NCBI RefSeq assembly: GCF_902652985.1
Contig: NC_047030.1
Location: 21,762,001 to 21,826,000 of the forward strand
Direction: 5' to 3'
Source of the DNA: Pecten maximus
Lineage: Eukaryota
DNA: 64,000 nt
Shown one piece after another: positions 1 through 64,000 of this stretch (positions are counted from its first letter, which is position 1; the number at the start of each line of letters is the position of its first letter). A program made the translations under genes and the position numbers. Below the pieces are notes generated by a model. The model worked only from the letters and a program-made list of their open reading frames with translations. It did no database searches and was not told the DNA's origin.

Positions 1-559
1 GTGACAATAGAACGAACAGTAATGTCGTTCTAATTTTCGAAACCATCGTCATTTTCAATTTTGTTCAAAACACAAAATTAGTTTGTTGTCAGCTTTACCT
101 ACATATCGCAGATATCCTTAACATACACGGTGATCGTGTGCTCCGGATTTTCCTTCCCCGGATCATGCGAACACTTCAAGGGACACTTTTTCACGACAAA
201 ACTCTCGCCAGATCCCAAATTTGAACCTGATTATCGTCAATACTTACAGGGCATTATGGTCCTAATACACACGACAAAGTAGAGCAGCGGATTACAATAG
301 GCCACTCATGGTTACGCTGTAATGGGTACGATAATGATTGACATTTAATCTTATTTATTTTTGTAATTTACATTCAACACATATTAACAACAAACAGACA
401 ATTGTCTCACTAAACCGCTTATATGTCAGTCGTAGGTGTTTATAAATTAGAGACTCGGGACAAACTGGAGTTAGGTCTAGAAAATAAATTAACTCGGAAG
501 ACGTTGTAGTTGGTACATTGTACAATACAATGGAGTCTTCTTAAGATTAATATGGCTTG

Positions 560-1720
560 TGTTTGCAATTGAACCTTGTTTGTGTTTGCATGTGCACTAT
601 CACCTTGTTAGTTCGGACATTTTGGTTTGCGGACATTGGTTTGTGTGTACAGCAGAACCTTGTTAATTCGGACACTAACACTGGTGTGAGAGTAAAGTAG
701 AACCTTGTTAGTTCGGACACTGGTTTGAGTGTACAGTAGAACCTTGTTAATTCGGACACTGGTTTGTGTATACAGTAGAACCTTTTTAGTTCGGACACTG
801 GTTTGTGTGTACAGTAGAACCTTGTTAGATCGGACACTGGTTTGTGTGTACAGTAGAACCTTGTTAGATTGGACACTGGTTTGTGTGTACAGTAGAACCT
901 TTTTAGTTCGGACACTGGTTTGTGTGTACAGCAGAACCTTGTTAGTTCGGACACTGGTTTGTGTGTACAGCAGAACCTTTTTAATTCGGACACTGGTTTT
1001 AGTGTACAGTTGAACCTTGTTAATTCGGACACTGGTTTGAGAGTACAGTAGAACATTTTGAGTTTGGACACTGGTTTGTGAGTACAGTAAAACCTTGATA
1101 ATTCGGACACTGGTTTGAGAATACAGTAGAATCTTGTTAATTCGGACACTGGTTTGAGTGTATAGTAGAACATTGTTAGTCTGGTCACTTTGGTTTGAGT
1201 GTACAGTAGAACCTTGTTAGCTCGGACACAGGTTTGAGTGTATAGCAGAACATTGTTAGTCTGGTCACTTTGGTTTGAGTGTATAGTAGAACCTTGTTAG
1301 TTCAGACATTTTCGTTTGAGGACATTGGTTTGTGTGTAAAGTAAACCTTGTTAATTCGGACACTGGTTTGAGTGTACAGCAGAACCTTGTTAGATTGGAC
1401 ACTGGTTTGCGTGTACAGTAGAACCTTGTTAGATCGGACACTGGTTTGTGTGTACAGCAGAACCTTGTTAGATCGGACACTGGTTTGTGTGTACAGTAGA
1501 ACCTTGTTAGTTCGGACACTGGTGTGAGAGTACAGTAGAATCTTGTTAGATCGGACACTGGTTTGAGAGTACAGTAGAATCTTGTTAATTCGGACACTGG
1601 TTTCAGTGTACAGTAGAACATTGTTAGTCTGGTCACTTTAGGTTCGAGTGTACAGTAGAACCTTGTTAGCTCGGACATTTTCGTTTGCGGACACTGGTTT
1701 GTGTGTACAGTGAAACATTT
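560..1720. repeat. 39-bp minisatellite (GTACAGTAGAACCTTGTTAGTTCGGACACTGGTTTGTGT)
   Basis: Direct tandem copies; explains the 13-aa periodic ORFs. Confidence 0.95.
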
Positions 1721-1744
1721 TTTGTTTACATTTAGACATTTCGC

Positions 1745-2325
1745 TTATCATAAGAGGTCATGTGCAGGTTTTACCATAATTCACTTCTGTGATATTGAAA
1801 TGGGGGCAATATACATTCAATCCATCATATTCTTGGTCCAATAGCATGGCCACTGAGCTTTTTGGTCAACATACTGACCCCTTATGACCTTAAGTGTTAA
1901 GCACTGTTATTCATTTCAACAAACTTGATAACCTGGTCCTCTTTGTTATCGGTACAAGTCGTTTAAATATTTTAACACATTTTACCAATGACACTGAAAG
2001 TACCTTTTAAGTCAATATTATTTATTTTAACAAACTTAATTGCTCATCAACCAGTCATTCTACAAAACAACTACCACGTCCCTGTTCTTTTCAGCAAATG
2101 AGAAGTTAGAGATTTTATGACCTTGAACGTAGGTCAACGTCGTTAATTGAACAACTTTGTTGCCAATGTCAATGTGGACCAGTATTATTGCCCTCGGCCC
2201 TGTTCAGTGTTTGTTAGAATATGTCGTTTGAAGGAAAACGAAGGACGATAGACGGATGAATTGACTGACAGACGAACGTTTTATCGCGGTATAAGCTCAC
2301 TTGTCGTCGGATAGATGAGCTAAAA
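1745..2325 (-). mobile_element. Degenerate HINE/DINE-1-like (Helentron-associated) element
   Basis: Minus-strand head TTTTAGCTCATCT..AGTGAGCTTAT hairpin followed by a decayed GTCC/GTCT microsatellite. Confidence 0.55.
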
Positions 2326-2788
2326 CTCGGTTGACCTTATCGGGTATAAATACCTGTTCCAATATTGACCAGTCGAGGCGTAATACGATAAGTAGATTAA
2401 CCGGACATTCATACACCTTAAACTGTAACAATTAACATTATATAGGTCAGGCTATAATGCTTAATCCTTTCTGTACATATCAAATATACTTAGTGTTTTT
2501 GTGAAGAGGATTTGACATCAAACAATAGAATACCGGGCATATTTTTTGTCGTTTTGTCACTTCTATATTTGAAACAGAACCAGAAAATATACTGCTGATC
2601 AGTATCCAGATTAACGCCGTTACTGCAACACCATAACCTCGGTGTGAACTCTTGTATAAATCAACCTCAACATTTATACACACTGATGTCACCAAATATT
2701 GATACATCACATCAGCACTGACCGACTTTATTACATCATTGCGGCACTGGCCCACTATGTTACGTCACACCGACACTGGTCCACTACG

Positions 2789-2921
2789 CAATCTAATTAA
2801 AATTAGACTTGTAATTTCCACTCCTCTACGATACTCTACGATACACTGCAATACATTGTATTGAAGTGTATCGTAAAGTTTTGTAGAGGAGCGGAAATTA
2901 CAAGTCTAATTTTAATTAAAT
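2789..2921. mobile_element. Foldback (near-perfect palindrome) MITE-like element
   Basis: AATTAGACTTGTAATTTCCACTCCTCTAC...GTAGAGGAGCGGAAATTACAAGTCTAATT; arms ~60 bp. Confidence 0.7.
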
Positions 2922-2984
2922 TGGTCCACTACGTTACCTCACAGCGGCACTGGCCAACATTGTTACGTCACAGCGGATTCGGCC

Positions 2985-5900
2985 ACTATGTTATGTCAGA
3001 ACCTCATGACACATCACAGCCACATGACATATCACAACCACACGACACACTATGACACATCACAGCTACGACGCACTGACATATCACAACCACATGACAC
3101 ACGGACACATCACAGCCACATGACACATGACAGCCACACTATGACAAATCACAGCCACACGACACACTATGACACATCACAGCCACACGACACACTGACA
3201 CATCACAGCCACATGACACATCACAACCACATGACACACTATGACACATCACAGCCATATGACACACTATGACACATCAGTCACATGACACACTATGTCA
3301 CATCACAGCCACGACACACTATGTCAAATCACAGCCACGACACATTATGACACATCACAGCCACATGACACACTGTCACATCACAGCCACGACACACTTT
3401 GTCACATCACAGCCACATGACACACTATGTCACATCACAGCCACGACACACTATGTCACATCACAGCCACATGACACACTATGACACATCACAGCCACGA
3501 CACACTATGACACATCACAGTCACATGACACATTTTGACACATCACAGCCACATGGCACACTATGACACATCACAGCCACATGACACACTATGACACATT
3601 ACTGCCACATGACACTGTGACACATCACAGCCACATGACACATCACAGGTCACATGACACACCGACACATCATAGCCACATAAAACACTGACACATCACA
3701 GCCGCGACACACCGACACATCACAGTCGTATGACAAACTACGACACATAACAGCCACATGGCACACTATGACACATCACAGCCACACAACACACAGCCAC
3801 ATGACACACTATGACATATCACAGCCACATGACACACTATGACACATCACAGCCATATGACACACTATGACACATCAGTCACATGACACACTATGTCACA
3901 TCACAGCCACATGACACACTTTGTCACATCACAGCCACATGACACACTATGTCACATCACAGTCACGACACACTATGTCACATCACAGCCACATGACACA
4001 CTATGACACGACAGCCACATTAAACATGACACATCACAGCCACATGACACACTATGACACATTACTGCCACATGACACTGTGACACACCACAGCCACATG
4101 ACACATCACAGGTCACATGACACACCGTAACATCATAGCCACATAAAACACTGACACATCACAGCCGCGACACACCGACACATCACAGTCACATGACAAA
4201 CTACGACACATCACAGCCACATGGCACACTATGACACATCACAGCAACACAGCCACATGACACACTATGACAAATTAAGTCACATGACAAACTATGACAC
4301 ACCACAGCCACATGACACACTATGACACATCACAGCCACGACACACTGACACATGACAGCAACATGACACAATATGACACAATACTGCCACATGACACAT
4401 CACAACCACATGACACACTATGACACATGAAAGCCACACGACACACTATGACAAATTACAGCCATATGACACACTATGACACATCACAGCCACATGACAC
4501 ACTATGACACATCACAGTCACATGACACACTATGACACATTACTGCCACATGACAAACTATGACACATCACAGCCACGACACACTATGACACATCACAGC
4601 CACATGACACACTCTGACACATCACAGCCACATGACACACTATGACAAATCACAGCCACATGACACAACTATGACACATCACAGCCACATGACTCACTAT
4701 GACACATCATAGCCACGACACACTGACACATGACATCCACATGACACACTATGACACATTACTGTCACTTGACACATCACAACCACATGACACACTATGA
4801 CACGTCATAGCCACATGACACACCATAGCCACGACACACTGACACATGACATCCACATGACACACTATGACACATTACTGCCACTTGACACATCACAACC
4901 ACACAACACACTATGACAAATTACAGCCATATGACAGACTGACACATCACAGCCACGACACACTATGACACATCACAGCCACATGACACACTCTGACACA
5001 TCACAGCCACATGACACACTATGACACATCACAGCCACATGACATACTATGACACATTACTGTCACATGACACACTATGACACATCACAGCCACACGACA
5101 CACTATGACACATCACAGCCACATGACACACTATGACACATCACAGCCATATGACACACTATGACGCATCACAGCCATATGACAAACTATGACACATCAC
5201 AGCCACGACACACTATGACACATCACAGCCACATGACACACTATGACACATCACAGCCACATGACACACTATGACACATTACTGCCACATGACACACTAT
5301 GACACATCACAGCCACGACACACTATGACACATCACAGCCACATGACACAACAGTCACATGACAAACTATGACACACCACAGCCACATGACACACTATGA
5401 CACATCACAGCCACGACACATTGACACATGACAGCCACATGACACACTATGACACATCACTGCCACATGACACATCACAACCACATGACACACTATGACA
5501 CATGACAGCCACACGACACATTATGAGAAATCACAGCCATATGACAGACTGATACATCACAGCCACGACATACTATGACACATCACAGTCACATGACAAA
5601 CTATGACACATCACAGCCACATGACACACTATGACACATCACAGCCACATGACACACTATGACACATCACAGCCACATGTCACACTATGACACATTACTG
5701 CCACATGACACACTATGACACATCACAACCACATGGCACACTATGACACATCACAGCCACATGTCACACTATGACACATCACAGCCATATGAAACACTAT
5801 GACGCATCACAGCCATATGACACTGACACATCACAGCCACACTATGACACATCACAGTCACGACACACCGACACATCACAGCCACACGACACTGACACAT

Positions 5901-8900
5901 CACAGCCACATGACACACTGACATATCACAGCCACATGACACACTATGACACTTCACAGACACACGACACATCACAGCAACATGTCACACTATGATACAT
6001 TACTGCCACATGACACTGTGACACATCACAGCCACATGACACATCACAGTCACATGACACACTATAACACATCACAGCCACGACACATCACAGCCACATG
6101 ACACACTATGACACACCAGTCACATGACACACTGACACATCACAGCCACATGACACACTCTGACACATCACAGCCACATGACACACTATGACACATCACA
6201 GCCACATGACACACTATGACACATTACTGCCACATGACACACTATGACACATCACAGCCACAAGACACACTGACACATCACAGCCACATGACACACTATG
6301 ACACATCATAACCACGACACACTGACACATGACATCCACATGACACACTATGACACATTACTGCCACTTGACACATCACAACCACATGACAAACTATGAC
6401 ACATCATAGCCACATGACACACTATGACACATCATAGCCACGACACACTGACACATGACATCCACATGACACACTATGACACATTACTGCCACTTGACCA
6501 TCACAACCACACAACACACTATGACAAATTACAGCCATATGACAGACTGACACATCACAGCCACGACACACTATGACACATCACAGTCACATGACAAACT
6601 ATGACACATCACAGCCACGACACACTATGACACATCACAGCCACATGACACACTCTGACACATTACAGCCACATGACACACTATGACACATCACAGCCAC
6701 ATGACACACTCTGACACATCACAGCCACATGACACACTATGACACATCACAGCCACACGACACACTATGACCCATTACTGCCACATGACACACTATGACA
6801 CATCACAGCCACACGACACACTATGACACATCACAGCCACATGACACACTATGACACATCACAGCCATATGACACACTATGACGCATCACAGCCATATGA
6901 CAAACTATGACACATCACAGCCACGACACACTATGACACATCACAGCCACATGACACACTATGACACATCACAGCCACATGACACACTATGACACATCAC
7001 AGACACACGACACATCACAGCCACATGACACACTATGACACATTACTGCCACATGACACTGTGACACATCACAGCCACATGACACACCAGTCACATGACA
7101 CACTATAACACATCACAGCCACGACACATCACAGCCACATGACACACTATGACACACCACAGTCACATGACACACTGACACATCACAGCCACATGACACA
7201 CTATGACACATCACAGCCACATGACACACTATGACACATTACTGCCACATGACACACTATGACACATCACAGCCACAAGACACACTATGACACATCACAG
7301 CCACATGACAAACTATGACACATCATAGCCACATGACACACTATGACACATCATAGCCACGACACACTGACACATGACATCCACATGACACACTATGACA
7401 CATTACTGCCACTTGACACATCACAACCACACAACACACTATGACAAATTACAGCCATATGACAGACTGACACATCACAGCCACGACACACTATGACACA
7501 TCACAGTCACATGACAAACTATGACACATCACAGCCACGACACACTATGACACATCACAGCCATATGACACATCACAGCCACATGACACACTATGACACA
7601 TCACAGCCACATGACACACTGACACATCACAGCCACATGACACACTATGACACATCACAGCCACATGACACACTATGACACATTACTGCCACATGACACA
7701 CTATGACACATCACAGCCACACGACACACTGACACATCACAGCCACATGACACACTATGACACATCACAGCCATATGACACACTATGACGCATCACAGCC
7801 ATATGACAAACTATGACACATCACAGCCACGACACACTATGACACATCACAGCCACATGACACACTATGACACATCACAGCCACATGACACACTATGACA
7901 CATTACTGCCACATGACACACTATGACACATCACAGCCACATGACACACTATGACACATTACTGCCACATGACACACTATGACACATCACAGCCACACGA
8001 CACACTATGACACATCACAGCCACATGACACACTATGACACATCACAGCCATGACACACTATGACGCATCACAGCCATATGACAAACTATGACACATCAC
8101 AGCCACGACACACTATGACACATCACAGCCACATGACACACTATGACACATCACAGCCACATGACACACTATGACACATTACTGCCACATGACACACTAT
8201 GAAACATCACAGCCACGACACACTATGACACATCACAGCCACATGACAAACTATGACACACCACAGCCACATGACACACTATGACACATCACAGCCACGA
8301 CACATTGACACATGACAGCCACATGACACACAATGACACATTACTGCCACATGACACATCACAACCACATGACACACTATGACATATGACAGCCACACGA
8401 CACACTATGAGAAATCACAGCCATATGACAGACTGATACATCACAGCCACGACATACTATGACACATCAGTCACATGACAAACTATGACACATCACAGCC
8501 ATATGACACACTATGACACATCACAGCCACATGACACACTATGACACATCACAGCCACATGACACACTATGACACATTACTGCCACATGACACACTATGA
8601 CACATCACAACCACATGGCACACTATGACACATCACAGCCACACGACACACTATGACACATCACAGCCACACGACACCGACACATCACAGCTACGACACA
8701 TCACAGCCACACGACACACTATGACACATCACAGCCACATGTCACACTATGACACATCACAGCCATATGACACACTATGACGCATCACAGCCATATGACA
8801 CTGACACATCACAGCCACACTATGACACATCACAGCCACGACACACCGACACATCACAGCCACACGACACTGACACATCACAGCCACATGACACACTGAC

Positions 8901-9160
8901 ATATCACAGCCACATGACACACTATGACACATCAGACACACGTCACATCACAGCCACATGACACACTATGACACATTACTGCCACATGACACTGTGACAC
9001 ATCACAGCCACATGACACATCACAGTCACATGACACACTATAACACATCACAGCCACGACACACCGACACATCACAGCCACATGACACACTATGACACAC
9101 CACAGTCACATGACACACTATGACATATCACAGTCACATGACACACTAAGACACATGACT
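2985..9160. repeat. ~6.2-kb 28-bp satellite (TGACACATCACAGCCACATGACACACTA)
   Basis: 18+10-nt subunits both starting TGACACA; strongly A/C-skewed; degenerate edge from ~2700. Confidence 0.97.
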
Positions 9161-10405
9161 ACAGGCATACACTGACAATGTATTAAATATATGGAGTTAT
9201 ATATGGCCATATATTTGTATACAAACAATCTTGTCCATCAGACCCCAGCAGGATTTAATGTGGAAGGTTATTATTGCCTCTTTAAGTGAAACTACACTCC
9301 AAACAGTAATTATTCACACATCCTGGGCAAGGGGAGGTTACTCTTAGTCTGGTCGAGTAATAAAACACAACTTAACACAACATTTATAACAGGAGTCTTG
9401 TATTCAGTTTAAAACAGCCATATTTCAACACAGTCTATAAGGTAAACGATTAACATTTAATATGGAATGTCAGATCAATCAGTAAACTATCTACAACTCA
9501 CAATGGGCCATTAATGTCTGCATCATTAAAACATTAAAGATTTATCTCGTTTCTCAATAAAATCTAATCTGCCAATTAAACACAAGCATGCATATACCGA
9601 TATTTACTTAATATATTCAATAATAATATTGGATAATTATAGAAATTCACATTTAATTAAGATTTATAAAAAAAAAATTATGGTAAATATTCCTATTTAA
9701 ATAGTAAGAATTGTGTAATAGAGTCTTACTTCCATACTTAACTGTATCATGATTTCATCAGATCTCTTTCTTCAGAACTCAACAACTATTTCTATACAAA
9801 AATAATTGATTCTTCCAATTTATATTTTGATGAATAAATGAAAAAGACATCATCATAATTCAGAAATCTGCAACTGGAGCAAAATTACAGTACAGTAGCA
9901 GTTCTAGGATTCGGAACATTTTGGCATAATTTCACTATAATATGATGATAAGGTGACATCATCATTCTACCTACATCTTATCACAAGTGACATAAGCATT
10001 GATGATTATATGAAAACATAACATGCATAGATCATTCTCTGAGAAAAATAAGGTTTAGTCATTATATGACATACATGTATAACAGTACCTGTTGTGTTAT
10101 TGTATAGATGTGATGCTTGTTATTGTGTACTAAGCTCTATATCCTGAATATATATAGCATACATAATACTAAATTCACATTTACACTGAAGCCCCAATAT
10201 ATAACTTTACCAAGCTTACTTGGTTACAAGTCCATAACTTCAAAATGATGTCATTATTATTGTGACATCATATTTGTCATGTCGGCGATAACGAAAGATG
10301 GCTGTTAAAAAGGCTGTTTCGTTTTTGATGATGATAATTTGCTTATTCATCATAGGAGCAAAATTCCTGGATATAGTCTTTAAAAATCGTTGTCAAATGT
10401 AAATA

Positions 10406-10565
10406 TAAACATTTAACTGCTTTAAGTTGGAAGTTATGGGCTGATGAATGCCAACTGGACAAAGACAAATTCAACATGAAGCGCTAGCACGCTTCATTAA
10501 ATTTTTCTTTGTCCAGTTGGCATTAATCAGCCCATAACTTCCAACTGATAGCAGTTCAATGCTTA
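10406..10565. mobile_element. Foldback palindromic MITE-like element
   Basis: AGTTGGAAGTTATGGGCTGATGAATGCCAACTGGACAAAG...CTTTGTCCAGTTGGCATTAATCAGCCCATAACTTCCAACT. Confidence 0.75.
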
Positions 10566-10995
10566 AATGAACCTTTTTAAAAATCAAACATCATGTAGCA
10601 ATCTATGTATACATGTAATACAATATACATTACATTGTATGTAAAGTAAAATCATCATATATCATTTTAATTAAGTTGTATTTAAAATACATTTCACATT
10701 ATATTTATATAAAGATTGCCAAGTCCCCTGGTGATTTAATATGTCCCAAGTCTCATCAAAAGTATTTATCTCAAAAGAATATTCCGTCTGTCTTCAACAA
10801 ATCTCTACATATATCATAATTAGATCTAAAAACTGCTTCCTTCTAATTTTCTAATTTGATGGCTTCATAAGTTGTGATAATTTGTGGAAAACCCTTTTAA
10901 GTATTTTTTAATGTAATCTAAATAACAATGAACTTCATTCTATACAATTGTTCATTTTGGAGTGCAGCTCTATAGGTTCCTGTATTGGAATATTA

Positions 10996-11026
<31 letters not shown>

Positions 11027-13419
11027 AAAATTTGGTAACTCAAATATGTTTAAATATGCTTAAAATCAAATGTAAAATCATCACACAAGGCCCAGTTTGA
11101 TCAATGTTCCTTAAATTCCTGATCTTATTTTCTAATTTAACATTCAATAAACTCTTGTTTAACAAATAAAACATTCAATATTGACAGTTAGACACCTGAC
11201 GATATATCAGGAACGGACCTGTCCATGTTAACATGTACGACACAGTATGGTCGCAATACTTAATTTACAAATCACAGCATCATTACACGGCAATGATCAC
11301 TACCAGTTAATATTGCACAGAATGTATCATTCACAAAAAAAAAAAAATGAAAAAAAATGAATAAAATGAAAATAGGGTATACATGTAATTCGTTCCTAGA
11401 TTCCAGCCATTATTTCAAAACACAGGGATTTCACACAATTACCCAACCACACAGTCAATGTATTATAAGTTCAATGTAATACACAAATAAGGACTGTCTG
11501 GCTGATAATTTATGGGGGTGGGGGTGGTGGCTACATGTGGGTAAGGTCAGAGGGTGGGGGTTACATGTGGGCAGGGTCAGAGGGTGGGGGTTACATGTGG
11601 GCGGGGTTACATGTGGGTGGAGGTAGGAGAATCTCTCTTAAAATAAAGACTCCTATCAAATTAAAATCCCTGCTGAAATAAAGATTTCCACTGATTCAGA
11701 TCTTTGCTAAAATGAGACACTAAAATAAAATCTCGCACAAAAAAAAAAAAAAAAAAAAATTCTATGTTAAATGAATGACTCTCGCTACAGTAAGTGCATC
11801 TTGACAGTAAACATGAGGATATCAATACAGTAAATAAATTTCAATATGACTAGATACATGTATCCATATATTAACACTTAGAAAATGTGCAAAGTGTGAA
11901 TAACATTGAGGGCACAGTATGAGCATCATACAGCTAATGGTACAACTGTACAATGGCTCTTGGATTACCAGAATTATATTGATTCTGCTTGAGTGTGCTA
12001 ATTGCAATCTCTGTAGTGTATTATTTTCCATTTTGTGTCATGACACTGCAAATATTTACGGTAACATAAACAATAGAAATATCCCATTTCCGGTGTAAAT
12101 TTGGTATTCTATAACAATGGCATATCTCTGGCTATTATGTCTGTCAAACATATCTGTAAGTTATTAAAATGTAAAGGTTAGGTCCTTACCACACCTAAAT
12201 ACAGATCTATAAAATTTGTATTTATTTTGAAATACAGTATATATATTTTGTATTTATTTTGAAATACATTTCTATAAAACTTGTATTTATCTTAAAATAT
12301 AGATCTATCAGATATTTAGTCAATAAACATGTTACAACTTACTTTGAGATAAACATCAATAAGTATTTTATCAACAAATTATCAGTGTATTATTATTTAA
12401 ATTTTAAAATAAATAAAATACACATTCATCTAATATTCATTAAACGAAATTGACATTTTCTTTAAAATAAAAATCAATAAGTATTTAATCAATAGTTTTT
12501 AAAATTTATCTTTAATATTATAAAATACAGATCTGTTGGAAGGGTATTTAAAATCAACAACTCATTAAAATGAAATTTTAAAAATTGATCAGGCAAAAAA
12601 CACTTGATCACTAATCCCATTACTATTTAGTCCAGACAATTTTAAACTTTTAAAGTAAAACTGAATTTTCTTTTTACTAAGTAGATCTAAAAGTGATTTT
12701 TTTTAACTAAATAAAACTGAATTTCCTTCTTAATTCAGTTAAACAGTTAAAATACTGTAAAGAAGTCTACCATGTCAGTAACTGTTTATGCTATTAAAAC
12801 ATGAGCTGTTAACCCGCATTTACATAAAATTGTGTTAATCTCATTTTAAAAATACATAATCATGCAAAATTGAAATTATACAAATAAATCAAAAATAAAA
12901 TAGAACCCCTCTCACAGCATGTAAAACTAATGTTTGTGTATCTTTAGCACTTAATGTTTGATTTATGTGAACTGAATGTACTTCTTTGAAGATACTTCAG
13001 CAACAATGTCCAAAGCATTATGAAGAATATGACGTATTCATTCAAATACAGATTTGGACAGTTATTGGTTTTTTTGTTATCGTTGAAGAAAAATTTAAAA
13101 GATACTTTTTAGATATTAAACATCTGGACTGTAAAGTATAACGGGAGTCATAATGATAGTAAAATTATAGGATGGTTGGTAAACAAAAAAAATGTACATG
13201 GCACAGATCCTAATAATATATTACTTTCATGTTTCACACAAAATAAGAAATCTGTATACATCTGTATACAATAGACGAACCCTGTTGAGATACGCGGGGA
13301 GGCATTGAGAAATGATGACCCCTGTATCACATACAACTGTAAAGCACCAAGATAGAGATTTGACAGGAATGGTATGTAAATTTGACACTTTCTAGCTTAG
13401 AATACATTAAATGCATATT

Positions 13420-13886
13420 ATTTCAGTTTCTACCACAATACGCTGTTATTCCACTCTAAAGCCATTGTATGAATGTGCCGACGGTTGAATATATAAATGT
13501 TATATTCCACTAGTGGAATATGACCTTCTGGTCTTTTAATTGGTCAAGAATTCGAACTTTAACCTGAGCTGCAATTGTTATTGACGTCATCAATAATCGA
13601 ATGACGTCACATCACCGGGTCCAGGCCATCACCTGTACACCTTATTTGCATATGCGAAAAAAGACTTGGCCATGTTTCCTTTTGATTCAAGCCGATATTA
13701 TTGTGGTAGAAACAGGTCACACGACTCGTGATTTTTGAATATGGAATTTATTTCGCACTCGTAAGTTGTTTTTTAACAGTTACAAAAAACACTTGCTTAA
13801 GCTTGTGTCTTTTGTAATATTTAAAAAATAACTTACGAGTGTGAAATAAATTCCATATCCAACAATCACTCGTTGTGTAACCTCTA
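13420..13886. mobile_element. Composite non-autonomous element ending in a ~170-bp palindrome
   Basis: Palindrome 13714-13883 (ATATGGAATTTATTTCGCACTCGTAAGTT / AACTTACGAGTGTGAAATAAATTCCATAT) plus inverted pair TTTCTACCACAATA (13427) / TATTGTGGTAGAAA (13699). Confidence 0.65.
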
Positions 13887-14402
13887 TATATATATCAATT
13901 TACTTCAATCATACATCGTCATTTTCCCCCATTCACATTACCTGTGAGTATGCTATCATTACTTGAAAGACTTGATTTTAATATTTGTCATTCGGATACA
14001 TCTCAACATCAGTTAAATCTATGGATCACAGTTAATCACATGATATAGATCCAACCAACCCTATGTCAGTTAAATCTACAGGCTCATTAAAGACCAAAAA
14101 CAAAAGCAGGTTTGTTTTCTGTATCTCAGCTCACCAAACAAAAATGAGTCAACTAGAAAAAAAATACATATTTAAACAATCGTGATATACAGGTATCCAA
14201 GTACATCTAATTAACTAATGTTAGATAATTCCTAGCAATTAAGGTATCACATAGCATTGTTTCCACATAAGAAGCTCTGGTACATTTTTTTCTTGATACA
14301 TCCCATAACCTGAATCCCTTCATTTTTACATAGTAGAATTTCTAGGAAACACATGTTATCAGCTTTGTAATCTCCATTGCCCTTGCTCCAGTCCACTAGT
14401 TC

Positions 14403-17400
14403 TCAGTTGATGACCCCGTTTGGGTCTGCCCTAGCCTCTGTGTAGTCCAGGGGTGAAGGCTGGTTCAGGACCTCACTATCAACCAATGGCTGGTTGACGA
14501 GAGTGTCAAAGTCTCTCATTCCGTAGTACTTAAACTGAAAGAGCAGCTGGTAAAAGTCAAGGAAAGTTCACTTTCATACTATAGTCTGTGTAACTGTACA
14601 CATGAATTGGTTGGTTCCTAAATGACTCGCAGAACTAAATCAGCCAATCAGCTTCTGTTTCACCTGAACCAAGTTCCTAACGAAAATGTATTTCTGAGGT
14701 TTGTTGCTATTTTCTTGAGTAATTAACATAGGGAAATTCCCGGAATAGGTACTTCCTGTACACGAGAATATCAAGTAATGTCTTAAGACTTGTAATTTCC
14801 ACTTCTCTCCTACTGAAAATAGAATGATGTATGACTACAGGTGAAACAAGTGCAATCAATGATTGCGAAAGCTCACTGGCGGCAGCAATCACACTATGCA
14901 TTCATTTTTTATGTACATGTATGTGGATGTATAAACCAAATAAGAAGGGTGTGGACTTACAAGCTTTCCAAAACTTACCCCCAAAATCACAATTTTTTTC
15001 TGCATGATTTTGCCAAAACATCACTCCTGGACCTCTAATGAATGCATAAACCAAATTAGAAGGGTGTGAGGTGTATACTTTTGGACTTAGAAGCTTTCCA
15101 AAAACTGATCCCAAAAACTTTAAAGTGGGGTGGGACGTCGACGCCGGGGTTCAGCATTAGCTCACGGTTACTCGTAATCGGTGAGCTAAAAAGGCCGGAA
15201 TTTTCCAGGTGGGGGTCCCCTTTCCACTCTAAATGTTAGGGCTACTGTCTTTCAAGTACCTGTGTGCACTTATTTGCCATTAAACCTATACAATCACATC
15301 ATTTGTCAGGTAGCAAAAAAAAAAAATTTAATTGGATATAACTTCCCATCATTTAAACTTCAAATGAGCGATTGAGCGGATTGGATTATAGGAGAAATAA
15401 GTATTAAGTGGGATTATAGGAGGAAGAATTATACTTGGGATTCTAGATAACTCACTGATAATATAATCCAGACCAACAGTTAAAAGGATACAGAAAGATC
15501 GAGAAAGATGACTCCGAGACTGCCAACTAGCCAGGGCAGGTGGTGTAGGACAAAGTCTCCGTCCAGCGAGCGCACAAGGATGGACAAACCATATGTAATG
15601 TTTCCAACGACTGCCAGAACAAACATCAGTACTGATAGACCCTCTGTCGACTTCCTCTTGTACTGATGACAAACAACAGATAAAACATGATTGTCTCCCT
15701 TGGAAATGTTGCTCAGTTACTGTTGATCATCTCATTTAAAAATAATTAGATGTAAATTATTGTGTTTATTCATGAGGAATCATTTGTAAATGTCTAATTT
15801 TTTTCTATTATTATTAGAAAGTGTAAGTAATGGAAATGAATACATTGTATTCAACATAATTGTTCAGTATTTATTTGCATCTGAAACTAACTCAGCATCA
15901 TTCTCAAAAACCAGATATATTATGTATCATTACACATACCCGTTTTCATAATATCTATTTGTGTTCAGTCCAATACAAAGAATCCACTTTATTTTTCCCA
16001 TGATTACAGTTTGAATTTGAAATGTGTTTAACAGCTTAATTACCTCTAATGAAAACCTACACATCAAAATAACTTCTCCGATAATTGTACTTTTTACAGC
16101 TATATTTCCTCTCATACTCACATTTTTATATATCTGCGAGAGTCGAGACCCAACGTAGAAGATACTTGACACTATTCCAATGGCATACCCTGACTCATCC
16201 CGGATGTTCTGAAATAACACAGAATTATCAATGGAAGTTTAGATATCTGGGCCTAGTTGTTCAAATGGTGATCAGGCTAATCACAGTTTAACAAGTGTAA
16301 AGTCCTGATAAAATCATTTCTGGTAAACTTAACTTGACTAAATTTTACGACAACTCTAGCACACTTCAGTCTCTTCCTACCTGCTTATTTAAGAATAGTT
16401 TTGACACTGGTTTTGACACTGGTTTTGACGTAAAGGAGAAATATGATATTCACTAATCAAGTGCTTCAGCTAATCACCTTTTGAACAACTGGGCCCAGAC
16501 ATACATGTAGGTGTTAAACAAGAGGTCCTTTAGGTCTGTAAGGTTTTATGTACACCTCCACAAAAGTCAATAATTGTATAATATCTGTCAATGGAAGCAT
16601 GTGTACAATTCAATGTGAATCATGTACAATATAACCTTAATCTAGGTGTTGCTGTTCGTTCAGATTTCGGTTGTAAAACAAACCGTTCGGTACATTGGCC
16701 TGTAAAGTGATCAGTGCATATTGTATATCATAAAATCTAACAATAAAACAATCAAGTTGAACAAACTTTGAAAAGGCCTCTGTTTTTTTACACAAATCAT
16801 TTATAAAAACAATAATCATACATCAAAATAATCATATGGAAAATTTTAAGTTCAGAATTTCCACAGAATGTAAGCACAACAATTTTGCCGAGACTGAGAC
16901 CGGAACCTCTATGTGGATCTGGTGCTTACTTTGAAGAACTGGACATGAGTGAGGTTGACGGACATAAGCTGTCTACTGCCAGGCCTTGGTATATGGATTG
17001 TACTTCCAGGGATATTCGGTATGCCCCGCCACCTGGACATGATGGCCCCTAGGGTGTTGACTGAGAGGAATGCCCCGGCAAAACACAGAACTATCCGGGC
17101 AGGACCACTAGGCTGTACTTCCTTGTCCACTGGAAATGTAACACTTTACAATGAAACCAGGACCATTATCATATAATTATCATCTCTGGTTCCACATTAC
17201 AATGCTCATTAACCAAAGATAACGGTCTCATTTTTGTGCTTCTTCCTCTACTTACATTTTGAGCATTTTTACTTCCATATTTTGTAATACAGGTTCTTAC
17301 ACTTTAAGCATTTCCACTTCCATATTTGGTAATACAAATATGTACTTACACTTAAAAGTGTTTCCACTTCCATATTTGGTAATACAGGTACTTACACTTT

Positions 17401-18858
17401 GAGCGTTTCCACTTCCATATTTGGTAATACAGGTACTGACAAAACAGTACGGCATCAGCAAACACAAAGTATACAGCAAGGTAAATCTGGAACAAATATT
17501 GATAGATATATAGGGCTAGTTAATAGGTCAAGGTCAGGTCATCCTCAGAACAGATTGTAGGGGTTTACAATAAAGTAAACCTGGAATAGATACATAGGTC
17601 AAGGTCATGACATTTTCTGTACAGATTTTAGGGGTTTACAGCAAGATAACCTGGAACCATTAAACATCCTATTTTTAGTGTTTCTGAAATTATGAATTAT
17701 TAAAAGAAGAGACCTGTAGGCTTTAACAGTGCATGTATCTGACTATAATAACACAGTAAATGTAGCCATGTAACAGCTGATTTTAATCAGATTACACAGA
17801 CACATACTGGAATGTGTATATACTTATATTGAAAGGATGTTGAACAATGCCTAATTTCATGAGTGCATTGTTGGAACTTTTCAAATTCTACAGATCCTCC
17901 TAGTCAGTTGACCCAATAACTTCATAATAGTAAATCAAACCTGTAATGGCAGCTGATTGGTTAGAATTGAACCAATGAGATTGGTCGCATCTCCCAACGT
18001 CCATTGTAGAATGAGTAAAATGGATATTCCTTCCACACCACGGATATTCCGACAATTCATCACCATTTGTCTGTAAAGTAGAGTAAATATTTAACACAAT
18101 TTGTCTGTAAAGTAGAGTAAATATTTAACACAGTGTTCCATGATTCTTCTATAACAAGTGGGTAGTATGGCGACTATTCACAATACTACAAAGGTATCCG
18201 AACCAGTCTTCATAGTCTTAAAGGTGTCCCTAGCAAAATACTAATGATTTCATACTGATAGGACCTCAGGTTTGAATGATGGAGTAAACCTGTTTCTACA
18301 TTTACATTTACTGCTTTTCACTATCCCTCATTAAGACTCACCTTAACCATGTACAGCTCACCTTATATATGGCCTCAGTTTCATCAATGCTCTTTAACTT
18401 AGGGAAATTTCTTAACTTAAAGTCTCCCAAAGGAAAGCATTAATGGATTTAAAGTTTAAAATCTTATTTAAAGAGCGTTCCTTTTATGTGGTTATGCTTT
18501 CTCGAGGAAAAGTTAAGGATATACTTTTCAATCAGGAATATTGAGGAACCCAGGGCCAAGCACACTGCAATAGCAAATACATGTAAAGTAAAATATTTAT
18601 ATTTCTGTACAGGAAACTGTCTCTGAATACATATATCCATGGTACTTACGGAATACTGACAATCATCCAGGATACAAGGGACAAAAGGCCAAGGATATCG
18701 GAGGCCACATCCTGGTTGTTATGGACACAGTCTCGAAGGATAACCCACGGCCACTGGACACTACAGTTATTGTTGGGCAGAGACTTATTGGCGACATTTT
18801 CCCAGTGGCTCCAGTGGTCGTCTGACGAGCCAAACATCCAGGGGTACAGCCCAGGCAT
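14403..18858 (-). CDS. SLC66A1: PQ-loop lysosomal cationic amino acid transporter (PQLC2/SLC66A1/LAAT-1-like), ~343 aa, 7 coding exons
   Basis: Exons on the minus strand: 18858-18650, 18070-17941, 17486-17396, 17129-16930, 16208-16122, 15662-15492, 14546-14403; 1032 nt, phases consistent. Translation shows SIPQMVMN..GISILLILQWTLGDATNLIGSILTNQLPLQ, YVGSRLSQIYKNYKRKSTEGLSVLMF..GNITYG, HHLPWLVGSLGVIFLD, and a C-terminal NQPLV dileucine-like motif, all typical of the PQLC2 family. Confidence 0.9.
14547..15491 (-). other. U12-type GT-AG intron (last intron) of the PQLC2-like gene
   Basis: Minus-strand 5' site GTATCCTTT at 15491; branch site TTCCTTGAC (14564-14556) followed by TTTTACCAG; joins ..FLDLS to LLFQFKYY in frame. 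Confidence 0.9.
14900..15191 (-). mobile_element. HINE-like fragment inside the U12 intron
   Basis: TAGCTCACGGTTACTCGTAATCGGTGAGCTAAAA terminal hairpin plus a duplicated internal unit. Confidence 0.5.
16247..16498. mobile_element. MITE with ~28-bp TIRs (PIF/Harbinger-like)
   Basis: CTGGGCCTAGTTGTTCAAATGGTGAT ... ATCACCTTTTGAACAACTGGGCCCAG. Confidence 0.7.
17250..17434. repeat. Four 45-49-bp tandem copies of an exon end plus donor site
   Basis: Unit ACTTACACTTTGAGCGTTTCCACTTCCATATTTGGTAATACAGGT. Confidence 0.9.
18371..18557. mobile_element. Degenerate MITE
   Basis: Imperfect TIRs GGCCTCAGTTTCATCAAT / ATTGAGGAACCCAGGGCC. Confidence 0.45.
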
Positions 18859-21499
18859 GGTTGATAGAGCAGTAGGATGAAAACAGGATTACAGGTCTGG
18901 TACTGGGCTGGCAGTCTAAGATACCAGACTGGTTCTGTGGCTTAAGTATAACGTAAGGTTCCTTGTCTGGGATACCTTTCTCATCTCACCGATTTCAAAC
19001 CAAGGACTACACAGGAAAACCTAGAATTAAAGTTTTGAAAAATGAATAAAAATGGGTCATCAAGGAAAGAAATCAGCAATTAGATGGTGGCAAAATCTTA
19101 ATGGATAGGATATCAAAATGTATTCAACACAAATTCTGGTATATTCCCACACCAAATACCACACTCTGTTTACACATCTAGACCTTCTTTTTACATTTTA
19201 AACATGATTTTAAATACTTGTTGCTGTATGCATACTTTTCAACTTTTCAAAATTTGAAATGGGGAAGAAAACTTGTAACAAAAATAGATATTGTCTTCCA
19301 AGTCTATAATATATCCTCTTCCTGACACAATAGTGTTGCAAAATTAATTTATAAAATATCCATTAAGAAATCTACACAAAAATCTCAAACATAAGGTAAT
19401 TGTATAATCCTTTTGAGACAGAATTGATATGTCAATTTAAAACCCTGGAAGGCAAATAGATAACAGAGATTCAAATCTTACACCTTACTGCAGTTAAGGA
19501 CTATCTATCTATGTCTCCCACACCTGTCTAATCTATCCCTAGGCTACAGGGAGATCACTGCTGGGCCTACACGGTCATTATTGGTGTTTAAGACCTACTG
19601 TGGGGATGTGGCAGATATCTCAGAAAATTCTAATACAAGTAAGTGAAATTGTCAATTATATTCCTAAAATGTTTGATTTTAAATAATTTTATTATCTTTC
19701 TAGATAAAAGAAGTTATTTAATTCTCATCATTATGGGACTACCTTAAACCAAAAATGTCTGATGTTACCGGTATCTTTTGTGTTGCATAATCTGATACAG
19801 GTACATGCTAACCTTACACTACAAAATACAGAAATGTCTATTATTCCTAGAATGTGGTATACATTTTCATAAAAACTTATGTTACTGCACTTTATTTGCA
19901 CCCAACCTGCTATCTGTATCAGGTAGTCATTCAACGCTCTTATCTACCTAGTTTACCTAAGCAGTCTATATCTGCATAAAATGGGGAAAATGTATTTCCA
20001 TGAAAATTGTGAAGATATTCAATCTATTTCTTCACTTAGGGCATATAACACATTTTTGTTGCTAGTCATATGGCTATTGAGGAAACCACTTGATTTAGTC
20101 TGAAAACAACAAACAATAAAACTGCTGTTTATACATATTTGTCAGTGTGATTGTGCACATTACATAAGCTTACCTGTTATGAAAATAAATTCAATAATGC
20201 AAATTGGAGCTAACACTGCATGTAGATTTCCTTTAGTTCAATTATGATTTTACAACTTTTCACATAATTTAATTAAGTTTAATTAATATGTACGACATTT
20301 GGCTTTAGATGTGCACATTCAGCACTTTTACCATGTAATTTTAATATATCGATAATGTTACTTCAAAACTTGAGGGTATTGAAACTGTTACACAATGAGT
20401 GAAAGAAATATGGAGATATTCAAAATTGAAAGGAATTTTGATACAAAAATATAGAGAGAAATTATAACTTTTAGGAAAATTTGGTAAACATATTTCTATT
20501 GCTTAAATTTGGCATTGTTTGTCCTCATAACAACATATATGTCATATAAGGACATGGTGGGCGAGGTTATCAAAGAAAACTAAGGCAGTGGTAAGAATTA
20601 TGACCATAAAATTCTAAGAAATTTAATGTACTGTTGTGGCAACCAAACACCAAACAAAGCTACAATATCTTCCTGGTTTGTGGGGTGCAGGTTATATTTA
20701 GAAGTCACACCTTAGCTGTGGTTGAAACACTGCCAATTTCTCACAACAGAAGAAATAAATACACATGTTTATATATTATATAGTATAGCTTGTAAAGATG
20801 ATTTAGCAGTTAAATAGAGAATATTTATCAATTAATTTAATGAAATATGTTGACCGTGAATGTGCAATATTTTCGCTATAAGCCTATATCATTGTATAAC
20901 ATATAATCACCTGGAGATTTTACCTGGAGTTTTTACCTGGGGTTATATACCATGGATATCTGATTGATTGTAGCCCCATTTTATAGGACATTGATCCTGC
21001 AATAAAGGGCTGGAAGTGTCACATTCTTTCTACAGATATAGATATGTCATAAATTACAGTGGTAATGTATATAATTATATACTAATATGGCCTTACTGAG
21101 GCCACAAAAAGGGGCACTCTGTCTTAAAAAATATCACAAACAAAAAATGGTATGGATCATGTGCTCATATTTCACCTTTGAAGATGGGCACTATTGGTCT
21201 CATAGTAAAATTAAAACTGAAAATATGTCATGTCAGCCACTGACATTTGATGTAATTCAGGAAAATTACATAATGTGTTAAGTGTTCAAAATCAGTTGGA
21301 AAAAATATCAGTTTAGGACTGGTAAACTATCAGGTTATATAAATGGTTGATCTAAGTGTCACATTAAAAATTTTCTCATAAGATTTTAATGTTGCTCAAT
21401 TTTAATATTCACCATATATCCATTATATTTTGTCTATCAGCCTGAATTCAATTTCTTTACATTTGACATACATTTTTCTGACCCCATTAACAAAGAAAA

Positions 21500-22255
21500 T
21501 AAAAGATCCAAGAGGGGTGATTTTAATGGATCTATGTGTATGTAAGTCTGATCTTCAGACTACTTTTCTCATCTTCCTATCACTCTTTTATTGAAATCAA
21601 AGGGAGCCTACATTTGAAATGTAAGAAAGGTCATTAACTCTACCAAATGATGATAACAAACTTCAACTTATATGAAGAAATTTCTGAGAATAGCAGTAAC
21701 AAACTTCACTTGCTTTCTGATCAGTTTCAAAATTAAGAATTTAAGAAATAGCCTTATTTAACTTCAACTGTCAAAATTTAAAATGGCCAATCAGTCTTCA
21801 AATTGAATACCAGTATGCAAAACTAGGGATGAAGACCAAGGGAAACCTATATACAAAAAAATGTAATAAGAATAAGAAAGATCCATGAAGAACTGTCAGG
21901 GAAATAGCGATAACACACTTCAAAATCACTGCATGCAATTAATCTCAAAATTTAACAGGCAAAACTAGTGACCAAGGGGGACCTAGGTACTCTTCAACTT
22001 TGAGAAATATCCTTCCTGTACTTCTCCAGAAATAGTGATTATAATTGTCAACTGTCAGCCATTTTGTTTCCCCATTAGACTCAAAATTGAACAGGCAGAG
22101 CAAAGGACCAAGGGGAACCTTCATAATATTATGAAGTTTGAGAAATATTCATTCAGCACTTCTCAAGAAAGAATTATAGAAATGATTGTTAATGGATGGA
22201 CGGACAACGGATAACTGACCAGACGCAGGGTGATTTTAATAGGCCACCATCATCA
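21500..22255 (-). mobile_element. Old, decayed copy of the HINE family seen at 52325-54137
   Basis: GACGCAGGGTGATTTTAATAGGCCACCATCATC is close to the reverse complement of that element's head; internal ACCAAGGGGAACCT..TTTGAGAAA matches its monomer. Confidence 0.7.
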
Positions 22256-24391
22256 ATTCACAATAATTGTTTGCTGATATCTAAAATCTATTTTGCCAAT
22301 TACTTGCTATAACTGTAAAACAGAGAAACAACGGACTACTTTCATATAAACATTGACCATCGTAGTAGTACAATAGAAACTTGACCAGTCTAGATCCTGA
22401 AATTTACAACAGTGTCCAATCACAACAAGCTCAGGATAAGATGATTTTCTTTTATTACCATTGAATGGTTTCACATCCAGAACTTTGGGCTTCATCAGGA
22501 TGACGAAGTTACAAAATGTCACTCATAGTACTAAAATTACATAATTAAATTCCACGTACACAATGTTTTGTCCCCAAAGATAAACCTGTTTGCGATCCGC
22601 TGTTTTCATTTCAGTTCCGTCACTTAAGTTACTTATTTATTTTAATTTTTATTTGGCGAATTGTTTTAACTGTTATTTTTGTTGGCGGCATAACATAATA
22701 TCTAATTTTGTACTTTGGGTCGAACCGTCTAATGTGCTGTGAAACATTGTGATAGAAAAGAAGTCTATGGGTAAACATCGGACATTCAACATTGCAGACG
22801 GACAGATAGAGCGAGATCACACACTATTTAAAGAGTGATTTGAAAGCCATCAATTGGACATATCAACTCATTATCATCACTTGTAATTCAGTCCATTTGA
22901 ATGTTATCAAAAAAATGTGCACAGGACCTGGACAGGAAGTAAACCTTATCACCACAGGGACTTTGCACAAATCCACAACCCACAGTCCATATGTATTATG
23001 GTATCAAGGGAAGTAACTCCCTGGTAGAGAAAACCAGAAAATGAATTTTTTAAATTGTACTTTTTATATATCATGGGTTGTGAATCCCACTTAATTATAA
23101 GTCAACATAAAGAGAAATGTTTCATCTTTCCAACAAGTTTTCCTTACAAAGAAATTGGGCAAAAATGGAGCAAGTTATGACATAAGGAATTTGAAAAAAG
23201 TAGATGGATTAGACTGCTTAGACATCACCCTGTCAGCTCGAGTGTGAACTCTGTCGCAAAAGGGTTGCTAATTATCAAGGGCAAGTACATTGATTTTACG
23301 CTTGTTGTGTGCTGTTAATTATACAAGACAGAGTTCAACTACTTTACTGAGATATTGTCATGACCAATCGGTGGTGTGGAAATCATGTTGAAATCAAGAA
23401 AAAACTTATATTTTTGACTTACACTGTCATGTTAGCTTTCTAATTTCTATTCCAATTTTCGTTTGGTAAAAAAACAATTTTTGAAAATAAATCTCTGCCA
23501 ATGAACACTAAATAAGTTTTTACTAAGAGAATCATATAGTAAAGATAGAACACAAGATCATTCCATATTTTTTGAAAGGTGGACAATTATTTATCTAATT
23601 GAAGTGGTATCCCTGATTGGTTTTCTCTACCAGTGAGTTACGGCCGGCCTTGATTCTAAAATGTATATATTATTATTATTATATATGGACTGTGGGTTAG
23701 GAATTCATAGTCATACCCTGACTGTGTTCATCGTCGCCCTATGTACCCAGTTGCAGAAGCTGAGTGACAGTATTATAACTAAGGACTGTTTTAGGCCCTA
23801 GTGACCTGCTCCTTTTACACAATACACAAACATTGCGCCACCCAGGCCAGTCAATGCGATACTTGCATGTATCATAGTTCCATTAAATCAAGAGATGCTG
23901 TCAATTAATGAAGAGATGCTGTTTATACTTACCTGTATAATATAGTGCAGCAGCAGCAGTCAGTGTTAAATCTATCAATCTGGTTCTATACTTATTTAGA
24001 CTGAATGATATCGGATGGACAATGCATTACTCAATGTCACATTAAAAAGGGACCCACTAGGTTCAAGTACTTGAACATGTGACACTGCGGAGTTAGCCGA
24101 ACGAATGTTCATCTACTTACATGTACACATATATCGTTGGGGTATCGTGATCAGTTTCACTGTATGGCATAATAGGGACAAAGATTAAGGACTGGGCTTG
24201 GCCTAGAGTGGCTGTCCAAATGAATACCCAAAGTCAAGCGAAATGGGATGAAAACTAGTCCTATTCAGTTAAAGCATTGTACTGAGTTTTCAGTACAGAT
24301 AATGTATAAACAAACAGACGACCGCTTATTGTGTTGGTGTCACCGTTTGGATTTGTATTTTAATAAGCGATATAGATCGTACCGTACTTAC

Positions 24392-24669
24392 TCATCTTTT
24401 ATAATATTCAGTCCACAAACCCTGCCGAAGAATTCAGCTGTAATGTGTTTTGCGAATAGAGTGTTCGTTCTCACGCCTAGAAGACTTCTACTTCTAGGAC
24501 GCCATTTTCTATGACCTTTGACCCGACCGAAATTTCTCGGTGATTCACGGAAACACCCGAGTGTTAAGCCGTCTCCTTGCAGACCTAAATAGGTAGCCAT
24601 ATTTTTCTTATTCGATTACAATCTTCCGCCATCTTGTACTCAAACATACACATTTAATTAATTGGACCT
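24392..24669. promoter_or_regulatory. Probable bidirectional promoter with non-coding first exons of both genes
   Basis: CpG-rich island with YY1-type motifs CGCCATTTT (24500-24508) and CGCCATCTT (24627-24635). A + strand donor GTAAGT at 24670 is followed by an acceptor at 24730. A - strand donor GTAAGT lies at 24391, with further - strand UTR exon candidates 24000-23933 and 19020-18859. TSSs cannot be determined. Confidence 0.6.
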
Positions 24670-24803
24670 GTAAGTATGAAAGTTGAACATTTAATCTTAA
24701 TATTTCATATGTTTGTTTCCTTCTATATAGGAGACAGTGCTTGGAAACAAGCCTCCGAAGGGTCCTTACCCAAGGACTTCATCGCTTCCCTTTTCACGCT
24801 GAA

Positions 24804-27800
24804 ATGAATGTGCAGAAGGTGAAACCAACAGTTTCAGCTGCTGTTCAGATACCAGGACACTCACAACCAAGGAACATTGTGTATCCTTTACCGATTGTTG
24901 ATATAGTTGGATAATTGGAATCGTATTTAACGTATTCTGCGCAGTTACTTATCGTAACAGCTGCCGGTAAGTCCAACAAGGGGTCTAGTTTCCAAGGAAA
25001 ATCCCAAGCAACATGTGTCGAATTTTCAAGTTGACTTAAAGTGAAATATGTCTTACAAAGAAAAATACGAGAAGTTATAATAGTTGTTTCTAATTCTACA
25101 TTGATTGCTGTTCATTTTTTGTACCAGTTTCTTTAAATTCGACTAAAAAATGATGAGATGTAGGCGGGGCCATGTTTTGGTATGTGGTGCGTGTATGTGA
25201 CGAAACGGGCCACATGTGCCAGTCTACGTCGGACTTCCTGGATCTTGAAAATTGTAGAAATTGTTCGGATGTATATCCGAAATTTGCCTCTTACACGCAC
25301 TGCCTAATCGTAGTAAATGGCAAAATATTTTTACACGTGGGGCCAGGCAATCGAGACAGGAAATGTAGCCGGCTGGGTCATGCGTACACGGCATGGCCGA
25401 CCACGTTCAATGATGGCCGATATTGAAACATAGTAGACTACGGCACGTAATTTACATATCGATTTCTTTGTTATGTCTAGGTTTATCCAGAAATATTTAC
25501 GATGTTAATTAATTAAATGTATTTACAATTAATAAAAAAGCACATCTAAGTTCTTTTTGTTTAAACTGTTTTGGGATTTCTTATCGTGGGAACTGGAAGT
25601 TCCTGCATTCTATGACGTTATTTATAAACGTGTGTACTGTATATGTCAATGAGTCACGAGTTCACATTTATAAGCATGATGTATACGTAGTACAAAGGAT
25701 TCTGAAAGTCTTTGTCTGGCAAAAATGTTTTCTCACAAATATCGTAGAAAACTGGAGAAAGGTAAGGTTAATTTTATGTGAAAGTTCCATGATCAATGTT
25801 ACAGGTCAGTCACAATTTCCATGTAGGATTGAAAACTGAAGAATGGAAAACCATATAGATGCCTTTAGCAAATTTATTTACATTTTGAGTTAAATTAATT
25901 GATAAACCATTGAATAAGAGCATGTTTTATCAGTATCATTAAAACTGGCTGTTGAAACGACTTTTCTGTCTAGACAAATGTACGAGCTACTTCATAATGT
26001 GGTATCCAGGTACTTCCCTAAAAAAATCCTCATAATATGTCCATGTATGAAGGATAAATCATGTTAACATCCTGGTATGGGATAATTCATGTAGGAAGTA
26101 ATCAAATGACTCGATGGATCCAAGAAAATACACATTCTTGGGTTTGCACAATCACAAGAATCTTCAGACTTAGTTATAGCTTAGGTAGCTATACTTAAAA
26201 TAAAGTGTTATTTCGGGGATATGATTTGACACAGGCACAGATGTGATGATTCCTGAACTAGTTTTGGGCAACAATCCAGTATGTCAAAATGTGAGAACAT
26301 TTTTAAATGAAGGCATATAAACTGTTTTACATTTAGCAACACTAGGCCCTGTTTTACCAATGCCAACAAACCAAATTGTTCAGAAATAGATATTTATTCA
26401 TTTTAAAGCCAAAATCCAAAAATCTGCTGTGTATTCCTGAAAATTCTTTTCGTAAGTAACTCGTAAAGAAGCCCCTAACCCAGATGAGCGGAAAAACAAA
26501 ATCTGGAACTAAACTACTTCAGTATACTATAGGCAAGATGTATGTGAATGGTAACAACTGTTAGCACTGAAAGATAGTGCAGGTGCTTACTATGGAGAGT
26601 TTTCAAAACTGATCATTTGTTTTTAGGGGTTTAACATCCACTTATCAGCTGGGGTCATATGAGGACGTTCAGTATTGTAGTATTGTATGCCGCATTAAAA
26701 GAAAGAACACACTACTTGACCAGAATGTTTTGTTTATTATCATCATAGAGATAATGAGGGGGAGCAAATTGACAGAAATGACCCAAGAATGAAAGTTGTT
26801 TAAAAAAAAAACCGGTTCAGCATGGTACTATCCTTCACTTTGTGTCAAATGTTTCGAGTCAAAAGTTTTTGTAACAAGGTACAGACAAGGTTTTTGACTG
26901 TGGCTCGAGTCATGAGACATGACAGTAAGACCGTTACTTTTCCAGCAACATCCTCAACGTTTCACTTTTCTTTTTTCTTTCTCTTCTTTTTTTTTTGTTG
27001 TATTTTGAAAGTTGAATTTTAACCAAATATGATAATAGTTGTGAACAGCCATTGAAATGCAGACTTGTTAAGATTTTAATGGACTAGGAAATTTATTAGT
27101 GTAACCTGGTAAGTTTGACTTCCACGTTTTTTGTTTATCATGGTTTTTTTCAAAAGAAAGTGAAAGTACTACATATTCCAAGTAAACCTGGCATAGAATT
27201 ACATTGTAGTATAGAGATCTTAACCTAACAATGGATTGTTTCTGTTTCTTTGGAAATGGATTGTTTCTGTTTCTTTGGAATTAAATGGCTCCAATTTTAA
27301 GAAATCCATTGCTCAAGATTTTAATATTTCTCGTATTTGCTTAAATAAAGTTGGTTATATTAAGTACTGTATTATATCAGACTGATTTTCTTGTAATTTC
27401 TCGAGGAATATTCCAGTGGTAAAATGTTGTATTTGGAGAAATTTCAATCTCGCCGCAAACTTGTTTTCTATTGAAACAAATGCACATGTAAGTTGAACTT
27501 GTTGGAATTTTTTCTTAGATGAGTGAAATGTTTTGGTGAAAATGTTATATTAGGTGAATTCACAGTATTAATGATTTTGTGGAAGTTGGCCTTTGATTGC
27601 AATATGAAAAAGAATTATGTGTATGATTTAGTTTGACCTTCAGAGGACAAAGGTTAACTTTGACTTAAAATTCGTTAAAGAATTGAGAGAACCTGCCATA
27701 ATTGGTAATAACATGTAGATTTGATATTTCTAATGATAAAAAATAAATTTAGTGTTTATCAACAAGAGTCATTTTGACATTTATATTGATGTTATATTGA

Positions 27801-30800
27801 ATGTTTTTGTGAAGTATTCCTTAACCATTATTAGACCATCTAGAGTTACAACACCACCTGTTCATAGTGAGTATATTTCTTCCAACTTAAAAAAATATTT
27901 CCATAATGTATAAAAATACACAATCTTTAGGCATTCTTTTTTATCATTCATGAATCTTTTCTTTTTATTATCTTAAGACTTTATTCCTTGTGAAATTTAT
28001 GTAATTGTCATATTTGATGATTTTCAGGAGGTCCAGAAGAACAAGTTCCACAGCAGTACACCTCTTACCAACCAGGGATAGTGAACCTTGGCTATCCCAA
28101 TCAGGTAGGAAGCCTGGCTTTCCTTAAAACCTTTTCTTATAGTCATTCTATGGTCGATATTTAAAAAAAAAACAAAAAAAAACACAGCATACATATATAT
28201 CCACTTTGAATCAAAACTAGCATGAAATCATTATTTGCATTGGTTGAATGTAAATGGTCGTCCCTGGCAAAGTATTGCAAATGCAAGTTCAGAAGCTTTG
28301 GTAAGAAAACTTAGGTTCATGACAAAAGGGATATCTTTGTGACATTGATTTCCGATATCCATAGACTTCTGAAAATAACAAAACTAAAAAATTGATCTAC
28401 CTGGTATATAAGAAACTTGATTCATTTGTTAAATAAAGAAGTATTGCAGTAATGAAAATGTTAATTCTGTCTTATGCAAATACTTTGCTTTACAACCAAC
28501 TAAGTTTATGCCAGTATATTTTAATTGCTCTTAAGAGTTTTAATGAAATTTGAAAATTTATGTTTCAGTTCCTGATATCGCAACAGCAGCAGCAACCGCA
28601 GCAGCAGGCACAAAGTAATCCTCATGAATTAGACAAGGGTCAGCTGACCACATCCCAAACTTTTGGGGGACAGCGAACTCCAGTAACTATTCAACAAAAT
28701 ATGTATCAAAACCCTACGCCAGGCATGAGAGCTGGTCCCCCAGTAAGTAGAGTTGATTAGTTATACCTTTGTAGTATCATCTAGTGTTTATGTAACAGAA
28801 TAGTCTACAACTGTATGTTTTGTTGGATGATGAAGTTTTAAGACTAGCTCAACTTCCTCAATATCTGTTAATTTTGAAGTGAATACCCAAAAGTATGGCT
28901 TGAACAGGACGGTATCTGGTTGTCTGAGTATAACAGCTTAACTTGACACCAGCTCTTGTTAGCTCTGATTAAGAATATTGATTTTGATCAATATTGCATA
29001 TTCACAGACAAATTCAGTGGTTGGACGTAACCAAATTGAAACATGAACTGAAGACTGAATCATATTAACTGACCTGAATTGTACTGGCTTGGTTTCTTGA
29101 ATATTTGACTACTCCGCAGAATTATGTAGCCAATTGATGTTCCTTCATTGCAGCCCTTTTTCTCTGGCCAATCACAGCAACGGCAAACTAGGTATACTGG
29201 CCCTCCTCCCATCAGCCAGCCGCCAAACCAGGCTATGTACCCAGCGATGTACATGACGCCAAATCACCAACCAGGGACGTTCCAACCCCCTGGTGGTACA
29301 CAGATCATTGTTCAGCCACAACTTTCTATGATGGTAAGTTATGTTGTATTTATGTAGAAATGTAAAGTAGGGTATTACTTACTATAATATGAAGAGTTCT
29401 GGTTTTCCGTGTAGCGAATTTAAAATTGATAAAGCTTTGGCATGTACAGAAGTTTAACAGGGCATATTATTTTTAATGTGACCTCTATGTCTAAGGTTAT
29501 TTCCTACTTTTATGTTCTACCATAAGCAAAGGTATGATTAAACATATGTCATGATTTAATATTATGATTATTAGCAGGGGCTTTTTGGCACTGTTAATTG
29601 GCCCCACTCCCAATTGAAATTATTACATATTTAAGCCAATTTCCCAAAACTTTTAGTTTACTCCAGAGAAAACCTTTCCCGATTCACCAATTTTCTTCCC
29701 AAAATGAAGCAAAAAGGCCTGATTTATCATTGAAGATTCATAACAGATGAAATGTATACCTGCATGTCATCTTGACATAAGCTGTGACAAAGATGAAATA
29801 ATAATGCTTTTTCAATATCTTCAAATTGTGTACAAAGATTTCCTTTCTTTTTTGTCTAATAGAGTTTTACAACATGCCACTTCTTTGTTGTATAGCAGGT
29901 TGGTAACAGAATGAGTACCCCTCAGTTTGCCCTACAGACCTCACAACAAGGGATGACAGGGATGACCACCTACCCCATGGCTACAAATCAAACTGCAACT
30001 CAGCAGTTTAACCCGATTACTGTGTATCACCAGCAATCTAGCCAGAATCAGAGGCCACCATCGGCAGGCATGATTACACCACAAACAAATCAACAACAAG
30101 GAAAAAGAGAGAAACACATGATCAAGATTGTAGATCCAAATACTGGAAAAGATATATCAAGTGAAATATATAGCACCACAAATCGCCCAGGTCGTTCTAC
30201 TACGCCAGGTTCCAGTCCTTCCCCTGTGGCTGTAGCTCCGGGAGAGGCTGTATCAGAGTCAGAATCAAGTCCCCTTGTTGAAGTAAGCCATCTTTTGTAT
30301 AGTTCTAGCATTAATCTGAAGTTTCATTGTAAAAGTTATGATAAGCACTTTATAGTATCACCAATGTTAACCTAATTAAATCACCTTGGTACTTCATAAT
30401 CTGATTTTAGTGATTTTCTATGCAATAATTGCCCTAATAATGATCTGGCTGCAACCAAATCTCAATGAATGACAAATTTTGTTGAATGATAGTCATGGAT
30501 GATTGAAAATTGGTACAAATTTGTTGCATTAAACTATTCAAATCACACACTGTCTCTATCCATAAACAGTTCGTTTAAAGCTGATAGTTCATAAGTGCAG
30601 AGGTACCTCTATAGTTTTTCAACAAATTGTAAGATTGACTCGTGTCTTAAGAAAATATTTTGGAATGTACACCATATTTAGATAGGAATGACAACACTTT
30701 GGTTAGAACTATTTGTTAACATTTTATCACAATTTGTTGTGTGCATCCTAATGGAATTCTTATTTGCAATGTAATAATGTTGTTTTCAGAGCCCCCCACC

Positions 30801-33800
30801 ACCTCCATCAGAATCACCAAATGGTCACCAGGGTGATATTGCAGCAGTATTTGCTGCCCAGGTGGCTGCGACATTGAAGACTGAAATTCAAGCGGAACCT
30901 GGGTTGACTTCCAAACTTTCTCACAATGTGCCATCATTTACACCTGCAGAACAATATCAACCGCCGAGTGCTAGTAATGAGGAAATTACACAGGAATCGT
31001 ACTCACCAGTCGTGACCGAAGTTAGTGAATCAGACACTCCAGCCCTAAGTGCACCAGTTAAAGAAGCCACAACAACAGTTCTAGCTGAAGTTTCAGTAGA
31101 ATCTGGAAAAGTTTCAAATTCAGTACGTAGTGTAACAATAGAATCCAATCCAAGTCTTTCAAACACAAACGATTCAGTTCCAGCTACACAAGAAGAAACT
31201 GCACTTGTGTCAGATTCCGGCGTTGATGTCCAATCTGTGTCATCATTGGAGCCAAGTGACTCTTCAGTGGCCGATAATGTGAAACCAGATAGCCAGAATG
31301 TGGTTATAGTTGATGAAGTGGATACTCCCGTGGAACCACCAAAGCCTTCTGAAGTGGACTCTAAACCTGACAATGTGGCAACAACTGTCCAAAGTGATAA
31401 TGCAAGGACTAAGGATCTAGTAAATGATAAAGTGGAGTTGGAGGAAAAACTTGTAAATAATACCTCTAAACAGGAGGATTCAAGTGAGAAAGACAAGGTG
31501 CCAAATATATCACAAACAACTGTGGTAGATCATGAGGATTCCGGTCCTGTATCTAGTGTCAAAAAGGAAACCAAGGGAAAGAAAAAAGTCAAGGAAGTTA
31601 GCAAGAAAGGAGAAGAATCTAAAAAAGCTGATGTGGAGGTGTTCTTAGAGCCACAGGTTTGTATATCCTTATAGATCTGATATATTTTACTTCATGCATT
31701 CTTCTGTCTTGAGAGTTTTTGCAAGAGGAAGCAAGAATTTATCTAAATAACTCTAAGCTTACTAGTAACTTTCGACAACTGAATATATGTCGTCCACACA
31801 ATCTTGCATTCAAAGTTAAAACTTTTTATAACAAAGAGGTGCAGTCAATTAAAATTATTCAAAAGCTTTTTGAAAACTCTGGATGCCTGGGGTCATGTTA
31901 ATTTGGTGGTATTTCAGATTTTAAGGTTAATTTCCTTCATTTGCTTTAAAAGGTCAAAGCAGTCTGATATATGTAATGTTGGTATAAGTTTTGGTAATAT
32001 TCCAATATTCCATTCACATTCTGAATCTGAAAAAATTATATATGTACAATACTTTTTAGTTGCATGACTAGAAATTCAGCTAGATAAAATCTGATAAGTA
32101 TTGATATTATCTTGTATTGTAACAAATTCTGATTAGATGTTCTTGCTATTTTAATGAATTTGACTTTGCACTCAGACTCTGAAGCTTGCAAAAGTTTAAA
32201 ATGTGTAACGAGTCAATGGTAAAGGCCTTTTGGGCCTCTTTATTTTGATTGTCATTTCTAAATAAAATTAATGTATGGTTTTATCCTTTGAACTGTGTGG
32301 AAGTAGATTAATTTGCATTAATGGTATTGATGATTAATTTCACTATTAATTGACTATTCTGTTGTTTAACAACAGCCAGTGGAGTCACCAACACCTGTAC
32401 CAGAACCTGTACCAGAACCTGTCGTAGTTTCTCCTCCAGCAACAACAACAACAGAAACACAAGATGTCGAAAAAACTACAGAAAAACCAGAGAAAATGCA
32501 AGAAGTTGAAGTACAAATACAAGACAAAATACAGGAGGAGAATCAAAAGAATGAGGAAAAAAGTAAAGACGCTAAAGAAAATACTAAAAACAGTGAAAGT
32601 ACAGAAAAGGAGAAAGCTGTAAAAGAAGCCAGATATAAATATAAAGAAGGTAAATTCAATTGGAAAAAGAATAGTCACATTGAGAGGAAGCTGGTTTCCA
32701 CTGAGAATTACATAAATTTACTTTTGAGATTGGAACTGAAATACAATGTTGGTTATTATGTCATTGAATCTGATCAGGTTTAAGATGCAACGTGGAACAT
32801 ATATTTGTTCCACATCACATACCTGTAAATTTTGTAACCGTCCTACTGTTTTTAAAGTTTGTGTTAGTATATGTACATATATTTGAATTATATATACTGC
32901 TGCAAATTATATTTTGATTAACACCAAAACACAAATTTTTGTGATCATGACAACAAAATAAGGACATGTATTTCTGTATTAAGTATTGTGATAGGAAAGT
33001 TCCCATTCTAATCCATTTCAGTCATTTCTTGCAAAAGTTTTTCATATTTTCAAAAGTCTGGTCACTAGGCCTATCAACCTACAAACTGAGGACAGACTTC
33101 CTTATTTCAAAGTTTCGTAGGTAGTGGTTTAGATAGCAGCTGATTACAATACTCAGCTGAATCAGACTAAATATAACGTCACATTTTACATGGTGTAATT
33201 ATATGATTATATAAGGACTTAGCCATGCTTTACAGTGAAATTGGTATTCACATGCATGTGGCTGTTCATATTTCTTTGAATCTAAATTAATATATTTCTC
33301 AGAAAATGTCATATGAAAACAAGAGTAAGTTAAGAGTGCCCTCACTAGTAAAGCCATGCTGCAAGATCACAGGAGATGCACTGATTTAGAAGGAAATGTA
33401 TCCATTGTTAAAAAGTAGGCATGGTATTGTCTGGTCATTATTGCTTCGGCTTGGAAAAAGAAATGAATATTGTGCATATCTTGATTTCATACCACATTTT
33501 TCGTTACACTAATTTGGGCATTAAAGTTGAGATTGAATTCTTCTAAATTGTAATATTTAACAACCTGCTAAATCCAACCAGAAGTTTTCAAGGTTTTATT
33601 GATAGCACTCTGACACACTAACATGTGTAACAAGAGGTTTGAAGTGAGCTTGCTTAAATGACTTTGTATCAATCTAATGTGACAAAAATCGTAATATTGT
33701 AAATTTGTAATAAAGAAATTGTAATACATCAAAAAAATTGACTTTTTCCAGACCAATGGAGTCCTATGAATCCAGAAGGGAAGCGATTGTATGACCGTGA

Positions 33801-36800
33801 TTTCTTGCTGCAAATGCAGTATGCTGGAGACTCTACAACCAAGCCTGTTGGACTGCCAGATCTACCTGATATTATTCTAGACAAAGTAAGTTGATAATAC
33901 GATGGTTAACTACCAAGTCACTATCCCTTGCATTGAGTTGGATCGGAGACAGTATCCCTGTCATTCCAGGTGTTTTTGTTTGATGTCTGCATGAAAACCG
34001 TCCATGGAGGGTAATTGTACGATGTGCTTGTTTTACTTCATCATTAGCAGATTTTTAATCCATATTCATCAATATCATCAATATCTGGAATATCTGAAGT
34101 TTGTAGCCTCTTTTAGAGGAGATGATGATGTTTAAAACAGGGTAAGGGCTGTTCAAAATATTTATCCACTCTACTCTAGAAAGCATTCTAAGCATAGTGG
34201 TAGGGTTAGCACGGGCCTTGAGAAAGTCTTGAATTTCACCTTGGGGCTTGAAAAGCCTTGAATTTCACCTTGGGCCTTGAAAAGCCTTGAAAATTGGTTT
34301 ACAGCCTTGAAAAAGCCTTGAATATTAAGGTTTCATTAGGATAAGTGAAACCCTGGCCACTGATCATTTGGATTCAACTTTTTCTATGCCGCCTCCCTTA
34401 CAGACGTTAATAGTTACCATGTCAAGTTGTATTTTGATCAAGTGGATAGTTATAAGTTGCCTTTTTGTTCTCTTGTTCCCTCACAAGATGACGGGTAAAA
34501 TGGGCCTTGAATATTTAATTAAGACATTGAAAAAGCCTTGAATTTGGTTTGACAAAATCCGTATGAACCCTGAGTGGGAATGGGAGAAAATAGGCCTTAC
34601 ATGGTACTTTTGAGGTAAATAACTTGGTAGTTCCTAGTATGACAAACCTGGCATCATCTCACTGGATAGATATTTTACTTTAATAGTCCTTGATAACTTT
34701 AAGTAATCTTCTACTTTGGTCTCTACTATGATTTCCATTGTTGTTGTAGCCTCACTATAACCAGCCTTCAGGAGGTGGAGGTGGCGGCGGTGGTGGTGGG
34801 GGAGGAGGTGGAAGAGGACCCCCCTTTTCCCGGGACCCTCAATCATTCACTGGATCCTTTGACTTCACACCTGGCTATGTCAGGTCACCAAGAGTTGTGA
34901 GTACCTAACATTCTTAGTGATGTGTTAAGCACTTTTTTATAGGCAAAATAACATACCTTATCGGACCAGAAAACTACAAGAACAAAAAAGAGTACATGTA
35001 CTAAGATCCAGCACTATTGACCTTTGTTTTGCTGTCGGGCAGTTCTCTCTCTTTGCCATTCAAGTCTTTTTTCCTGCATATAAAACTGGTTGCACAAATC
35101 GACCTCATTCCCAATGCATTTCAGTTTTATTTTTCCCAAAAGAAATTTTAGAAAAATCACAATTGTGTCCAAAATACAGAAAAGTCTGGAAAAAAAGAAA
35201 TTATACTGGCAAATATTCCACAAAATAGACAAGAACAAAGGACAGCCAAAGATCAAAATTGGTGTGTGCCATCATGTAAAGCTAGAATTGATTCTGCATT
35301 ATAAAATTATAAGCATGCCACTCATAAATCAATTATTAGCATGAAAATTTAAGAAAAGGAATAGTGAAATTTTCCCAATTGGTCAATTGGATTTTCCCAA
35401 AATACTGGAAAAAACATCGCATTGAACAAAGGTTATGTTGGCTTCCTGAAACGAAAAAAAAGGTTTTGCTTTTGGTGAATATGTAAATATACTGACATGC
35501 TAGATATGGTGAGATTTAATACTTTAGCCGAAACTGACAATTTGAAATAAAAGTTTGTTTTTGTGATGCAGGTGATATTGCTGGAAGTGTTTCAGTGACA
35601 TTAAAGCTACAAGGTACTAGAAGTGATAATTTTAGTGGCATTGTAAAGTTACAATATATTTTTGTGATTCAGGGCGGTGCTGATCGTGGTGGTGGCAGAA
35701 TGACCAAGAGTGGTAGCAACCAGGGCCGCAAAATGGGTGGTCCTCCTCAGAGGATCATCACCCATGTTTCCATAGGACAGGATGTCACCCTACACAAAGC
35801 AGGCGATGCTTGGAAACCACAAAAGAGCACAGAAAAAGTTGAAGATCCAGAAGACAAAAAGACTGAGGTAAAAAACAATGGCTGTTCTAAGGTTCAAAAT
35901 GTTCTTGTACTCGAGTTAGGGTCTGAGATAGCTCAGTCAGTTAGAACTCCAACCATGTAGCCTTCAATGAAGATCCGAGGTGTTTGGCTAGACGCTCTCT
36001 AATTGTGTTGTATCTGGGCTCAAAATTATGTTTGTTCCTAATCTTGGGACACTGTCGGTTAAACTTGTTATGTTTCCCCTTCGAATGAAGGGAGAGAAAT
36101 TGTATTTGTACTGGGTTCTACTTTTTTCTGGTTCTTCTACTAATAAGAAGTTCTTGTCCAGGCCATAACTTCTGAAGTGTTGGAAGATATTTTTATGAAA
36201 CTTGGAGCGTACTTGCATCGCCTAAAACATATGGTTATGTCACTTTGACCTTAACTTCAAGGTCATAGATTTGCAAATTTAACATTAAATTTTTGTCCAG
36301 GCTTAAAGGTCCAAAGGTCATTTGAGTGCAAAAATATTACTCCTTGTTTTGTTGCAGGTATTGTACAAAAAGGCCAGAGGTATCCTTAACAAGCTGACTC
36401 CACAGAAATTTCAAACTCTGGTCAAACAGATGTCAGAACTAGAGATCGATACAGAGGAGAGATTGAAGGGAGTCACAGATCATGTCTTTGAAAAGGTAAC
36501 AAAAAAATCATCACTTTTTGTCATTTTTGGATATGGATGACATGATCTATAGCTAGAGATACTTAAGAAATCAGTTTCTCCATCTTTTGCGAACAAGTTG
36601 AAGAATATTCCATTTTCTAACACATTAAGTCTATAAATAAGGCTCTATGTATTTCAGTTTGTTATTAAAATGATGTTTTACTTTCAGGCTGTCGGTGAAC
36701 CTGGATTTAGTGTAGCTTATGCAAGCATGTGCAGATATCTAGCAATGGTATGTATCATTGATTTATACAAGTCATAAAATCAGAAATCTTACCTTTACAT

Positions 36801-39800
36801 ATACCAATTTCTTCAGTCTTTAACAAAATAGAAACAGTCACCACAATCTTTCAACTGGCATTTGAGTTAATGATTGATTGAACCAGAAAGTTTGATGAAT
36901 ATTCCTTTTAAAAGCGTTTGATGAATGTCTTACTAAGTGAGAAAAAGGGAGGATAGTCTGATTGCAGGTGACGAGAATCAAGTTATAAGAAGAACGCAAG
37001 TAAACTTTGTGGTATTATTGTGCAGATGAAAATGTCAATTGGTTGTCATTTACTTTCAGATCAAGGTACCTTCCCAAAAAAAGCCAGGTGAATCTGTCAA
37101 TTTCCGTGCAATATTACTTACCAGATGTCAAAAAGAGTTTGAGAAGGACAAAGACACAGAACAGGAAATGGAAAGGAGGCGGAAAGAAATCAAGGAGGCC
37201 AAGGTTTGTGTTTTAAAAGGACTGAATAATCTTTTATTAACTCTTGATCCGCTGGCAGAGGGAAATCACATGTGTGCTGATTTTACTGTCTCCCACGGCT
37301 GGTGAGAGATCTGCCTCGATGAAATACCAAAAATTGATTTATAAGGTTGTCTCCGGCATCACATGTTAGAAATCAAGATTTTCAGGCTTATTGGAAATAA
37401 GGTAATAAAATGTGACATGTTTCATAGACAACTTAAGTGACGGAATATACCTTGATATGATAAATTAGACCACACTTAAAATTTGAAATAAAAGTTGTAA
37501 AGATACAGCAATATTATGTGTTAATAAATGACTGGGTATAAGGGAGATCATTAGATTACATGAAGGGCATTCAGTTGAACAGATGATTATGGGAGGAGAA
37601 AAATTCAAGGAAAATATTAATTCAGAAACTTGCTGACCTAGATCCTCTAGACTCATAATGATTCTTGCTGTTTATCCAAAGGTGTTTGATCAAGGACTCC
37701 AAAATTTGTATTTTTCTTCTCAATATGCGATATTAACAATGGTGTTTTATATGCAGGAGGAGGAGAAAGATCAGTTGAAGTCCGATCTAGAATTTGCGGA
37801 ATCTAAAGCCAGGAGACGGTCTTTAGGAAATATTAGGTATGATGTTCTTGTAGTAAACAAATTAATTGAGTGTCGCAATCATCAGCAATAAGATGAAAAT
37901 ATTTATGGAGATTAATTCAGATTTTGCATTAATGCCAATATACTTTGTTATAGAAAGATATGTGTATTTACATACCTTATGCATACCTGTACGCATTTAA
38001 ATACGTTCTCAAGTAAAAAAGTATTTTTGTCATTTTTTGTTTTGTATAAAATACAGTTAAAAGTTTGATATAACTGCTGTATTTTGTTCTCAAATGTAAG
38101 AATTCATAAATGTATTTTTGTTTTACCATACAAAATAAATTACTAATTCTGTGTTTTGTTTTGTCATTTCAGGTTTATTGGTGAATTATTTAAATTGAAA
38201 ATGTTGACCGAGAACATTATGCATGACTGTGTATTTAAATTGCTCAAAGCCAAAGATTTAGAATCGCTGGAGTGCCTGTGTCGTCTTCTCACTACCATCG
38301 GAAAAGAATTGGATTCAGATAAAGCCAAGGTAACCATGAGTTTTCAGATCTACTTAAAAAGGGAGATAAGAATAGTGCTAAAAATTATGAAATAAACTGA
38401 AAGTTAAAGGATAACTACAGCTTGACTGTATAAATTTTGAAATTTTATCTACTTCTGCTGGTTAATTGACCTACTTCCTGTTGAAGATTTTGTCGGAATA
38501 AAGGATGGAATGTTTGAGATAGTGAAGGTTTGACTTCAAGATGTTGATAGATCCAGAAGAGACTAGGTCAGGCAATAATTTTATTCCATGAATTTCTCTT
38601 TCTACAGCCAAGGATGGAGCAGTACTTCCAACAAATGGGAAAGATTTCACAAGACAAGAAGACGTCCTCCCGAGTGAGATTCATGTTACAAGATGTGATC
38701 GAATTGAGAATGGTAAGGTCCACACAGAAATGCAAAAACTAAATTAATTTTCAACTGTCTGAATATGAAAATTGAAAGTTTTAAATGATATATTAAGTAA
38801 TATATCCATCCTTGTGTTCTTTTGCTAGAAATAGACATTAACTGATCAATTAAATTCTCTTAGGGCTATCAAAGTAAGATATTTACAAAACAGAGACCAC
38901 CCATAGAAGTGATTTAATTCAAACAGTGCTACTATAATAGGCTGCATTTTCTCCAGCACCATGCATAGAATTTCTTTATTTCTGTATTCCTCCCTTTTGA
39001 TATTTTCCTGCAATAGTCAAGTTGTGATTACTCATTTAAATGGGTTGAAAACAAGTGTGTGCCGCAAATGTAATAAAGAATCCATTCATTAGAGTGGCTT
39101 TCCAGTCACAACATGAAACATTCTTCAATTAACCATTTACTAATGCCAATAAGGGAGATAAAATTAACACTGGTAATCATGTTATTGAAACAAGTACAAA
39201 TAATGTTAAGGAAACAAAGTTTTTTGAAAGATAAGATGGGTAAATTTTGTATTGCTTACATGTAAAGCTCAGGAAATGTGCATTTCTCTGTAGACTACAT
39301 ACACGAGTACTTTAATGAACTAGGATGAAATTATGCAAATCAAAACAACCCAAGTCTCCAGATAACTACTAAGATCCAAGTCTTAAATGATAACAACTGA
39401 AATGGAAACAAAACATACCTGAACACACTAGGGAAAAGCATATCCAGTGTTTCTGGTCACCAGAATACTATAAAGATAAGCACAGCAGTTTATATCATTA
39501 AATTTAATCGCTTCAGAATCGCTGGGTACCAAGAAGGGATGAAAACAACCCTAAAACTCTGGACCAGATTCATAAAGAAGCTCAGAGAGAGGATCAAGAA
39601 AGACAACTCTTAGCTCAGCAGGCAGTCGCCCAACAGAGAGAGCAGCGAGGTGGAGGTGGCGGCGGCGGTGGATCTAAGGGTTAGTTTATTTGCAGCAAAA
39701 TCAACCCAAATATCGAGATGTAACAGCAGCTTTATGCTGTATGTTGTGTTCATTGTGACATTATTTATGAGAAAATTTAATATTTTGAATCAACACAGAC

Positions 39801-42800
39801 CAATGATGAAGGAAAGTTATCCCTGTCTTAGTGAACAAGATGCTGACTCTTTCCTCGTTACTGAGGCTGTGCTATTGTCTTCTGGTCATACTAAAAGCAT
39901 TCAGTGATTATACAGGCATTCACATTTACATTTAAAACTTGGGCTATGTCTGGTGTTCACATCTGCTCAAAAATTTGCTAGTCACATTGGACAAATTTAT
40001 TTGAATAATTTATATACAAGACAATGACTGTTCTATTGTGCAGCCATTTTATCACCAAGTAGCAGTATTTTATTGAGTAAATTGATTTTTCTGTTGCACG
40101 ATCTGTATATAGTACTATGTGCCAGTATTTTATACTGAGAAATTTCAGACTTAGTGAATTTATATCTTATAATTTTACAGGTGGATAATTAATGTGAATT
40201 TCTCCTGTCTATTTATTTCACAGGAGGTGGAAGACGTGGGCCTGGTTCACAGGGTGGCCCTCCCGGAGGTGCTGATGGCTGGGCCACAGTTGGTGGGAGA
40301 CAGCCACCTGTCCGAATCAACGCAGAACGTCAAACTATTGATCCATCAAGGCTAAAACTTTCTCGGGTAAGGAAAATGGGAGGAAAAAAATCATAAAGAA
40401 TATGCATTAATTGCCCAATGATTTCCCTCCAGGTAAATGACTGAAGAAAATAACTTTTAAGTAACTGTGTTTTTTGCTCTGAACATTCACTAGCCAACTA
40501 CAAAGAGCAGAAGAAATGTGATGAGTTCATATTCTCTAGTGTACATTCATATAAAGACTTAATATACTTGTCTAATCAACATCAATTTGTGTCAACAGCA
40601 AAATGTGGATGAAAGTGTACAGCTTGGTCCTGGTGGTGGTGCTGGAAGGTTCGCTGGATGGCAGAGGGGAAGCACAGGTGGAGGAGCTAGAGCTTCTCAA
40701 GAGGCCGAACGTTCGTCCAATGCACCAAGCAACAGGTAACTACTGCAAAGGGTTTTCGTATAATGGAAAGATACAAATTTCAGAACTCTGTAGAGATAAT
40801 GTTGGATGATTTTTCACCTGGTAACACTAATAAAGCTGTATGTTGAATTTAAAGCTCAGTTTTGTGACTAAAACCAATGATGAAGAAAAGTTATCCCTGT
40901 CTCAGTTAACAATGCCGACACTTTTCTAATTACTGAGGTTTTTTCAGTCGCATTTGAGATAAATTCAAGAAATTTAGCATTGAAACATCAGTAAACCTGT
41001 TGTTATTCAAAATAATAGTAAAGTAGTAATTAGGATTTTCAAAATAATAGCATAGTAGTAATTAGGAGCAAAAATGGATGTTATCTAAAATATATTTGAT
41101 AAACTATCCTGGGTACTATTGGGGTTCAATCAGACTACTTTGACAACACTACTATATAGATATTCTTGGAGGCAGTTAAAGAATAAAATACATAATTCAG
41201 ATTGTTTTCCTGAGAAAGCAACCCAATATCTCGCCCAGACTCCCATTTAACCCACTTTCAATCGTAAAGATTGCTCCAGGGGGCCAGGGTGGTCGAGTGG
41301 TTAAGGTGTCCCGACACTTTATCACTAGCCCTCCACCTCTGGGTCGCAAGTTTGAAACCCACGTTGGGCAGTTGACTGGTACTGACTATAGGCCGGTGGT
41401 TTTTCTACGGGTACTCTGGCTCTCCTCCACCTCCAAAACCTTCCTTAAATGACCCTGGCTGTTATTAGAACATTTAACAAAATTATTCTGTTTAAAAACT
41501 AAAGTGAAATATAATTAAATTCCCTGGTTTATGTTTGACTGTCATAGCCTATGATGAAGAAAAGTTATCCCTGTCTCAGTTTACAAGATGCCGACTCTTT
41601 CCTCGTTACTGAGGCTTCATCAGTCTTATAACAAAATCAGGGAATCCTGCTATGGCAAATACACAGTGTAAGTGAGTGGAGTAGTTAGAAATTCTTAATT
41701 CATAAATTCTTATAGTTTGAAAATTTATTGCTAGAATCCTACTCTACCTGGAAATTCATACAGAAAACCAATAAACCACTGGTTTGTGAAACTCCATGTG
41801 AAACTCCATGCTTGCAAAATGCGAGCATTTCTTTTCTGGAATCCATGCAACCAAACCCGACTCCAACCAACTGCATCATGCAATATTGCTTCCTTTAAAA
41901 GTATGAGATAAAATATTAATGTTTATGTGGATTTAGTTTCTATACAATACCCTGATGAAAGCCAATGATGAAGAAAAGTTATCCCTGTCTTAGTTTACAA
42001 GATGCCGACTCTTTCCTCGTTACTGAGGCTTCATCAGTTCTATGATAATTACAGGGAATCCTGCTATGGGAATTATACGGTGTAATCGAGTGAAGTAGCT
42101 AGAAATTCTCAAATCATAAATTCTTACAGTTTGAAAATTTATTGCTAGAGTCCTATTCTGCCTTGAACCTCGAATAGAAATCAATAAACCACTGGTTTGT
42201 GATAACTCGCTCTGTTTGCGAAATATGAGCATTTCTTTTCTGGAATACATGCAGTCAAACCCAACTCAAACCAACTGCATCATGCAATATTGCTTCCTAA
42301 TTTAAACATTTCATTTAAAAAGACCATATAAGATATTAATGTTTCTGTGTATTCAGTTTCTATACAATAATACCCTGATGAAAGCCAATGATGAAGAAAA
42401 GTTATCCCTGTCTCAGTGTACAAGATGCCGACTCTTTCCTCGTTACTGAGGCTTCATCAGTTCTGTGATAATTAGGGGGAATCCTGCTATGGGAATTATA
42501 CGGTGTAATCGAGTGAAGTAGCTAGAAATTCTCAAATCATAAATTCTTACACTACAGTTTTGAAATTTATTGCCAGAGTCCTGTTCTGCCTTGAACCTCG
42601 AATAGAAATCAATAAACCACTGGTTTAACTCTTTTTGCGAAATATGAGCATTTCTTTTCTGGAATCGATGTGAAGTATGAGAATTTCCTTTCAGAAATCC
42701 ATGCAAACAAACCCAGCTCGAACTAACTGTCGTGCAATATTGCTTCCTTTAAAAATATGAGATGAAATGTTAATGTTTCTGTGTATTTAGTTTCTATACA

Positions 42801-45800
42801 ATACCCTGATGAAAGCCAATGATGAAGAAAAGTTATCCCTGTCTTAGTTTACAAGATGCCAACTCTTTCCTCGTTACTGAGGCTTCATCAGTTCTATGAT
42901 AATTAGGGGGAATCCTGCTATGGGAATTATACGGTGTAATCGAGTGAAGTAGCTAGAAATTCTCAAATCATAAATTCTTACAGTTTTGAAATTTATTGCC
43001 AGAGTCCTGTTCTGCCTTGAACCTCAGTAGAAATCAATAAACCACTGGTTTAACTCTTTGCGAAATTTGAGCGTTTCTTTTCTGGAATCGATGTGAAGTA
43101 TGAGAATTTCCTTTCAGAAATCCATGCAAACAAACCCAGCTCGAACTAACTGTCGTGCAATATTGCTTCCTTTAAAAATATGAGATGAAATGTTAATGTT
43201 TCTGTGTATTTAGTTTCTATACAATACCCTGATGAAAGCCAATGATGAAGAAAAGTTATCCCTGTCTTAGTTTACAAGATGCCGACTCTTTCCTCGTTAC
43301 TGAGGCTTCATCAGACTTTGTTAATACTATCATGATCTGGATATGACTAAGTATAACTGCTTATTTAACAATTTAGATATTATAAAATCCAACTAATATT
43401 TTTATGATATTTATTCAAGTTGGCATTAGCAGTAAATCATATGAAAAAGCCAATAAATGTTTAAAATATTTTCATAAAAAATACTCTTTATTCTTCCCCA
43501 GCATTGATGTAATAAGCTATGAGAAATATAATATAATTAAGAATAATAAAACACATTTCTGAGCTTTTTCTCACTGGTTTGGGAAGGGTCTTTTTTGTCT
43601 CATTTTGGGAAGAAAATTGGTGAATTGGGAAAGACTTTTTCAGGAGTAAACTCCAAAATTTAGGAATTAGGCTTAAATATGAGTGCGAGATGAGTGTAAA
43701 TGATATAAAGATGCACAGAATAAAAGTTATTATTGAGGCAGTTGTGTTAAATATACAACAGAAATAATGTGAAAGTCTTTGATCTAGAAACAAGGAAATA
43801 TTAAGTGTCCAACACCATTCAAGAATTTACAGTTTTGTGATTAGACTACTGGAATGTAAGATTAATATTGATATGTCAGTTTATTATAGCTATTGCAATT
43901 TTTTGCAAAGCTTACAAGATACATATAAAGTCTTTTATTTCAAGATGTTAGGCTAGTGGTATTGTATATATCTTTTAAATTACGAAAGGCGACATATCAA
44001 ATACAAATTGTAAATACTGATGGGCAACAGATGAAATACAGAACATGTCCTGACTGAAGCCAATGATGAAGAAAAGTTATCCCTGTCTCAGTGTACAAGA
44101 TGCCGACTCTTTCCTCGTTACTGAGGCTTCAGTCTTTGTTAATACTAAACATGGTCTTGATCGACCAGAAATCCATTTTCCCTATGTTGTGTATAGATAC
44201 TAGAAAAGAAATCTGAATCTTGAGATTTTTTTATGTATGTTCTGCCTTGATTTAAGTCTTCAGATATTTTGAAGTATGTTCTGTCTTAACTTTGCCTAAA
44301 CATAATTTTGATGAATTGTAAATATTTGCTACATTCAATATAACATATTTTAGCTTCAGATGTTGGTTTAGTGAAATAACATATTACCTTACTAAATAAT
44401 GAAGGATGGAACATCTGATAAAACATCATGAAAGTCTGACTGAAGCCAATGATGAAGAAAAGTTATCCCTGTCTTAGTTTACAAGATGCCGACTCTTTCC
44501 TCGTTACTGAGGCTTCGTCAGTCTTTGTTAATACTAAACATGGTGTAGATAAAACTAGATAAAACTTTTCTGTGGTAGATATTGAATTTCATAATTAAGG
44601 TCATGATTTTCTTTTGTTTTCTTTTAGAAATTTTGATTTTTCTTTTAATTTTGAAATTAAGGTACTTTAATTTCAAATTTTTCAATAAGATTTACGTGTC
44701 TATAGAATTTCACAATTTGTGTGGCAGGTTTTCAGCATTGAGCCGATCGGAAGACGAGAGCAGAAGTCGTCTTGGTGCAAGTCCCAACAGAGTAAGACAA
44801 CAGCCTGGAAGCTTTGGTCGTCCAAACAGGGTAACGCCACGATCATCACAGGAACAGGAGAGGGAGAAGGCACTCGCTGCAGCAAGGTAACAAATTCAAT
44901 CATGTGTAAACATTTGTTTCGATAGTGATGTAATGTCACATATTCAGAATTCAAAATTTACTGAAGAAATTTGCAGTTAACCAAACAAATGTTTCAGATG
45001 CTTTTAAACCAGGGATCATTTTACTGATGAACAAATTTTCATTTTACAGGAGCATAATTGGTGGTCAAACCACTCCAAAAGAAGGCCCTAGTCGGGAAAG
45101 CAGTCGAAGCCGTGAAGTACGCGAGGAGAAGAAAGAACCAGCACCAGTGGCTCCCCCTGCCCCTGTCAAGGAGCTGGGCCAGGAGGAGATGGAAAAGAAA
45201 ACGATCTCCATAGTGGACGAGTTCCTTCATATACAAGACATGAACGTATGTGTATTTGTATGCAAAAGTGATTAATTTCTAAATTAGGTTTTCAATTGAA
45301 ACTCTTAAAGCTGACTGAAGCCGATTATGAAAATCTGTCTCAGTTTACAAGATGCTGACACTTTCCTCGTTGCTGAGGCCTATCAGTTACTGGTTAACGT
45401 CTACAATGTAGTTTTTATGTTGAATTATTTCAATAATCGGGTAATGAAACAAAGGTATCGTAAATGTTCTTAAGTAAAATAGATAGTTGGTCACTTAACA
45501 CAAAAGTATGCAATGTAATCTGCACTCAATACTGAAAAAAAGTTGCATTTTTGTTTCTTTTGCAGGAAGCTGTTATGTGTGTAGAGGAATTAAATTCCCC
45601 ATCAACGCTACATTTGTTTGTGAGTTCTGCCCTAAACCATGTCCTAGAGAGATCGGAAGTTGCTCGTCGGCAAACTGGACTGCTTCTCCATGACTTGGTC
45701 AGGAAAGGATCTGTTCCGGTGGCAGTTTACATTAATGGGTAAATGTTTTCATATTTCTCAAAAATTGGATGTAGTAACAATAGAAAAATGTACCTGTTCC

Positions 45801-48750
45801 TTTAAAAAGAATGACTTCTCCAGTAAAACAGCTAGAAACAATCCATTTAACTTTTTTTCGCTTTATTTACAGGCTACATGAAATCCTTCAGTATGCAGAG
45901 GATATGGAAATAGACATTCCAAAGATCTGGCAGTATTTTGGAGAACTAATTGGACCTATGATTCAAGATGGCAGTGTTCCATTTAGTTTCCTTAAAGATG
46001 CCATTGAGCCTCTTAAAGCCAGCCACAAAGCTTGTGTTCTAATTGCTGCAATCCTACATGATGCCAGTAAACGAGAGGTAAGATATAAGTGGTGTTAAAG
46101 TATATACAATTAATCTTTGAAATGATCAAAATCAATTTAAACACATTGTTTTCTGTAAAACATACTTGAAGACAAATTATTTTGTATTAGATATACGAAG
46201 ACTTCAGTTAAGTTCTTAGCAAATCTTCACATTGTAAACACATTGTTCTCTGTAAAAACACTACTTGAAGACAAATTATTTGTATTGGATATACGAAAAC
46301 TTCAGTTAAGTTCTTAGCGAATCTTCACATTGTAGTGAGCAAATATGCTCTGATTGGTCAAATGTTTCTGAACTGAAGTTGAAACAAATCTCACAGAATT
46401 CTAATAAGGTCAGATGTTTCTTTGAAATAAACATGCACAAATTGGTTTCACTTCACTGGCAATATACTGATAATCAAAATGAAGCCCCAGTTTACAACTG
46501 AATTGATGAATACTCGTCTCTACTTTCAGGGACACAAGAAAATTGCATCCATTTGGAAGAGCTCTGGTTTAAAATGGAGTGACTTCATGCCAGCTGAAGA
46601 AGTGAAAACCTTCCTGAGTACCAATGTAAGTATTTGTGCTGTTCGAATCGATGATCACCAATATTTATATCCACCGCAACAGGGGGGGGGGTTACACTGG
46701 AAGCAGGTTATCCATTTCGTTCTGTCACAGGATTTTCTCCAGTTAATCTACAATTTTCATGAAATCTTGCTGGTAAACATTCCTCAGAATCTTGGATATG
46801 ATTGTTCAGTGACTTCTGAATCTAAAACCTATATTGCACTTCAGAAATAACATTGCGGTTAAGAAAGTCCCCAAAATGGAATATATTGGTGGAAACCTAG
46901 TATTTGCTAATCAATTAGAAGTTATGGAAAGTATTTAACCAATAAGTTAGAAGTTATTGAAAGTTTTTACCTATCAATTATAATTGAAAGTATTTACCCA
47001 ATTAGTTTTAGTTAGAAGTTATGGAAAATATTAACCAACCAAATAGAAGTTATGAAAGTATTTACCAAACAGTTAGAAGTTAGAGAAAGTATTTACTAAT
47101 CAATAATGGGGAAATGTGATATGACAATCATTAAGTTTTTCAATCAACTATAAGTGCACGATATTGTGTGTTATAACCTGATTTTATTTCATTTTAAAAT
47201 AATGACATTTTATTGCAGAGTTTGGATTTCACCGAGCCAGATGGCAGCCAGCCTACCACCCCCACTATAGCAATGCCCCTGGAGAGTATACAGGAAAACC
47301 TGGACATGCTCTTACAGGAGAAAAAGTCTACTAATGAGGATATCTTTGATTGGATTGAGGTCAGTATATAACACAGGGACACTACATAATGTTAACACCA
47401 TTGAGATGCAACCTAGCAATAGATTGAGTCATGTAGGTGATAAACTAGTAACTAAAATCTATGTATTGAACTTATTTTGATGGAGTAATATGATGAGATA
47501 TTAAACATTAATTTATCTTTATTTACAGACAAATTTGGATGACCCAATCACGAAATCAAAGCGTTTTATCCGTGTGCTGATGACAGCAGTGTGTTCATGT
47601 GCAATTACAGGTGAGGCTCAAGTTTGCGTTTTCTTCGCTAAACTAAGTTTGATAATCTTTCTTTTCAAAATAATTGTTTGTGCACATCTTGAGGTAGCTA
47701 CAAAGTTGCACAAAAAATAGACTGCCTTTTGTAGCATTCCTTAAAAACATTCTAGTATATTTGCTGTGATGCCGGATATTTTTGTTCATAAAAGTTCAAA
47801 TCCTTAAGTACAATAATGCTTGAAAAAAGGTGGAGTCATACATACATACATATCATAAAAAATCGGTAACATGATATCTACATGAATGATTTACCTTGAG
47901 TTCCATAATTTAGAGATCAAATTAAAAATGCTCATGCCAGTGACATTGTTTTGATTGGTTTGCAGGTCGTGGAAGCAGTGCTCGCGTGGAGCCTCGTGAT
48001 GTCATTAACCGTGGTGCATTATTACAGAAGTACCTTGATCATCAGGCCGAGTTCGAGTTACAAGCACTTTATGCTCTTCAATCACTAGTCCACAAACTTG
48101 AGCATCCGCCAGGTCAGTTATCTAATACAAGGGAAACTTGAAAACGATTTTCCTATAGTATCAATTATTGTTTGACGCTTAATCTTATTACATTACATTA
48201 ACTTGAGGCGGATTTTCAGAGCTCTGCATCCTTATGAGAAATATTTCTGAATTTGAATATTCCTGTGTAACTGATGACTTCTGATGATTGTGTGTTAACT
48301 TGAATAAAAAAAGTTCAGATGTATTACTTCAGACAAATGTATGTTGACTTATTAAAAAGACAAGCACTTAAAAAGTATTACTTCTAATAGATATAATATC
48401 ATAATCTTTGTTTTCAAACTAGGCCAGCCCTTTGAAAGGAACTAGATTAAGCTGTATGGGTTTTGTTGGGGTCATATTCTCTACAAGATCTCGATGATAT
48501 TTATATATGGTAAGGGCACATTGAGGGGTTTCTTTAATATTGATTAAAACAAAATTTGTCTTTATTTGCAGGTGTACTACGGACATTGTTTGATACACTT
48601 TATGATGAGGACATAATATCTGAAGATGCGTTTAACCAATGGGAAAAGAGTGAGGATCCCGCTGAGCAGGAAGGCAAGGGAGTGGCTATGCGTCAAGTTG
48701 TCCAGTTCTTCACGTGGCTACGAGAGGCTGAGGAGACTAGTGATAGCTGA
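24804..48750 (+). CDS. EIF4G: Eukaryotic translation initiation factor 4 gamma (eIF4G1/3-type), ~1682 aa, 29 coding exons
   Basis: Phase-consistent GT-AG exon chain totalling 5049 nt: 24804-24880, 27835-27866, 28028-28104, 28569-28742, 29154-29333, 29896-30282, 30790-31656, 32376-32649, 33752-33885, 34750-34896, 35673-35867, 36358-36495, 36688-36747, 37060-37203, 37757-37836, 38173-38329, 38608-38712, 39517-39679, 40224-40366, 40599-40735, 44728-44886, 45050-45245, 45566-45738, 45873-46077, 46530-46625, 47219-47359, 47529-47610, 47966-48112, 48572-48750. Motifs: PABP-binding [22 protein letters not shown]; eIF4E-binding YDRDFLL; MIF4G ([48 protein letters not shown]); MA3; W2 ending [14 protein letters not shown]. 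The first three exons are the least certain. Confidence 0.96.
24881..27834 (+). other. U12-type (minor spliceosome) GT-AG intron of eIF4G
   Basis: 5' site GTATCCTTT; branch site TTCCTTAAC at 27817-27825 ending 9 nt before the 3' end (AG 27833-27834); splicing preserves the reading frame. Confidence 0.85.
29575..29721. mobile_element. MITE fragment; related copy on the opposite strand at ~43558-43680
   Basis: Shared core TTTCCC(G/A)ATTCACCAATTTTCTTCCCAAAATGA. Confidence 0.55.
34201..34572. mobile_element. Non-autonomous DNA transposon with 5-bp TSD
   Basis: TIR TAGGGTTAGCACGG / CCGTATGAACCCTG; subterminal GCCTTGA repeats; AGTGG on both flanks (34196-34200, 34573-34577). Confidence 0.75.
39799..39868 (+). 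ncRNA. snR38: Box C/D snoRNA copy 1 (snR38/SNORD1-like), alone in intron 39680-40223
   Basis: C box ATGATGA 39803; guide AGTTATCCCTGT plus D' CTTA; C' ATGCTGA; guide TTTCCTCGTTA plus D box CTGA 39861-39864; terminal stem. Confidence 0.85.
40873..40940 (+). ncRNA. snR38: Box C/D snoRNA copy 2 (D' guide intact, D guide degenerate)
   Basis: ATGATGA 40877; AGTTATCCCTGT-CTCA; D guide changed to CTTTTCTAATTA; CTGA 40933-40936; stem AAAACC/GGTTTT. Confidence 0.75.
41281..41480 (+). mobile_element. tRNA-derived SINE (V-domain-like core) between snoRNA copies 2 and 3
   Basis: A box GGTCGAGTGG; B box GTTTGAAACC; core GGTTTTTCTACGGGTACTCTGGCTCTCCTCC; homologous to 57126-57343. Confidence 0.85.
41547..41616 (+). 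ncRNA. snR38: Box C/D snoRNA copy 3
   Basis: ATGATGA 41551; both guides intact; CTGA 41609-41612; stem AGCC/GGCT. Confidence 0.85.
41961..42030 (+). ncRNA. snR38: Box C/D snoRNA copy 4
   Basis: ATGATGA 41965; both guides; CTGA 42023-42026; stem CTGATGAAAGCC/GGCTTCATCAG. Confidence 0.85.
42384..42453 (+). ncRNA. snR38: Box C/D snoRNA copy 5
   Basis: ATGATGA 42388; both guides; CTGA 42446-42449; same long stem as copy 4. Confidence 0.85.
42815..42884 (+). ncRNA. snR38: Box C/D snoRNA copy 6
   Basis: ATGATGA 42819; both guides; C' variant ATGCCAA; CTGA 42877-42880. Confidence 0.8.
43238..43307 (+). ncRNA. snR38: Box C/D snoRNA copy 7
   Basis: ATGATGA 43242; both guides; CTGA 43300-43303. Confidence 0.85.
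44059..44128 (+). ncRNA. snR38: Box C/D snoRNA copy 8
   Basis: ATGATGA 44063; both guides; CTGA 44121-44124; perfect 10-bp stem GACTGAAGCC/GGCTTCAGTC. Confidence 0.85.
44445..44514 (+). ncRNA. snR38: Box C/D snoRNA copy 9
   Basis: ATGATGA 44449; both guides; CTGA 44507-44510; terminal stem. Confidence 0.85.
45320..45380 (+). pseudogene. Degenerate snoRNA copy 10 (C box ATTATGA, 28S guide deleted, D guide kept) in intron 45246-45565
   Basis: GACTGAAGCCGATTATGAAAATCTGTCTCAGTTTACAAGATGCTGACACTTTCCTCGTTGCTGAGGC aligns to the other copies with an internal deletion. Confidence 0.7.
46139..46334. repeat. ~98-bp local tandem duplication
   Basis: AAACACATTGTT..AATCTTCACATTGTA occurs twice. Confidence 0.85.
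46910..47105. repeat. Degenerate ~32-bp minisatellite
   Basis: TTAGAAGTTATGGAAAGTATTTA recurs about six times. Confidence 0.75.
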
Positions 48751-50700
48751 GGATAGTTTCTATAGGCATTTAGTTAATACAGATGGGGGTTATTTATTTC
48801 TGATTTAGGGGAATAATTACAAACTACAGAGAAAAAATTGAATGTTGGTAGAAGTATGAAATATTTTGTACTTGACCGAAGATTGGTGTCAAGCTGCTCA
48901 CATATTTTTCTTTACTTCTATATATATTATGCAACAAGCATGTGACTGGTATGTTGCATACTAAAACCTGTGAATATGTGGATACAAGAGAATTTTGTTG
49001 ATATCCGAGGCTTTGGTCAACAGGATCTACTGTCTTATTTCTAGACAATTTTTGTATTATATACCCTTTGGGATATGCTATATCCCACATGTTTTTTTTT
49101 TCTGCATATATGATGTAAACATTTATGAAGAAAAATATGTTCTTCATTTGTTGAGAATGTCGAGATATTAAATGAAACCAGGCCAATTTTTTGTTTATGC
49201 ACAAATGGGAGAGTGTGGAGAATGAGTAGCATGCATGTGTGTTGTGCTTGTTGGTTGAGTCGGCTGTTTTGGCCATTGCGTAAATGACAACAGATTGTGA
49301 TTTAAAAATTGGTGCAAGTGATTATAGTAATACAAATTATGTTTCTCATCATTAACGTGATGGTTTTATAAACAAAAAAATATACTATTTATGATGTTGC
49401 ATCATGTATTACATGATAAATATTATAGTGTTCAGTAATGAAATCTTGTCATGTTTGGGTGACTGTCATTGGATGTTTGGAACATGAATGAAGTTTTAAT
49501 GGGATATCCATTAATTTGAACGTAAACCGTTCCCCATCATTTCAGTATTAGCATTCTATACTGATCAGTAACATTTTGTCAAGGTTTAAAGTGAATCTGC
49601 ATTATTTTTTTTTATTTTTTTTCCTTTTTTTTTCATATTCATACACCAATATCTTGATGATTATGAAACACAACCTGTAAATATCTTGTGTCAGCCTTTC
49701 ACAAACGTATGTGAAAACAGTGCATATGTACTGTGTTAATTAAATCTGCCACATGGTGCTACTAGGTAAGCTTACTGTGCTATTTCATAAATATGGAAAA
49801 CCAGAGCCAAGAAAAAAAATGTTCAACGCTCAGTATAATGTATATTTCCAGTTGTCTGCCCTTCGTTTTCCAGACTTCATGCCCACACAAAATATGATGT
49901 TTTGAAAGGCTCTATTGTTGCAATTATCAGGCACTTAATTTCATATCATTTTAATTTATTGATGTCCAGTACTTGAATTGATTATTTGAAAACCTGATTC
50001 AGCATGAATGCATATTACTGATTGTGATCATTGCATAGAGACCCCAAGTAAATATTCCTGTATTTCTTTACATTGCAATAAACAGTCCTAGGCTTCACTA
50101 ATGATATGTACCTACAGATAATTTTATACATATGAATGTGCGAATGTTGGCATATTTTGTTTGTTATTGTGTGGTTGAGGAAAGCAAGCATTTTGATTTG
50201 GTCACTGATTATATCTGTATAAAAGATGCCATTTAGATGAAAAGTTTAAACAACCTTAATGAGTCTGTACTACCTTCATGCCTTAAATTTTGTTCATATA
50301 TGCTTGAAGTGTGGGCGTTTAAATTAATGAGGAAATGGGATAAATCATTGACCATAGCACTAAAAACAATTAAGAGGAATCTATGACACGGGAATGTTGG
50401 ATAGAACATGCTAAATTGGAAATTAATGGCAAATATTTTCAAAAAATATTTTGTCTTCTGGAATGAAGAGTTTTGAAGATATTTCTTGATGTTCTTAATT
50501 GCTATATTCTCTGACAGTCTAAATGGGCATGTTACCTCTTGTGCTGGGGACCCCCACCCTTGCATCCCAAACCCAATACTTGTTACAGTGATACAAAACC
50601 ACTACTACACAATCCAAGAGGTGGTTTTTCATTACAAAAAAAAAAAAAGATGAAAGGGGGTTGTAATGTAAATAAAATCTTCGAAGAAATTTAAATTAAG
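48751..50700 (+). terminator. eIF4G 3' UTR with candidate poly(A) signals
   Basis: AATAAA at ~50077 and ~50672; the second is followed by GT-rich GTGTATTGTTGTTTGTTG at ~50700. Confidence 0.5.
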
Positions 50701-51269
50701 GTGTATTGTTGTTTGTTGAGTAATATCTTGGAAATGGACAATTTATTGTCTTGCCTGTGATGACTTTTATCATGAAGATGGTGTTACTTTTCAACTGGGG
50801 TCAACGTCAACATTTCACTTAAAAATTTTGTTGCCCAAAAGGTGCAACTTGAATACCTGGTAGTTAAATCACATGGACATCTCCACACAGCCTTTATTAG
50901 CTCGCCTTGTCCGAAGGACCAAGGTGAGCTTAAGCCATACTGTGGCGTCTTTCGTTCGTCAACATTACCTTGTGAGCACGATAATTTGAGTAAATATCGA
51001 CCAAGCTTGATGAAACTTTGTATGCAGTGGTATATGACAAGATCTGATAAGTTCGAAATTGGAAATTATTCCGACATTAACTTGCAAATTTACTGCCCTT
51101 TGTAATAATACAATATTATGTATTAGTGGACGTTGTGAACACGATAAATTGAGTCTGGAACATTATTTAGAAAAGGGGACTTGACGTATAAACGGAGAAA
51201 CTTGTACTGACAAAGCGAGACGGGCCAGGCACAGGCGGCCATCTTGGATTTTCACTTTTCACAATTGAA

Positions 51270-52315
51270 GGGTCAGGATGACCTGTAGCCATCTGCTCCG
51301 TCGTCGTCATCCGCTGTTGGCCATTAGACTGTTTCTTTCAAAACCCTATTCCTCCTTAACCCCAAAGTGGATTATTGCCAAATTTGGTGTGAAACATCAT
51401 TAGGGGAGGGCAGTCGTATTCAATTTAAATGAGGCTGGGGCGGGGCCTCAAAAGGGGAACTTTGTTGAATTTTTGCTTTAATATCCTACTCCTCCTGAAC
51501 CCTTGGGTAGATTACAACCAAATTTGGTGTGAAACATCATTGGGGGAGGGAATAAATATTTCATATAAATGAAGCTGGTCTGACCCCTAAGACCAGAGGG
51601 ACGGGGCCCCAAAAGGGGGACTTTGGTGAATTTTTGCTTTAAAATCCTACTTCTCCTTCACCCTTGGTTGGATTACAATCAACTTTGGTGTGAAACATCC
51701 TTGGGGAAGGGCGATCATATTTGATATTAATGAGGCTGATGTGACCCCTGCCCGAGTGGCGGGGCCCCAAATGAGGAATTTTGGTGAATTTTTGCTTTAA
51801 AACCTTACTCCATCTTAACCCTTGAGTAGATTACAATCAAATTTAATGTGAAACATCATTGGAGGAGGGAAATCATATTTTTTATAAATGAGGCTAGTAT
51901 GACCAATAGCTAGGACCCGATGGGTGGGGTCCAAAAAGGGGAACTTTGCTATGATTTTGCTTTAAATCCCTATTCCTCCTCAACATTCAATGGATTACAA
52001 CCAAATTTCGTGTGAAACATCATAAGGGGATGGCAATCATAATTATATAAATGAGGCTGGTGTGACCCCTGGGGACAAAGGAGTGAGGCCCCAAAAGGGG
52101 AACTTAGCTGAAATTTAGCGTTAAAACTCTACTACTAATTAATACCTTAATAGATAACAACCAAATTTGGTTTGAAATATCATAAGGGACGGCAATCATA
52201 ATTTATATAATTGAGGCTGGTTTGGCCCCTGGGGACAAAGGAGTGAGGCCCAAAAAGGGGAACTTGGCTGAAATTTTGCTTTAAGATTCTACTCTTCTTT
52301 AAGCCAAAATGGATA
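51270..52315 (+). mobile_element. Older HINE-like element with ~160-bp internal array (~6 units); 3' end at ~54220-54255
   Basis: Unit marker AAATTTGGTGTGAAACATC at ~51380, 51520, 51681, 51839, 52003, 52163; head CAGGATGACC; tail CAGATGACCGTTAAAGCCCATGGGCCTCTTGTT. Confidence 0.65.
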
Positions 52316-52324
52316 AAAACCAAA

Positions 52325-54137
52325 TTTTTAGCCCACCATCATCAGATGGTGGGCTATTCAAATCGCCCTGCGTCCGTGGTCCGTCGTCCGTCCGTCCGTC
52401 CCTCCGTCCGTCCCTCCGTCCGTAAACAATTCTTGTTATCGCTATTTCTGAGAAAGTGCTGATGGGATCTTTCTCAAATTTCATATGTAGGTTCCCCTTG
52501 GTGCCTAGTTGTGCATATTGCATTTTGGGACTGATCGGAAAACAACATGGCCGACAGGCAGCCATCTTGGATTTTGACAATTGAAGTTTGTTATCTCTAT
52601 TTCTCAGAAAGTATTGAAGGGATCTTTCTCAAATTTCATATGTAGGTTCCCCTTGGTGCCTAGTTGTGCATATTGCATTTTGGGACCAATCGGAAAACAA
52701 CATGGCCGAAAGGTAGCCATCTTGGATTTTGTCAATTGAAGTTTGTTATCTCTATTTCTGAGAAAGTATTGAAGGGATCTTTCTCAAATTTCATATGTAG
52801 GTTCCCCTTGGTGCCTTGTTATGCATATTGCATTTTGGGACCGATCAGAAAACAACATGGCCGACAGGCAGCCATCTTGGATTTTGACAATTGAAGTTTG
52901 TTATCTCTATTTCTGAGAAAGTGTTGAAGGGATCTTTCTCAAATTTCATATGTAGGTTCCTCTTGGTGCCTAGATATGCATATTGCATTTTGGGACCGAT
53001 CAGAAAACAACATGGCCGACAGGCAGCCATCTTGGATTTTGACAATTGGAGTTTGTTATCGCTATTTCTGAGGAAGTACTGAAGGGATCTTTCTCAAATT
53101 TCATATGTAGGTTCCCTTTGGTGCCTAGTTATGCATATTTCATTTTGGGACCAATCGGAAAACAACATGGCCGACAGGCAGCCATCTTGGATTTTGACAA
53201 TTGAAGTTTGTTATCTCTATTTCTGAGAAAGTATTGAAGGGATCTTTCTCAAATTTCATATGTAGGTTCCTCTTGGTGCCTAGATATGCATATTGCATTT
53301 TGGGACCGATCAGAAAACAACATGGCCGACAGGCAGTCATCTTGGATTTTGACAATTGGAGTTTGTTATCGCTATTTCTGAGGAAGTACTGAAGGGATCT
53401 TTCTCAAATTTCGTATGTAGGTTCCCTTTGATGCCTAGTTATGCATATTTCATTTTGGGACCAATCGGAAAACAACATGGCCGACAGGCAGCCATCTTGG
53501 ATTTTGACAATTGGAGTTTGTTAACGCTATTTCTGAGGAAGTACTGAAGGGATCTTTCTCAAATTTTATATGTAGGTTCCCTTTGGTGCCTAGTTATTCA
53601 TATTGCATTTTGGGACCAATCGGAAAACAAAATGGCCGACAGGCAGCCATCTTGGATTCTGACAATTAAAGTTTGTTATCGCTATTTCTGTGAAAGTAAT
53701 GAAGGGATCTTTCTGAAATTTCATATGCAGGTTCCCCTCAGTGCCTAGTTATGCATATTGCATTTTGAGACCAATCGGAAAACAACATGGCTGACAGGCA
53801 GCCATCTTGGATTTTGACAATTGAAATTTGTTATCGCTTTTTCTGTGAAAGAACAGAAGGGATCTTTCTCAAATTTCATATGTAGGTTCCCCTCAGTGCC
53901 TAGTTTTGCATATTGGGACCAATACGAAAACAACATGGCCGACAGACAGCCATTATAGCTAAATCTTAAATTCTGTATATAGGTTCCCCTTGTTTGAAAA
54001 GTACTAGAGGGCTGTTTCTGAATTTACACAGATCAGTAAGACTTAGAGGAAGGGAAAAGTAGGGAAAAGATCAATCTGACATGGAACCTATAAAGATCAT
54101 TCAATGGTGGGCGCCAAGATCCCTCTGGGATCTCTTG
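52325..54137 (+). mobile_element. Young HINE/pearl-like element with ~10 x 155-bp satellite monomers
   Basis: Head TTTTTAGCCCACCATCATCAGATGGTGGGCTA, (GTCC)n microsatellite, monomers every 155 bp from 52434, tail ATGGTGGGCG plus palindrome AAGATCCCTCTGGGATCTCTT. Confidence 0.88.
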
Positions 54138-55390
54138 TATCTGAAACATAACTGTCTAAGAACAGATAACTTGTGGTAAAGATGCTGGATTTAGGTGTGT
54201 GTCCCTGCTGTAAGTGTTTGTCAGATGACCGTTAAAGCCCATGGGCCTCTTGTTCTCTTGTTCCATTGGTGCTATTGAGCTGAAAATGTGTAGGGATGTT
54301 AAGGAAGAGTAGCCGACAAATTGTTGCCGTTTTTCGGCCTCGTAAGTCATGGTTTTCCTGAAAAAAAAAAGAACCTATTTCAAACTTCTCAAGTTCCACC
54401 CGTGGTCTTCAACTTAAACTTTCCTTAAATGGTCCGGAGATTGTGTCGATCAAGAGTTATTATTTTTCGGGTAGATCCGATATCCAAGATTGCCGCCATA
54501 GGTTATTGGTGCCATTGAGTTGAAAATTGATGAGGATGTTAAGGGAAGGAAGCTGACAAGAAGGTGTTGTTATTTTTAGCCTCATAAAATTTTCGACAAA
54601 GTATAGCCATGGTAACCAAAAGTCTAAGAGACCTGATATTGGACCTATAGCATGCTGGAGTAAAGGACTACGATGTTAATTCAAATGTCGCATTCAAGGT
54701 CACAGGGGTCAAACGTGTTAAAATATTTAAACGACGAGTTCTCAATAACCAAGAGGCCCAGAGATCTGATATTGGGCCAGTAGTATGCTGGAATGAAAGA
54801 CTACCAATTTTATTCAAATATCACATTCAAGGTCACAGGGGGTCAAACGTGTTTAAATATTTAAACGACGAGTTCTCAATAACCAAGATACCCAGAGACC
54901 TTATATTGGGGACAGAAGTATGCTGTAATGAAGGACTGCAAAATTTATCTAAACGGGTCAACCTAGCCTGCTCTTTTTATCTTAATAAGTGGTAATCAAC
55001 TTAGCATCTGCTAGTGGTAAGCTGTCCCTGTCGGATTACAGATCATCACTATAAATTTCGTCATCACTCAGCTTGATGTCCCTGTTGGTGTTAATAAAAT
55101 AAGCGGAAGAGTTGTGTCCATGGTTTCAAGAAATTGTAGACGTACATTTCGCACTAGAAGCATTGCACTAATTATATTTTATAGAGAATAACGTGGGGCG
55201 CTAATTCCTCAAAGACCTAATCTGTTGGAAATGTTGGAAATGTTGGAAATGCAATGTAATATGAGTACTCCAAAGAAGTACATTTGAAGTATTTGAGTTA
55301 TATCCGATAAACATTGTCAGTCATTTCTCTTGTCATTAAGCGAAATACTGACGATATATCGAAACAGTGAAATTGAAGGATTTAATTTAA

Positions 55391-56206
55391 AGGGGCATTC
55401 CTTCGTTTGAATAAAGTTTAGGTCGTCAGAATTAAACTTACTGGAAAATATGTATATTTTTTTCAAGTAGTAAAAGTTGTAATCTTTACACTAATGAGGC
55501 TGTTTTACTCTCTAGATAAACCAAAGTTCTTAAAGAGGCTTGCCCGCAGAGAGATCAGAAAAATTGGCTAATAGAAAACGATTTTTTACACATGACAGAT
55601 TGTTGGAATTGTTGAGTTTTTCATTTTATTTTCCTTATAAAACGCTGAAAAGTGATATTAAAACCTCATTTTTTAAATATTATTTATTTAATCGCAACCC
55701 GCAATAAGTCCCCGCTATAAAGTGGAGTCTAATTTGATTGACACATCAAAGAAACAAGCACGTGCACAGTGCCGCACAGTGATAACTTCAAAGGCAGCGG
55801 CGATTTACAAATGAAGATTTGCCGTTATATTCCATACATTTCCCTCTCGGGTTGAGTTTTAAAACGTCTTTAAATACATATTCTGTAATTGTTTTCAAGA
55901 AATAAAGTCGGAAAGCCTCTAATTTTGTCACATAGAAACGTGTACTGAAGTTTATTTAGTGATCGGAGATGTGCCGTTTACCGGTCCGTCTGCGGGTAAG
56001 CCTCTTTAAGTTTTAAGTCCTGAAAATTCTTATCACTAATTACCGCAAAGACATACAGTATTTGTTTACAATACGTATTTTTCCTGTACATTTCCGCGTT
56101 AATTTCATTACTTGTAGGCACAAACACTCATATAATCATCGTTCGGACATAGATTTCACCAATTAAAATGTGCATGTTTCTGATGTCCAAACGAAGGAAT
56201 GCACTT
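55391..56206. mobile_element. Non-autonomous TTAA-specific DNA transposon (Kolobok-like), outer element
   Basis: TTAA|AGGGGCATTCCTTCGTTTG ... CAAACGAAGGAATGCACTT|TTAA. Confidence 0.75.
55534..56005. mobile_element. Non-autonomous TTAA-specific DNA transposon (Kolobok-like), nested inner element
   Basis: TTAA|AGAGGCTTGCCCGCAGA ... TCTGCGGGTAAGCCTCT|TTAA. Confidence 0.8.
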
Positions 56207-56531
56207 TTAAGTGTAACGTGTTGGATACTTGTTCTGGAGATTATTGAATCTGAAATGTCTTTATTCTGAATAAATCTACATAAACAAAGAAAATCTAACG
56301 TCAATATGGAAGAAAATCATGATTACATGATATGTTTACCACATCTTCGTCTCATTTGTGTTTCTACGAAAAATAGGTATATACTTATAACTCGCAAATT
56401 TAATACCCGATCGTCTATTTCCCGAAAGAGTGACTGAAGAATGGTAATTTCCAGATTAAGAAAATATGTTTTTCATGTTTTTAAATATGTCATATTGGTC
56501 CTATAAAGCTGGTTCCATATTTTCTTACATA

Positions 56532-56680
56532 TTGACCACATGGACTTGGCACGATTTTATAAATGATAGTCCATATATGTATGTACATGTATAATAGTGA
56601 CAATACATATATAATGTATACATGTGTATATATATATATGGACTATCATTTATAAAGTCGTGCCAAGCCCCTGTGGTAAA
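56532..56680. repeat. Inverted repeat with TA-rich spacer
   Basis: CTTGGCACGATTTTATAAATGATAGTCCATATA / TATATGGACTATCATTTATAAAGTCGTGCCAAG. Confidence 0.8.
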
Positions 56681-57125
56681 GACGCCGACTGGAACCTCGC
56701 CCTGGAGCTGGAATATCCGACCCGACCTTGAGACCTACGTCCTGAATTATGGGCGTGTAAAAATGGAACCTCTATCTCCACACGGAGAACAATTTCGTCG
56801 ACTTTTGGAACTTCGCCCTGACCTCTTGGATAGATCCTAGGTTCAAACCGATCTTGTTTGAAAATGATCCTAAAAAGAGGATCCAAGTTACCGACCTTGC
56901 CCAGAAATTATCCTAGAAAGTGTCCCGAAAGAGATTTCAAGTTACCGACTGTGTCTAAAGAAAATCTAATCTAACGATGTTGCCTTAAAATTGTTTAAAA
57001 AGAGAATACAAATGATGGACCACGTGTACAAAACGGTCATAAAACAAAATCAAAGTTAACGACCTTGTTCAAAAGTGGAAACTGTAATATATTTCTTAAT
57101 TTAATGGCCGAAGTCTTTGGAAAAG

Positions 57126-57343
57126 TTTGTTTATTTGTTTGTGTTTAACGGCCTATTAACAGCCAGGGTCATTTAAGGACGTGCCAGGTTTTGGAGGTGG
57201 AGGAAAGCCGGAGTACCCGGGAGAAAAACCACCGGCCTACGGTCAGTACCTGGCAACTGCCCCACGTAGGTTTCGAACTCGTAACCCAGAGGTGGTGGCT
57301 AGTGATAAAGTGTCGGGACACCTTAACCACTCGGCCACCGCGG
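57126..57343 (-). mobile_element. tRNA-derived SINE, same family, near intact
   Basis: Minus strand TGGCCGAGTGGTTAAG (A box), GTTCGAAACC (B box), (AAAC)n tail. Confidence 0.88.
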
Positions 57344-57848
57344 GAAAAGATGATCTGTAAAAATACGATTCTAGTGGCTGTGTGAAGTTGGTGTAACATT
57401 CAACATACAGCATTCAGAATTTGGATGTCGAGCCAGCTCGACATATATTAAACATTCAAATATTTGGAACACTCTTGGTGTGTCATCTCGACATGTGACA
57501 TTCAACATTCAGAATTGGAATGATTCACAGTTTCAAATTTATTTGAATACTGGAGTATGCCATCTAGCTTTCTGATGCTTTTGCGAATTTTTTAACAAAT
57601 GATACTTGCTTCTGAGTTGATGTGAATTATTTCGAAATAGAATATCGTAACTGTGAAGTTGGCTCAACATCCAGCTCAACATTATGACATTTAACATTCA
57701 GAATTTGAGTGTCACTCCAGCTCGACATACCACATTAGATATTCAAAATTCGAATGCTGAGCCAGTTCTACATACGACAATCAACGTTCGGAATTTTAAT
57801 GTCGAGCCAGTTCTGCATACGACATTCGACGTTCAAAATTTGAATATT

Positions 57849-58030
57849 GGGTGGTCGGGTGACACACTTACTTTTCACCTAGGCGGCCAGGGTTCGAATT
57901 CCAGATCGGACCTTAAAATGTATTCGATTACCTGCCCGCACACGTTTTCCCCGTGTACTCCGGTTTCCTGCAACACCGACCCTTCGCGCGCTTCTATCTG
58001 GGCCAACAAGTGTAATAAATATAAGTTATA
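57849..58030 (+). mobile_element. Second tRNA-derived SINE family, degenerate
   Basis: B box GGTTCGAATTCC and core TTTTCCCCGTGTACTCCGGTTTCC. Confidence 0.6.
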
Positions 58031-58074
58031 ACTTGTTTCGCAATTGTTGTGAAATAGGTAAAGTTTACATTTTT

Positions 58075-59085
58075 ACAAAACTGGATCAGGATTTGTCAAC
58101 CTATAAGGTTGGTCCTAAAAACTGAATCATGATTTGTCGACCTATAAGGTTTGTCCTAAAAACTGGATCAGGATTTGTCGACCTATAAGGTTTGTCCTAA
58201 AAACTGGATCAGGATTTGTCGACCAATAAGGTTTGTCCTAAAAACTGGACAAGGATTTGTCGACCTATAAAGTTGGTCCTAAAAACTGGACAAGGATTTG
58301 TCGACCTATAAGGTTTGTCCTAAAAACTGGATCAGGATTTATCGACCTATAAGGTTTGTCCTAAAAACTGGATCAGGATTTGTCGACCTATAAGGTTGGT
58401 CCTAAAAACTGGATCAGGATTTGTCGACCTATAAGGTTGGTCCTAAAAACTGGACAAGGATTTGTCGACCTATAAGGTTGGTTCTAAAAACTGGATCATG
58501 ATTTGTCGACCTATAAGGTTGGTTCTAAAAACTGGATCATGATTTGTCGACCTGTAAAGTTGGTCCTAAAAACTGGATCATGATTTGTCGACCTGTAAAG
58601 TTTGTCCTAAAAACTGGATCATGATTTGTCGACCTATAAGGCTGGTTCTAAAAACTGGATCATGATTTGTCGACCTGTAAAGTTGGTCCTAAAAACTGGA
58701 TCATGATTTGTCGACCTGTAAAGTTGGTCCTAAAAACTGGATCATGATTTGTCGACCTATAAGGTTTGTCCTAAAAACTGGACAAGGATTGGTCGACCTA
58801 TAAGGTTTGTCCTAAAAACTGGACAAGGATTGGTCGACCTATAAGGTTTGTCCTAAAAACTAGACAAGGATTTGTCGACCTATAAGGTTTGTCATAAAAA
58901 CTGGATCATGATTTGTCGACCTATAAGGTTTGTCCTAAAAACTGGACAAGGATTGGTCGACCTATAAAGTTTGTCCTAAAAAGTGGATCAGGATTTGTCG
59001 ACCTAAAAGGTTTGTCCTAAAAACTGGACAAGGATTTGTCGACCTATAAAGTTGGTCCTAAAAACTGGATCAGATTTGTCGACCT
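58075..59085. repeat. 41-bp minisatellite, ~24 copies
   Basis: CTGGATCAGGATTTGTCGACCTATAAGGTTTGTCCTAAAAA in tandem. Confidence 0.95.
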
Positions 59086-59184
59086 CGTACTTTTGGTCCT
59101 TAAAACTAGACCAGGATAAGTCGAGCTTATACTTTTAGTGTCAAAAAGTATACCAGGATTAGTCGACTTCGAACTATTTTTTGA

Positions 59185-62100
59185 GAAGGTCGACAATTTG
59201 GATCCGCATTTAGGACGTTTGTAGACAAGGTCAACAATATGGATCCGCTTTTAGGATCATTTGTGGAAAAAATTGACAATTTAAGTCTGCTTTTAGTGCA
59301 AATTTTTAGACCAAAAGGACAATTTGCATCTGCTTTCATACCAATTTTAGATAATGTTCATAATTTGAATCCGTTTAAGGACAATTCTTCGACAATATCG
59401 ACAATTTGGATCCGCTTTTACAACCTTTCTGGGGGCAGGGTCGCCTATATGGATCCGTTTTTTTGACCGTTTGTATAGAATGTCGACAATTTGTTTTCGC
59501 TTTAAGGACCATTTTGAGATAAGGTCGACAATATGTATCCGCTTTTATGACCATTTGTAGAAAAAGTCAACAATTTGGGTCTGCTTTTAATACCATTTTT
59601 AGACAAGGTCGCCAATTTTAATCCGCTTTCAGGACCATTTTTAGACAAGGTCGACAATTTGGATCCGATTTCAGGACCATTTGTAGACAAGGTTGATAAT
59701 ACCGATGCGCTTTCAGTACGAATTTTAGACAAGGTCGACAATATCGATCCGCTTTCAGTACGAAATTTAGACAAGGTTGACAATACCGATCCGCTATCAG
59801 TACGAATTTTAGACAAGGTCGACAATATCGATCCGCTTCCAAAACTATTTTGAGATAAGGTCGACAAGGTCGCCAATTTTGATCCGCTTTAAAGACCATT
59901 TGTAAACAAGGTCGACAATTTGGATCCGCTTTCAGGACCATTGGTAGACAAGGTCACCAATTTTGATCTGCTTTCAGGACCATTTTTAGACAAGGTCGCC
60001 AATTTTGATCCGCTTTCAGGAACATGTTTTGACAAGGTCGCCAATTTTGATCCGCTTTCAGGACCACTTTTAGACAAGGTCGCCAATTTTGATCCGCTTT
60101 CAGGACGATTTTTAGACAAGGTCGCCAATTTTGATCCGCTTTCAGGATCATTTTAAAACAAGGTCACCAATTTTGATCCGCTTTCAGGACCATTTTTAGA
60201 CAAGGTCGCCAATTTTGATCCGCTTTCAGGATCATTTTAAAACAAGGTCGCCAATTTGGATCCGCTTTCAGGACCATTTTTAGACAAGGTCGCAAATTTT
60301 GATCCGCTTTCAGGACCATTTTTAGACAAGGTCGCCAATTTGGATCCGCTTTCAGGACCATTTTTAGACAAGGTCGCCAATTTGGATCCGCTTTCAGGAC
60401 CATTTTAAACAAGGTCGCTAATTTTGATCCGCTTTCAGGACCATTTTTAGACAAGGTTGTCAATTTTCAACCTTTTTCAGGACCATTTTTAGACAAGGTC
60501 GCCAATTTGGATCCGCTTTCAGGACCATTTTTAGACAAGGTCGCCAATTTTGATCCGCTTTCAGGACCATTTTTAGACAAGGTCGCCAATTTTGATCCGC
60601 TTTCAGGACCATTTTTAGACAAGGTCGCCAATTTTGATCCGCTTTCAGGACCATTTTTAGACAAGGTCGCCAATTTTGATCCGCTTTCAGGACCATTTTT
60701 AGACAAGGTCGCCAATTTTGATCCGCTTTCAGGACAATTTTTAGACAAGGTCGCCAATTTTGATCCGCTTTCAGGACCATTTTTAGACAAGGTCGCCAAT
60801 TTTGATCCGCTTTCAGGACCATTTTTAGACAAAGTCGCCAATTTTGATCCGCTTTCAGGACCATTTTTAGACAAGGTCGCAAATTTTGATCCGCTTTCAG
60901 GACAATTTTTAGACAAGGTCGCCAATTTTGATCCGCTTTCAGGAACATTTTTAGACAAGGTCGCCAATTTGGATCCGCTTTCAGGACGATTTTTAGACAA
61001 GGTCGACAATTTGGATGCGCTTTTAGGACCATTTTGAGACAAGGTTGACAATACAGATCCACTTTCAGGAATATTTTGAGACAAGGTCGCCAATTTTGAT
61101 CCGCTTTCAGGACAATTTTTAGACAAGATCGCCAATTTTGATCCGCTTTCAGGACCATTTTTAGACAAGGTCACCAATTTGGATGCGCTTTCAGGACCAA
61201 TTTTAAGTCAGTGTCGCCAATTTGGATCCGCTTTCAGGACCATTTTTAGACAAGGTCGCATTGGTAGACAAGGTCACCAATTTTGATCTGCTTTCAGGAC
61301 CATTTTTAGACAAGGTCGACAATTTTGATCTGCTTTCAGGACTATTTTAAAACAAGGTCGACAATTTGGATCCGCTTTCAGGACCATTGGTAGACAAGGT
61401 CACCAATTTTGATCTGCTTTCAGGACCATTTTGAGAAAAGGTTGACAATACAGATCCACTTTCAGGAATATTTTGAGACAAGGTCGACAATATTGATCCG
61501 CTTTCAGGGCCATTTTTAGACAAGGTCATCAATTTGTTTCCACTCTTAGGACCAATTTTGATCCGCTTTCAGGACCATTGGTAGACAAGGTCGCCAATTT
61601 TCATCCGTTTGCAGGACCATTTTTAGACAAGGTCGCAAATTTGGCTCCGCTTTGAGGACAATTTTTAGACAAGGTTGTCAATTTTGATCCGCTTTCAGGA
61701 CCATTTTTAGACAAGGTCGCCAATTTTGATCCTCTTTCAGGACGATTTTTAGACAAGGTCGCCAATTTGGATCCGCTTTCAGGACCATTTTTAGACAACG
61801 TCGCCAATTTTGATCCGCTTTCAGGACCATTTTTAGACAAGGTCGCCAATACTGATTCGTTTTCAGGACCATTTTTAGACAAGGTCGCCAATTTTGATCC
61901 GCTTTCAGGACCATTTTTAGACAAGGTCGCCAATTTTGATCCGCTTTCAGGACCATTTTTAGACAAGGTCGCCAATTTGGATCCGCTTTCAGGACCATTT
62001 TTAGACAAGGTCGCAAATACTGATTCGTTTTCAGGACCATTTTTAGACAAGGTCGCCAACTTTGATCCGCTTTCAGGACCATTTTTAGACAAGGTCGCCA

Positions 62101-63175
62101 AATTTGATCCGTTTTCAGGACCATTTTAAAACAAGGTCGCCAACTTTGATCCGCTTTCAGGACCATTTTTAGACAAGGTCGCCAATTTTGATCCGCTTTC
62201 AGGACCATTTTAAAACAAGGTCGCCAATTTTGATCCGCTTTCAGGACCATTTTTAGACAAGGTCGCAAATACTGATTCGTTTTCAGGACCATTTTTAGAC
62301 AAGGTCGCAAATACTGATTCGTTTTCAGGACCATTTTTAGACAAGGTCGCCAATTTGGATCCGCTTTCAGGACCATTTTTAGACAAGGTCGCCAATTTGG
62401 ATCCGCTTTCAGGACCATTTTTAGACAAGGTCGCCAATTTGGATCCGCTTTCAGGACCATTTTTAGACAAGGTCGCCAATTTTGATCCTCTTTCAGGACG
62501 ATTTTTAGACAAGGTCGACAATTTGGATCTGCTTTTAGGACCATTTTGAGACAAGGTCGCCAATTTTGATCCGCTTTCAGGACCATTTTTAGACAACGTC
62601 GCCAATTTTGATCCGCTTTCAGGACCATTTTTAGACAAGGTCGCCAATTTGGATCCTCTTTCAGGACGATTTTTAGACAAGGTCGACAATTTGGATCTGC
62701 TTTTAGGACCATTTTGAGACAAGGTCGCCAATTTTGATCTGCTTTCAGGACCATTTTTAGACAACGTCGCCAATTTGGATCCGCTTTCAGGACCATTTTT
62801 TAGACAAGGTCGCCAACTTTGATCCGCTTTCAAGACCATTTTTAGACATGGTCGACAATTTGGATCATATTTAGATAAACTCGACAGTTTGGATCCGCTT
62901 TTAGGACATTTTTGAGACAAGGTCGACAATTTGGATCCGCTTTTAAGACCTTTCTGAGGCAGGGTCGAAGATATGGATCCGCTTTTAGGACCGTTTGCAG
63001 AAAAGGTCGACAATTTGAATCCGCTTTTAGGACCACTTTGACAAAGTTGACAATTTAGATATGCTTCTAGGACCATTTTTAGACAATATTGAAAATTTGA
63101 TTATGTTTAAAGACCATTTTGAGATAAGGTCGACAATTTGGTTTCGTTTTAAACACCATGTTTTGGCAAGGCCGA
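59185..63175. repeat. 42-bp minisatellite, ~4 kb
   Basis: GACAAGGTCGCCAATTTTGATCCGCTTTCAGGACCATTTTTA in tandem; homogeneous centre, degenerate edges. Confidence 0.97.
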
Positions 63176-64000
63176 TAATTTAATTGGTCAAGGTTAGTAA
63201 TTTATATCTATAATATTATATATTTTTGTTCAAAATGTTAACCCTAGACTAGTTTGACGGATTACACATTCCTGTTACATGTATCTTTAACAAATAAAAT
63301 GTACGATATTGGGAGCAAATATTAGATGAAATTTTCAAACGGATAAATCCTCGCGATGGGAGGATTATTAAACGGAAAAGGTATAACGATATGGTAGCAG
63401 TGTACAGTAAAAATGCCAAATTCTGAAAAATATGGCACATGCTTTAGATATGTAAACATTGCCAGTTAACCTTACATATAACCTCTAATAAAGTATATAT
63501 ATTTGAAATCTGTACAACATTTGCAATTTTAATAGAGCTCTGAAGGATAAGTAAACTGATATTTTCTGTGATTTTTAGAGCTGTGAATACCATGGTAACA
63601 GCTTAAAAAATTCTCAAAAATTGCAAAATATTATGATATTTGACCCAAAATGGCACAATTCTCTACACAATTTTTTTTCTGAAACCTATTTAAAATTAGA
63701 TATCTCTATCCCAAAGACAGAATTAATCTTGTTTGGACATATGTTGTAAATTAAGTTTTTCCGCTATCTTACCTTTTCTGTGGGCTTCCATTTTGCGCTG
63801 TAGGCGAAACTAAATTTCCTGTGTAAACACACGTTCGGAAAATCCGGATATTTAAAATCCGGAACCAATTTATTGATTTTTGTTTTAATAAATGTGAAGC
63901 CTGTATGTACTACTTCATACTGGATATACCAATTATAGTGTACATTTATTTTTTCATTTTTTATACATATCATAATACAGGAGTTATTTGCTTAACAAAA

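What the first reader, a model, noticed from the sequence alone, without database searches (positions are those of the whole stretch)
40736..44727. Eight box C/D snoRNAs in one eIF4G intron: a satellite-like snoRNA amplification (10 copies in the gene)
Seen: a ~62-nt module (C box ATGATGA, guide, D', C', guide, D box CTGA, closing stem) occurs 8 times in this intron and once each in introns 39680-40223 and 45246-45565. Copies 3-7 form a ~420-bp tandem array. Copies 1, 8 and 9 keep the module nearly unchanged although their flanks have diverged, which suggests selection on the RNA. Known: translation-factor genes commonly host snoRNAs, but vertebrate intronic snoRNAs are normally one per intron and released by exonucleolytic trimming; polycistronic clusters (plants, yeast) need endonucleolytic cuts. 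Inference: this is an intronic polycistronic cluster of a single guide, amplified for dosage and needing a mechanism to separate the copies. The long terminal stems (10-12 bp) fit splicing-independent assembly.
Basis: partly seen in the sequence, partly recalled or inferred. Interest (0 to 1): 0.88.

Follow-up and report, generated by a model that had tools for sequence, protein, structure and literature searches.

The report
Eight snoRNA copies in one scallop intron
One intron of a scallop's eIF4G gene carries eight well-preserved copies of an ancient small RNA that guides a methyl mark on ribosomal RNA. This packing is unusual for an animal, but it is of a known kind and common in this genome.

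Summary
The eIF4G gene carries nine intact copies and one decayed copy of a 62-nt box C/D core. Eight copies lie in the single intron 40736-44727, and five of those form a tandem array of about 423 bp per unit.

- **Family:** Rfam calls them snoR38 (the yeast snR38 family).
- **Target:** the D' guide pairs 12/12 with this genome's own 28S rRNA, at the G equivalent to yeast Gm2815.
- **Uniqueness:** this is the only locus of this guide in the 918-Mb genome.
- **Selection:** the boxes and guide never vary among the nine intact copies. The array spacers are 13-23% diverged, and the flanks of the dispersed copies no longer align. Every intact copy keeps a 7-13 bp outer stem built from different letters. 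The tenth copy has decayed.
- **Host:** a pectinid scallop, not a vertebrate.
- **Other arrays:** I found several copies per intron elsewhere in this genome: four SNORD18 in one RPL4 intron and three SNORD36 in one RPL7A intron. The scan had already noted similar arrays on other DNA of this genome (PABPN1, KANSL2, CK2alpha).

So this is a new, large example of the known "intronic snoRNA cluster", made by local duplication. It is not a genome-wide satellite.

How the interior copies are separated is still inference. The options are endonuclease cuts or a long sno-lncRNA.

The parts
39794..39871 (+). Copy 1: intact snoR38-type C/D snoRNA (core 39803-39864), alone in intron 39680-40223
   Evidence: Rfam 38.6 bits. 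Own model 96 bits. 7-bp outer stem, -10.1 kcal/mol. Core 57-58/62 identical to copies 3-9 and 52/60 to copy 2, with unalignable flanks.
40869..40943 (+). Copy 2: intact, the first copy in the large intron (core 40877-40936, 60 nt); its box-D guide has diverged
   Evidence: Rfam 46.1 bits, above the cut-off. 13 paired bases in the outer stem. D' guide and boxes unchanged, with 4 changes in the D guide.
41543..41619 (+). Copy 3: first unit of the tandem array (core 41551-41612)
   Evidence: Rfam 39.6 bits. Its downstream spacer is homologous to those of copies 4-6; its upstream flank is not. The outer stem has a 4x4 internal loop.
41957..42033 (+). Copy 4: array unit (core 41965-42026)
   Evidence: Rfam 44 bits. 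Core identical to copies 7 and 9. 11-bp outer stem, -16.7 kcal/mol.
42380..42456 (+). Copy 5: array unit (core 42388-42449)
   Evidence: Rfam 41.6 bits. Core identical to copy 8.
42811..42887 (+). Copy 6: array unit (core 42819-42880), with a private G-to-A change in the C' box
   Evidence: Rfam 40 bits; alignments.
43234..43310 (+). Copy 7: last unit of the array (core 43242-43303)
   Evidence: Rfam 44 bits. The TRF array ends at 43314.
44055..44131 (+). Copy 8: dispersed copy in the same intron (core 44063-44124)
   Evidence: Rfam 46.7 bits, above the cut-off. 10-bp perfect outer stem, -19.7 kcal/mol.
44441..44517 (+). Copy 9: last copy in the large intron (core 44449-44510), about 210 nt upstream of the 3' splice site
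   Evidence: Rfam 47.5 bits, above the cut-off. Outer stem -19.4 kcal/mol.
45312..45387 (+). Copy 10: decayed copy (pseudogene) in intron 45246-45565
   Evidence: C box reads ATTATGA and 9 nt of the D' guide are deleted. No terminal stem in the fold, z -0.7. Own model 63 bits, against 96-119 for the others.
41543..43314 (+). Tandem array: five snoRNA copies separated by four spacers of about 340 bp
   Evidence: TRF period 423, 86% matches. Spacers differ by 1.3-23%. The spacer sequence occurs only here in the genome.
40736..44727 (+). Host intron of eIF4G (GT...AG, 3992 nt) holding copies 2-9
   Evidence: Splice sites read directly. The flanking exons are contiguous in the Argopecten eIF4G3-like protein.
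29911..48750 (+). Host gene: eIF4G (MIF4G, MA3 and W2 domains), approximate extent within the window
   Evidence: Pfam hits on single exons. Closest named proteins are mollusc eIF4G3-like.

Best explanation
This is the scallop's gene family for the snR38/snoR38 box C/D snoRNA. Its D' guide directs fibrillarin to 2'-O-methylate one G in the conserved ACAGGGAUAAC stretch of 28S rRNA, here LSU position 3097, which corresponds to yeast 25S Gm2815.

The whole family sits in three introns of eIF4G: nine intact copies and one dead copy. It grew by repeated local (cis) duplication. The older copies (1, 2, 8, 9, 10) have lost all flank similarity. Copies 3-7 are a younger, still-growing tandem array made by unequal crossing-over.

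Each intact copy is kept by selection on its boxes, guide and stem pairing. This implies that each copy yields a working snoRNP.

Inferred, not shown:
1. The copies are transcribed with the eIF4G pre-mRNA.
2. The 7-13 bp outer stems bring boxes C and D together, so snoRNPs assemble wherever the copy sits in the intron.
3. The spacers are then cut by an endonuclease and trimmed back to each protected snoRNP, giving monomers of about 75-85 nt.

Several copies per intron is the usual layout for C/D snoRNAs in this genome, so the pathway would be a general one in this animal.
For: **Identity**
- Rfam assigns all nine copies to snoR38.
- Canonical C box (AUGAUGA) and D box (CUGA) in all nine.
- The D' guide pairs 12/12 Watson-Crick with the genome's own LSU rRNA at 3093-3104. 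It scores 24, against 13 for the next-best site.
- Yeast snR38 guides 25S Gm2815 (PMC5699541).
- The chicken homologue also uses the 5' guide, over 11 nt (PMC2653536).

**Sole locus**
- The sequence pattern, the Rfam model and my own model find only these copies in 918 Mb.

**Selection**
- 0 of 23 columns vary in the C box, D' duplex and D box, against 12 of 39 in the rest of the core (p = 0.002).
- In the array, 3 of 62 core columns vary against 81 of 301 spacer columns (p = 3e-5).
- Flanks of copies 1, 2, 8 and 9 do not align to the array flanks (z about 0), while cores are 84-100% identical, lowest for copy 2.
- The stem letters differ among copies, but pairing is kept in every one.
- Copy 10 shows what decay looks like.

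**One intron:**

**Local duplication:** the spacer is unique to the array, and unit divergence grades from 1.3% to 23%.

**Genome-wide habit**
- RPL4 intron with SNORD18 x4.
- RPL7A intron with SNORD36 x3.

**Precedent for endonucleolytic release:** yeast snR38 and U18 are excised from their host introns by RNase III (Rnt1p) together with Nop1p/fibrillarin (PMC3867540).
Against: - No expression, RNA-end or methylation data could be examined.
- Six of the nine copies score below Rfam's gathering cut-off (38.6-44 against 45 bits).
- The D' box is degenerate (CUUA or CUCA).
- Copies 5 and 6 lie in spacers only 1.3% diverged, yet differ at 3 core sites, and copy 5 equals copy 8. This points to gene conversion, which could account for part of the core's uniformity without selection on every copy.
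- No conserved cleavage signal was identified in the spacers.
- In mammals, two snoRNAs in one intron give a sno-lncRNA rather than two monomers (PMC11028025).
- Orthologous introns in other molluscs could not be fetched.
Confidence: 0.7

Rival explanations
1. sno-lncRNA. After splicing and debranching, exonucleases stop at the outermost assembled snoRNPs. The intron then yields one or several long RNAs capped by snoRNPs at both ends, up to about 3.65 kb from copy 2 to copy 9. Interior copies stay tethered rather than being released as monomers.
For: This is the described outcome when two snoRNAs share an intron in mammals (PMC11028025). No conserved endonuclease signal was seen in the spacers. 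All the prerequisites are present: several snoRNAs in one intron, each with a strong stem.
Against: Interior copies keep their guide and boxes perfectly. That is hard to explain if they never act as free guides. The spacers evolve fast (13-23%), so the long RNA's body is not conserved. The same layout recurs in ribosomal-protein genes for housekeeping guides that must be abundant.
Confidence: 0.15
2. Only a few copies are productive, for example those nearest an intron end. The interior array is a neutral by-product of unequal crossing-over, and its uniformity comes from youth and gene conversion, not from selection on each copy.
For: Copies 5 and 6 are recent: their spacers differ by only 1.3%. 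Identical cores sit in unrelated flanks (copy 5 = copy 8; copies 4 = 7 = 9), which suggests conversion. Copy 10 shows that copies can die.
Against: Array units 3, 4 and 5/6 differ by 13-23% in their spacers but by at most 3% in the core. Variation inside the core avoids exactly the boxes and the D' duplex. Copies 1 and 2 carry private changes, so they are not being homogenised, yet they keep boxes, guide and a stem.
Confidence: 0.1
3. Each copy sits in its own intron of unannotated alternative transcripts, with small non-coding exons between copies, as in UHG/GAS5 or SNORD116 host genes. The ordinary one-per-intron exonucleolytic route would then suffice.
For: A polypyrimidine-CAG motif lies about 90-100 nt downstream of copies 4-6, and a TAG version follows copy 3. 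That is near the classical distance from a snoRNA to a 3' splice site (read).
Against: No conserved 5' splice site follows that motif. A GTAAGT is present only in unit 3, and it lies upstream of the CAG. The scallop eIF4G protein model joins the two flanking exons directly. The RPL4 and RPL7A arrays also lie between exons that are contiguous in the protein.
Confidence: 0.04
4. Assembly artefact: the array is an over-expansion of one or two real copies.
For: None directly. Reads could not be examined.
Against: The units differ by 1.3-23% and by unit-specific indels. A duplicated-assembly artefact would give identical units. Similar arrays occur at independent loci.
Confidence: 0.01

Closest known systems
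snR38 (yeast) / snoR38Y (plants) / snR38A-C (human) / GGgCD64 (chicken): Rfam RF00213
   Same: Same box C/D architecture. Same D' (5') guide core, GUUAUCCCUGU. Same target G in the conserved ACAGGGAUAAC stretch of LSU rRNA. Also intron-hosted in a translation-factor gene: yeast snR38 is excised from a host intron. From memory, that gene is TEF4.
   Different: Yeast and chicken have one copy in one intron. Here there are nine intact copies, eight of them in one intron. The RNA is shorter than the model (13 consensus positions missing between the C box and the guide). The D' box is degenerate. Six copies score just under the Rfam cut-off.
Intronic snoRNA gene clusters (rice, Liang et al. 2002; Drosophila intronic H/ACA clusters)
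   Same: Several snoRNAs sit inside one spliceosomal intron of a host gene, on the host's strand (for the literature; here).
   Different: This one is in a mollusc, is box C/D, has all copies of a single guide family, and is partly a regular 423-bp tandem array. The silkworm follows one-per-intron, and the reviews call that rule predominant in animals.
sno-lncRNAs (two snoRNAs in one intron protecting the sequence between them)
   Same: The prerequisite anatomy is present: more than one snoRNA per intron, each with a strong terminal stem.
   Different: There are eight snoRNAs rather than two. No evidence exists for a stable long RNA, and the spacers are not conserved.
Tandem C/D snoRNA arrays SNORD115/SNORD116 (mammalian imprinted loci) and UHG/GAS5-type hosts
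   Same: Many copies of a C/D snoRNA arranged in tandem within one transcription unit.
   Different: Those arrays place one snoRNA per intron, with small exons between copies, in non-coding hosts, and many are orphans. Here no exons separate the copies, the host codes for eIF4G, and the guide has a canonical rRNA target.
Rnt1p/Nop1p-dependent release of U18 and snR38 from yeast introns; polycistronic snoRNA processing in yeast and plants
   Same: An endonuclease route that frees a snoRNA from flanking RNA independently of exonucleolytic trimming from the intron ends. It is documented for the yeast homologue of this very snoRNA.
   Different: No comparable pathway has been shown in animals for intronic clusters. 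The stems here lack any identified recognition loop. This is an analogy only.

Membership tests
Box C/D snoRNA, snR38/snoR38 family (RF00213) | C box RUGAUGA near the 5' end and D box CUGA near the 3' end | tested here: met
   AUGAUGA and CUGA are invariant in all nine intact copies.
Box C/D snoRNA, snR38/snoR38 family (RF00213) | A terminal stem that brings boxes C and D together | tested here: met
   7-13 paired bases in every intact copy. Duplex energies are -10 to -19.7 kcal/mol, against -3.4 +/- 2.5 for controls; folds.
Box C/D snoRNA, snR38/snoR38 family (RF00213) | Covariance-model score at or above the family's gathering cut-off (45 bits) | tested here: inconclusive
   Three copies score 46.1-47.5 bits and six score 38.6-44 bits. 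snoR38 is the top family for all nine.
Box C/D snoRNA, snR38/snoR38 family (RF00213) | A guide upstream of D' complementary to LSU rRNA, with the fifth paired base at the G equivalent to yeast Gm2815 | tested here: met
   12/12 Watson-Crick pairs with the genome's own LSU at 3093-3104, fifth position G3097 in ACAGGGAUAAC. Yeast site from PMC5699541. The positional equivalence rests on the shared guide in the Rfam consensus and on memory of the yeast sequence.
Box C/D snoRNA, snR38/snoR38 family (RF00213) | Accumulates as a small RNA of about 70-90 nt bound by fibrillarin, and the target is methylated | not testable with these tools
No RiboMeth data.
Intronic snoRNA gene cluster | Two or more snoRNA genes within one spliceosomal intron, on the sense strand of the host | tested here: met
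   Eight copies lie between exons that are contiguous in the scallop eIF4G protein. All are on the + strand, as is the gene.
Intronic snoRNA gene cluster | All members are processed to mature monomers from the intron | not testable with these tools
   No RNA data. Selection on the interior copies is indirect support only.
sno-lncRNA | A stable long RNA ending in snoRNAs at both ends | not testable with these tools
   Only the anatomy is present.
Satellite DNA | A head-to-tail repeat family present in long arrays or at many loci | tested here: not met
   The array has only four spacers, and the 336-bp spacer matches nothing else in 918 Mb.

The most novel reading that the evidence does not exclude
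Scallops, and perhaps bivalves generally, routinely mature many identical snoRNAs from a single intron. This would require an animal endonuclease pathway for intronic polycistronic pre-snoRNAs that standard vertebrate models do not use. It could resemble the RNase III-fibrillarin release of yeast snR38 and U18. The unusually long outer stems would be its substrates or its assembly platforms.
Probability: 0.3. Interest if true: 0.65.

Novelty: new member of a known kind. Interest (0 to 1): 0.45.

Why it matters
In vertebrates, the textbook route for an intronic snoRNA works because there is one snoRNA per intron: splicing, debranching, then trimming from both ends. An intron with eight selected copies cannot be fully resolved that way. 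So this locus, together with the RPL4 and RPL7A arrays in the same genome, offers a natural system for two questions. How does an animal separate intronic polycistronic snoRNAs? And do multi-snoRNP long RNAs form?

It also documents snoRNA gene organisation in molluscs, for which I found no published survey. Finally, it gives a clean example of cis-duplication with selection that can be read directly from the contrast between core and spacer divergence.

Tried and rejected
Neither expression nor the assembly could be checked against reads.
The orthologous introns of Argopecten, oyster, abalone and octopus could not be fetched.
- **The spliced eIF4G protein was not joined.** Exons were searched one by one by reference, and the joined step was left out.
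- **Metagenome scans.** The scallop-specific 25-mer found nothing. A looser 19-mer found two contigs with no snoRNA signal, which I take as chance matches.
- **Literature.** I found no paper on bivalve snoRNA organisation. The single "snoRNA" hit in an Antarctic scallop repeat paper was only a software citation. Giorgi et al. 2001 is not held.
- **Satellite or transposon carrier: rejected.** The spacer is unique to the array.
- **Dispersed or retroposed copies elsewhere: rejected**.
- **tRNA gene in the intron: rejected**. The tRNA-like stretch is a SINE-type repeat.
- **A fixed-column covariation count of the outer stem was not run.** Bulges shift the pairing register between copies, so I used per-copy duplex energies instead.
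- **Second (box D) guide: left open.** There are two middling candidates, LSU G2667 (12 bp with 2 G-U pairs) and SSU G1582 (9 bp, all Watson-Crick). Neither stands clear of the background.

Full report
**What is there**

A 23-nt pattern covering the C box and the first guide occurs nine times in the window. All hits are on the + strand, and none is expected by chance. The C boxes start at 39803, 40877, 41551, 41965, 42388, 42819, 43242, 44063 and 44449. Each core, from C box to D box, is 62 nt (60 nt in copy 2).

A tenth copy lies at about 45312-45387. It has a broken C box (ATTATGA) and has lost 9 nt of the guide. It no longer folds with a terminal stem.

Copies 3-7 are spaced 414, 423, 431 and 423 bp apart. 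Tandem Repeats Finder reports a 423-bp period over 41823-43314.

**What kind of RNA**

Rfam assigns all nine copies to snoR38 (RF00213). Three score above the gathering cut-off of 45 bits (47.5, 46.7, 46.1), and six score 38.6-44 bits.

I took one rDNA unit from this genome. The 12 nt upstream of the D' box pair perfectly with LSU rRNA positions 3093-3104. The fifth paired base is G3097, in ACAGGGAUAAC. The next-best rRNA site scores about half as well.

Yeast snR38 guides 25S Gm2815 (PMC5699541). The chicken homologue of snR38/snoR38Y/human snR38A-C also uses its 5' guide, over 11 nt (PMC2653536).

The second guide, upstream of box D, has two middling candidates: LSU G2667 (12 bp with two G-U pairs) and SSU G1582 (9 bp, all Watson-Crick). 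Neither stands out, and copy 2 has lost both. The 18S match exists, but it is not decisive.

**Host and intron**

Single exons carry MIF4G, MA3 and W2 domains, which is the eIF4G architecture. A search with one MA3 exon found mollusc eIF4G proteins. The closest is the Argopecten eIF4G3-like protein, so the animal is a pectinid scallop. From memory, the assembly size and contig number match the king scallop assembly. I did not verify this.

The exons on either side of 40736-44727 map to residues 1162-1207 (100% identity) and 1208-1259 (96%) of that protein. The stretch is therefore one intron with no constitutive exon inside it.

The spliced protein was not joined. Exons were searched separately by reference.

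**Is it the only locus, and is it a satellite?**

The sequence pattern, a looser gapped pattern, the Rfam model and my own covariance model built from the nine copies find only these ten places in the 918-Mb genome. The 336-bp array spacer matches only the four spacers of the array.

So this is a local cis-duplication. It is not a dispersed repeat, a retroposed snoRNA or a genome-wide satellite.

**Selection**

- **Array, core against spacer.** Spacers of units 3, 4 and 5/6 differ by 13-23%, while the 62-nt cores differ by 1.6-3%. That is 3 of 62 variable core columns against 81 of 301 spacer columns (p = 3e-5).
- **Dispersed copies.** The flanks of copies 1, 2, 8 and 9 do not align to the array flanks (z about 0), while their cores are 84-100% identical to the array cores, lowest for copy 2.
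- **Within the core.** None of the 23 columns in the C box, D' duplex and D box varies. Twelve of the other 39 columns do (p = 0.002).
- **Outer stems.** The letters vary in 19 of 24 columns, yet every copy keeps 7-13 paired bases at -10 to -19.7 kcal/mol. Random intronic sites of the same geometry give -3.4 +/- 2.5 kcal/mol.
- **Copy 10** shows what an unselected copy looks like.

One wrinkle remains. Units 5 and 6 differ by only 1.3% in their spacers but at 3 core sites. The core of copy 5 equals that of copy 8, and copies 4, 7 and 9 are identical to each other. This suggests some short-tract gene conversion among copies. Conversion cannot explain copies 1 and 2, which carry private changes but keep boxes, guide and stem.

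**Context in this genome**

Reviews do call that rule predominant in animals. They also describe intronic clusters (PMC11028025). Drosophila has intronic H/ACA clusters, rice has intronic clusters, and the silkworm follows one-per-intron (PMC3089462).

In this scallop, clustered copies are common.

| Family | Layout |
|---|---|
| SNORD14 | 5 copies within 10 kb |
| SNORD18 | 4 Rfam hits within 2 kb; three of them, plus a further copy seen in the sequence, lie in one RPL4 intron |
| SNORD36 | 3 copies within 1 kb, all in one RPL7A intron |

- **RPL4.** The exons flanking the SNORD18 copies at L017 2392, 2886, about 3084 and 3407 map to uL4 residues 183-227 and 226-264, so no exon lies between them.
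- **RPL7A.** The exons flanking the three SNORD36 copies cover positions 11-46 and 43-85 of the L7Ae profile.

Earlier notes of this scan report similar arrays in PABPN1, KANSL2 and CK2alpha of this genome. I did not revisit those loci.

The eIF4G array is thus the largest example I checked of a general layout, not an isolated oddity. I found no paper describing snoRNA organisation in bivalves.

**Mechanism**

Shown:
- a canonical C/D snoRNA family with a canonical rRNA target;
- eight selected copies in one intron;
- strong outer stems;
- local duplication of graded age.

Inferred:
- The copies are co-transcribed with eIF4G.
- The long stems let snoRNPs assemble wherever the copy lies. Copies sit 210 nt to 3.8 kb from the 3' splice site, far from the ~70-80 nt that, from memory, favours splicing-coupled assembly in vertebrates.
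- The spacers are cut and trimmed to give monomers.

The closest documented precedent for the cutting step is the yeast homologue itself. snR38 and U18 are excised from their host introns by RNase III (Rnt1p) with Nop1p/fibrillarin (PMC3867540).

The main rival is a snoRNP-capped long RNA (sno-lncRNA), which is what two snoRNAs in one mammalian intron produce. Selection on the interior copies and the fast-evolving spacers argue against it, but they do not exclude it.

A UHG-like solution with hidden exons between copies is unlikely. A pyrimidine-CAG motif follows copies 4-6 at about 90-100 nt, but no conserved donor site follows it.

An assembly artefact is very unlikely, because the units differ by substitutions and indels. 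It could not be checked against reads.

**Limits**

- Two metagenome scans gave nothing useful.

**Verdict**

The "vertebrate rule" framing, the "satellite" label and the count of ten equal copies need correction. The processing mechanism is untested.

This is a new and large member of the known class of intronic snoRNA clusters, in a phylum where the class had not been described. It is of moderate interest, mainly as a tractable system for studying how an animal resolves many snoRNAs from one intron.

Noticed in passing
window 41280-41470: A dispersed repeat of about 195 bp with a tRNA-like head (SINE-type) is inserted between snoRNA copies 2 and 3. At least 40 scored copies at about 89% identity, and some 3000 first-look candidates, occur across the genome. 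ARAGORN calls no tRNA here.
   Followed up: partly
L017 (G000:C9:13921500-13926500), about 2121-3655: One RPL4 intron holds four SNORD18 copies (2392, 2886, about 3084, 3407), with a fifth copy in the preceding intron (1496). The flanking exons map to contiguous uL4 residues. These copies have only short terminal stems of 3-4 bp.
   Followed up: partly
L018 (G000:C2:25467500-25471500), minus strand, about 426-2609: One RPL7A intron holds three SNORD36 copies (69-72 bits). Their outer stems are extended and differ in sequence between copies.
   Followed up: partly
L019 (G000:C2:40737000-40746999): Four SNORD14 copies sit in this locus, with a fifth just beyond its end, together with SNORD79, snR60/Z15 and a weak SNORD26 hit. 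It looks like a multi-snoRNA host gene. The exon structure was not examined.
   Followed up: no
window 41599-41612 and the equivalent stretch in copies 1 and 4-9: The box-D guide (14 nt) has two middling rRNA matches: LSU G2667 (12 bp, 2 G-U pairs) and SSU G1582 (9 bp Watson-Crick, in GAACGAGGAA). Copy 2 has lost both. This bears on the separate note about a dual guide.
   Followed up: partly
window 42388-42449 against 42819-42880 and 44063-44124: Copies 5 and 6 sit in spacers that differ by only 1.3%, yet differ at 3 of 62 core sites. The core of copy 5 is identical to that of the distant copy 8. This is a hint of short-tract gene conversion between copies.
   Followed up: partly
window 56537-56675 and 2800-2910: Hairpin-like stretches give sub-threshold matches to plant or animal miRNA families on both strands (63.5 bits against a cut-off of 101; 43 against 74). 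They are probably palindromic repeats rather than miRNAs.
   Followed up: no
window 52300-53950: A run of short, near-identical ORFs repeats every 155-310 bp on both strands downstream of eIF4G. This indicates a tandem repeat, seen in the ORF list.
   Followed up: no
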